DNA from: Bacteroidota bacterium
Lineage (GTDB): Bacteria; Bacteroidota; Ignavibacteria; Kryptoniales; JAKASW01
Assembly (NCBI GenBank): GCA_021818875.1
Contig: JAKASW010000003.1
Coordinates: 1 to 44,141 of the forward strand
DNA: 44,141 nt
Direction: 5' to 3'
This document shows positions 1-44,141 of the stretch, one piece after another; positions within the stretch are counted from its first letter, which is position 1, and each line of letters begins with the position of its first letter. A model generated the notes under the pieces. That model saw only the letters and a program-made list of their open reading frames with translations, searched no databases and had not been told where the DNA came from. The translations under genes and the position numbers were made by a program.

Positions 1-2
1 TG

Positions 3-284
3 CCTCCGGGTAAGCTCAACGTCAAGAAAGAGTTCGTACGCGAAGGGAATCGTTACCTTGTCACGGTTGCGCTGCACAATCCGACAAAGCACCTTGCGTT
101 CATGACATACCTCTCCGTCCGGCCCGGAAATCTCGATGACCCGGTACTTCCGATCTTTTGGAACGAAAACTATGTTTCACTTTTGCCCGGTGAGACGAGA
201 ACGGTGCACGGCTGGTTCTACTCTGAAGATTTGAGAGGAAACAAACCTAAGCTTGAAGTGACAGGTTGGAACATTGAGCAATAA
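3..284 (+). CDS. C-terminal part of a GH2 exo-beta-D-glucosaminidase / beta-mannosidase-like glycoside hydrolase (5'-truncated by window edge)
   Basis: Frame is open from base 3 (PPGKLNVKKEF...VTVALHNPTKHLAF...PVLPIFWNENYVSLLPGETRTV...LEVTGWN). The PxFWxDNYxSLLPGE and terminal GWN motifs match the C-terminal Ig-like domain of CsxA-type GH2 enzymes. Confidence 0.8.
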   Translation, partial: PPGKLNVKKEFVREGNRYLVTVALHNPTKHLAFMTYLSVRPGNLDDPVLPIFWNENYVSLLPGETRTVHGWFYSEDLRGNKPKLEVTGWNIEQ

Positions 285-1611
285 ACCTCAGTTAGAAAGA
301 AGTCTCGGACTTATCCACGCCACGGCAAGCAACATGGCCACCATGGTCGGCATCGGTCCGTTTATCACGATTCCTCTGATTATAAGTGCAATGGGAGGAC
401 CGCAGGCAATGCTCGGATGGGCGGTCGGAGCAATCATCGCAATATCGGACGGGCAGGTCTGGGCTGAACTCAGCACTTCACTTCCGGGAGAAGGCGGCTC
501 ATACATTTATCTTCGCGAAGCCTACAAGAAATACTTCGGAAGACTCGCGGCATTTCTGTTTATCTGGACGTTCCTGCTGAGCGGGCCTTTGGAAATCGCT
601 TCCGGCTTTGTCGGGATGGTACAGTATGCATCTTTCATCTGGCCATTTCTAAATGAGACTAACATAAGGATACTTGCCTTCGGCGTCGGCATCCTGACGA
701 TTATTCTGCATTACAATCGCGTCAAGTTTGTCGGTGCTGTGACGGTCTTCTTGTGGATTGTCATGCTCATTACGGTATCCATCACCATATTTGTAGGGCT
801 GACCCATTTCCATGTCAAAGATGCCTTCGTATTCACCAATGGCTGGTTCAGCTTCTCGTGGGGTTTCGTAGCCGGGCTGGGTTCCGCTACACTCATTGCC
901 ATGTACGATCTGATGGGATACTACAACATCTGTTATTTGGAGGAAGAGGTCAAACGGCCGGAGTATGTATTTCCGCGAGCCATAATATTCTCCGTCATCG
1001 GCGTCACGCTCATATATGCGGTCATGAACATATCCATCCTCGCGACTATGCCCTGGCAGGAGATTGCAAAATCGACCCATGTGGCTTCCGACATGTTCAA
1101 CAAAACGTTAGGCAAGAATGCGGCAGTTGTTCTCACAGTCCTTGTAATTATCACAGCTTACGGCTCGACATATTCTCTCATGATGAGTTATTCCCGTTTG
1201 CCATTTGCCGCGGCACGAGACGGATTCTTCTTCAAGTGGCTCGGAGAGACGCATCCCAAAAAGCACTTCCCTCATTTCTCGCTGTTGACAGTGGGACTCA
1301 TGACGTGCGTCGCCAGCTTATTCAACTTAGACTTCATAATAGCAGCATCTTTATCGAGCAGAATATTGATTCAGTTTCTGGGACAGATTATCGGGTTGAC
1401 ATTACTGAGGAAAAATCAACCCGGGCTCAAAAGGCCGTTCAAGATGTGGCTATATCCGATACCATCCATCATCGCCTTCATAGGATTTTCCTTCATATTC
1501 ATCAGCTCAGGATTCGAGGCGATTGGACTTGGGATCGTTTGGATGATTATTGGAGTCGTATTGTATTTCAAATGGACAGGTAATCGATCACCGAAAGCAG
1601 CGACTGCCTGA
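274..1611 (+). CDS. APC-family amino acid/polyamine permease
   Basis: 445 aa with about 12 hydrophobic segments. Motifs LERSLGL, MVGIGPF, AELSTSLPGEGGSY, EEVKRPE, SRLPFAAARDG and RPFKMWLYP. TTG start overlaps the upstream stop. Confidence 0.9.
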   Translation: MSNKPQLERSLGLIHATASNMATMVGIGPFITIPLIISAMGGPQAMLGWAVGAIIAISDGQVWAELSTSLPGEGGSYIYLREAYKKYFGRLAAFLFIWTFLLSGPLEIASGFVGMVQYASFIWPFLNETNIRILAFGVGILTIILHYNRVKFVGAVTVFLWIVMLITVSITIFVGLTHFHVKDAFVFTNGWFSFSWGFVAGLGSATLIAMYDLMGYYNICYLEEEVKRPEYVFPRAIIFSVIGVTLIYAVMNISILATMPWQEIAKSTHVASDMFNKTLGKNAAVVLTVLVIITAYGSTYSLMMSYSRLPFAAARDGFFFKWLGETHPKKHFPHFSLLTVGLMTCVASLFNLDFIIAASLSSRILIQFLGQIIGLTLLRKNQPGLKRPFKMWLYPIPSIIAFIGFSFIFISSGFEAIGLGIVWMIIGVVLYFKWTGNRSPKAATA

Positions 1612-1640
1612 AAGAGTCGAAAGACGATGGTCCAGTATGG

Positions 1641-1669
1641 TTGTCAATTCGTGCTATGTTAGATAATTT
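1641..1669 (+). promoter_or_regulatory. Putative sigma70 promoter for the NlpC/P60-epimerase pair
   Basis: TTGTCA-N17-TAATTT in an AT-rich gap about 30 nt before the ATG at 1701. Confidence 0.4.
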
Positions 1670-1700
1670 ATAAAAGGAATTACCAATCGAGGTGCCAACA

Positions 1701-2882
1701 ATGAAACGTTTACTGCCTTTGCTTGCGATATCTTTGCTTGCGATATCAATGATTGTCGCGAGCTGTAGTACCACGAACTTGCGCGTGGTCAAGATTAACG
1801 ATATCATAGATTCTCTAAGGACCCAGTTCGCTCCCGACCCGAGGACGGCAGTGTTCGATGTCGCGGTCCGAGATAGCGGCCAGTTTGTTATCCTTCGAGG
1901 AGAAACAGACAGCCTGGCCGCTAAGTTCGATCTACTGTCTGAAGTCCAAAAAGTGGTAGGAGAAAATGTGATAGACTCCGTCAGGGTTCTTCCGGAGCCA
2001 GAACTCGGCGAGAAAGTCTATGGGATTGTCGATGTAAGCGTCGGCAACATTTACCAATATCCCAAATTCGAGTCGCAGCTTGTTACGCAGGTTCTCCTGG
2101 GCCATTGGGTAAGAGTACTGAAGGAACATCATGGTTGGCTGTACATACAGTGTGAAGACAAGTATCTTGGATGGACACAGTCGGGAGTTATTAAAAGGGT
2201 CACTTCGCCGGAGCTCGACGCATACAATACCAAAAAGAAGCTCCTTGTGACTTCCCTTTATTCAACTATCAAGAACGGACCGACTAAAGATAGCGGTACA
2301 ATCTCCGATGCGGTCATGGCAGATCTTTTAATGCCTGTACAAAGAGTAGGATCCGATTTCAAAGTGGAGCTGCCGGATGGAAGGATCGGCTACATTCCTT
2401 CTAATGACGTGGACTACTATGATCGGTACATGTCGACTCACAAGCCAACACCACAGGGAATACAGACAACGGCGGAAAAGCTGATCGGATTCCCTTACCT
2501 GTGGGGTGGTACAAGTATCAAGGGAATGGATTGCTCAGGATTCGTAAAAACGGTCTTCAGGATGAACGGGATACATTTGCCGCGCGATGCCAGCCAGCAA
2601 GTGAACGTCGGTGAGAAAATTGAGGCGGGTCACAATTTCGAGAACCTGAAAAAAGGCGATCTGCTTTTCTTCGGCACGAAGGCACACGACGGGAAGCCGG
2701 AAAAGATAGTGCATGTGGCGATATATCTGGGAAAGGGATATTACATCCAATCAAGCTCGGATGACCGTATACGAATTAACAGCTTGTTAAGAACGGACAC
2801 CGCATTCGACAAGTACAACCTCGACAGGTATGTGACTGCGAGGAGAATACTGCCGGCAAACGAAGTCAGTTCCAAGAATTAA
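1701..2882 (+). CDS. ykfC: SH3b + NlpC/P60 (C40) gamma-D-glutamyl peptidase, YkfC/dipeptidyl-peptidase VI-like lipoprotein
   Basis: Lipoprotein signal (MKRLL...IVAS-C), SH3b-like repeats (LVTQVLLGHWVRVL, KVELPDGRIGYIP) and NlpC/P60 core PYLWGGTS-GMDCSGF-LPRDASQQ-GDLLFF-HVAIYLG. GAGG RBS favours ATG 1701 over GTG 1692. Confidence 0.9.
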   Translation: MKRLLPLLAISLLAISMIVASCSTTNLRVVKINDIIDSLRTQFAPDPRTAVFDVAVRDSGQFVILRGETDSLAAKFDLLSEVQKVVGENVIDSVRVLPEPELGEKVYGIVDVSVGNIYQYPKFESQLVTQVLLGHWVRVLKEHHGWLYIQCEDKYLGWTQSGVIKRVTSPELDAYNTKKKLLVTSLYSTIKNGPTKDSGTISDAVMADLLMPVQRVGSDFKVELPDGRIGYIPSNDVDYYDRYMSTHKPTPQGIQTTAEKLIGFPYLWGGTSIKGMDCSGFVKTVFRMNGIHLPRDASQQVNVGEKIEAGHNFENLKKGDLLFFGTKAHDGKPEKIVHVAIYLGKGYYIQSSSDDRIRINSLLRTDTAFDKYNLDRYVTARRILPANEVSSKN

Positions 2883-2883
2883 C

Positions 2884-2941
2884 CACACAGAAAGAATAGG
2901 GAACATAGATCATCTCTCTGTGTGATCTATGTTCCTGTGTG
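2884..2941. repeat. Intergenic inverted repeat (REP-like hairpin)
   Basis: Perfect 13-bp stem GGAACATAGATCA (2900-2912) / TGATCTATGTTCC (2923-2935), flanked by CACACAG...CTGTGTG. Confidence 0.7.
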
Positions 2942-2988
2942 CTGCGAATTTCCAATGACATTTTGATTTCCCAAGCGGACGATAAAAA

Positions 2989-4017
2989 ATGAAACTCGAT
3001 TACTGGCGATACGATCTAAAACTCAAACACACATTCACAATTTCCCGCAGTTCACGAGACGTTGTCCCGGTCGTCCTCCTGAAGTTCGAGAAGGACAACA
3101 TAGTCGCTTTTGGCGAGGCATCTCCTAATGCCCGTTACAACGAGACCCGGGACTCCGTGGAGCAATTTTTCAAGAAGATTGAGGTTGAGGAGATCTCGGA
3201 TCCTTTCAAGCTTGAGCACATAAATGAATACCTCGACTCTCTCGCACCTCACAATGCGAGTGCAAAAGCTGCAATCGATATTGCGATGCACGACTGGATA
3301 GCGAAGAAGTTAGGAATACCTCTCTACAAGTTTTTCGGCGGCGAAAAGCGCAAGGCGCCTCTGTCGACTTTTACGATCGGGATCGACACTCCTGAAGCTA
3401 TGATTGAAAAGGTAAAGGAGGCGTCGAACTACCCGGTTCTCAAGATAAAGGTAGGACTGGCGAACGACGAAGAAATTATCAGGGCTGTCCGAAGCGTGAC
3501 CGATAAGCCGCTGCGTGTCGATGCGAACGAAGGGTGGAAATCAAAGGAAGAGGCGCTTGATCGCATTAACTGGCTCGCGACACAGAATGTTGAATTCATC
3601 GAGCAGCCTATGCCTGCCGAGCAGCTCGACGACACCAGGTGGTTGCGTGAGAGGGTCAAGATACCGGTCATTGCCGACGAAGCTCTAGCGTACCATGATA
3701 TTGGCACGCTCTCGACCGCATATGACGGGATTAACATCAAGCTCCAAAAGAACGGCGGACTTCTCAAATCACGAAAACTTGTCTACACTGCCCGCGCGCA
3801 TGGAATGAGAATCATGTTAGGCTGCATGATCGAGTCTTCCGTCGGAATAAGTGCGGCGGCACATCTCTCGCCACTTGTGGATTGGAACGACCTCGACGGC
3901 AACGTGCTGATCTCCAACGATCCGTACAGAGGAGCGCTCAACGAAGATGGAAAGATAATTCTGAGCGATGAGCCGGGGCTGGGAGTAAAACCGCTAATCC
4001 CAACTACCGATTCTTGA
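2989..4017 (+). CDS. ykfB: L-Ala-D/L-Glu dipeptide epimerase (enolase superfamily, MLE subgroup)
   Basis: Motifs FTISR, GEASP, LKIKVG (KxK), VDANEGW, IEQP, ADE, INIKLQKNGG, MLGCMIES and DLDG (DxD). Lies next to the YkfC-like gene. Confidence 0.92.
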   Translation: MKLDYWRYDLKLKHTFTISRSSRDVVPVVLLKFEKDNIVAFGEASPNARYNETRDSVEQFFKKIEVEEISDPFKLEHINEYLDSLAPHNASAKAAIDIAMHDWIAKKLGIPLYKFFGGEKRKAPLSTFTIGIDTPEAMIEKVKEASNYPVLKIKVGLANDEEIIRAVRSVTDKPLRVDANEGWKSKEEALDRINWLATQNVEFIEQPMPAEQLDDTRWLRERVKIPVIADEALAYHDIGTLSTAYDGINIKLQKNGGLLKSRKLVYTARAHGMRIMLGCMIESSVGISAAAHLSPLVDWNDLDGNVLISNDPYRGALNEDGKIILSDEPGLGVKPLIPTTDS

Positions 4018-4026
4018 ATCACAAGT

Positions 4027-4174
4027 AGTATCATGATTCATCCCGGTGCCATTCGAAAATACCTACACAGAAGAATCGTTTCAACGGTTTCGTGACCCTG
4101 CGCCGACCGCGAAGACCGATGAAACCGTTTGTGGCTCACGGCGATTACCTGACACCACGATGAATCGTGGTGCT
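4027..4174. repeat. Decayed nested inverted repeat (REPIN-like element) between convergent genes
   Basis: Outer arms 4027-4048 and 4153-4174 are 17/22 reverse-complementary; the right arm is a perfect hairpin CACCACGA-TGAA-TCGTGGTG. Inner arms are AATCGTTTCAACGGTTT (4074-4090) and GACCGATGAAACCGTTT (4114-4130). Confidence 0.7.
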
Positions 4175-4197
4175 GCGATAGATCGAGGTGCTTTTTA

Positions 4198-4761
4198 TCA
4201 GCTCAGGTGTACCACGAAATGACAGGTCTTCCCGCCGCGCCTTAGAGTCTCGACGATTTCCGTCTTGAAAGGACGTCCCAGCGCTGTCTCGAAAATCGTT
4301 TGATGGGTCATCCGAGTGCACTCGCAGTGGATGTCGTTCGGTTTCGGCGGGATGTTTTGCGCCGCCGGACAGTAACAGAGCTTCGACACCTCTCCATACC
4401 TTATGTGAACCTCGTCGCCATCGCGCCACACTTCAAAGTTCTGCTTGTATGCATCGAGAAGCTTGGCGACATCGCCATGTCCCTTGGCAGCAATATCCTT
4501 CTTAAACTTGTGACGGTTGAAACACCCTACGCCGCATCCTTCAATCAGTTTTACTTTTGTCTCCTGGTTCAACCTCACGTCCATGGTATTTAGCAGATCT
4601 GTCAGCCAATTCACGATGAACTCCTTCTCGTTCTGCAGGCGCTCAAGTTTCTCATCCGTCGTAGTTGCGCTTGCTGCAAGGTTGTCGAGGTTGAGCGCCA
4701 GCAACGCACTTGAACAGAAACCGAGCTTTAGTGAAGTGCTGAGGAATTTCTTACGGTCCAT
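4198..4761 (-). CDS. Cys-rich protein with Tat-like signal (DUF6144 / V4R-ATC-hydrolase-like fold)
   Basis: N-terminus MDRKKFL...LAASA (RK variant of the twin-arginine motif). Cys clusters GCGVGC, CYCP, HCECT and C-terminal ETLRRGGKTCHF. AGGA RBS present. Confidence 0.7.
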   Translation of the reverse strand: MDRKKFLSTSLKLGFCSSALLALNLDNLAASATTTDEKLERLQNEKEFIVNWLTDLLNTMDVRLNQETKVKLIEGCGVGCFNRHKFKKDIAAKGHGDVAKLLDAYKQNFEVWRDGDEVHIRYGEVSKLCYCPAAQNIPPKPNDIHCECTRMTHQTIFETALGRPFKTEIVETLRRGGKTCHFVVHLS

Positions 4762-4802
4762 ATAGTTCCTTCCTTATAGTTTTTATCAACTTTGTCGCTC
4801 GC

Positions 4803-6095
4803 TCAATCCGCAAACTTCTCTATGCAAAGCCTGCTTACTCTCTTGGCCAATGCCATGATGGTGAGTATCGGCGGATTGCCGAGTGAATTGGGAAATAGAG
4901 TAGAATCTGCCACGTACATGTTTTGCGGGAGAATGTTGCTATGACATGTCTCCGCCTCGCTCGCGGTGAGAGGCAGCATTCCCCCGGGGTGGCCTCCGTT
5001 TACGGTCCCGAGGAACGTCTCTTCTGGTTTGACTCCTACATGACGAAAGATTTCTTTGGACAATATGACTCCCTCATCAAGTCTTTGCCGGTCAAGATTA
5101 CTTAGCCCCTTTGTGATTCCTCCGACGGCAATTTCCCCGCAGCTTGAGTCCGCAAGCTTGATCATCAGGCTGTAGATGTCCGGGGAAGGATATTTCCATT
5201 TCTTATTGAAAAAGAAACTCAGCAGGTCGAAATAGGGAGATAGCATAAAATGTTCTCTCTGAACTATGAAGGGCATGGGCATTTCGATATCCTGGTGTGA
5301 GTTCTCCCATTTTGCTGCAACGCACAAGACAGGATCGACGAACAGCTTCGGTTGGCACTTAATACCCGAGTTCTGCAATATGACCGGAGTTCCCAATCCC
5401 CCGGCCGTAATTACCACAAGGTCGGCAGGATAAAACTCCGTCCGAAAACCGCGTCTGGCAACCACTCCCTGTATCACTCCATTTGCGATCACCGCGTGGT
5501 GCACCTTGTGATTCGATAGCAGGTGCGCGCCTTTGCTCACCGCTTGCACCAGGAACTTCCGGGTATCCCATTTGGCTGCATGCTGGCAACCGAACACACA
5601 CCTGCCGCAGGCCGCACACCGATCGCCGTAGGCCATCTTCGGGGTGATCATCGGCTGAAGCTGCATATCACGACAAAGATCGAAAATTTGTCGGGTGTGC
5701 CTGGACCAATGCTTCCGATGCTCAAATGAAATTGGGACTTCGCGATACAGCTCTTCGAATTCTTTGTCGAGATCGATTCCAATCGCTTTCAAGTCGTGGT
5801 CCTGTCTCAATCCGTTGCCCGTACAAATTGTGGTCGTTCCACCTGCTCCAGCGCCGCGCACCAGGACCAACCCCTCATGCGATTTCCTAACCTTCATGTT
5901 CGGGTAGATCAATCCGACCATGCGTTCATCAAAAAGGAGTCCCGTCCTCTTTAGTTTCCCGACCGATGAGAGTTGCATCGTAAAGGGATGGAAACCTCCT
6001 CCTTCTTCGATGACAGTAACATTGAATTTCCCCTGCAGCTCTTTTGCAGCCGTGGCACCGCCTGCTCCGGCCCCGACAACTATCGCTTGTTTCAT
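4803..6095 (-). CDS. GMC-family FAD oxidoreductase with ferredoxin-type CxxCxxCxxxC motif
   Basis: VVGAGAGG Rossmann motif, GAGAGGTT, CAACGRCVFGC, AGGLGTPVILQNSGI, HPGG and NMYVADSTLFP..LGNPPILTIMALAKR (GMC C-terminus). Confidence 0.88.
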   Translation of the reverse strand: MKQAIVVGAGAGGATAAKELQGKFNVTVIEEGGGFHPFTMQLSSVGKLKRTGLLFDERMVGLIYPNMKVRKSHEGLVLVRGAGAGGTTTICTGNGLRQDHDLKAIGIDLDKEFEELYREVPISFEHRKHWSRHTRQIFDLCRDMQLQPMITPKMAYGDRCAACGRCVFGCQHAAKWDTRKFLVQAVSKGAHLLSNHKVHHAVIANGVIQGVVARRGFRTEFYPADLVVITAGGLGTPVILQNSGIKCQPKLFVDPVLCVAAKWENSHQDIEMPMPFIVQREHFMLSPYFDLLSFFFNKKWKYPSPDIYSLMIKLADSSCGEIAVGGITKGLSNLDRQRLDEGVILSKEIFRHVGVKPEETFLGTVNGGHPGGMLPLTASEAETCHSNILPQNMYVADSTLFPNSLGNPPILTIMALAKRVSRLCIEKFAD

Positions 6096-6634
6096 GTATC
6101 AGCTTCGATTGCAAGATGTGCCCGGCAACACGGATCTCCCTCGGTTATCCTGTTAATAAACCTCAGGTTGCTGCTTCCCGATACCCCCGCCAGGAAACCT
6201 ACATCAAAAGCCGAGATCAACCGACAAACGTGAGACGAATAGAACCGGCTGAAGTAACATCTCCTTATCAGTATCTCTCCGGCTGCTGTACCATAGAACT
6301 CGATCCCAAGGATTCCGTAAACGATTTTGCTCAGCGTCATGGCATGCTTCATATTTTTAACTCCGAAATCTCTTCGTGCTTTGCGCCCGATCTCGCTAGC
6401 GTTCTCATAGAGCCGACGCGCTACTTCCGTTTCACTTCCTAACCGTATTGCTTCCTCTCCTTTTGCGGCGGTGAACGCAGCGTATTTACTCAGGATCCCA
6501 TCTGCGTTCAGCAAATCAATCGACGGTACCTGCACTCCGAAGGAAACCGCGGTCGCATTAAAGATTTCTCGCAGCACCTTCCTGCGGATGAACTGCGGGA
6601 CATAAATCCGTCCAACGTTGAAGAGGAGATTCAT
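6092..6634 (-). CDS. L-2-amino-thiazoline-4-carboxylate hydrolase-like / V4R-fold Cys protein
   Basis: RCYF...VCRLISAFDVGFLAGV...RITEGDPCC pattern typical of ATC-hydrolase/V4R-like proteins. ATGA overlaps with both neighbours. Confidence 0.65.
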   Translation of the reverse strand: MNLLFNVGRIYVPQFIRRKVLREIFNATAVSFGVQVPSIDLLNADGILSKYAAFTAAKGEEAIRLGSETEVARRLYENASEIGRKARRDFGVKNMKHAMTLSKIVYGILGIEFYGTAAGEILIRRCYFSRFYSSHVCRLISAFDVGFLAGVSGSSNLRFINRITEGDPCCRAHLAIEADT

Positions 6635-7047
6635 AGCAAGTGCCTCTTCATTCTGCGATAGAACAGAAGAACAACGACGCCAATAATTCCATCCACTAAG
6701 AAGTTGGTTAAGTAAATCAGATATCGGGCAGCGGCGATAAACAAAATTATAGAGACTACCGAGGAGGCGACTTTGGCATTAATCAGGAGCAATGGGAAAG
6801 TTGTGTTATGCGGATGGTGGTACATCATGAAAGCAAGTAGTGTAACGAGATACATGTAAGCCACGGAGAGAATGAGATAGAAGCGGGCGCCAGCAAGCGG
6901 GGCCTCTGGCATCTGGACTGAGCCGGACATCGAATTGAAGAAGATCAGGACTGCGTCCGGCGCGAGTAAGAAAAGAAGCACTACTATCGCAAAAACAAAG
7001 GACAGTATGAGGGCGGTCAACCTGTAAAGACCCAAACGTCCGTCCAT
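6631..7047 (-). CDS. Hypothetical 4-TM membrane protein
   Basis: 138 aa with four hydrophobic helices. Starts 2 nt after the rSAM stop and overlaps the downstream ATG. Confidence 0.75.
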   Translation of the reverse strand: MDGRLGLYRLTALILSFVFAIVVLLFLLAPDAVLIFFNSMSGSVQMPEAPLAGARFYLILSVAYMYLVTLLAFMMYHHPHNTTFPLLLINAKVASSVVSIILFIAAARYLIYLTNFLVDGIIGVVVLLFYRRMKRHLL

Positions 7048-7049
7048 TT

Positions 7050-8282
7050 CTAGGCAACCATCTTTTTCGGATTCACAGCACGACTGATTTGGTTCGTACC
7101 ATAATATAGCTGAAAGAAGACAGATAATTCGCCGAATCGGACCTCGTCCATAAGCTTGATCGATTCAGCTTTCGGCAGAATTTTCCTGCCCTCAGAGTAT
7201 TTTCTTAATAGTCCGTAATTGCAGTTGATAAAACAGTGCGAGCCCGGTTGAAAATGCGACCTGATCTCGCTGAAAATCTGTCCGATGCCTTCCTCCCTGA
7301 CATTACCGAAATTCATCGGAGTAAACACGCATGGGCTCACATCGCCGAACGCATCCACGTAAATCATCTTGCGACCGGCGTTGCAGCCAAAACACTCTCT
7401 TCCCTCGAAATGACCAAGATAGTTGACGGTCATTTTTCCATCGGAGTTGTATCTATTCTGGAGGTGTACCAATTTCTGCCGGTCCTCTTCCGTAATGACT
7501 ATTCTACGATTCCAGAACGGCTCTATGGTCGGCTTAAGCTCGCTCAGCCAGGCTTCATGGACTCCAAGAGCTGCGATGAACTCAAGGAGTCTGTCCGTAT
7601 CGTCGCTCCTTATCATCTCCGGTGTCAGCACCGCAGAGATTCCGACATCCATCCCGGCCGTGTTCCTGAACATTTCCACTGCCCCGATCGCTTCATCGAA
7701 AGCATTCTTGTAGCCCCTCTGTTTGTTATGAACCTCAGGGTTCCAATGATCCAGGCTGACAGAGACCGAGAATAAACCTGCGTCTTTCAAGGCCGCGGCT
7801 AATTGTGGTGTCAGGCCACAACCGGTCGTGAATAGTTTCACGGCGCAGCCATTCGAAATTGTAGATATTATTTCCACGATGTCTTTATTGAGAAGAGGCT
7901 CGCCTCCGGTGACTCCGAGCCAGACCACACCCATATCCTTTAGTTCTCCCGCAACCCGAAGAATTGTTTCCTTGTTCATTAACCTGCCGGTCCTATCCTT
8001 ATTATAGCAGTATTCGCAATTTTGGGGACAGGCGTTAGTGATGGCAATCTGCGCATGAGAAGGACCCGACACTCTTTTGATCAAATGTTCTTCAACAAAC
8101 TTTGAGTATGCACGACTATTCAGCGGCGGAAGGTGAGAGTGGAGAATCAGATTTTGCCCGACTTTCCGCACACGAAACCTGTTCATATAGGAACACATGA
8201 ATTTCGTGATCGAAGGTTCGACAAAGGCCATCCGCGGATTCCGTAACAGCACCTTTAGCATCGTGGAGATATTTCTCATCAT
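7050..8282 (-). CDS. Radical SAM protein with SPASM/Twitch-type C-terminal domain
   Basis: CPQNCEYC (CxxxCxxC), TGGEPLL, VSVSLDH and C-terminal CFGCNAGRKMIYVDAFGDVSPCVF...FGNVRE...HCFINC. ATG shares a base with the TBDR stop (TGATG). Confidence 0.92.
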   Translation of the reverse strand: MMRNISTMLKVLLRNPRMAFVEPSITKFMCSYMNRFRVRKVGQNLILHSHLPPLNSRAYSKFVEEHLIKRVSGPSHAQIAITNACPQNCEYCYNKDRTGRLMNKETILRVAGELKDMGVVWLGVTGGEPLLNKDIVEIISTISNGCAVKLFTTGCGLTPQLAAALKDAGLFSVSVSLDHWNPEVHNKQRGYKNAFDEAIGAVEMFRNTAGMDVGISAVLTPEMIRSDDTDRLLEFIAALGVHEAWLSELKPTIEPFWNRRIVITEEDRQKLVHLQNRYNSDGKMTVNYLGHFEGRECFGCNAGRKMIYVDAFGDVSPCVFTPMNFGNVREEGIGQIFSEIRSHFQPGSHCFINCNYGLLRKYSEGRKILPKAESIKLMDEVRFGELSVFFQLYYGTNQISRAVNPKKMVA

Positions 8283-10771
8283 CAAAACTCCGCCTCGATT
8301 CCGGCGACTGGAAGCAGGGCAAACTGGTACACTGTCTCTCTCGTACCATCAGAGTTGTATTGATAGAAGGCAACGTTCTTCCGGTTGTAGATGTTTTGCA
8401 CCGACAACAGGATCACAAGGCTCCAGGCGCGGAAATTGTACCTGCTTGAGAACTCTATGTCAAGCCGGTGATAATCAGGATATCTCGCAGAATTGATGTT
8501 CGACGTCGTTTGCCACGAGCCTGCCGTCCAGGTGGATCCGCCGACCCGGTGTTGCACGTTCGTGGAGTAAACTTCCGGAGTGTAAGGCATGCCGGTTGCG
8601 TATCGCCATCTCAAACTGATCCCCATGTCATTCGAGAAAGGTAGTATATGGCTCGGATACTTTATGTAGAAGGGCATATCGTCAAGGCTGGAACGCAAAT
8701 TGGCGAACCGTTTTCCCGCGATCACGGTGAGCACGTAAGGCGTATCGTACCAGGATGGAAAAGTCCTTCCTTCCCACCCGATTCGCGGGTCGTAGTATTT
8801 AGAGAACATCCTGGAGAGACATATCGTCCCATAAAGATCTTTTACAAGTTTTTGCTGTACGAGAAAGTCAATCCCGTATACATCCTCTCTACCGGCGTTG
8901 ACAATTTGTGCTGACCTCGCGGTTTGATCGCTGAAGAGAATAAAGTTCTCTGAGATTGGAAGGCCGGAGTACTGTTTGTAGTAGCCTTCAATATTGATCT
9001 TCAATCCTTCAACGACAATATCCTCAACTCCAAGGACATAATGGTCCGCTACGCTGCTCGATAGATGCCTGTTGATCCCGGATTGGTATCTGTCCCCGAA
9101 ATCGGGGAGAGGAGGAGTCTGATAGTATTTCCCGAAAGCCATATTTGCTGTCAGGACATTAGGGACGATCGAATAGGAAGCAGATAATCGCGGGCTCAGG
9201 TTTCCTTTTCTGCTGTAAGAAAAGTAGTCATACCTGAGTCCGAGATTGAATACGAGCCGCCCGTCAAAGAGACTTACCTTATCGTTGACGTACGCATAGC
9301 CTTTGTAATAATCGGGAAAACCAAAGTCATAGTTGATGTTCGAAGCAGGTACAACTACTGTAGTATCGTATTCACCAAAATTATACCGAGTGGTGTCGGT
9401 ATCAGCTGATTCGAACGCCTTGAAGTTTATGAATTTCACAGCACCGCCAAGATCACACTGATTTATTCTGTCCACATTCCACATGAATTCAGACTTCAAA
9501 TCGGTTTCTCCCTCATTGTCATCCGCACCGTATATTTTTCTGGTGTTAAGGACGTTCGTGGAGCTTACCTTCCCGTCTCCGCCATAGATCCTCTGTGTGA
9601 ATTCTGAATTGACCAGGACGTTACTGTAATAATTGTTCTTCGAAAGCGTAACAACAGAAACGAGGTCGTCGGACCACCTGCTGTTCAGTGTTGCACCTGC
9701 CGCATACTGGTGCTGCCTGACGCTGACGTTGTAGACATCCACCAAATCGGACTTACCCGCAAGGGCGAGGTTGGTAACCTGTGGCTCGCCCGCAATGTTG
9801 ATTCTGTCGTTGCCGTATATTCCTGAGAGAGAAAACTTGTGATTCTCGGAGAGATCGTATACGGCTTTCCCCTGGAGATCATAGTATTTCGGAACTGCGG
9901 TGAGCCCGACCGCACCTGCAATCATGTCGATGTAACTGTTCCTTGCCGAGATAATCCACGATCCCTTCCCACCGTTCAGCCTGCCTTCCAGCACAGAGCC
10001 ATAGCCTGCCATCGACAGGTTTGCATTCCCGGACAGAAGTTTATCTCGCGTTCCATCTCTTGTCCTAATGTTTATGACCGACGATGACTTGTCGCCATAC
10101 TTGGAAATGAAACCGCCTGTCGAGAACTGCACATCCTGGATCAGATCGACATTCACTATGTTTATCGGGCCACCGGAATTATACTGGTTCGGATAGTGGT
10201 TTGTCGACTGGACTTCCATGTGATCGAGAGTTGTCAGGTTCTCATCCGGTGCCCCACCCCTCACCAGAAGTTCGTTCGTTTGATCAGTTGAGAAAGAGAC
10301 ACCCGGCATTCCTTGAAGTACTCGCTGATAGTCCATGTCGGATCCCGGAGATCTCCTGATCTCCTCCGATCCGAGGGCCACGGTACTTACAAAGTTCTCG
10401 ATCGAAGCTCTCTCGAAATAGTCCGGACTCACGGTCACCTGGTCAAGCTGCAGTGGCATCTCAGTCATCTTCACATTCACCGGGGTCTCGCTACCGGTTC
10501 TTACGATGATGTCTGTCTTCACAACGGGCTGATAACCGACCATGCTGATCCTGAGAGAGTAGCTCCCGACGGGTACAACTACTTTGAACCGCCCGTTGAA
10601 ATCGGTCATCGTCCCGGTATTCTTTAGCTCAACAACAACTGCGGTTGCCCCCACAAGCGGCTCCCCCATTTTCGAATCTGCGACTGATCCAGTGATCGTA
10701 CCGGTCTGTGAATATGCTTCCGAAAATAGAAGAGACAGCACTGCCAATGATCGTGCAATATTGCTCAGCAT
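8282..10771 (-). CDS. TonB-dependent outer-membrane receptor with N-terminal carboxypeptidase-regulatory-like domain
   Basis: Signal peptide, GTITGSVAD..GEPLVGAT..TDFNGRF domain, plug motifs MPGV / LLVRGG..DEN / GGFISKYGDKSSSVINI, LGLRYDYF, RYPDYHRLD, NIYNRKN, and C-terminal Phe. Confidence 0.93.
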   Translation of the reverse strand: MLSNIARSLAVLSLLFSEAYSQTGTITGSVADSKMGEPLVGATAVVVELKNTGTMTDFNGRFKVVVPVGSYSLRISMVGYQPVVKTDIIVRTGSETPVNVKMTEMPLQLDQVTVSPDYFERASIENFVSTVALGSEEIRRSPGSDMDYQRVLQGMPGVSFSTDQTNELLVRGGAPDENLTTLDHMEVQSTNHYPNQYNSGGPINIVNVDLIQDVQFSTGGFISKYGDKSSSVINIRTRDGTRDKLLSGNANLSMAGYGSVLEGRLNGGKGSWIISARNSYIDMIAGAVGLTAVPKYYDLQGKAVYDLSENHKFSLSGIYGNDRINIAGEPQVTNLALAGKSDLVDVYNVSVRQHQYAAGATLNSRWSDDLVSVVTLSKNNYYSNVLVNSEFTQRIYGGDGKVSSTNVLNTRKIYGADDNEGETDLKSEFMWNVDRINQCDLGGAVKFINFKAFESADTDTTRYNFGEYDTTVVVPASNINYDFGFPDYYKGYAYVNDKVSLFDGRLVFNLGLRYDYFSYSRKGNLSPRLSASYSIVPNVLTANMAFGKYYQTPPLPDFGDRYQSGINRHLSSSVADHYVLGVEDIVVEGLKINIEGYYKQYSGLPISENFILFSDQTARSAQIVNAGREDVYGIDFLVQQKLVKDLYGTICLSRMFSKYYDPRIGWEGRTFPSWYDTPYVLTVIAGKRFANLRSSLDDMPFYIKYPSHILPFSNDMGISLRWRYATGMPYTPEVYSTNVQHRVGGSTWTAGSWQTTSNINSARYPDYHRLDIEFSSRYNFRAWSLVILLSVQNIYNRKNVAFYQYNSDGTRETVYQFALLPVAGIEAEF

Positions 10772-10867
10772 TTCTACAACTTTCTTCTATTGATTTAGGT
10801 GCGGAGAGGAATCTCTGGTCAAAAGACGCCTGTTTCGTCTGCTTTTCGATGGACGAATCAGAAGAAT

Positions 10868-10895
10868 AATACGGAACAGTTTACAAAAGGTTCCC
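10868..10895 (-). promoter_or_regulatory. Putative ECF sigma-factor promoter upstream of the TBDR operon
   Basis: Minus strand reads GGGAAC-cttttgtaaactgttc(16 nt)-CGTATT, matching the AAC-N16-CGT ECF consensus, about 100 nt upstream of the ATG at 10771. Confidence 0.55.
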
Positions 10896-11076
10896 CAGAG
10901 GCTGTCTCCCTGCTGAGAAGGTTTTGGTTCCTATGAAGAACCAGCCTTTGTACCATTGGAGTAAAGACGGTTGTGGAGAATTGCCCTGAGCAGCAAAATC
11001 GCAAGACTCTAGTAATCCGAACTATAATTGAGATACACGAAATGATGGAATGCCTGATCAGGAGGTGCGTCCTGTG

Positions 11077-14000
11077 CTACCGCAGAAGCATCATCTTCTT
11101 AACTGCCCTGTAATTGCCAGCCTGAAAGAGGCAAAGATAAACCCCCGATGCCGACTCCGTTCCATTGTTGTCTCTCCCGTTCCATTGGACGGTGTAGCTG
11201 CCGGGAGCCTGACCCGCATCCACCAGCGTTGCCACTTTTCGACCAAGTATATCGTAAATGTTCACCTTAACCCATTCGCTCCGTGGGAGATCGTACTCTA
11301 TCGTGGTAGATGGGTTAAACGGATTCGGATAATTCTGACTAAGATAAAACCCTTTCGGCACCTTTGAACTTATATCAACTATTCCGGTCACCTCGGTAAC
11401 TACTGCTCTTATCATAAGAGACACAGGGATTGAATAATCAGAGCTGTCAAACTGGTACCATGTGGAATCGCCAGCAATATAAGCCCACGCCCTATTGTTC
11501 CAAACAGTATCTATACCGACACGCGGCTCATCTTTGCCGTCGTATTTGATCCCAACGAAGAAATCGTTGCTTGAAGTTGTTGAAAGGCTGATGTCTTGAG
11601 ATGAAACATCAACTGTGTTCCACCCAAGTGCAGACTTAAGAAGCGGCCCGGTAAAGATGGGACTGGCGGCGGGCACATCAGGCGCCGACGGACTACTGGT
11701 ATACACGACGGGGCAGAAATGAGAAGTGTCTTCTTGCGTCACATTATCTCCGAGTATGTAATATAGAAGACTACTTATCGTTACTGATCTTGTGGGTGCA
11801 GTTAACCTATTCGCAAAGACGTCGCCTGCCGCATTTGTGTACAAATACGCCGCGTACATACCGCCATCATACGATAACAGGTCTCCGCTTGAATTTAAAT
11901 ATTTGCCGCTGCTGAATACGCCGCTCCCGTGTGTCGCTACTACGACTTTACCGTCTGTGTCTCTGCTTATTACCATCTCGCAAACAACATTCCCGATCGT
12001 GCCTGCCCCTTCCTGAGCCCAAACTGTCGAAGTCCCGTTCAACTGCGTTGTGGAGTACAAGCCGGTGGTGGTTGCAACATAATAGAAGGTTGTCCCTCCA
12101 TAGTTTAGTATCGATGCCCAGAGGCAGGCCGGACCATCACCCGATCCATCAGGGTATTGTTCCAGGTTGCCGGCTACGTCTTTCCAGCTGTTGCCTCCGT
12201 CGGTGGTATAATACAGGCTTATCACACCGTAGTTCGAATATACCAGCATCGCGTTGTTTGCATTATCCGGATCGACAGCGATGCAACTCACGTAGGCACT
12301 GTCGGGAAGTCCCTTATTGGACCATACATCGACCGGCATAGGATTACCTGTGTTGGCACTGTCTACACGATACACTTTGCCTGACGCTGTCCCGAAGTAC
12401 AGTATGTTTGCCGGCGTCGTGGATATGCCGAGCGCGGTTATCGGGTCATTGGCAACTGCCGTATTGCTCATCAATGTCCAAGTGACAGAAAGTGAAGAAT
12501 CGTTCCAATCCGGTATCGAACTCAGGGCGTTGTCGCGCCAGATGCTGTCCCCTGCAGCAAAATACATGATGTTGTTGTTATTAGGATCAAGTACATAAGG
12601 AGCAAAGAATAGAAAGTCGGTACCCCCTGCGGGGGTAATCTTTGTAATAGTTAAATTGGTGCCCTCGTTATTCAAAGTGACTCTCCATAGTGATCCGTTC
12701 TGATATTCCACATAATAGAATTTCTTGCCGTTGGCTATATCTGCGTAGCCCCCGTCATCCGAAGGCTGATTTAATATATTCCAGTATGTTGGAGCATCGG
12801 CAGAATTGAAGAAAAGGTCGCCCCAATCTTGTAGGCCTCCGATTACGACATTGTCCCCATTTGCGGATTGATCCATTGCCACACTATAAAATTGCGAAGT
12901 GACATAACCGTTGTTCAAACTTGTCCATGTGACCGGCGTTGAGGTGATGTCATCTGTTTTGTATATCCCTCCGTCATTGCCGACAATGACATGGTCGGAA
13001 TTTGAAGGGAGAAAAACCAGGGTCTGTTGGTCAGGATGCTGGTCGGGATAAAAGCTGTAATTACTGTTCGTGGGAGAAAAGCCTCCGATCCAATCCGAAG
13101 TACCGATGGGGGTTGCAAAACCGTCAGTAGATCTATAAAGATTCGTCCCTCCTATAATCACAAAATTTGGATTATCAGGTTTCACTTTGATTAACATGTC
13201 GTAACCCTGTTGAGCGTCGTAATCACCGCTTTGCCCTCCAAGTGCAGGAATATTAGAAGATCTGTCCTCCCAGGCTCCCCCACTGCCCGCACCATCTCCG
13301 GAAACATAAGTATATTTCCATAGACTGAATCCGTCAGTGCTAAGTCCCTGATATAAATATGCTCCTGGAGTCGGTAGTATCTTGCCTGCTCCGGGCGTCT
13401 CGGCTAAAAAGTAAACTTCGTCTTCGTCCGAAGGCGCTGCCGCAAGCACAATTCTATGGTAAACCTTTGGCCAGCCTGACGGAGTTATATTGACAAAACT
13501 TCCTGCATCTCCTGTCGTCGACCTCCATATACCCGGATCTTTGCCTGCATTACTGCTCAACACTGCATATACAACTCCCGTTGGAGTCACTTCTACATCA
13601 GTCCAAATAACCTGTGATAAGGGTACACCCATATAGCTCGACGCGCTTGGGGCTGTTGTATCTCCCAAAACTAAATTCCAGGTTGAGCCTCCGTCTGTAG
13701 ACTTCATGATTCCCCCGAAAACTGCTGCATAAACTACATCCTCAGAAAAGTTCGAGGGGTCGACTGCAATATCGTAAACAAATTGAAATGCATTGCTAAA
13801 GACCTGAGGAGTGTTGACTTCCGTGGAAATCAACGGCTGCCAACTTTGTCCATCATCGGTCGATTTGAAGATGCCATTCCCTGTTATGCCGGCGCTGTTA
13901 CCGAATATTTCGCCCGTTCCATAGTAGAAAACGTTCGTATGTCCGGGCCGTACATCCTGAGCAACGCAAGAAACGCTTTGTAATTGCTCTGCCCCTGTGG

Positions 14001-14424
14001 TCTTTTGCCAGGTTAGTCCTCCATCCGAAGACCGCCACATGCCACCAGACACGCCGCCGGCAAGAACCACGCTCTCGTTGGACACATCCACGGCTATGGC
14101 TCTTGTTCTCCCGCCTATATTTGTCGGGCCCAGAGGTGTCCATGACGTGCTTTGAACCTCTTCATAACCGTTTTTGATAGGAGACTTCCCCGCTACGGGA
14201 AGCGTTTTTGCATATTGTAATTCAAGATTTCCAATGTTATTAGGAATCTGTCCCGTCTTTGGGTCCCGAAGCCTCATGAACTCGTATCTCCATCGGGACG
14301 AGGCATCTTCACTGTTTCTTCTGATGATCTCGTTTCCGCCTGCCAGCTGTTGCGGCGTTGCCATTTTACTTGCCGCTAAGATCACTGCCGCCGAAAGGGA
14401 CAGTGTCTTAAATAGGTCCTTCAT
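11077..14424 (-). CDS. T9SS-secreted BNR/Asp-box beta-propeller protein (VPS10/GH74-like) with FlgD-Ig / T9SS type A sorting domain
   Basis: Signal peptide, WTPLGPTNIGGRTRAIAVD, multiple Asp-boxes (SSDGGLTW, STDDGQSW, STDGGSTW, TTDGGNSW), HPDQQ, VATHGSGVF, and C-terminal LSQNYPNPFNPSTTIEYDLP...WNGRD...SGVYL...KKMMLLR. Confidence 0.88.
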   Translation of the reverse strand: MKDLFKTLSLSAAVILAASKMATPQQLAGGNEIIRRNSEDASSRWRYEFMRLRDPKTGQIPNNIGNLELQYAKTLPVAGKSPIKNGYEEVQSTSWTPLGPTNIGGRTRAIAVDVSNESVVLAGGVSGGMWRSSDGGLTWQKTTGAEQLQSVSCVAQDVRPGHTNVFYYGTGEIFGNSAGITGNGIFKSTDDGQSWQPLISTEVNTPQVFSNAFQFVYDIAVDPSNFSEDVVYAAVFGGIMKSTDGGSTWNLVLGDTTAPSASSYMGVPLSQVIWTDVEVTPTGVVYAVLSSNAGKDPGIWRSTTGDAGSFVNITPSGWPKVYHRIVLAAAPSDEDEVYFLAETPGAGKILPTPGAYLYQGLSTDGFSLWKYTYVSGDGAGSGGAWEDRSSNIPALGGQSGDYDAQQGYDMLIKVKPDNPNFVIIGGTNLYRSTDGFATPIGTSDWIGGFSPTNSNYSFYPDQHPDQQTLVFLPSNSDHVIVGNDGGIYKTDDITSTPVTWTSLNNGYVTSQFYSVAMDQSANGDNVVIGGLQDWGDLFFNSADAPTYWNILNQPSDDGGYADIANGKKFYYVEYQNGSLWRVTLNNEGTNLTITKITPAGGTDFLFFAPYVLDPNNNNIMYFAAGDSIWRDNALSSIPDWNDSSLSVTWTLMSNTAVANDPITALGISTTPANILYFGTASGKVYRVDSANTGNPMPVDVWSNKGLPDSAYVSCIAVDPDNANNAMLVYSNYGVISLYYTTDGGNSWKDVAGNLEQYPDGSGDGPACLWASILNYGGTTFYYVATTTGLYSTTQLNGTSTVWAQEGAGTIGNVVCEMVISRDTDGKVVVATHGSGVFSSGKYLNSSGDLLSYDGGMYAAYLYTNAAGDVFANRLTAPTRSVTISSLLYYILGDNVTQEDTSHFCPVVYTSSPSAPDVPAASPIFTGPLLKSALGWNTVDVSSQDISLSTTSSNDFFVGIKYDGKDEPRVGIDTVWNNRAWAYIAGDSTWYQFDSSDYSIPVSLMIRAVVTEVTGIVDISSKVPKGFYLSQNYPNPFNPSTTIEYDLPRSEWVKVNIYDILGRKVATLVDAGQAPGSYTVQWNGRDNNGTESASGVYLCLFQAGNYRAVKKMMLLR

Positions 14425-14445
14425 AACGGCTCATCCAAAATCCTG

Positions 14446-15048
14446 TCAATGATGAACTGTCTGTGCGGGTGGAATTGGATCATGCACCATGTTATGAACA
14501 GGGCGTATGCTTCTTAGATAGGCATAGATGTCGCGTAAGTCGTTATTAGACATTCGACCGATTTCCTGCCATGGCATCGGTGGCAAAAGCGGGCGACCGC
14601 TTCCCCAGTATTGGCCTTTCCGCATGGCGTCAACGAATGTTTTCTCTGTCCAATCACCTATCCCAGTAGCACTATCGGGAGTCAAATTTGCGGCAAAACT
14701 AACTCCCCAAGGACCGGCGAAAATTGTTCCATCACCGGTACCCAGGAATCCCCACCCATTTGGCCCCAGTGTACCTTTCGGTATCTCAGGAACCTTCTCG
14801 TCTGCCGGGGCCCCGGATAACATCCTCTTGAAATCTGGCACCGGACCTTTTGGAGTCATTATTCTGGGTGTGTGGCAATCATTACACCCTCCGATAGTGT
14901 TCACCAGGTATGCTCCCCTCTGTATCTCGGCTCTGGTAAAGTGGTTCGCTGACCGACTACCTTTTTCCTTCGGCAAAACAAACGCCACGAGAAACGCAAC
15001 GCTCACAAACATACCTAGCATGATCGATAAGAGTTTCATTTGGGTCAT
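14446..15048 (-). CDS. Mono-heme c-type cytochrome (c-553-like; resembles one module of ADH/GADH cytochrome subunits)
   Basis: N-terminal TM/signal, RGAYLV..GGCNDCHTP (CxxCH), GPWGVSFAANLTPD..TGIGDW, PPMPW (likely distal Met) and DLRDIYAYLRS. Confidence 0.88.
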   Translation of the reverse strand: MTQMKLLSIMLGMFVSVAFLVAFVLPKEKGSRSANHFTRAEIQRGAYLVNTIGGCNDCHTPRIMTPKGPVPDFKRMLSGAPADEKVPEIPKGTLGPNGWGFLGTGDGTIFAGPWGVSFAANLTPDSATGIGDWTEKTFVDAMRKGQYWGSGRPLLPPMPWQEIGRMSNNDLRDIYAYLRSIRPVHNMVHDPIPPAQTVHH

Positions 15049-15100
15049 CCTTCTTTTCTTTATGTGTGGTGGATCAAGGAGATTGTTACGATGCCACTCA

Positions 15101-15688
15101 TCAAATGCCCGTAGCGAGATGGGCCATCACAAAGATGATGGCTATCTGCATCACGCCTTGTATAGCGGTGATTCTGACATAATTCTTCATGAGTCTTTGT
15201 ATCTTCCGCCCGTCGGGATTTTCTTTTCTCAGCTCGAAATAAACGCGCAGGTTGGTGGGGAGTAGAAACCCGATGCCCTGTATTGCAAGAACCAGTAGGA
15301 TGAAGTATACGGAGATCATCCACCAGTAGTGCGGAAAACCTGCGTTGAGGTAGCCCAGCATCGATGCAAGAGCGAACCCTGCAGTCGGAGTAATTATGGC
15401 AAGAGTCGGCATATAAAATACCATCTTGGGCATCAACCTCGTGATGAGGTTCTTCCGCGATTGCAGATCAAGTTTTCGCATGATGGGACCCAGAACGAAT
15501 CCCATGAAGAGATCAGTACCGGTCCAAAGTAGACCGGCAAGTACGTGTATGAAATTGATCATCCGGAAGTCACGTAACTCTACGACTGAAATCGTCACGG
15601 CAATTGCGAGAAGAGCCCATATGACGTTACGCATTCTGATTTGTGGCTGCTCGGCCACCGTGCCGGAGACAGCTGCTTCGATACTCAT
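15101..15688 (-). CDS. Hypothetical inner-membrane protein (5 TM; CopD/DUF2269-like His-bearing helical bundle)
   Basis: 195 aa with five hydrophobic segments. FIHVLAGLLWTG resembles the HxxxxxxWxG motif of CopD/DUF2269/DUF4149-type proteins. GAGGAG RBS. Confidence 0.65.
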   Translation of the reverse strand: MSIEAAVSGTVAEQPQIRMRNVIWALLAIAVTISVVELRDFRMINFIHVLAGLLWTGTDLFMGFVLGPIMRKLDLQSRKNLITRLMPKMVFYMPTLAIITPTAGFALASMLGYLNAGFPHYWWMISVYFILLVLAIQGIGFLLPTNLRVYFELRKENPDGRKIQRLMKNYVRITAIQGVMQIAIIFVMAHLATGI

Positions 15689-15779
15689 TGCGACTCCTCA
15701 ATTAGGTTTTCAGTTTTTTGTTGGAGATGTCTGGCCTGGAGCAAAAGAATCGATGTCGGAATAATTCAGAGTACAGAAA

Positions 15780-16514
15780 TCAAAAATCAAATCTGACTCC
15801 CGCATCCAGGTTGAAGTAGCCTGGAGCATTCTGGATCGTAAAGACAACGGGTCCACTTCCTCCGCCTGGAGCTGAGGCGTTTGTCGTAAGCTGGTACGAT
15901 CCGGAAAACGGTATCAGGTGTTTGAACTGAATAAATGGTTGAATCCCCGGCAGGACATCAAAGTAGGCACCGTAAAAAATCGATAGACCCACCTGGAAGT
16001 CCGTAGCACCAGTGATGACCGTTCCGGCAGGAAGGTTGGGCGGCCCTCCATCGGTGTTCGTGTTGTCGAACAGGTTTAGAGCCAATCCGATTCCGCCGTA
16101 AGGCGAGAGGAAGAAGCCGGGAATTATGAACCTATGGATAGGCATCAAATCAAGGGAAAAGATTTCGGCGCCTCCGCCAGTGAAACCTGCCGCCGCAAAC
16201 GATCCTGCTCCTTGGTTATTGTCGTAGGCATTCTGAAAGAAATTTATTGCCGACCAACTCACGTTGCCTTCCAGGTCCAGCCGATATATCGGGGTGGGAA
16301 ATTTGAGCTCGTAACCGAGCCCGACTGCCACATTGAATGCTGTTCCACCTCCGTCAGCAGTTCCCATCTGTCCGACCAGCCCTCCGGCATCTTGAGTTGC
16401 TGCTCCGTTCAATCCGTAAACCTTGAAACCGACCTGAGGTGACAGGTAAATTTGTGCCATGGCGCTGCTGAAACTCAACCCGAACATTGTAAGAAATACA
16501 GCAATAGTACGCAT
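15780..16514 (-). CDS. Outer-membrane beta-barrel protein (OmpA/OmpW-like 8-stranded)
   Basis: Signal peptide ending SAMA-Q, alternating strands (VGLGYEL, SPYGGIGLA, QPFIQFKH) and C-terminal AGVRFDF beta-signal. GGAGG RBS. Confidence 0.8.
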   Translation of the reverse strand: MRTIAVFLTMFGLSFSSAMAQIYLSPQVGFKVYGLNGAATQDAGGLVGQMGTADGGGTAFNVAVGLGYELKFPTPIYRLDLEGNVSWSAINFFQNAYDNNQGAGSFAAAGFTGGGAEIFSLDLMPIHRFIIPGFFLSPYGGIGLALNLFDNTNTDGGPPNLPAGTVITGATDFQVGLSIFYGAYFDVLPGIQPFIQFKHLIPFSGSYQLTTNASAPGGGSGPVVFTIQNAPGYFNLDAGVRFDF

Positions 16515-16628
16515 AGGTCCTCCGCCTTCTCAAATTGATACTAGCAAAACCCGCCGATGGTTCTTCAAGCCATATCGTCGCAGGCTTTTAATGTGCGAAT
16601 CGAATTTAGCGAAGTACTTCTCAGGTGA

Positions 16629-16650
16629 GCAATCGCATGAAAATGTGATT
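16629..16650. promoter_or_regulatory. Palindromic operator, copy 1 (upstream of the beta-barrel gene)
   Basis: GCAATCGCATGAAAATGTGATT, containing the inverted repeat AATCGCAT-N4-ATGTGATT. 21/22 identical to the copy at 17347-17368. Confidence 0.75.
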
Positions 16651-16674
16651 TTGCGTGTTATGGCCGGCCAGGAT

Positions 16675-17304
16675 TCAGGCGGGCTTGTTTCGTCTGCCCC
16701 GCGACAGCAGCTCGTATCGGCTGTTAACATGCAGCTTTTCGTACACATGCCTGACATGAGCCCTGACGGTATCGATGCTGACAAAGAGTCTTTCAGCGAT
16801 TTCCCTGTACCTATACCCCTGGCAAAGAAGTGAGAGGATTTCTCTTTCTCTCTCCGTCAGTTCAGATTGCTCGTCACTACTCGGGCTCTGAAACGCCTCA
16901 ACCACTTTTCGAGCGATACTTGGCGACATCGGAGATCCGCCGTTGTACAGTTCCTTGATAGCAGAGATAAGCCTTTCCGGCGGAGTGTCCTTCAGAATGT
17001 AGCCGCTTGCGCCGGCTTTTAGAGATTCGAAAATTCTTTCGTCGTCTTCGTAAACCGTCAGCATCATGATCAGGATTTCGGGGATTCTCGCTTTTACCTG
17101 CCTTGCTAAGTCGATCCCCGACTGGCCGGGAAGTCCGATGTCCACCAGGATAACGTCAGCGTTCAGAGGACCGATTCTCTGTAATGCCGATTCAGCGTCA
17201 GCGAACTTCGCAACGCAGATTAAGTCGTTGCCTCTTTCCATCAGGGCTGCGATTCCCTCACGGACAGTTTCTACGTCTTCGATTATGGCCGCTCGAATTG
17301 GCAT
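16675..17304 (-). CDS. NarL/LuxR-family DNA-binding response regulator
   Basis: REC domain (IIED, LVDIGLPGQSG, MLTVYED, GASGYILKD) plus LuxR HTH (LTEREREIL..G..YREIAERLFVSIDTVRAHVRHVYEKLHV). Confidence 0.95.
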   Translation of the reverse strand: MPIRAAIIEDVETVREGIAALMERGNDLICVAKFADAESALQRIGPLNADVILVDIGLPGQSGIDLARQVKARIPEILIMMLTVYEDDERIFESLKAGASGYILKDTPPERLISAIKELYNGGSPMSPSIARKVVEAFQSPSSDEQSELTEREREILSLLCQGYRYREIAERLFVSIDTVRAHVRHVYEKLHVNSRYELLSRGRRNKPA

Positions 17305-17346
17305 CGGTTCTTGCTGACAACTAATTAAGAGACTTGGCGGACATTG

Positions 17347-17368
17347 GCAATCGCATGATAATGTGATT
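17347..17368. promoter_or_regulatory. Palindromic operator, copy 2 (upstream of the response regulator; likely autoregulatory)
   Basis: GCAATCGCATGATAATGTGATT in the 72-nt gap between kinase and regulator. Confidence 0.75.
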
Positions 17369-17376
17369 AATCAAGA

Positions 17377-20300
17377 TTAATTCGTAGCCAGCTTTGACAT
17401 TGGGACGACTATGACTACCTTTGTACCCTTGCCGTGGAGTGATTCAATCTTGCAGGTACCGCCGATTTCGGTTGCACGGTCGCACATGTTCCGTAATCCG
17501 TGTCGCAGGTTATGGCCGTTTTCAAAGCCGTTCCCGTCGTCGGATAGCCACATCTCCATATTTTCTTCCGGAAAACCAAATCCGATTTCAAGAGTATGGC
17601 AGTCGGAATGTTTAACTGCATTTGCGAGAGCTTCTTTGAAGATCAGGAGCAAATCCCTTCTAACTACCGAGGACATTTTCATTTCGGGGATATCACCAGG
17701 GGTCTTCCAGCGAATGCTGATATTGATATTCTCAAGATATCGATGAGCGTATTCGTGGAGATATGCGACGAAATGATCGAGAGAGTCATGCTGAGGATTT
17801 ATCGACCATACTATCTCTGAGAGTTTGTCGACAAGCGACCGCGCCAACTCCGCAACCTGACCGATCTGTCCTGATGTCACAGCGGGAACTTCCGCATCCT
17901 GTCGCGAGAGTTCGCTGAGGATGGCGATCTCAGTCAGACCGGCGCCAATCTCATCATGTATATCCCGCGAGAATCTGGTTCGCTCCTTGTCCAGTATGTC
18001 GCGCTCCAACTGGACGACAAGAAGTCGTTTCTTAAACTTCCGGACAGACGCCGCCCTTACAGTTGACACCAAGACACCCAAACAGAAAATGCCCGCGGCC
18101 AACTTAAACCAAAGGGTATCCCAGAAAGGCGGAGGGACAATAATTGCAAGGGAAGCGCCCTTCTGCTCAGGAATCCCGTCAGGGCTTACTGCTCTAACTA
18201 TGAACACATAGCTGCCCGGGGACAGGTGAGTATATTGAATTGATCTTTGGTATTTGAATTTGATCCATGATTGGTCGACACCTACAAGTTTCCCATCGTA
18301 TGTAATTTCGCCCGGGTCGGTCCAGTATGGCGCTATGAAATGAATTGACAGAGTCAGGTTGGAAGAGCTGATTTCCAAAGTATCCACCGGATATCGAACA
18401 ACATATTCACTGTCAGGAAGGGTGACAGTGACAGACTGGATAATACAATGAGGAGCTTGTGTCGGAGTCCACACTTCTGCCGGATCAATGGCGGTCACTC
18501 CATCATTGCCGCCGAAGTAGAGTACGCCATCGGAGCTTTTGAAATAAGCTCCACGATTGAATTCCAGGTTCGCAAGCCATTCGGGATGATTGTAGATACG
18601 AACTTGCGGCGACAGGCTGGTGAGGCTGCTCACGCGCACAATTCCACGATTTGTACTGCACCAGAGGTTCCCGTATTGGTCCGCCAGAACCCCGAAGACA
18701 TTGCTTGATAAGGATTCCGTCAGTGCTCCGATGAAATCGACTTCCCTTCTTGGGTAATCGAGGCGGAAAAGGCCATGGCCTGTCCCAAGATAATAAATCT
18801 GTCCTCCAACTTTTTCCAAAGACCAGACTACGGTTGTCCTGCCGTTCGTTGCCTGGAGAAATCTTTCTGTGGCACCTGATTTCCTGTTAAACCGGAGCAA
18901 TCCGTTCGCGGTTCCGAACCAAATCACACTATCACCCTCGAAACTTATGGATCTTACCTGTTCGTTGGGTTGAAACTTTTTGTAAAGCTTGTACCCCTTA
19001 GTGATGTCCGTTGCGAAGAATTTACCGGTATAAGTCGCACCCCAGAGCCGTCCTGAGTCGTCAGTTGCAAATGCGGTCACAGTATTTAATCCGGGGACAG
19101 AAGTTTGCGGGCCGAAGTAGAAGCTCCTAAAAAGATGTTTCCTCCTATTAACTAAAACGTCAAGACCATCATCTGTGCCTAACCAAACCCGATCGTCACC
19201 ATCAACGCCTGTTGCCCAGATCACGTCGCTGCTCAGGCCAGTTGCCGTACCATCCATCTTCTCCACCAGGTTCGTCGATTTGCCTGAAATGCCGTCATAC
19301 TCATATAAACCTTTACCGTATGTACCGATCCAGAACTTACCTTCTTTGTCCCGGGCTATCGAAAGTACCATCACGTCGGACCGTTCACCTTCGTGCGTGA
19401 GAGTTATGTTATCAAACCCTTTTTGGAAGGGATCATATTCGTATACCCCCCAGATTGTTCCTGCCCAGACAATGCCTTGAGGACCGACACAAATTGAAAA
19501 GACTAGGTCCGCCGCTGACGCCTGTCGTGGCACATCGATCATGGCCTTCTGACATACACTCGTCGCAGGATTATATCTGTAGATATTCTGTCGTGTTGCT
19601 ATCCATACTACTCCGCCCGGGGAAACGCCGTGGCCTACGACATTCTGATGAGCCAGCAGTGATAATGATGCCATCGGTTTTTCCAGAGCAGAACTCCCCG
19701 GATGCCACTCAAACGTACCTTTGTACACATTCAGCAGGTAGGTGGCGGGTCCGATTCGAAAACCCGACAAAAGCTTATGCGAGTGAATTGGAACCGGAGT
19801 ATCTTTTTCCCATACTCTTCCCATCGGTGGAAAGCTGTATATGTTGCCGTCGTTTCCGAAGAGCCAGAAAGTCCCTGTTCTGTCTGCCCAAATGCTCTGC
19901 GGCACGACTGGCAGCCTGATGGCCCCCCGCCGATCGAACATCTTTGCCTGATAGTTATAGCTCTCGAGAAAATGCTTGGTGGCACACCAGACGTTCTTTT
20001 GTCGGTCTTCTAAGATCTCTCCGGGGCATTTGACCCTTAGAATCGTGCTCCTGTTCGGGCTCAGAACTGCCCAGCCCATTGACGTATGAACCCACAACCA
20101 TCCGTGTGAGTCCTCAAAAATACGTCGGACAGTGTTGGAGGGAAGTGAGTTGCTGTCTGTCAGGCTGGCTTTGAACAGCTTCATCTCCTTACCATCCCAC
20201 TCACCGACTCCTTCCAGCGTTCCTAGCCACAGCATCCTCCGATGATCAACGGCTATCGAATAAACAAAATTCTGAGGCAGGAATCTATTAGGGAAAGCGT

Positions 20301-20394
20301 GTTGGAACTTCGGAGGTGCGGACCGTCCATAGGCAAATCCGTCTACGAAGAGATATATGACTGCAAGAAGTAAAAGTCTGGCACTTCTCCTCAT
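17377..20394 (-). CDS. Sensor histidine kinase with periplasmic Reg_prop beta-propellers, Y_Y_Y domain and HisKA_3/HATPase
   Basis: Repeats SLPSNTV, WIGTYGKGL, LSSDVI and WCSTNRGI; EFNRGA..LYFGGNDG; YTHLSPGSYVFIVRA; PPFWDTLWF TM; RFSRDIHDEIGAGLT; KEALANAVKHS, DDGNGF, GLRNM, GKGT. GGAG RBS favours ATG 20394. Confidence 0.93.
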   Translation of the reverse strand: MRRSARLLLLAVIYLFVDGFAYGRSAPPKFQHAFPNRFLPQNFVYSIAVDHRRMLWLGTLEGVGEWDGKEMKLFKASLTDSNSLPSNTVRRIFEDSHGWLWVHTSMGWAVLSPNRSTILRVKCPGEILEDRQKNVWCATKHFLESYNYQAKMFDRRGAIRLPVVPQSIWADRTGTFWLFGNDGNIYSFPPMGRVWEKDTPVPIHSHKLLSGFRIGPATYLLNVYKGTFEWHPGSSALEKPMASLSLLAHQNVVGHGVSPGGVVWIATRQNIYRYNPATSVCQKAMIDVPRQASAADLVFSICVGPQGIVWAGTIWGVYEYDPFQKGFDNITLTHEGERSDVMVLSIARDKEGKFWIGTYGKGLYEYDGISGKSTNLVEKMDGTATGLSSDVIWATGVDGDDRVWLGTDDGLDVLVNRRKHLFRSFYFGPQTSVPGLNTVTAFATDDSGRLWGATYTGKFFATDITKGYKLYKKFQPNEQVRSISFEGDSVIWFGTANGLLRFNRKSGATERFLQATNGRTTVVWSLEKVGGQIYYLGTGHGLFRLDYPRREVDFIGALTESLSSNVFGVLADQYGNLWCSTNRGIVRVSSLTSLSPQVRIYNHPEWLANLEFNRGAYFKSSDGVLYFGGNDGVTAIDPAEVWTPTQAPHCIIQSVTVTLPDSEYVVRYPVDTLEISSSNLTLSIHFIAPYWTDPGEITYDGKLVGVDQSWIKFKYQRSIQYTHLSPGSYVFIVRAVSPDGIPEQKGASLAIIVPPPFWDTLWFKLAAGIFCLGVLVSTVRAASVRKFKKRLLVVQLERDILDKERTRFSRDIHDEIGAGLTEIAILSELSRQDAEVPAVTSGQIGQVAELARSLVDKLSEIVWSINPQHDSLDHFVAYLHEYAHRYLENINISIRWKTPGDIPEMKMSSVVRRDLLLIFKEALANAVKHSDCHTLEIGFGFPEENMEMWLSDDGNGFENGHNLRHGLRNMCDRATEIGGTCKIESLHGKGTKVVIVVPMSKLATN

Positions 20395-20500
20395 GATCAA
20401 GCTCCGTATGGGTTGATGCTAAGGCGCTCTCGGAAAAATTTAACGGACCCGAGTCGAACTACAAATTAAATTAACAGTCCAACACAATTGGTACTCCCGA

Positions 20501-21583
20501 CTATGGTCGCCGTGAAGCTGCTGGTTGCTCGTGTGTCAGGCAATGTATCGTCCCTAACCCCCAGACAAGATCGAGTGCATGTATCCCGATGACCGGGCGA
20601 TCTGTAACGAGCTCGGCAATGAGCCCGAGTGCTGTCCTGTCATTTGGATCGTCGAAAGTTGGAACGAGGACGGCCGCATTAGAAAAATAAAAGTTCGCAT
20701 AACTCGCAGGAAGTCTTTGACCTTTGAAGAGGACCGGTTCAGGCATCGGGATGAAAGCGACATCCGGCTTCGTTCCGTCCGCCAGCGTGAAGTCGCGAAT
20801 CCTCTCTTTGTTCTCGCAGAGGGGTTTGTAGTTATCGTCGCGCTGATTTCTCTCTTCGACCAGGACCAGTGTCTTTTCATTCACGAACCTGCATAGATCA
20901 TCGACATGTCCGTGCGTGTCGTCCCCGGCAATTCCTTTCCCGAGCCAAAGGACATTGTCAATGCCAATGTAATCGTGAAAGGCCTTTTCATAGTCGTTCC
21001 TTGAAAATCCAGGATTGCGTGTCTGAACCGCCTCATTAAGGAGACATTCTTCTGTGGTTATGAGTGTTCCATTTCCATTGTGGTCGACGGACCCGCCCTC
21101 AAGAATTATCGGTCTGTCATTGTGCGTTGCCCAAAATGTTCGAATGCCGAGTTTTTTCGAGATGAAACCGGGAATTTTTCTATCTTTCTTGTAATCCGGA
21201 TATTTCGCCCACCCGTTGAAGCCGAAATTCACCTGGGCGATTCCACTCGCATTCTTGATGAACTGCGGCCCGGAATCTCGCGTCCATCCTCTGTCCGTTT
21301 CAAAAACAAAGAACTCAACGTCGTTTGTATCGACGTTCGCCGATCTTAGAACTGTTCGTGCATGTCGCTCGTGTTCTCCGGACTCAACAAATATCCGTGT
21401 CTTCTCCCCCGCTGATATTCTCCTCACTATCTCAGCATACACCCACGGTACAGGCGTGAATCTGCCGGGCCAGTCACTCCTGTTATGGGGCCAGCCGAGC
21501 CAGGTAGCTTCGTGATTCTCCCATTCGGCGGGAAGGCGGTAACCGAGCTCCGACGGAAGTTTTTCTAAAATTTGTGATTTCAT
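20501..21583 (-). CDS. aguA: Agmatine deiminase family (peptidyl-arginine deiminase-like)
   Basis: RLPAEWENHEATWLGWP, WTRDSGP, FNGWAK, LEGGS, DDTHGHVDD, RLPASYANF and GTIHCLTHEQP (catalytic Cys). Confidence 0.93.
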   Translation of the reverse strand: MKSQILEKLPSELGYRLPAEWENHEATWLGWPHNRSDWPGRFTPVPWVYAEIVRRISAGEKTRIFVESGEHERHARTVLRSANVDTNDVEFFVFETDRGWTRDSGPQFIKNASGIAQVNFGFNGWAKYPDYKKDRKIPGFISKKLGIRTFWATHNDRPIILEGGSVDHNGNGTLITTEECLLNEAVQTRNPGFSRNDYEKAFHDYIGIDNVLWLGKGIAGDDTHGHVDDLCRFVNEKTLVLVEERNQRDDNYKPLCENKERIRDFTLADGTKPDVAFIPMPEPVLFKGQRLPASYANFYFSNAAVLVPTFDDPNDRTALGLIAELVTDRPVIGIHALDLVWGLGTIHCLTHEQPAASRRP

Positions 21584-21589
21584 TCGTTC

Positions 21590-21704
21590 TTATTGAGGCA
21601 GGCCGGAGAAAAGAGGCAGTAGACAAGATGAACGCTATGACAAGTGAGGCACGGTATTGAGTTACAAGATTCTGTTTCCTTCCTCCTGTCTCCTGTCTCC
21701 TTCA
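21590..21704. repeat. Degenerate short (about 7-bp) purine/pyrimidine tandem repeats in inverted arrangement
   Basis: GAGGCAG-type units at the left (GAGGCAG..GAGGCAGTAGACAAG) face TCCTGTC-TCCTGTC-TCCTTC units at the right. Confidence 0.4.
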
Positions 21705-22616
21705 TTAGTGCTGGCTCTTTTTGCCTGGGCCAATAAATCTCTCCCCGATCCCGTCATACGCATCTACCCGCCTGTCTCGAAGGAACGGCCAATTCTGACG
21801 GATGTACTCGATTCGACTGAGGTCAACTTCTGCCATTAGAGCTTCTTCTTTGTCAGATGATGCCTGTGCCATGATCTTCCCTTGCGGGTCAGCGATGAAG
21901 GAGTTTCCCCAGAATTCGATTCCTGCCGACGTCTCATTCACTTTCTCAAGTCCAACTCTATTCGCAGCGGCGACATAGACACCGTTTGCAATTGCATGTC
22001 CGCGCTGCACCGTCAGCCATGACTCGAATTGCGCATTTCCGTGTTCGGCTTTTTCATGCGGGTGCCAACCTATTGCAGTGGGATAGAAAAGCACGCTCGC
22101 CCCCTTGAGAGCGGTAAGCCGAGCGGCCTCCGGGTACCACTGGTCCCAACATATGAGCGCTCCGACATCTCCGTATTTGACCCGATACGAATCGAACCCG
22201 AGATCGCCGGGGGTAAAATAAAACTTTTCATAGAAGGCGGGATCATCTGGGATGTGCATCTTTCGGTAAATCCCGGCGATCGTTCCGTCTGCGTCGATGA
22301 TCGCTGCCGTGTTGTGATAGACGCCCGGTGCGCGTTTTTCGAATACCGGTACGATCACCGCTACCGCAAGCTTCCTGGCCAACTTTGAGAGCGCTTCTGT
22401 TGAGGGTCCGGGAATTGTCTCTGCCAATTCGAATTTCCTGATATCCTCGGTCTGACAAAAATATTGTGACCTGAATAATTCAGGCAAGCAGATGATCTTT
22501 GCACCTTCGCGAGCTGCCTTTTGAATGAACGAAATAGCATGCTTGAGGTTAAGGTTCGGATTCTTTTCCATAGCCATCTGGACGAGACCTACTGCAAACT
22601 TGTCTCCAGTGGGCAT
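21705..22616 (-). CDS. aguB: N-carbamoylputrescine amidase (carbon-nitrogen hydrolase / nitrilase family)
   Basis: CLPELF, YRKMHIPDDPAFYEKFYFTPGD, ICWDQWYPEAAR, YPTAIGW, QRGHAIANG and WPFLRDRR. Adjacent to aguA. Start moved to MPTGDKF. Confidence 0.9.
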   Translation of the reverse strand: MPTGDKFAVGLVQMAMEKNPNLNLKHAISFIQKAAREGAKIICLPELFRSQYFCQTEDIRKFELAETIPGPSTEALSKLARKLAVAVIVPVFEKRAPGVYHNTAAIIDADGTIAGIYRKMHIPDDPAFYEKFYFTPGDLGFDSYRVKYGDVGALICWDQWYPEAARLTALKGASVLFYPTAIGWHPHEKAEHGNAQFESWLTVQRGHAIANGVYVAAANRVGLEKVNETSAGIEFWGNSFIADPQGKIMAQASSDKEEALMAEVDLSRIEYIRQNWPFLRDRRVDAYDGIGERFIGPGKKSQH

Positions 22617-22749
22617 TGTTTTCCCTCTTTGTCTCATCTCACCTTGCTGACGATCCTGCGATGGGCATCCCCGCAAATTTCATTTCCACTTTTACTCTAA
22701 TATTCTCTTTCTGACTTCGTAAGATAGCACACCGGGCAGAATTGCTCAA

Positions 22750-23379
22750 TCAAATTCTCCTCCTTATCGCCGCCGACTCCGCTTTGTTTGTCACAGTGAC
22801 ATCGAGGTCCTTGATCAATCCGTCGGAAATATCATATATCCAACCATGGACATTCAACTGCTGCCCCATCCCCCAGGCGTTCTGGACGATCCCCGTCTGG
22901 CACACGTTCCACACCTGTTCCATGACATTCAGCTCACAAAGCAAATTATATCTTGCAGGTTCGCCGCTGAGAGCCTCCAACACGACCTGATGATTCCTGT
23001 ACACATCCCTTATGTACTGGAGCCAATTGTCAATCATGCCGTACCCCTTCCTTTCCACTGCGGCCATGACGCCGCCGCAGCCATAGTGCCCGCAGACAAT
23101 TATATGTCTTACCTTCAGGACTTCTACCGCAAACTGGATTACCGAGAGACAATTCAGATCGGAATGGACCACTAAATTCGCAATATTCCTATGGACAAAA
23201 ATCTCACCCGGCAGCAAGTCTACAATTTCAGTAGCCGGGACGCGGCTGTCGGAACATCCGATCCATAAGTATTCCGGTGCCTGCTGCTGAGACAGGCGAA
23301 GAAAAAAATCCGGATCCCTTTCCTTCATCGCCGCTGCCCACGTTCTGTTCCTATCAAACAAGTCGCTCAATGTTCTCAT
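22750..23379 (-). CDS. can: Beta-class carbonic anhydrase
   Basis: QQQAPEYLWIGCSDSRVP, GEIFVHRNIAN, VCGHYGCGG and HGWIYDISDG (E. coli Can/YadF type). Confidence 0.95.
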   Translation of the reverse strand: MRTLSDLFDRNRTWAAAMKERDPDFFLRLSQQQAPEYLWIGCSDSRVPATEIVDLLPGEIFVHRNIANLVVHSDLNCLSVIQFAVEVLKVRHIIVCGHYGCGGVMAAVERKGYGMIDNWLQYIRDVYRNHQVVLEALSGEPARYNLLCELNVMEQVWNVCQTGIVQNAWGMGQQLNVHGWIYDISDGLIKDLDVTVTNKAESAAIRRRI

Positions 23380-23401
23380 TGAATCTCCTGCTAAACCATT
23401 G

Positions 23402-24814
23402 CTACGTCTTAACTTCCTTACTCAGTGCTCTGTCAGCTGCCCGACCGAGCACCTTCCAGATTTCCTCGAGCCAGTCAAGATGCTCCGGTTTCATAAGAAC
23501 AGAGCGAAGGCAAGTAATAGTTTCTGAATTCTTCGTCATACCTGAAGGCTCCGTTTCGAAGAAGGCTGCGGGCAGCTCAACGAGAGCAAGATGCAGATTG
23601 TCTTTCGCTGCCTCATCAAATATCTTTCGCGCATATTCCGAAGATCGAGTGACACTCTCTGATACAGGTGCCCAGATAACAATATCGAGTTCCGGCTGGA
23701 ACGGAGTTATAAATCTCCCATCCGCCTTCAATTTCCTGTGTAGTTCAAGTGCAGCTGTACGACATTTCTCTAACGAGGTTGCAAACTCACCATGATGAAC
23801 AAGCGGAAGAAATCTCTGCGTTGCCCACAAAGCTACTGCCGAAGCACCTGGACGCGAACACTCAAGGCTTATTTCTCCAAGATGCAATCCGACCGGAGAG
23901 GATTCTCCTTCCGAAGATTCATCGCCAGTAAAATAAGTGTATGGCGAATCGTGTTTGTAGAACCTTGCTACCGAAGGGTCGCGAAAGATTACACAACCAC
24001 ACCCGTAAGGTTGAAGGCCATGTTTGTGAGGATCCACAACAATCGAATCGACTTCTGAAATTCGATCGTACGCCTTGCGAGTCTGTTCATCAAGATTACC
24101 AGCGAGAATGAAGTACCCACCATACGCAGCGTCCGCGTGCAACCGAAAGCCGTACTCTCGCTGCAACCCGACGATCTCATCCAGGGGGTCGACCGCACCG
24201 GCCGCTGTTGTCCCAATCGTCGCGACGACGGTTCCGACTTCATAATAGTCGAGATATTTCTTCAGCGCTTCGACATCCATTCGCCCGTTTCTATCGCAGG
24301 CGACGGGCTCGAATTCTAAGCCCAGGACCGCAGTGATCCTTGAATGAGTGTAATGTGCCTGTTGGGAAGCAACAACTTTTTTCCCGGGGTTCAGCTGCCC
24401 TGCAACCCAGAGCGCTTCAAGGTTCGCCATGGTGCCGCCGCCTGTGAGGTGACCAAGATGCTTTTTCCATCCGAACATTCGAGCGATCTCAGCAACTGCC
24501 TCTTTCTCCATATTCGAACTAGCGCGGCCGCCGTCCAACGCATGATTGTTTGGATTGATCCACATGGAAAGCATGTAGGCAATCCTCGCAATTGGATGCG
24601 GCGGCTTGAGCATCTGTCCGGCATAAAACGGATGAAAGTATGGATAGTTGTCTTTCATCCGCTCTGCAGCTTCAAGGATCACTCTCTCGAAAGTCTTCTG
24701 GTCTTCAACAGAAGGGTTATTGGACGGCAGCATGGAATAGCCTTTTTCCATCTCGCCGAGCGCAGTCCGGAGAATTTGAAGAGTGCTTTTTTCAAAAATG
24801 CCAGGCTGTTCCAT
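23402..24814 (-). CDS. PLP-dependent group II (AAT-fold) amino-acid decarboxylase, substrate uncertain
   Basis: GGTMANLEAL, HYTH, GTTAAGAVDP, LHADAAYGG, DPHKHG (PLP Lys) and LECSRPG. Start uncertain (24814, 24838, 24874 or 24889 possible). Confidence 0.85.
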   Translation of the reverse strand: MEQPGIFEKSTLQILRTALGEMEKGYSMLPSNNPSVEDQKTFERVILEAAERMKDNYPYFHPFYAGQMLKPPHPIARIAYMLSMWINPNNHALDGGRASSNMEKEAVAEIARMFGWKKHLGHLTGGGTMANLEALWVAGQLNPGKKVVASQQAHYTHSRITAVLGLEFEPVACDRNGRMDVEALKKYLDYYEVGTVVATIGTTAAGAVDPLDEIVGLQREYGFRLHADAAYGGYFILAGNLDEQTRKAYDRISEVDSIVVDPHKHGLQPYGCGCVIFRDPSVARFYKHDSPYTYFTGDESSEGESSPVGLHLGEISLECSRPGASAVALWATQRFLPLVHHGEFATSLEKCRTAALELHRKLKADGRFITPFQPELDIVIWAPVSESVTRSSEYARKIFDEAAKDNLHLALVELPAAFFETEPSGMTKNSETITCLRSVLMKPEHLDWLEEIWKVLGRAADRALSKEVKT

Positions 24815-24986
24815 CTTCCTAGTTGAACGACGGGGCATTTGGCGTGTACCATATTTCTTTTTTCTAATACTCATCTGATGCTTTGTCAACGGGTCCTCCG
24901 AAACAGAAAACACTGAAAAAGTGGCTGCAATTCTTGACAGAAATTTACGAATTACAAGCTACTGAATCTAATGTCCGACAGTCGCG

Positions 24987-25323
24987 CGTGGTCTGGTTGT
25001 AAGGGCTCAGTTGCCGACTCCGGCGAAAACCAAGGCTTTGGAATTCATCGTGGATTCCGGCGCAGGTGTAAAAGAATGAACATAAGGCCGATTGTCAAAA
25101 AAGAATCCGTTTGGCCGACGGCGGCAGGATAACCCGTAGAAAAGGGTCTGTTCTTTTCAGGTACCTGGAGAAAAGGGAAGGGTCCGATGTCATATTCGGC
25201 GAACAGGATGACGCCACTCGCCTTGGTTCTCTGACACTCGAATCTTCGGGTCTCGCACCTGATCCTACTCGTCGTGGACCGAAACCTTCGCCGTTAATAC
25301 TTTTCTCTATTCAGACTCAATAG
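24987..25323 (+). pseudogene. Clan AA (retropepsin-like) aspartyl protease pseudogene
   Basis: One frame gives (R)GLVVRAQLPTPAKTKALEFIVDSGA then a stop at 25077-25079. Other frames continue KRMNIRPIVKKE and LADGGRITRRKG..SDVIFGEQDDATRLGSLTLE..GL..DPTRR..KP.PLIL. Start codon lost, two frameshifts and an internal deletion. Confidence 0.75.
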
Positions 25324-25324
25324 G

Positions 25325-25498
25325 CAAAAAGGCGCCGCCAGCTTTGAACTGTGGCTTGGATGGTTTGGTTTTGTGGAGGCCATACGTGTTAAAGCGACGC
25401 CTTTCCCCGCGGACGCGGGCTCCCGTACACCTTGCTCTCACTGAGATGAGCGGGATCGATCCCCTATCTGTTCTAAGATAACCAGCCATCTTTAAGCT
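25325..25498. ncRNA. Candidate structured non-coding RNA of unknown family
   Basis: Many helices: AAAGGCG/CGCCTTT, TGTGGCTT/AGGCCATA, CCCGCG/CGCGGG, GCTC/GAGC, palindrome GGGATCGATCCC and long-range GATGGTTTGGTT/AACCAGCCATC. No credible ORF. Confidence 0.35.
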
Positions 25499-25567
25499 AA
25501 GGTAAACTTATCTTTAAGGTGATTATAAATCTTCCAGCGAAAAGGATGGCCAGGACGGAGCCCCCGG

Positions 25568-25975
25568 CTATTTTCGCATCTTATGCGGGAGAGTCTGAGG
25601 AGCAGTTTCTCTCTTCAAAATCAATCCATTCAGCCAGGAAAGTAAGACCACGACGAACCCCAACGCTATCAACCAGACAAAGTGAAACCATCCTCCCGCA
25701 AGCATTCCGACAAAACCGATTGACCGAGCAGTATCTGCCGCACGCCCCATATATTTCTTAACATATTTCCCAAGTTTCGATCGCTTCTCTTTCTCGAGAT
25801 CCATCACCCTGATCATGAAAAATGAAATTACAAGGGAAGGAACGAATGCGACCACCAATCCAGGGATCAACAAATTAATCCAGAGTAAGTATACGGCCAC
25901 AAACGCAGCTATCACATCGGTGGCAAGCTTGAACGGATGGATCTGGAGGTAAAGAGCCTTGTCGATAATGTTCAT
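25568..25975 (-). CDS. Hypothetical membrane protein (about 4 TM)
   Basis: 135 aa with two hydrophobic hairpins and LYLQIHPFKL N-terminus. GGGGAG RBS; follows hflX by 25 nt. Confidence 0.7.
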   Translation of the reverse strand: MNIIDKALYLQIHPFKLATDVIAAFVAVYLLWINLLIPGLVVAFVPSLVISFFMIRVMDLEKEKRSKLGKYVKKYMGRAADTARSIGFVGMLAGGWFHFVWLIALGFVVVLLSWLNGLILKRETAPQTLPHKMRK

Positions 25976-26000
25976 AGCTTTTGCTCCCCTGTCTGTTCCA

Positions 26001-27317
26001 TCATGCGTAAATTTCTCTTTTGAGCTTGTCCCAGTCTTTCTTTCTCATCCTGACTCTCAGTTGGAGCCCGCCGTCCTGCCCGCTCTTTCCGCCGGTTTCC
26101 GACGACTGTACATTTTCCGCCACAGAAAGTATCTTCGCGAGTTTCTCCGATTGAGTAGATTTTATTCGAAACGATCTTTCAATCATGTCCGCACCCATCA
26201 GGGCAAGCATCCGTTCTTTCAATTGACCCAGGTTAATTTGTCTCGCTGCCGAAATAGCAACAGAACTGTCGCTGTACTCGTGAAGCACGCTTCTCACAAT
26301 TCCGAAATCGGAGATCCGATCGACTTTGTTGAAGACAAGCACCTTCGGCTTTGCACTGCATCCCAGGAAGGCAAGTGTTTCGTTCACTATGTCGATTTGT
26401 TCTCTGAATGTCGGGCTTGATATATCGACCACATGCACTATGAAATCGGCAAATTTCACTTCCTCAAGCGTGGATTTGAAGGATGCGACAAGATCAGATG
26501 GCAGCTTGCGGATAAAACCTACCGTATCTACAAGAAGACACTGGATGGATTGTGTAAGGAAGACCTTCCTTGTAAACGTATCTAACGTCGCAAACAGACG
26601 ATCCTCAACGAAAGTTTCCGAGCCGCTCAATGCGTTCATGAGAGTCGACTTGCCAGCATTCGTGTAACCGACAAGAGCAAATTTGCGAAGCTCACTGCGC
26701 CTCGACCTTCTCAATTCACGCTGATGAGTTATGGAATCCAGCTTCTGTCGGAGTGTGGATATTCTCTTCTTGATGGCGCGCCGGTCCATTTCGATCTGTT
26801 TCTCGCCGGGACCCCTCGTTCCGATGATCCCATATTGCTTAGAGAAATGTTGCCATCTACCTGCAAGTCTCGACAGGTTGTACTTGAGCTGCGCCATCTC
26901 GACTTGAAGCTTTGCCTCATGTGTCCTCGCCCGCAGCGCAAAGATATCGAGGATCAGACCGCTCCTGTCGAGGACGCGTTTGCCGATGACGTTTTCCAGA
27001 TTCCGAATCTGTACCCCGGAAAGGTCGTCGTCAAAGATAACCAGGTTGACATCCTCAGCTTCTGCAATTGACTTAATTTCTTCAGCTTTTCCCTTCCCGA
27101 CAAAATAGGCGGGATCAGGAGATTGCCTTTCCTGGAATACCTTCCGCACGGCTTGAGCACCGGCCGTATCCGCAAGCAAAATCAGTTCTTCCACGTATTC
27201 ATCGACTTCGACGCGTTCATCTTTACCAAAGACAACCCCGATGACGAGTGCCCGATCCTTAGAATTACCGGTTGAAATCAACTTAGTTTGTTTCACCTCC
27301 GTTTTCTTCAACAACAA
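26001..27317 (-). CDS. hflX: Ribosome-splitting GTPase HflX
   Basis: GKGKAEEI, LILDIFALRARTHEAKLQVE, TRGPGEKQIEMDRR, G1 VGYTNAGKST, LFATLD, DTVGFIRKLP and NKVD. Confidence 0.97.
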   Translation of the reverse strand: MLLKKTEVKQTKLISTGNSKDRALVIGVVFGKDERVEVDEYVEELILLADTAGAQAVRKVFQERQSPDPAYFVGKGKAEEIKSIAEAEDVNLVIFDDDLSGVQIRNLENVIGKRVLDRSGLILDIFALRARTHEAKLQVEMAQLKYNLSRLAGRWQHFSKQYGIIGTRGPGEKQIEMDRRAIKKRISTLRQKLDSITHQRELRRSRRSELRKFALVGYTNAGKSTLMNALSGSETFVEDRLFATLDTFTRKVFLTQSIQCLLVDTVGFIRKLPSDLVASFKSTLEEVKFADFIVHVVDISSPTFREQIDIVNETLAFLGCSAKPKVLVFNKVDRISDFGIVRSVLHEYSDSSVAISAARQINLGQLKERMLALMGADMIERSFRIKSTQSEKLAKILSVAENVQSSETGGKSGQDGGLQLRVRMRKKDWDKLKREIYA

Positions 27318-27329
27318 CAGATAATTTAC

Positions 27330-27410
27330 TCAGTTCCACCAAACCGTTCCAATGGCCGCTAGGCCAAGCAATGTGATCACAATTCCGGTGAAGAAATTTA
27401 CCAATGGCAC
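27330..27410 (-). CDS. Putative 26-aa single-TM small protein immediately upstream of hflX
   Basis: GGAG then GTG-PLVNFFTGIVITLLGLAAIGTVWWN-TGA, ending 12 nt before the hflX start. Below the ORF-track cutoff. Confidence 0.35.
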   Translation of the reverse strand: MPLVNFFTGIVITLLGLAAIGTVWWN

Positions 27411-27424
27411 TAATCTCCGTTTTT

Positions 27425-27506
27425 CCCGGAATCGAATTCCACGAATCCTCGCTCGATATTCGTGACGATGGAAAACCAATTGTGATTCATTCGTGCTGTT
27501 CGTGTT
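27425..27506. repeat. Decayed CACGAAT/ATTCGTG-type inverted short-repeat element
   Basis: GGAATCGAATTCCACGAATCC faces ATTCGTG and ATTCATTCGTGCTGTTCGTGTT units in the BatA-hflX gap. Confidence 0.45.
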
Positions 27507-27523
27507 CAGAAAAACCCATTAAA

Positions 27524-29692
27524 TCACGTTGCCGGATTTTCAGAACCAATCTTCTTCCCGGGTTCAGTCCGACCCGAAAAAGCCTTCGTCCTGGAAATGA
27601 AAATCTCCAATATCAGAAAAACCAGAGCAAGTCCTGCAAAAAAGGAAGACAGGTCCTGGCCTACATCAAGCTTCTCGACAGCAAAGCCGGAATTGCTTGT
27701 TGCATTCATCACAAATACATTCGGTTCAGCGAAACCAAGTCTTCGTGCGAATGCGACAATCTCAGACCGCGGGGCCTGCGAGACATCGGACGCCCGGTGG
27801 TCAACATTCACCGAGATTTCAGTAATTGTATCATTTCCCACGAGCGAATACGTCCCGAGATCATCCATACCATTCAGCGAAAACACTCCCGTCCCGCCTG
27901 CGTACTTCGGAAAGATCTCCGTCCTGTTTCCGTTTGGTGAAAGGAGATCTGCTTGTTTGATATTCCCGGTGGCCAGTCGGTATTCAATCTTCTGACCGGG
28001 TGTCGTTTCCACCGGAGCGTGCCTGACGGCTGCAGAGTAAAAGAGCGCGCGTTGTACCACTACCGGGAAAAAAGGAGACATCGGGAAGTTGCTCGATGCC
28101 GTGTCTGAAGAGGACGTTACCAGGAACACAAATCCCGATCCGGCCTCCCTTCCCAAAAGAAACGGACCCGATGAAGTACTCATCAAAACGTGGTCAAAAG
28201 GATTCGGGCTGACATCGCAGCCGGAGTATATTTTTGTGACGAGCTGGTTTTTGATCTGGTCGGCACTCTCTCTGGAAGAAAACATCCCCGAGAAGAACTT
28301 GTCTCCAACGTCGATTCCTTGAAGTCCGACAAAGCTCCCCGCCGTGTTCGAAAAAAACTTTGTGACCGTTCCCAACCGCATCCGCTCGCACAGGGCGGCA
28401 AATGGTCCACCTTCCGAGATGGGAGGAGCGAAGAGAAGCACTCCTCCTCCACCCTCGACAAAGCGAGTTATCTTCGAGACAAAATTCTCGTTATCCGAAT
28501 ATGACTCCACGACGACAACGTCCAGTCCGGCCAGATTAGAATAAGTAAATGTCTGCGGCGAAAAGACCCTGGTCACTAACTGTGTCGCGTAATTTGCAGC
28601 GGAGTCCGACAGGTCTCCTGAAGGTGAAACGGCGCTTATCGCCTTTAAAACAAAATCTGAAGTCGTATCGCTCGACACGATACCGATGTTCAATTTCTGC
28701 ATCGCATAAAACGAGAAGTAGTACTTGTTATCGCTCTGTATGGAATTGTCTTCGATTTCGACAAAGCCATGATGATATCCACTTGCGGTGACAGTGAACG
28801 AAAGACTTATCTTTTCAGACATTCCTGCGGGTACACTGGCAACTGACTGTGCCACCTTGCGGCTGTCGACGAACAGGGAAACGACCACATCATTTTTCCC
28901 CGAGATTCCGTTATTGTCCACAGTCGCTATGACTTCTGTCGGGACTCCTGCCTCGACCACTGGGTTCGGAAAGAGGACATTAGACACTGAAAGGTTGTCA
29001 TCGGGCAATTTGGCGGTACGAAGGAAAAACAACCGGACGTTTGGAGGAAGCGGTGATCCAGCCTGCGCCTCGGAAATGGAGCCGGCCTCGAATTGCGACT
29101 TCTGAAAATCACCGACGAGATAAATGTCTTTGCTTGCGAACCCGGCACTTCTCAATGTGGTCAGTCCAGCGCGCACGGCGGCGGCGTAACCTCCCCAGAC
29201 ATCTGTGGGTTGTGACCTCGCTATCACGGTGGAGAGTGATTTGGGATTGATCGTAGAATATTCCCGCGATGTATCACCATTGTCGGAAGTAAAGAGAAGG
29301 CTCACGTAATCACCGAGATGAAAGTGGCTCAGCAGGCTTATTGCTGCGGCCTTTTCCTGGGAATATACTTTTCCGAATTCATTTCTGACTGTGGTCGATG
29401 GTGAGTTATCAATTATGAGAACCGATGCACTCTTTGAATTCACTCCGGCAATGCCCTTTATCGCGGGCCGGGCGAATGCCATAACAAGTGCAGCTATCGC
29501 GAGTGTTCTGACGAGGAGGAGAAGATAATCACGAAGTCTAACCTTTCGCGCCGATGCATGCTGGATCTCTTTCAGAAATCTGATGGAAGAGAAATCGACC
29601 TGACGAAGCCTCTTAAGCTGGAGAAGGTGAATGAGGACCGGTATCCCCGCGGCAACCAGTCCGAAAAGCACTAACGGATTGAGAAACGTCAT
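27524..29692 (-). CDS. BatA N-terminal domain / vWA-like membrane-anchored protein with CARDB-like and GATase-like regions
   Basis: MTFLNPLVLFGLVAAGIPVLIHLL..FSSIRFL..LLLLVRTLAIAALVMAFARP (BatA), IIDNSPS (MIDAS-like), GDFQ, DNKYYFS and C-terminal TM (LVFLILEIFI). Confidence 0.88.
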   Translation of the reverse strand: MTFLNPLVLFGLVAAGIPVLIHLLQLKRLRQVDFSSIRFLKEIQHASARKVRLRDYLLLLVRTLAIAALVMAFARPAIKGIAGVNSKSASVLIIDNSPSTTVRNEFGKVYSQEKAAAISLLSHFHLGDYVSLLFTSDNGDTSREYSTINPKSLSTVIARSQPTDVWGGYAAAVRAGLTTLRSAGFASKDIYLVGDFQKSQFEAGSISEAQAGSPLPPNVRLFFLRTAKLPDDNLSVSNVLFPNPVVEAGVPTEVIATVDNNGISGKNDVVVSLFVDSRKVAQSVASVPAGMSEKISLSFTVTASGYHHGFVEIEDNSIQSDNKYYFSFYAMQKLNIGIVSSDTTSDFVLKAISAVSPSGDLSDSAANYATQLVTRVFSPQTFTYSNLAGLDVVVVESYSDNENFVSKITRFVEGGGGVLLFAPPISEGGPFAALCERMRLGTVTKFFSNTAGSFVGLQGIDVGDKFFSGMFSSRESADQIKNQLVTKIYSGCDVSPNPFDHVLMSTSSGPFLLGREAGSGFVFLVTSSSDTASSNFPMSPFFPVVVQRALFYSAAVRHAPVETTPGQKIEYRLATGNIKQADLLSPNGNRTEIFPKYAGGTGVFSLNGMDDLGTYSLVGNDTITEISVNVDHRASDVSQAPRSEIVAFARRLGFAEPNVFVMNATSNSGFAVEKLDVGQDLSSFFAGLALVFLILEIFISRTKAFSGRTEPGKKIGSENPAT

Positions 29693-30255
29693 CGCTGTCT
29701 ACCGCCGTGCTTCCCGGAATTCCACGGGACATCCGCCACATTCTCCACCACGTTTGCATACCGCGCCAACTCGAATAGAAGATCCGACAGGCGGTTAAGG
29801 TAAATGACCGTGTGCTCCGATACCTCGCCGGATCTGCAGAGCGTCACGACAAGTCGCTCTGCTCTGCGACATACGCTTCTCGCGTGGTGCAGCATCGCCG
29901 CAGTCTTCGAGCCTCCCGGAAGAATGAACGACTTCAGCGGCGAAAGCCTCTCGTCTATGCTGTCGATAATTCTCTCAAGAGACACTGCGTCATCTGGAAT
30001 TATTCTTGTTGTGCCGTCTTCGTTCACGCCAGGGGGCGCCGCAAGATCAGCACCGAGAACGAAGAGTCGATTCTGAATATCGGTCAAGATTTGGATAATC
30101 TCGTGGTCCTTAGCGAACGCAAGCGCGACCCCGACGACGGAATTTAGCTCGTCCACAGTTCCGTATGCATCGATCCTCGGGGCGTCTTTCGGTACGCGGC
30201 TTCCCCCGAAAAGTCCCGTATCACCTTTATCCCCTGTCTTTGTGTAAATCTTCAA
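29689..30255 (-). CDS. pduO: PduO-type ATP:cob(I)alamin adenosyltransferase
   Basis: (M)KIYTKTGDKGDTGLFGG.RV.K, AYGTVDELNS, IQNRLFVLGADLA, FILPGG, ARSVCRRAER and YLNRLSDLLF. TTG start at 30255 overlaps the upstream stop. Confidence 0.93.
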   Translation of the reverse strand: MKIYTKTGDKGDTGLFGGSRVPKDAPRIDAYGTVDELNSVVGVALAFAKDHEIIQILTDIQNRLFVLGADLAAPPGVNEDGTTRIIPDDAVSLERIIDSIDERLSPLKSFILPGGSKTAAMLHHARSVCRRAERLVVTLCRSGEVSEHTVIYLNRLSDLLFELARYANVVENVADVPWNSGKHGGRQR

Positions 30256-31112
30256 ATTGCTGTAAGTCTTTCGATCTCGATGGATAATTCCATAAGTACG
30301 TTGGCCTTCGGCTGGTCGTCCGCAGCCGAGAAAGCACGCGCCAGATTGCGACACGTCCGCGCAAGAATTTCCATGTCGGAAGAGTTCCTCAGGTATCGCG
30401 GCTCAAAAGGAAATCCCATTTCGCCGATGAACTCCTCCGCATCAGCTCTCGACATGACTTTGCCGCCGTTAAAAACATCGACATAAATTTCTTTTCCTTC
30501 AAGCACAAACTTCACGAGGAAATGCGCCGGCGCTCCGACTCCGTAGACGGGGAGATTGAGACGTCGGCCGACAAGAAGATAAATCAAACCGAGCGTGATG
30601 GGAATACCGCGGCGGGTCGCCAACACTCGGTGAAGAACGCTATTGTCAGGGTTGTAGTAATCTTTGGAATTTCCGGCAAAGCCCAGCTCGACAAGAAAGA
30701 AATCGTTGACCGACTGGACAGTGTCATACGGATTGTCCGGGGCAGAGATTCTCTTGCCGAGCTCCTTCGCCAGTTCATTCAAATGAGATTCCACATCGGC
30801 AAAGTCTACGTCGGGGTACAGCGGCCTGGCGAGAAAAAACAGTGCACGTTCCAGCGAAAAGCCGGGCTGCGAGATGTAGTCCATCAGGAGATCGTACTCA
30901 CGCTGGAGCTTATCAAGGTGAATCCTTGAAATCAGCCTCTCGATTCTATCCTTCACATGAAGTTCGGAGTTGTCCTTCTCTACTTCCAGTAAGCGGACAA
31001 CATCCGTCCCCCCGTCGAGAAGCTCTTTTTCAACTGCATCAAGCACCTGTGGGTCGTCATCATCGAGAAGCTTCATCAGAGCGCGAAACTTCGGATAGGT
31101 TTCCTGGTTCAC
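30252..31112 (-). CDS. SirB1-family transglutaminase-like protein
   Basis: ALMKLLDDDD, GFAGNSKDYYNPDNS.LHRVL..RRGIPITL, GVGAPAHFLV and YVDVFNGG. Probable GTG start at 31112. Confidence 0.85.
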   Translation of the reverse strand: MNQETYPKFRALMKLLDDDDPQVLDAVEKELLDGGTDVVRLLEVEKDNSELHVKDRIERLISRIHLDKLQREYDLLMDYISQPGFSLERALFFLARPLYPDVDFADVESHLNELAKELGKRISAPDNPYDTVQSVNDFFLVELGFAGNSKDYYNPDNSVLHRVLATRRGIPITLGLIYLLVGRRLNLPVYGVGAPAHFLVKFVLEGKEIYVDVFNGGKVMSRADAEEFIGEMGFPFEPRYLRNSSDMEILARTCRNLARAFSAADDQPKANVLMELSIEIERLTAI

Positions 31113-31125
31113 TTGGTTTACCTTT

Positions 31126-32025
31126 CTATCGTAAGCCGTAGTTCTTCTTGAGCTCCCTCGTGAGAATTTCAAATGCCGTATTAGGATCGTCTGCGAAGCT
31201 AAATAGCTTCAAATCAGATTCTGTGATTGCACCGGCTTCCACGAGGGCACCGAAGTTCAGAACTTTTTTCCAATAATCACTTCCGTATATCAACACTGTC
31301 ATTCTCTTTTTTATCTTTCCCGTTTGAAGAAGTGTGAGGACTTCCATCAATTCGTCCATAGTTCCGAATCCTCCCGGGAAAACGACAAGTGCCTTTGCAA
31401 GATAGACAAACCAGAATTTCCGCATAAAGAAGTAATGGAATTCCATGTTCAGATTAGGAGTTATGAAGGGATTCGGATACTGTTCATGTGCAAGGCTTAT
31501 GTTCAGTCCCATCGAGAGTCCACCGGCATTAGAGGCGCCTTTATTTGCCGCCTGCATAATTCCCGGACCGCCCCCTGAGCAGATTACAAACCTTTGCCCG
31601 CCATTTCCGACGAGACTCATCGACCATCTTGTAAGCATCTCGCTCAACTTCACGGCGTCTTCATAATAACGTGCCATCGCCATCCCCGCTTCGGCGAGTC
31701 GCAGTTCCTTCTCAGCTTTCGCTCGATCATGAGCCCCCCGTTCTCCACCTCTTTCAATTTGTTCCATCTTCTTTTCGGCATCTTTGAGTCGCACTCGTGC
31801 CTCGCGAACGTTTGTGTTTCGAGCCGAGCCGAAGAACACAATCGTATCATTGATCTTCAGTCTGCGAAGCCGGGAAAGCGGCTCAAGGTATTCTGAAAGA
31901 ATGCGCACCACTCTGGCGTCCGGGCTGTTCAGAAAGGTGATGTTCTTGTACGCTTTTTGAGGAATAGCAGATCGATGAGCGGTATCTTTTTTTCTCGTAG
32001 ATCGCCTTTCTATTCCATGAAACAC
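31126..32025 (-). CDS. LOG-family (TIGR00730 Rossmann-fold) nucleotide monophosphate nucleosidase
   Basis: VFFGSAR, SGGGPGIMQAANKGA, GLNISL, FHYFFMRKFWF and PGGFGTMDE. Start uncertain (GTG 32025 or ATG 32058). Confidence 0.9.
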   Translation of the reverse strand: MFHGIERRSTRKKDTAHRSAIPQKAYKNITFLNSPDARVVRILSEYLEPLSRLRRLKINDTIVFFGSARNTNVREARVRLKDAEKKMEQIERGGERGAHDRAKAEKELRLAEAGMAMARYYEDAVKLSEMLTRWSMSLVGNGGQRFVICSGGGPGIMQAANKGASNAGGLSMGLNISLAHEQYPNPFITPNLNMEFHYFFMRKFWFVYLAKALVVFPGGFGTMDELMEVLTLLQTGKIKKRMTVLIYGSDYWKKVLNFGALVEAGAITESDLKLFSFADDPNTAFEILTRELKKNYGLR

Positions 32026-32035
32026 AAAATGGTCT

Positions 32036-32785
32036 TCATAGCACAGCCCTTCCTCCATCGACGTAGATGACTTGTCCGGTCACATAATCCGCATGAGCGA
32101 GGTAAAGGACTGCGCCGGTAATATCGTGTGGCTCCCCGTAATGACCGAGAGGGATTTTCTTTTCTTCGAGATGCTTTACTTCGCCGGACTCTTCGCCGGG
32201 GACTATGATTGTACCTGGAGCGATTGCGTTCACGACAATCTTCGGTGCCAGCGCCTTCGATAGCGCCCTTGTCAGCATAATTACCCCCGCCTTCGCAACA
32301 TTATACTCGATATATTCTGTCCACACTTGTAATCCCCCGAGCGAGGCGAAGTTAATCATCTTACCGCCGGACCGTTCCATGGCCCTTGCCGCAGCGCGTG
32401 CACAGTAGAACTGTCCCGTGAGGTTTATGGAGATTACCCTGTTCCACAGCTCGTCGGACAAGTCGGTGATTCTCTTCGGCGGCGGGAATATTGCGGCATT
32501 GTTAACAAGGAGATCAATTTTTGAAAAATGCTGAATCGCATCTTGAAACATTTTGTCTACCTGGTTGGAGTCGCTGATGTCCGCTTTTATGGAGATCGCA
32601 TCGGCACCTGCTCTCTTGATCTCGTTGACTGTCCGTTCGGCCCCGGATGCGGAGTGTGCATAATTAACCGCGATGTCCCATCCATCCCGGGCCAGCGCGA
32701 GCGCCGACTGCCGCCCCAGCCTTCTCCCGCCACCCGTGACGAGAGCAACTTTCCTTCTTGCGCCCAATTGAGAGCTAACTGCCAT
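32036..32785 (-). CDS. SDR oxidoreductase, pteridine reductase/FolM-like
   Basis: ALVTGGGRRLG (Arg-Arg as in PTR1/FolM), LLVNNAAIF, YNVAK (YxxxK), LAPKIVVNAIAPG and VTGQVIYVDGG. Confidence 0.85.
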   Translation of the reverse strand: MAVSSQLGARRKVALVTGGGRRLGRQSALALARDGWDIAVNYAHSASGAERTVNEIKRAGADAISIKADISDSNQVDKMFQDAIQHFSKIDLLVNNAAIFPPPKRITDLSDELWNRVISINLTGQFYCARAAARAMERSGGKMINFASLGGLQVWTEYIEYNVAKAGVIMLTRALSKALAPKIVVNAIAPGTIIVPGEESGEVKHLEEKKIPLGHYGEPHDITGAVLYLAHADYVTGQVIYVDGGRAVL

Positions 32786-33287
32786 TCACCCTCTGAGACC
32801 GACGGGAAAAACATTCTGCAACTATCTCCGCCACTTTAGCGAGGTTTACCGAATCGACAGAGTCGAAAGATGAGTAGGACATACTGTCGAGGTCAAGAAC
32901 CCCGAACGGTGTCCTGTCATTGACTAGCGGCACAACAATCTCACTTTTCGAATCTGCATCACAGAAGATGTGACCGGGGAATTCATAAACATTGGGGACT
33001 ATCAAGGTCTTGTTGTCTTTGAAGGAGGTCCCGCAAACCCCGGCGCCTATCTTTATCCTGGTACAAGCCACCTTGCCCTGGAACGGTCCCAATACCAGCT
33101 CTTCGCCACTTAAGAAGTAGAAGCCGACCCACGACGCATGCCGGAGCGATTGTTTCAAAGCTGCCGAGATATTTGCAGCGTTGGCAATGAAATTCTCCTC
33201 ACCTTCTACCAAGGATTCAAGCTGCGGAATAAGGTCTTGATAGATTGTGACCTTGTCTTCCGCGGCGCTTACTCTAATCTCTTCCAT
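32775..33287 (-). CDS. msrC: Free methionine-(R)-sulfoxide reductase (GAF domain)
   Basis: ANAAN, WVGFY, LVLGPFQGKVACTRI..G.GVCG, FPGHIFCD..SKSEIVVP and GVLDLDS. Start at MEEIRV. Confidence 0.92.
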   Translation of the reverse strand: MEEIRVSAAEDKVTIYQDLIPQLESLVEGEENFIANAANISAALKQSLRHASWVGFYFLSGEELVLGPFQGKVACTRIKIGAGVCGTSFKDNKTLIVPNVYEFPGHIFCDADSKSEIVVPLVNDRTPFGVLDLDSMSYSSFDSVDSVNLAKVAEIVAECFSRRSQRVNGS

Positions 33288-33292
33288 ACTTT

Positions 33293-34399
33293 TCAAACGA
33301 AAAACGGCAACGACGAAAGCACCGCGTCGATATTCCGATTCCCGACTCTTACTACGCACTTCGAGCCGGGAACAAACTCCTTAACCGCCAGGTATCCGAG
33401 AGCAATCTCTTTTTCAAGTCCAGGCGACTTCACGGAGCTTGTAATGACACCGATTTCGGACCCTGCGACTCCGGACTTCGCATCAAAGACCTTTGCGCCC
33501 TGCGGGAGCTTGGATGCCGAAATCAAACCCACCAATCGTCGCCTCACTTTGTCATAGGTTTGCAGCCTTGCGATCACTTCCTGGCCGACGTAACACCCTT
33601 TGTTATTGTGGACCGCATCAAGGATATCTACTGTTAGAGGATTTACTTCCTCGTTCAACTCCGTCGGAGAAAGCGGTGTCCCATTTTCAACCCTGAGCAC
33701 ATCGAAAGTCTGCAACCCGGCCGGTGACCCGCCGATCTTTTTCATTTCACCAACTAGCTCCTGCCATGTGTCGCCGGCCGCTTCCTGTTTGACCATTATC
33801 AGGTAGCCGTTCATCATGACGAGGTTTGTCTTTGAGAGAAATATATCACCCGACTTCAGGAATATCCTTATGAAATCATACCGGCGCATCTTCCCGACAT
33901 CGAGAAATGTCTTGTAACTCGAGTGTGCCACGTTCCTCAGGAAAGTTGCAGACTCTGGTCCGGCAAGAAGAAAGAGCACGAGGTCGTTTGCTGCATCCTG
34001 TAGCTTAACATCCTCCGACACAATAAACTTCTCTATCCATTTCCTCACCTTCTCAGAATTCCCCGGACTCGTGAGGACAAGGACACCATCCTCTCGTGCA
34101 AAGACGGTACAGAGATCGACCACCCTTCCCTTTTCGGTGGCCAGGAAAGCTTGTTTCCCCATGCCCGGCCGTAAACCGTTCAGCTCATTTGTGGATATCC
34201 TGTTGAGTAAATCCAGGGAGTCTTTTCCGGAGATAAAAAGTCTTCCAAAGTGAGAAATATCGAAGAGAGCCGCCGCCTTTCTGGCTATTGCGAACTCTTC
34301 ATCCTGAGATAAATATTTCGCGGGGATGCTCGTTCCGTCCACCTCCACCACCTCAGCGCCGAGCTTCTTATGTATCTCAACGATTGCGCTATCAGACAT
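33293..34399 (-). CDS. ygfZ: YgfZ/GcvT-family folate-binding protein (Fe-S cluster maturation/repair)
   Basis: GcvT-like N-terminus (ALFDISHFGRL.ISGKD), signature KGCYVGQEVIAR, and IGVITSSV..IALGY. Confidence 0.88.
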   Translation of the reverse strand: MSDSAIVEIHKKLGAEVVEVDGTSIPAKYLSQDEEFAIARKAAALFDISHFGRLFISGKDSLDLLNRISTNELNGLRPGMGKQAFLATEKGRVVDLCTVFAREDGVLVLTSPGNSEKVRKWIEKFIVSEDVKLQDAANDLVLFLLAGPESATFLRNVAHSSYKTFLDVGKMRRYDFIRIFLKSGDIFLSKTNLVMMNGYLIMVKQEAAGDTWQELVGEMKKIGGSPAGLQTFDVLRVENGTPLSPTELNEEVNPLTVDILDAVHNNKGCYVGQEVIARLQTYDKVRRRLVGLISASKLPQGAKVFDAKSGVAGSEIGVITSSVKSPGLEKEIALGYLAVKEFVPGSKCVVRVGNRNIDAVLSSLPFFV

Positions 34400-34423
34400 C
34401 CGGTGCTCCTCTACTGTTGAGCT

Positions 34424-34452
34424 AATATATTATTGGATGGATTTCCAAGCAA
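34424..34452 (-). promoter_or_regulatory. Putative sigma70 promoter for the ygfZ...hflX run
   Basis: Minus strand TTGCTT-N17-TATATT, followed by a GAGGAG RBS and the ATG at 34399. Confidence 0.5.
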
Positions 34453-34532
34453 TGAATACGAAAGACGGGAAGAACCGCGTCACCCGCGTCCTGACACTAT
34501 GATGGGCAACGACAGAGAAAGACGTGTATCAG

Positions 34533-37500
34533 CTAATTGTCAAGAACGTGGCGGACTGCTCTCTCTAGCTGCGTTGGAGTGTAGGGTTTAGGGATGATCT
34601 CCGAGACTCTGCACTCAAATAGTTCAGATCTCTCTTTAGGGTCAAGGTATCCGGATACAACGATGAATTTCACCGACGAGTTGACCCTTCTAATCGCCTG
34701 GAGAGCTTTCTTCCCACCGAGTTTAGGCAGGCCAAGGTCAGACACAATCAACGAGACATCATGGCCGTTGCCTTTGAACAAATTGACGGCTTCCTCACCG
34801 TCGGCGGCAGTGACCACGTTATACCCTTTGCTTGTAAGTACTTCAAGGGCGAGCTCCCGCAGCATTTCCTCATCTTCAACAACAAGGATCGTCTCCCTTC
34901 CTCCCGTCGATTCACGTTCGGAAGTAGTCCGTCGGGTCTCTTCTTTAGGACTCTTTCTCACCGGGAAGAACAGCGACATCGTCGTTCCTTTGCCAACCTG
35001 GCTTTGAACGTCAATGAAGCCTTCATGTTTCTCCATAATTCCGAAGACCATTGCCAGCCCCAAGCCGGTTCCTTTGCCCTGGTCTTTCGTTGTAAAGAAC
35101 GGTTCAAAAACATGCCGTTTTGTTTCCTCGTCCATTCCGCTGCCGGTGTCGCTGACTTGAAGGACTACGTACTCTGGAAACGAGCTATTGGGGAACTGGT
35201 GCCTCAGCGACTCACCGGAAGCGATCGTTGTCGTAATTGTCAGTGTACCGCTGCCGGACATCGCATCTCTGGCATTGACGCTGAGGTTTAGCAACGCCTG
35301 ATGTATTTGTGTCGCATCGCCACTGATTGGGGGCATGTCATTCCCAGCGTTGCACACAAGTGTCATGGTCTTTGGAAAAGTCTCCGCGAACAACTTCTCG
35401 AACTCCTTCACCGAATCATTTATCGACAGCCCGGTGAAATTAGCCTCCGATTTTCTCGCGAAGGTCAGCAGTTGTTTGACAAGCGACGCCCCTCGCTCGG
35501 CAGCGTTCAGAATCGTCGCGAGACTTTTTAACAAAGGATCCGAAGCGGTCAACTTCCTTTGCATTAGGGATGCGTGTCCCAGGATGATCCCTAGTATGTT
35601 GTTGAAGTCGTGTGAAATCCCACTCGCGAGCGTGCCGAGGCTCTCCATCTTTTGGGCCTGCACCAACTGGGCCAGCAGTCCATTCCTTTCGGTAACATCC
35701 TCGAACAATTCAAGCACGGCGGCCTTCCCCTTGTAAATCAAACCCGTGTGGGTAACCTGGAACGTCTTACCACCCAGGACGTCTTTCACTTCTGAGCTTC
35801 TGGATTTACCGACAGCCACAGCATTTCGTAACGGGCAGTCCGCACACTGACTCCTATCGTCCTTTAACACAGACCAGCATTTCTGCCCGATCACTGTGTC
35901 CCCGACATTGTGCCTAAATCTTTCGCTCACGAAAAGAAGCGTCCCTTCCCCGTCGATGATAGAAATTCCGAACGGAAGTGCCTTTATAAGCATCTCATTG
36001 AAGGAATTTAGTTCCCTGAGCGATTCTTCGGCTCTCTTCCGTTCTGTTATGTCAGTGGCTGCAATTTGAAAACCCGTCGGCACTCCGTTTCTCTTTAGAC
36101 CGACTTCTCTTACAAGCATGGAGTGTACTTCGCCGCTCTTTGTGACAAATCGGGCATCATAGACCATCGATTTGTTTCTGGTCCCAGGTAGAAAATCCAG
36201 AGGAAGAAGTTTGCAATCATCAGGGTATACAAAGTCACAGATCTTCTTGCCAACTGTCTCATCGACTTCATAACCAGTCAGTGCTGCGAATCCTTTGTTC
36301 ACCTTCTCGATTTCGCCGTCGAGGTCAATTACGGCGATGGCGTCGGAAGTACTCTCAAGCGCATCGTTGAAAAGCGAGAGTGCATAGTTGGCATCCATAA
36401 CAGCTTCACCATAGGCAAACGTCCCGCGCGCAAACATCGTAATGAAAGTCAAACCGATAATCACCATACCGCCCGGAACGATAGTGTTGACCCACCCAAA
36501 TACGGGATGGCTCACCAGAACCACCAGAGCAGTTGTGGGCAAGCCGATCAACGGAAGCTTGGATTTCTCGATGACGATCGGCAAGAATGCAATTCCGAGT
36601 AAGAGAATCAATTGAGCCGGGGCAAAAGTGAAATTCAAATACCATCCGACAGCTAATATAATGCCATACCTAAATGCAAAGATGGATTTTCCGGAAAGCG
36701 ATCTACTGAAAAACTCGTCGACAATAATTGAAAGTATGTATAATATGTAGACGAAACTCGATCGCAAAGATAAGAAACTGGTGTTGGAGAAAATCGCCGT
36801 AAGAAAAATTGCGACTGAAAATGGGATCCATGCAAACCTTGCAAACAGAGGAGTCGACCGGAGATCCAGTCTGCCATGACTTAGAATCCTTTCCTCGGTG
36901 GTCCTAAGCCAGAGCACAATCCCAAAACCGACTATTCCGATGATTATCAAGATCGGCGGCAAATCGACAGTCCCCCAGCTGAAGCGCACACTTTCAATTT
37001 GAATGGTCGATTGCGTACCGGGCCAAAATGTGAAGTTTACTTCCGTTATGCGGGATGGATCAAAAGGTTCATTGACAGTGGCCCCAGGCCTTTGTACAGG
37101 ATTCAATTTGAACCTGTCAAATGGAATTGAGGTCGTCGTCCATTCTTTCGGTGGAGAGTCCATGTAGACGTAGTAGTTTGTGCCTACAGGGTTGATTCTG
37201 TCACCCGCACCACCTCCCACCGTCAAATCTATTAACACCCGATAGCCCTCTCTACTGGAGCGCCACTGGAGATCAAATGTGCCGTTGTGCGGAATGGCAG
37301 CATTCTGCCCCCAGCTCAGTATCAACCCTGACCACACCTTGTCACCGTTGTTGATCTCTAAATTGATCGCTTTCAAGGGACCAATTCGTTCTATCGCAGG
37401 CTGCAGCGAGTCGGGTCCGAATCCGAAATATTCCATATTACTGCCGAGTTCAGGAATGGGCCCACTAGGATAGGATGAAGCGTCGAAGGGGTCAAAATAG

Positions 37501-37658
37501 GTCGGGAAACCACCCGTGAAAACGAGCCAGATGGCAATCATCACAATGACGATTGGAACAAATAGAAGCAGACTCTTAAAGACTCTAAATGGGAGCGGTG
37601 CTGGTATTTTAGTTGCCTTCACTTTAGAATTCTCTGAGGATGGCACCTCGTTCTTCAT
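34533..37658 (-). CDS. Hybrid sensor histidine kinase/response regulator: periplasmic CBM11/CIA30-like domain, multi-TM region, 2 PAS, HisKA, HATPase, REC
   Basis: EWTTTSIPFDRF..FDPSRITEVNF..IQIESVRF (galactose-binding-like fold), about 7 further TMs, PAS (VNKGFAALTGY, DITERK), QAQKMESLGTLASGISHDFNNIL, NARDAM, FEPFFTTK, GTGLGL, and REC (ILVVEDE, SDLGLP, KPY). Confidence 0.92.
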   Translation of the reverse strand: MKNEVPSSENSKVKATKIPAPLPFRVFKSLLLFVPIVIVMIAIWLVFTGGFPTYFDPFDASSYPSGPIPELGSNMEYFGFGPDSLQPAIERIGPLKAINLEINNGDKVWSGLILSWGQNAAIPHNGTFDLQWRSSREGYRVLIDLTVGGGAGDRINPVGTNYYVYMDSPPKEWTTTSIPFDRFKLNPVQRPGATVNEPFDPSRITEVNFTFWPGTQSTIQIESVRFSWGTVDLPPILIIIGIVGFGIVLWLRTTEERILSHGRLDLRSTPLFARFAWIPFSVAIFLTAIFSNTSFLSLRSSFVYILYILSIIVDEFFSRSLSGKSIFAFRYGIILAVGWYLNFTFAPAQLILLLGIAFLPIVIEKSKLPLIGLPTTALVVLVSHPVFGWVNTIVPGGMVIIGLTFITMFARGTFAYGEAVMDANYALSLFNDALESTSDAIAVIDLDGEIEKVNKGFAALTGYEVDETVGKKICDFVYPDDCKLLPLDFLPGTRNKSMVYDARFVTKSGEVHSMLVREVGLKRNGVPTGFQIAATDITERKRAEESLRELNSFNEMLIKALPFGISIIDGEGTLLFVSERFRHNVGDTVIGQKCWSVLKDDRSQCADCPLRNAVAVGKSRSSEVKDVLGGKTFQVTHTGLIYKGKAAVLELFEDVTERNGLLAQLVQAQKMESLGTLASGISHDFNNILGIILGHASLMQRKLTASDPLLKSLATILNAAERGASLVKQLLTFARKSEANFTGLSINDSVKEFEKLFAETFPKTMTLVCNAGNDMPPISGDATQIHQALLNLSVNARDAMSGSGTLTITTTIASGESLRHQFPNSSFPEYVVLQVSDTGSGMDEETKRHVFEPFFTTKDQGKGTGLGLAMVFGIMEKHEGFIDVQSQVGKGTTMSLFFPVRKSPKEETRRTTSERESTGGRETILVVEDEEMLRELALEVLTSKGYNVVTAADGEEAVNLFKGNGHDVSLIVSDLGLPKLGGKKALQAIRRVNSSVKFIVVSGYLDPKERSELFECRVSEIIPKPYTPTQLERAVRHVLDN

Positions 37659-38013
37659 ATCCTAATCGTTTCAAATGCGCTTTAGCTATAATTTTCCTGA
37701 CAATCTCTCCATATCTATATATCGGCGCCGGTGAACTGAAGTTTAGAAGCCAACTCGTGCTGCAGACTTAGAGAAACCTACGATCTAAAGAATACAGACA
37801 ATTTAACGACCCCAAAGCATTTCCACCGTGATACAGGTCTCTTATTTATCATGAGCCCTACCGGGGAACTCAGAAATTGATCCGAGAAACTACCACGGCT
37901 TAAGGGGGAGCAGTTCCGTGCAGACACTACAACGAGTAGCAGCATTTCCACCAAACATTGTAAGTTTTCCGTCAGGATTTTATTTTGTTTTCAAAACAAT
38001 CAGAGGAACCGCC

Positions 38014-39414
38014 ATGGCAAAGATCAAGTTTGGAACTGACGGCTGGCGCGGGGTTATAGCTGAAGACTATACATTCGAGAATGTCTCCAGAGTGGCTCTT
38101 GCTACCGGGAAGTTCTACAAGAAGCACAAGAAGTCAAAGAACGGGATCTTGATCGGATATGATACACGCTTCCTGTCACAGGAATTTGCGGAGAGAACGG
38201 CAGAGGTGATTGCAAATACGGGATTGAAGGTGACTCTATCCGATGGGTATTGTCCCACTCCGGCCCTTTCGCTTGCAATTCCAAAGTATGATGCCGCCGG
38301 AGGCGTTGTAATAACAGCAAGTCACAACCCTGCAAGATACAACGGTTTCAAACTGAAAGCGGACTTCGGCGGACCGGAAGAGGTGGAGTATGTTGCGAAA
38401 GTGGAGAAAGCCGCCAATGCTCTTCCCAAGAAATCACTCGACGAAATAAAGAAGAGTTACGGAGACCTGGTCAAGAAGGGACTGATCACAAAGTCGAACT
38501 TACGCCAGATCTACATTGACGATTTGAGAAAGAAAATCGACATAGAGGCAATCAGGTCTGCACGGTTGAGAATAGTCCATGACGCCATGTATGGTGCTGG
38601 ACAGGGAATCCTAAGGCAACTTGTTGAAGATGCGGTGGTCATTCACAATGAATTCAACCCTTCGTTCGGCGGCGAGCATCCTGAACCCATCGCTGCGCAT
38701 CTCGCTGAGCTCTTGAAGTTCGTGCCGCAGGGAAATTATAACGTCGGTCTTGCCACGGACGGTGATGCCGACCGGATCGGTGCTGTCGACGAGCACGGCA
38801 GCTTCGTCGGACCTCAGGAAGTGTATGCTCTCCTCCTGAAGTATTTGTATGAGACAAAAGGCATGCGTGGAGAAGTTGTCAAGACTGTCTCAGTAGGCGA
38901 GATGCCTGACAAGCTTGCGAAAATTTACGGGCTAAAACTCACAGAGCTTCCTGTCGGATTCAAGCACGTTGCATCAGTAATGATATCGCGCGACGTCTTG
39001 ATAGGAGGTGAAGAAAGCGGAGGTGTGGGACTAAAGGGACACATACCGGAACGCGATGGGTTGTTCCTCGGTCTGACAATTTGTGAGATGATGGTCAAGA
39101 GAGAAAGGACGCTGGGTGAACTCGTAAAGGAACTGTTCGACCAGGTTGGCCCCCACATCTATAGAAGGATAGATGCCCGCACCACGGAACAATACAAGCA
39201 GAAAGTCCTCAGCAAACTAAAGAAAGGGCTGAAGGAAGTTGCCGGGCACAAGGTGGATCACATACTGACCATCGACGGCTACAAGTGCTTCTTTGCAGAC
39301 GGCGGCTGGATGCTGGTACGTGCATCCGGAACCGAGCCTCTGATCAGGTACTACTGCGAGGCTGATTCTAAGGAGAAAGTGGACAAGGTTTTAGAAGCAA
39401 TTACATCCCTGTGA
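38014..39414 (+). CDS. Phosphoglucomutase/phosphomannomutase family protein
   Basis: IKFGTDGWRG, GYDTR, ITASHNP (phospho-Ser), DGDADR (metal loop), GGEESGG and RASGTEP. GAGG RBS before ATG 38014. Confidence 0.95.
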   Translation: MAKIKFGTDGWRGVIAEDYTFENVSRVALATGKFYKKHKKSKNGILIGYDTRFLSQEFAERTAEVIANTGLKVTLSDGYCPTPALSLAIPKYDAAGGVVITASHNPARYNGFKLKADFGGPEEVEYVAKVEKAANALPKKSLDEIKKSYGDLVKKGLITKSNLRQIYIDDLRKKIDIEAIRSARLRIVHDAMYGAGQGILRQLVEDAVVIHNEFNPSFGGEHPEPIAAHLAELLKFVPQGNYNVGLATDGDADRIGAVDEHGSFVGPQEVYALLLKYLYETKGMRGEVVKTVSVGEMPDKLAKIYGLKLTELPVGFKHVASVMISRDVLIGGEESGGVGLKGHIPERDGLFLGLTICEMMVKRERTLGELVKELFDQVGPHIYRRIDARTTEQYKQKVLSKLKKGLKEVAGHKVDHILTIDGYKCFFADGGWMLVRASGTEPLIRYYCEADSKEKVDKVLEAITSL

Positions 39415-39645
39415 TTTTGACGGTGTGGTCGCACGGACAGCTTGTATGAGGGAAAACCGGTGCAAGAGGTTTGACAATTATGAGAATCGGAAGTCAGGAT
39501 CACGACTTATCATAGTACTAATAATCTTACCTCCCGAGGGTAAGAACCGATTCACCGGGTACTCATGGGATGAGATCGATCCGATACGAGGCAGAAACCA
39601 ATTCACTAATTCCTGTTGTTTAGAGAAGAAAGACAGGAGCTAACG

Positions 39646-40071
39646 ATGTATGCAACATTTGATTTATTCATAGAAGAGATACGGAGAGAAGTCAGGTCGA
39701 TGGGTCTCCAGGAGCTGCGAACACCCGCCGATGTAGACAATGCGATCACAAATTCTAAGGGTACACTTCTCGTATTTGTCAATTCAACCTGCGGATGTGC
39801 GGGTGGAATAGCAAAGCCGGCTTTGAAAATGGCACTTATGGAAAAGTCGCTGCCGGATAAACTGACCACAGTATTTGCGGGCCAGGATAAAGAAGCCACC
39901 GAAAGAGCACGCAGCTATTTCACAAACCAGCCGCCGTCGTCGCCCTCCTTTGCGCTTTTCAAAGACGGGAAGTTCATCAAGATTATTCATAGGAGTGAAA
40001 TCGAGGGAAGAACTCCTGAGAAAGTAGCAGAGCAGTTGAAAAGTACCTTCGAGACTTATTGCAAGCAGTAA
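39646..40071 (+). CDS. BrxA/BrxB-family bacilliredoxin (YphP/YqiW-like)
   Basis: VNSTCGCAGG (CGC motif), TVFAGQDKEAT..ARSYF..PPSSPSFALFKDG and IEG. AGGAG RBS. Confidence 0.92.
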   Translation: MYATFDLFIEEIRREVRSMGLQELRTPADVDNAITNSKGTLLVFVNSTCGCAGGIAKPALKMALMEKSLPDKLTTVFAGQDKEATERARSYFTNQPPSSPSFALFKDGKFIKIIHRSEIEGRTPEKVAEQLKSTFETYCKQ

Positions 40072-41271
40072 TCATTTTACTTCTGTGTCGCCGGCTTGAA
40101 CGACATCAGGAGTCTTGCCGGACTTCACGCCGAAGAATCTGACATAAAGGTAGAGGTTTGCGGCCATTATTATGCCGTAGATAAAGAACGGGAGTTCAAA
40201 CAGCGCACCTTCCATGAGATAGCCGCTGAGGCCGGTGCCCGTTGAGGACGCCGCAAGCCTCGCCACCTGATTTATCCCCAACGCTCTTCCCATTTCGTCA
40301 TCGTCTACACGTTTCGTCAGTTCCGACTGCTGGATCGGAAGTGCCGCTACTCTCAACGCCGGTCCTATGATATAAATGAATACGGAGAGCGGCAAAAGTC
40401 TTATGACGGGGAAGACAACAAACAGAACCGTTCCAAGCCCTCTTGTGAATACTATGCTCTTCACAAAACCGAAATACCTTTCAAGAAGAGGAGCGCCGAG
40501 TATTGCGAAGGATCCTAAAAGACCACTCGCAAAGGCGTATTCGGACATTTGCGACTTTGGAAGATGGTACACCAATACAAAGAAAGGTATCAGGAACGGC
40601 ACGATAAGCCCCTGGGAAAGGCCGTTCAGCATCCCCGTCAATGTGAATTTTCCTATTGTAGTTCTTGTCCTCAGTTTGCCGATTTTTCCGCGAGCCTCTT
40701 CAACCTTAAGATACCAGAGCCCGGGCATACCAACCGCGGAAATGACGGCGGCAGCGAGGAAGATATCCCGAACGTCAAATACCTTCGCCAGAAGAGCACC
40801 CAGTGCGCCGGTAACTCCGGACAGAAACGTAAAGAAAGAAAAATATTTGGTCCTCGTTTCGTCCGCGGTCAAGTTTGCAAGTACCGCGCTCTGTATTGGC
40901 TGCACTGCCCCGCCTATTCCCCCACCGGCAAGAGAGCCGGTTGCCGAATAGCCGCCGAGCATTGCCGCTGGAATTATCATCCAGAGATTCGATGACGTAT
41001 AAACCATAATGGCGCTGAGCGGCAAGAGTGCGCTTGTGATGATCAACGTCCCGCGCTTTCCCCAGACATCGGTCGTTATCCCGGCCAGGAAACCGAGAAT
41101 AGCAGTTGCAACAGTTGCCGAGACATATATAAGCCCGATTGTGAACGCACCATGATGCAGCGTTGTGAGTATGTAATATGGGAATGCAATGTTGATCATC
41201 CCCGCGGCAACGCTTCTTGCAACGCGTGAAAAGCCAACTAATGTTATATCTCTATTCACTGAGTAATTCAC
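40072..41271 (-). CDS. MFS transporter (paralogue A)
   Basis: 12 hydrophobic segments and motif A-like GITTDVWGKRGT. Strongly similar to the adjacent ORF. Confidence 0.9.
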   Translation of the reverse strand: MNYSVNRDITLVGFSRVARSVAAGMINIAFPYYILTTLHHGAFTIGLIYVSATVATAILGFLAGITTDVWGKRGTLIITSALLPLSAIMVYTSSNLWMIIPAAMLGGYSATGSLAGGGIGGAVQPIQSAVLANLTADETRTKYFSFFTFLSGVTGALGALLAKVFDVRDIFLAAAVISAVGMPGLWYLKVEEARGKIGKLRTRTTIGKFTLTGMLNGLSQGLIVPFLIPFFVLVYHLPKSQMSEYAFASGLLGSFAILGAPLLERYFGFVKSIVFTRGLGTVLFVVFPVIRLLPLSVFIYIIGPALRVAALPIQQSELTKRVDDDEMGRALGINQVARLAASSTGTGLSGYLMEGALFELPFFIYGIIMAANLYLYVRFFGVKSGKTPDVVQAGDTEVK

Positions 41272-41387
41272 TGAGGTTGATTATAGTCCGGAACCAGGAT
41301 CTACCGGGATGAAGTCTCACAATATTCTTCAGTTGTTCATATAGACGAACATCCCTCTTCAGCTTCCGAGGCTATATCGGTCGGAAG

Positions 41388-42584
41388 TTACGAGACGGAG
41401 GTTATACGCGATTTTTTCGTCCCAAATAATTTAACATAAAGATACAGATTTCCCATCATCAGAATTCCGTAGGCAAGAAAAGGTACTTCATAAAGCGCGT
41501 TTTCCATCAGGTAGCCGCTCAGACCAATACCTGCCGACGAAGCCGCAAGTCTGGCAACCTGGTTTATGCTGAGCGCTCTTCCGAGGTCATCGCTGCGTAC
41601 TCGCTTAGTGAACTCCGATCTCTGAATCGGTGCAGCCATAACTCGCAACGACGGAGCAAGGATGTAAATCGCAATGGCTGCGGGCAGCCAATTTACGGCG
41701 GGCATAAGGGTGAGCAGCACTAATCCGACACCTCTTGTTACCACCACGCTCCTGACAAATCCCAACTTTCTCTCGATCAGCGGCGCTCCAAGAATTGCCA
41801 CCGAGCTGAGCGCTCTTGCCGTGAAGGCATATACGGCCATTTGTGAAATCGGGACATGGTACACGAGCACGAAAAATGGAATCAGGAAAGGAATGACGAT
41901 GCCTTGTGAAAGACCGTTAAGCGATCCGGTCAATGCGAATTTTCCAATGATCGCCTTCGTTTTAAGCCTCACAATCTTCTTCCTTTCGTTCGAAACATGA
42001 AGACACCACAAGCCAGGAAGAGTAAGCAACGAAAGGATCGAAGCAGCGAGAAAGACATCGCGGACGGTCAAGATCTCAGCAAGGAGAGCGCCAAGCGCGG
42101 TTGCTAATCCTGATATGAACGAGAACACTGAGAAGAATTTCGTTCTGTGCTCCTCCAGCGTAAGCTCAGCAAGTACCGCATTCTGGACTGGTTGAACCGC
42201 CCCGTTGACCCCGCCGCCGAGCGAGCCTGTCGCCGAGAAACCGCCCACCATCGCCGCTGCCATGGTCCACCAGAAATCCCGCGACACATAAACGATAACT
42301 GCGCTTACCGGAAGGAGCATACTTACCAGGACGAGAGTGTTGCGCCTTCCCCACGAGTCAGCGACGAAACCGCTTGCGAAACCGATAACCGCCGTCGCTA
42401 TTCTCGCACAGAGAAAAATCACTCCCAGGTTGAGTGCCCCGCAGTGAAGAGTCCTGAGGAGATAATAGGGAAGCGCGACGCCGATCATACCGCCGGAGAT
42501 GCTGCGACCTATCCTTGCCACCGTCAGGAAAACAATGTCGAGATCCCCCCGCCTCGTGAAACGGCTACGCAGGACGATATTCAT
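41388..42584 (-). CDS. MFS transporter (paralogue B)
   Basis: GFVADSWGRRNT motif A. Shares SATGSL.GG..GAVQP.Q.AVLA, PFLIPFFVLVYH and INQVARLAASS.G.GLSGYLME with paralogue A. Confidence 0.9.
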   Translation of the reverse strand: MNIVLRSRFTRRGDLDIVFLTVARIGRSISGGMIGVALPYYLLRTLHCGALNLGVIFLCARIATAVIGFASGFVADSWGRRNTLVLVSMLLPVSAVIVYVSRDFWWTMAAAMVGGFSATGSLGGGVNGAVQPVQNAVLAELTLEEHRTKFFSVFSFISGLATALGALLAEILTVRDVFLAASILSLLTLPGLWCLHVSNERKKIVRLKTKAIIGKFALTGSLNGLSQGIVIPFLIPFFVLVYHVPISQMAVYAFTARALSSVAILGAPLIERKLGFVRSVVVTRGVGLVLLTLMPAVNWLPAAIAIYILAPSLRVMAAPIQRSEFTKRVRSDDLGRALSINQVARLAASSAGIGLSGYLMENALYEVPFLAYGILMMGNLYLYVKLFGTKKSRITSVS

Positions 42585-42595
42585 TTACAGGATGT

Positions 42596-42626
42596 AAAGG
42601 CGCGGGGCCTCGCTTGCGGCCCCACG
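42596..42626 (-). terminator. GC-rich hairpin after tpl (possible weak terminator or processing site)
   Basis: Minus strand CGTGGGGCC-GCAAGCGA-GGCCCCGCG then CCTTT, 6 nt after the tpl stop. The U-tract is short. Confidence 0.5.
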
Positions 42627-42632
42627 TAAATC

Positions 42633-44084
<1,452 letters not shown>

Positions 44085-44141
44085 TTACCGGAGGGAGGAC
44101 TGAGATTCAATGATGAGTGATGATGGTGGTACATAGCTTCT

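Follow-up and report, generated by a model that had tools for sequence, protein, structure and literature searches.

The six-gene run analysed here raises the question of what a TonB-dependent receptor, a radical SAM enzyme and a GMC-family flavoprotein might do together, and which of its genes belong to one functional unit. The run occupies positions 4198-10771 of the minus strand in a 44,141-nucleotide stretch of a Bacteroidota bacterium contig (hereafter, the window; Table 1). The original prediction interpreted it as an operon that imports and transforms a possibly lipid- or sterol-like molecule, with five translationally coupled genes and a sixth following after 41 nt. ORF calls and direct reading of the junctions confirmed this arrangement. 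The stop codon of the receptor gene (TGA, 8284-8282) overlaps the ATG of the radical SAM gene (8282-8280) as TGATG, the stop codon of the radical SAM gene (TAG, 7052-7050) is separated by 2 nt from the next ATG (7047), and the following two junctions are 4-nt overlaps (6631-6634 and 6092-6095). The 41-nt gap between the GMC gene and the last gene contains AAGGAAGGAA, ahead of the sixth ATG. The radical SAM reading frame can start at a TTG (7050-8285) or an ATG (7050-8282), and the ATG form matches the 410-aa database copy (P0001). The predicted domain assignments also held, on the basis of Pfam matches and, for the V4R/H-NOX-like fold, an AlphaFold model and Foldseek. Of the sequencing runs listed as containing the stretch, all are DNA, with the labels mine drainage, mine tailings and sediment, and none is RNA.

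Table 1. Features of the six-gene run and its upstream region; positions are those of the window.
Feature	Length	Positions	Strand	Remark
ECF-sigma-like motif GGAAC-N16-CGT		10871-10894	-	~100 nt upstream of the receptor start
Probable SusC-like TonB-dependent receptor (TBDR)	829 aa	8282-10771	-	lineage-specific, non-core
Radical SAM enzyme (rSAM)	410 aa, from ATG 8282	7050-8282	-	core gene 1
4-TM protein (TM4)	138 aa	6631-7047	-	core gene 2; four hydrophobic helices
V4R/ATC-hydrolase-fold protein	180 aa	6092-6634	-	core gene 3
GMC-family FAD dehydrogenase with Fe-S motif	430 aa	4803-6095	-	core gene 4
Tat-like Cys protein	187 aa	4198-4761	-	lineage-specific, non-core; weak DUF6144 match

The conserved unit is four genes, not six. 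The order rSAM (Twitch-type), TM4, V4R-like protein, GMC protein recurs in all 80 related loci, with rSAM and the V4R-like protein found in 80/80, TM4 in 79/80 and the GMC protein in 76/80. The four missing GMC genes coincide with contig or locus ends, and the one deletion among the 80 loci removed TM4 together with the C-terminus of rSAM (L079). By contrast, the TBDR lies beside the module in 7/80 loci and the Tat-like protein in 3/80, and every such locus belongs to the clade of the window. Near the core, other gene families are each present in 14/80 loci or fewer; the adjoining genes on either side vary in kind, with no further neighbour conserved. Thus, the expected co-occurrence of rSAM, ATC-like, 4-TM and GMC proteins across phyla was observed, as was the expected limitation of the TBDR to diderms (a single diderm clade), whereas membership of the TBDR and the Tat-like protein in the conserved unit was not borne out. 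We also found no function for the module in NCBIfam curated families, source names or the searchable text of the literature located.

Carriers of the module are anaerobic bacteria with about ten to eleven phylum labels. The rSAM is ~52-69% and the GMC protein 50-65% identical across phyla, and the tree intermixes phyla, with the window's clade as sister to Chloroflexota. The module is present in 14/24 other genomes of the same genus and in 0/16 genomes from elsewhere in the order and class. Carriers include uncultured anaerobes (Aminicenantes, Dehalococcoidia, KSB1, Kryptoniota, Clostridia), dominant in sediments, aquifers and digesters, as well as Ca. Formimonas warabiya DCMF, a Dehalobacter sp. 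4CP genome and a Dethiobacter alkaliphilus MAG. The best reading of this distribution is that the four genes form a self-contained module that is horizontally mobile among anaerobes.

The first core gene encodes a member of the radical SAM superfamily (Radical_SAM PF04055, E 5e-24), with the cluster motif C86-x3-C90-x2-C93 invariant in 18/18 sequences. The Pfam SPASM match (E 2e-07) covers only residues 301-339. Downstream cysteines are arranged as C301-x12-G-x4-C319 plus C351, and the upstream C147 and C156 are also conserved. Because only C-x12-G-x4-C and one later cysteine are present, with neither CxxCx5Cx3C nor the seven-Cys SPASM pattern, the sequence fits a Twitch-like enzyme with a single auxiliary cluster rather than a full SPASM domain. 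Seventy-two NCBIfam families were matched, and the best 25 of the 72 all scored below cut-off: GeoRSP, the best, reached 89.3 bits against 400, PqqE 80.8 against 381, NirJ2 83 against 500, AhbD 80.2 against 500, MoaA 78.6 against 231, MftC (TIGR03962) 71.4 against 265 and Tes 46.7 against 450. The NirJ, anSME-like and AhbC equivalog cut-offs were likewise not reached. By these scores the enzyme reaches none of the characterised subgroups. A conserved N-terminal extension of 75 aa matches no known family. Selenocysteine was considered where a TGA inside the match was flagged in five genomes of the same genus, and was rejected on translation: the reading frame is unbroken in L069, L061, L089 and L090, and the flagged TGA is the natural stop codon, read through by the search.

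Natural fusions connect the core proteins. TM4, in which Y64-M65-Y66, K92, N115 and D119 are invariant, is joined at its N-terminus to rSAM in three proteins (P0130, P0131 and P0016), and at its C-terminus to the V4R-like protein in seven (P0132-P0136, P0143 and P0164). A TM4-like domain also lies inside 798-aa GMC oxidoreductases, according to structure matches in the Atlas, and in DUF362 proteins; in a further protein (P0260), a truncated fusion, it precedes the start of an FAD Rossmann domain. TM4 is connected with the GMC protein through this structural likeness and the one truncated fusion, which counts against the complex proposed below. The four hydrophobic helices imply that both termini of TM4 are on one side of the membrane, and we propose that TM4 is a membrane anchor or scaffold. 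The rSAM-TM4 and TM4-V4R fusions argue for a single complex at the cytoplasmic face of the membrane, and they support the earlier suggestion that the pathway acts at the membrane. Distant TM4 relatives of ~300 aa carry a C-terminal domain that we considered as V4R-like and rejected (hhalign probability 1%); its identification as Gluconate_2-dh3 was also rejected, with a weak match in 2/21 and no PDB match.

The AlphaFold model of the V4R-like protein (pLDDT 93) has as its top Foldseek matches PoxR, the V4R protein MJ1460, Bet3, MopR and H-NOX, with probabilities of 0.97-1.0 and TM scores of 0.4-0.54 at E values of 2.5e-3 and weaker. Pfam ATC_hydrolase is weakly matched by 26/35 homologues, the window's own protein not being among them. 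The protein thus shares fold and weak ATC_hydrolase likeness with the superfamily that includes PoxR/MopR, MJ1460, BchJ-type proteins, Bet3 and H-NOX, but differs in being a stand-alone protein, in lacking a DNA-binding or ATPase domain, and in being syntenic with, and sometimes fused to, a 4-TM protein. The V4R fold binds phenols in PoxR/MopR, acyl groups in Bet3 and haem in H-NOX, its ligands typically being hydrophobic. From the modelled fold we propose that core gene 3 encodes a binder of a small hydrophobic ligand. C126, C137, E165 and C169-C170 are conserved.

The GMC protein combines a GMC_oxred_N match (PF00732, E 1.2e-14; GMC_oxred_C was not detected in Pfam) with a GxGxxG FAD domain, the family fold and a His and Asn pair, and is assigned to the GMC family on these grounds. 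A CxxCxxCxxxC motif (C160, C163, C166 and C170) is invariant in 34/34 homologues, as is His369; Asn407 is kept in 27/34. The AlphaFold model (pLDDT 90.3) is most similar in Foldseek to the large subunit of fructose dehydrogenase and the alpha subunit of FAD-glucose dehydrogenase, with pyranose 2-oxidases and C-glycoside oxidases also among the top matches. Cholesterol oxidase (1coy, 1b4v) shares the fold at a TMq of 0.76, and its catalytic-pair segments (HPLGG and GVNP) align with the HPxGG and D-x4-P-x3-G-x-N-P segments in the C-terminal part of the GMC protein, the His and Asn positions being kept. Cholesterol oxidase acts on the hydroxyl of a membrane lipid; it differs from the module in being secreted, in using O2 and in having no Fe-S cluster or partner proteins. 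The nearest relatives with solved structures act on soluble sugars (fructose, glucose, pyranoses) and not only on cholesterol, so that the predicted lipid- or sterol-like substrate is still an inference.

In the window, the core lies behind the TBDR and a candidate promoter. The TBDR has a signal peptide and Pfam matches to CarbopepD_reg (E 1.6e-16) and Plug (E 2.3e-06), and its residues 9-259 match a SusC homologue (5t3r_D, E 2.6e-11) in a PDB profile search. No Pfam barrel domain was matched, although the length fits, and no SusD-like gene is adjacent. The TBDR accompanies the module in 4/7 loci from the same genus. The predicted ECF-like promoter motif is present, and six or seven relatives have a similar TGTAAC(C/A)-N16-CCGTA box about 60-80 nt before the TBDR start; the GGAAC-N16-CGT pattern alone, however, occurs at chance frequency in the window (three matches, 2.78 expected). 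A riboswitch in the TBDR leader was rejected, an Rfam search having returned no credible match to a cobalamin or other riboswitch. The Tat-like protein has the N-terminus DRKKFL and eight Cys. It scores 18.3 bits against DUF6144 (PF19641, E 0.0024) and the L009 copy 27.1 bits, both below the 28.8 cut-off, while the Atlas groups it with DUF6144/MetOD1 clusters that have DUF6144 in 11-65% of their members. Its copies, 74-75% identical, were found only in L009, L010 and L012, at varying distance from the GMC gene. Its identification as a paralogue of the V4R-like protein was rejected (hhalign probability 0.07%; ATC_hydrolase is indicated only by an Atlas lead at 0.86).

Taking these features together, we propose that the module encodes a membrane complex whose membrane-resident substrate, hydrophobic or amphipathic, undergoes both oxidation of a CH-OH group and radical C-H chemistry. 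The module would be self-contained and horizontally mobile, and in Kryptoniota a SusC-like importer and an ECF-type promoter precede it. We judge this reading to have an even chance of being correct. The natural fusions show TM4 tethering rSAM at its N-terminal end and the V4R-like protein at its C-terminal end, and the V4R-like pocket may hold the substrate, perhaps an isoprenoid, a polyprenol, a glycolipid or a sterol-like alcohol. By homology, the GMC protein would pass a hydride from a CH-OH group to FAD with the aid of the His/Asn pair, thereby oxidising the group, and its four-Cys Fe-S cluster would relay the electrons as in the catalytic subunits of fructose and glucose dehydrogenases. 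The rSAM would abstract hydrogen from the same molecule by means of a 5'-deoxyadenosyl radical, with the auxiliary cluster possibly handling the second electron. Since no further conserved gene is needed, the substrate would be something that most carriers already have or meet. In the Kryptoniota clade the SusC-like TBDR and the ECF-type promoter lie upstream of the module, with the Tat-like DUF6144 protein nearby, and this arrangement suggests that the clade supplies or supplements the substrate from outside. The TBDR and the Tat-like protein lie outside the core, and a linked transporter is absent from most carriers; the import-and-transform description thus fits, at most, the Kryptoniota lineage.

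The genomic neighbourhoods bear on the lipid substrate in a limited way. The module has no conserved neighbour for lipid biosynthesis. A flavoprotein of the CrtI/CrtD/carotenoid-isomerase family is the upstream neighbour in 4/69 loci, TetR regulators occur in 4/80 loci, and weak TLC-domain matches were found in 4/37 TM4 homologues; we regard these as weak pointers to lipids or isoprenoids, each concerning ~5-10% of loci or homologues. Radical SAM enzymes that act on lipids include Tes, Mss, Gms, GrsA/B, Cds, HpnH/J/P/R and Jaw5, which carry out radical C-H chemistry on membrane lipids or head groups, several with SPASM-type auxiliary clusters (PMC13459092). That review uses none of the terms 'GMC', 'FAD' and 'flavoprotein' in its accessible text, and to that extent describes no flavoprotein partner (PMC13459092). 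In a more specific arrangement, which would be a type of membrane enzyme complex not described before, the GMC protein would be wired directly to rSAM rather than to a cytochrome, its four-Cys cluster exchanging the electrons of CH-OH oxidation with the rSAM clusters. Held on the TM4 scaffold, with the V4R-like protein as substrate carrier, the pair would modify a common membrane lipid, such as an isoprenoid or polyprenol alcohol, independently of O2. We consider this unlikely, but not strikingly so.

An alternative to a lipid-modifying complex, to which we assign a somewhat smaller chance than to direct wiring, is oxidation of a sugar, polyol or glycoside, in which the TM4-anchored GMC protein, of the fructose/glucose dehydrogenase type, feeds electrons to the membrane, rSAM is a dehydrogenase like BtrN or modifies sugars like BlsE, and the V4R-like protein has a soluble substrate, which it senses or presents. 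The structural neighbours of the GMC protein listed above are consistent with this possibility. The top Foldseek matches were Gluconobacter fructose dehydrogenase (7w2j, 8jej) and Burkholderia cepacia FAD-glucose dehydrogenase (6a2u, 8grj), with E values of 3e-23 to 4e-20 and TMq of 0.72-0.76. These membrane-associated enzymes have, like the module, a GMC FAD catalytic subunit whose Cys-rich Fe-S site is found at the corresponding position, and the Cys-rich segments of the GMC protein and the FAD-glucose dehydrogenase alpha subunit align. The rSAM matches the sugar-modifying BlsE (7vob, E 6.4e-11) in a PDB profile search, the TBDR resembles SusC, and Gluconate_2-dh3 was matched in two of the 21 distant TM4 relatives mentioned above. 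However, the module's motif has the four-Cys form, and its GMC protein is ~100 residues shorter. Neither a multihaem cytochrome c nor a Tat-signal Gluconate_2-dh3 small subunit was found among the six proteins or as a conserved neighbour in the 80 loci; there is no CxxCH in the six proteins, and SusD and sugar transporters or kinases are not conserved. The partners are instead an rSAM, a 4-TM anchor and a V4R-fold protein, a fold that typically takes hydrophobic ligands, and the carriers are anaerobic. Fructose- and glucose-type sugar dehydrogenases are periplasmic, unlike the cytoplasmic location implied by the fusions.

Less probable again is maturation of a protein- or peptide-derived cofactor, comparable to mycofactocin or quinohemoprotein amine dehydrogenase maturation, in which rSAM would cross-link or oxidise Cys or other residues, either in the V4R-like protein or in a peptide so far unrecognised, with the GMC protein then processing or re-oxidising what is formed. 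Among solved structures, rSAM is closest in the PDB profile search to the thioether-forming, peptide-modifying SkfB (E 1.2e-16). Mycofactocin likewise pairs a SPASM/Twitch-group rSAM (MftC) with an electron-passing GMC protein (MftG), and both find weak NCBIfam matches in the module, the best for the GMC protein being to the MftG type (TIGR04542, E 1e-10). MftG is reported to connect an rSAM-derived cofactor to respiration (PMC11778925). The invariant C170 of the V4R-like protein adjoins C169 near the C-terminus, and the conserved cysteines, instead of belonging to a structural site, could bind a metal cluster or undergo modification. The Cys/Glu pattern, however, resembles the structural Zn site of MopR/PoxR. 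Scores are far below cut-off (MftC 71 of 265 bits; MftG 41.2 of 400; TIGR03970 22.7 of 387), the module lacks an MftA-like peptide, MftB/RRE, MftD, MftE and MftF, and MftG is not known to have an Fe-S motif. Moreover, we found no conserved ORF of 15-90 aa within 1.2 kb of the core, and thus no conserved precursor peptide, and no conserved RRE, peptidase or exporter around the core in the 80 loci. None of ten N-terminal rSAM segments matched Pfam, PqqD/RRE included, at E values up to 10, apart from one chance match to dDENN (0.24). These results uphold the earlier view that a RiPP is unlikely.

Salvage or modification of a tetrapyrrole (haem, bilin or corrinoid), with the V4R-like protein carrying the macrocycle, rSAM acting like NirJ or AhbD and the TBDR as importer, appears slightly less probable still. 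The rSAM has weak matches to NirJ2, AhbD, NirJ and AhbC (E 1e-23 to 1e-15), the V4R fold is common to haem-binding H-NOX, and genes for corrinoid proteins are found within 10 kb of the core in 7/80 loci (one scored with NCBIfam). In the accessible part of one study, pairs of V4R proteins and an Fe-S protein accompany bilin-biosynthesis genes (PMC10151467). However, the rSAM scores against these families are far below cut-off and no better than those for PqqE or MoaA, the TBDR resembles SusC and is not preceded by a riboswitch, an alcohol-oxidising GMC protein has no obvious tetrapyrrole substrate, and genes for haem or cobamide biosynthesis are not conserved in the neighbourhood. Lastly, that the six genes are adjacent by chance or form a local operon without conserved function has almost no likelihood: the TBDR and the Tat-like protein do lack conservation with the rest, but the reading is contradicted for the core by the single order in 80 loci, the approximately eleven phylum labels and the fusions.

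The membrane complex acting on a hydrophobic or amphipathic substrate would have several consequences, should it be correct. Modification of a membrane lipid or polyprenol without oxygen would be a new reaction type in radical SAM lipid chemistry, and the GMC protein would be the first example of an Fe-S GMC dehydrogenase that has a radical SAM enzyme as its partner. If the directly wired arrangement is true, the product would be a lipid structure, possibly a sedimentary biomarker, whose genes have so far lacked assignment. Even with a sugar or a cofactor as the substrate, the module would give a function to an rSAM subgroup, a 4-TM family, an ATC-hydrolase-like subgroup and a subgroup of short Fe-S GMC proteins. 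Its presence in the genomes of named organisms makes it experimentally tractable. Overall, we conclude that the module marks an unstudied membrane-bound pathway, to which the outer-membrane importer is a local addition in the window's lineage.

ORF calling recovered all six minus-strand open reading frames of the predicted import-and-transform operon, and direct reading of the sequence bore out the gene junctions. These are listed in the table, together with other features of the window and of related loci. An ECF-like promoter had been proposed ahead of the run, and a GGAAC-N16-CGT box is present there; however, the pattern alone occurs at chance frequency (3 in the window versus 2.78 expected). 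Because relatives that carry the TonB-dependent receptor (TBDR) gene have a similar box, TGTAAC(C/A)-N16-CCGTA, 60-80 nt 5′ of that gene, an ECF-type promoter is plausible in the window. We found no Rfam element in the TBDR leader. Comparison of window positions 10771-10960 with the regions upstream of the TBDR gene in related loci L009, L010, L013-L016 and L079 revealed a GTCAGG element ~10-15 nt past the -10-like CCGTA in most relatives, which is not obvious in the window. Further upstream, the c-type cytochrome and the DUF2269 protein are a possible pair and have no relation to the operon. A ~360-aa protein resembling the window's agmatine deiminase (one ORF cluster) lies upstream of the TBDR gene in five related loci, and therefore reflects lineage synteny.

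Positions of features in the window and in related sequences
Feature	Sequence	Positions	Strand	Remarks
TBDR gene	window	8282-10771	-	stop TGA (8284-8282) overlaps the ATG at 8282-8280
Radical SAM (rSAM) gene	window	7050-8282	-	stop TAG (7052-7050), then 2 nt, then the ATG at 7047
4-TM gene	window	6631-7047	-	4-nt overlap with the V4R-like gene
V4R-like gene	window	6092-6634	-	4-nt overlap with the GMC gene
GMC-like gene	window	4803-6095	-	
DUF6144-like gene	window	4198-4761	-	41 nt beyond the GMC gene; purine-rich stretch within the gap
GGAAC-N16-CGT box	window	10871-10894		
1115-aa secreted protein	window	11077-14424	-	adjoins the operon's promoter region on its upstream side; has a Por_Secre_tail (type IX secretion sorting domain), FlgD-Ig domain, weak sortilin/BNR-like region
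c-type cytochrome, DUF2269 protein	window	14446-15688	-	small cytochrome (200 aa) adjoins membrane protein (195 aa)
Regulatory genes and agmatine deiminase	window	16675-21583	-	LuxR-type response regulator, 1007-aa Reg_prop/Y_Y_Y histidine kinase, agmatine deiminase (PAD_porph)
Module of strain DCMF	L048	7785-14019		TetR, CrtI-like, rSAM, 4-TM, V4R-like, GMC, DUF1697; DUF1697 gene overlaps the GMC stop
Truncated module (one MAG)	L079	10001-11377		rSAM match ends at residue 318; 4-TM gene absent
rSAM fragment	G014:C35	28496-28666		57 residues, 53% identical to rSAM residues 49-105; two TGA codons

Scanning a single genome for each species gave 162 stretches that match two conserved peptides, and 154 of them were confirmed as relatives. 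The best 80 of these were retrieved with flanks of at most 10 kb per side, as far as the contig allowed, and were searched with the six window proteins by tblastn. The rSAM and V4R-like genes were found in 80/80 loci, the 4-TM gene in 79 and the GMC gene in 76, in constant order and on a single strand. The four loci without a GMC match (L020, L021, L059 and L063) stop inside or just past the V4R-like gene, and the one locus without a 4-TM match, L079, carries a deletion in which the rSAM C-terminus is lost as well; its module is either decaying or misassembled. By contrast, the TBDR was detected in 7 of the 80 loci and the DUF6144 protein in 3, all within the window's own clade. The co-occurrence of four core genes across phyla, which the original prediction set as its test of a module, is borne out; the six-gene operon is not conserved as a unit.

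We clustered 3,630 ORFs of at least 80 aa from the 80 loci. The next families beyond the core and its antisense shadows were response regulators (14 loci), ABC ATPases (9) and TBDRs (7). The nearest genes were mixed both upstream (Pfam tally of 69 loci: Plug 6, Amino_oxidase 4) and downstream (68 loci: PFK 4, all others at most 2). Cys-rich DUF3795 proteins were found in 9 loci by BLAST and in 13 of 80 by jackhmmer; in those 13 (including L012-L016, L019, L071, L080 and L082), which span at least three phyla, the ~150-aa protein is encoded no more than 10 kb from the module, just upstream of the TBDR gene in Kryptoniota loci, and no copy adjoins the operon in the window. Because no further neighbour family is conserved in the 80 loci, the conserved unit comprises four genes and is self-contained. 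The loci show these genes to be inherited and transferred as one unit, and it is very probable that they form a functional module.

By record titles, carriers comprise Kryptoniota, Bacteroidetes-labelled MAGs, Dehalococcoidia and other Chloroflexota, Aminicenantes, KSB1, Calditrichota, Ignavibacteriota, Spirochaetota, Coprothermobacterota and one Thermoleophilia, together with many Clostridia (Dehalobacter, Ca. Formimonas warabiya DCMF, Syntrophomonadaceae, Dethiobacter). A strong rSAM orthologue is present in 14 of 24 other genomes of the window's genus and in none of 16 genomes from elsewhere in its order and class. Five same-genus genomes have a more distant version (52-55% identical), and the fragment in G014, a same-genus genome without the module, may be the remnant of a lost copy. 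In a FastTree of 81 rSAMs, the window falls in a clade of 10 (support 99) whose sister group consists of Chloroflexota sequences (support 97). Elsewhere this quick, effectively unrooted tree, with submitters' imperfect phylum labels, mixes phyla (17 label changes versus a minimum of 9), which fits horizontal movement of the whole module.

The rSAM protein matches Pfam Radical_SAM, a short SPASM and Fer4_12, and has hundreds of close relatives, the best 120 of which are 57-69% identical and carry generic source names only. C86-x3-C90-x2-C93 is invariant in the homologues; further downstream this holds only for C301-x12-G-x4-C319 and C351, which C147 and C156 precede. The CxxCx5Cx3C motif is absent from the protein and from the homologue alignment, which narrows the predicted SPASM/Twitch assignment: the domain is Twitch-type rather than a full SPASM, probably with one auxiliary cluster. 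The N-terminus bears a conserved extension of 75 residues that contains an invariant HSHLPP and matched no Pfam family in the 10 homologues tested. By profile, the best solved relatives are SkfB, MoaA, PqqE and BlsE, with Tes distant. Of the 72 NCBIfam models matched, none of the 25 listed was near its cut-off, and no characterised subgroup is reached among them.

The 4-TM protein has four hydrophobic stretches, with Y64-M65-Y66, K92, N115 and D119 invariant, and matched no Pfam or NCBIfam model. A HMMER search of 1.84 billion representatives returned 389 relatives, 64 at E 1e-30 or better. In database proteins P0130, P0131 and P0016 (549-557 aa) an rSAM is fused ahead of the first helix, and in P0132-P0136, P0143 and P0164 (313-332 aa) a V4R-like domain follows the fourth helix. 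The three proteins thus occur as fusions in the order rSAM-4-TM-V4R, and the fusions are independent events because their junctions differ. Four helices place both 4-TM termini on one side of the membrane, and an Fe-S, SAM-using enzyme must be cytoplasmic; the complex would therefore lie on the cytoplasmic face. We consider it likely that the four proteins form a membrane complex.

The more distant 4-TM relatives, at E 1e-21 to 1e-14, are ~300 aa long and have an extra domain; in 2 of 21 cases it matches Gluconate_2-dh3, which is the small subunit of Fe-S GMC dehydrogenases. Profile comparison ruled out a V4R-like identity for this domain. P0260 is a 4-TM relative running on into an FAD Rossmann motif, P0206 is one fused to DUF362, and an ESM Atlas structure match places the same four-helix domain inside a cluster of 798-aa GMC oxidoreductases. 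Taken together, these observations are leads to a role for the 4-TM family as a recurrent membrane anchor of GMC-type dehydrogenases. Members of a sister family (P0206, P0228, P0242, P0260 and P0272) are fused to a ~170-aa domain, GMC FAD domains or DUF362, suggesting that membrane-anchored flavoprotein dehydrogenases form a broader class, so far unstudied, in Actinomycetota, Myxococcota and Thermodesulfobacteriota.

The window's 180-aa V4R-like protein matched no Pfam or NCBIfam model, and 26 of 35 homologues weakly matched Pfam ATC_hydrolase. Its AlphaFold model (35 homologues; pLDDT 93) matches the PoxR/MopR phenol-sensor domains, the V4R protein MJ1460, Bet3 and H-NOX. Residues C126, C137, E165, C169 and C170 are conserved, and MopR has a Cys/Glu zinc site at what is probably the corresponding place.

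The GMC-like protein matches Pfam GMC_oxred_N, and its AlphaFold model (pLDDT 90.3) is closest to the Gluconobacter fructose dehydrogenase large subunit and the Burkholderia FAD-glucose dehydrogenase (FAD-GDH) alpha subunit, followed by pyranose oxidases, an alcohol oxidase and cholesterol oxidase. The Cys-rich segment of FAD-GDH alpha, which is its 3Fe-4S site, has an aligned counterpart here in an invariant CxxCxxCxxxC; with the model, this motif makes the original call of an Fe-S GMC oxidoreductase more precise as well as correct. Towards the C-terminus, HPGG and D-x4-P-x3-G-N-P segments have aligned counterparts in cholesterol oxidase; every homologue keeps His369, and 27 of 34 keep Asn407. 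The flavoprotein retains its FAD site, four-Cys motif and residues for alcohol oxidation. Soluble sugar or polyol oxidation, instead of action on a lipid-like substrate, is a rival reading, judged unlikely, to weigh beside the closest structural matches; the module does not correspond to the three-subunit fructose/glucose dehydrogenase complex. A lipid-like substrate is a tentative proposal, its likelihood a little short of even.

In the membership tests applied, the module also falls outside mycofactocin, PQQ, haem d1/Ahb, MoaA, the sactipeptide maturases and Tes. The two other rivals, a protein-derived cofactor system and tetrapyrrole handling, are likewise judged unlikely.

In RefSeq/UniRef, the four proteins of strain DCMF, WP_148132716 to WP_148132719, bear only generic names: 'radical SAM/SPASM domain-containing protein' (rSAM), 'hypothetical protein' (4-TM), 'hypothetical protein' or 'ATC hydrolase' (V4R-like) and 'GMC family oxidoreductase N-terminal domain-containing protein' or 'Choline dehydrogenase' (GMC). 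A full-text literature search, with supplements and subscription journals outside its reach, returned no published description of the four-gene set. A review from 2026 on radical SAM enzymes that modify lipids (PMC13459092) deals with Tes, Mss, Gms, GrsA/B, Gmm, Cds, HpnH/J/P/R, Jaw5 and ladderane enzymes; a term search of it found neither GMC nor FAD nor flavoprotein, and it therefore names no flavoprotein partner. We rate the module as a dehydrogenase assembly of the Fe-S GMC type whose partners are without precedent; that it is instead a novel type of membrane machine combining a radical SAM enzyme and a flavoprotein is less likely, but a real possibility.

A flavoprotein of the CrtI/CrtD/carotenoid-isomerase family is encoded directly upstream of the module in 4 of 69 loci; three of the four were scored with NCBIfam, all below cut-offs. 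TetR regulators were found in 4 of the 80 loci, and 4 of 37 4-TM homologues have weak TLC-domain matches. These features give a weak hint that the substrate is an isoprenoid or a lipid. The CrtI-family neighbour is on the same strand in L048, L060, L084 and L054, from some Clostridia and one KSB1 locus.

Of the two lineage-specific proteins, the TBDR matches Pfam CarbopepD_reg and Plug, and its N-terminus is similar to SusC homologues; no SusD gene accompanies it. The other matches DUF6144 below the Pfam cut-off, is placed by the Atlas among DUF6144/MetOD1 clusters, and is 74-75% identical in three relatives, at 248-754 nt from the GMC gene (41 nt in the window). It has no profile similarity to the V4R-like protein.

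We propose that the V4R-fold pocket would bind a hydrophobic or amphipathic membrane-resident alcohol, that the flavoprotein would oxidise its CH-OH group, and that the rSAM would perform radical C-H chemistry on the same substrate, with electrons passing via the flavoprotein's Fe-S cluster. The chances that this whole reading is right, a membrane complex acting on such an alcohol by flavin and radical chemistry, are about even. With no other gene conserved, we expect the substrate to be widespread in the carrier bacteria or their environment. For the window's clade, the translational coupling of a SusC-like TBDR to the module, together with the ECF-type promoter, suggests that an external supply is taken up.
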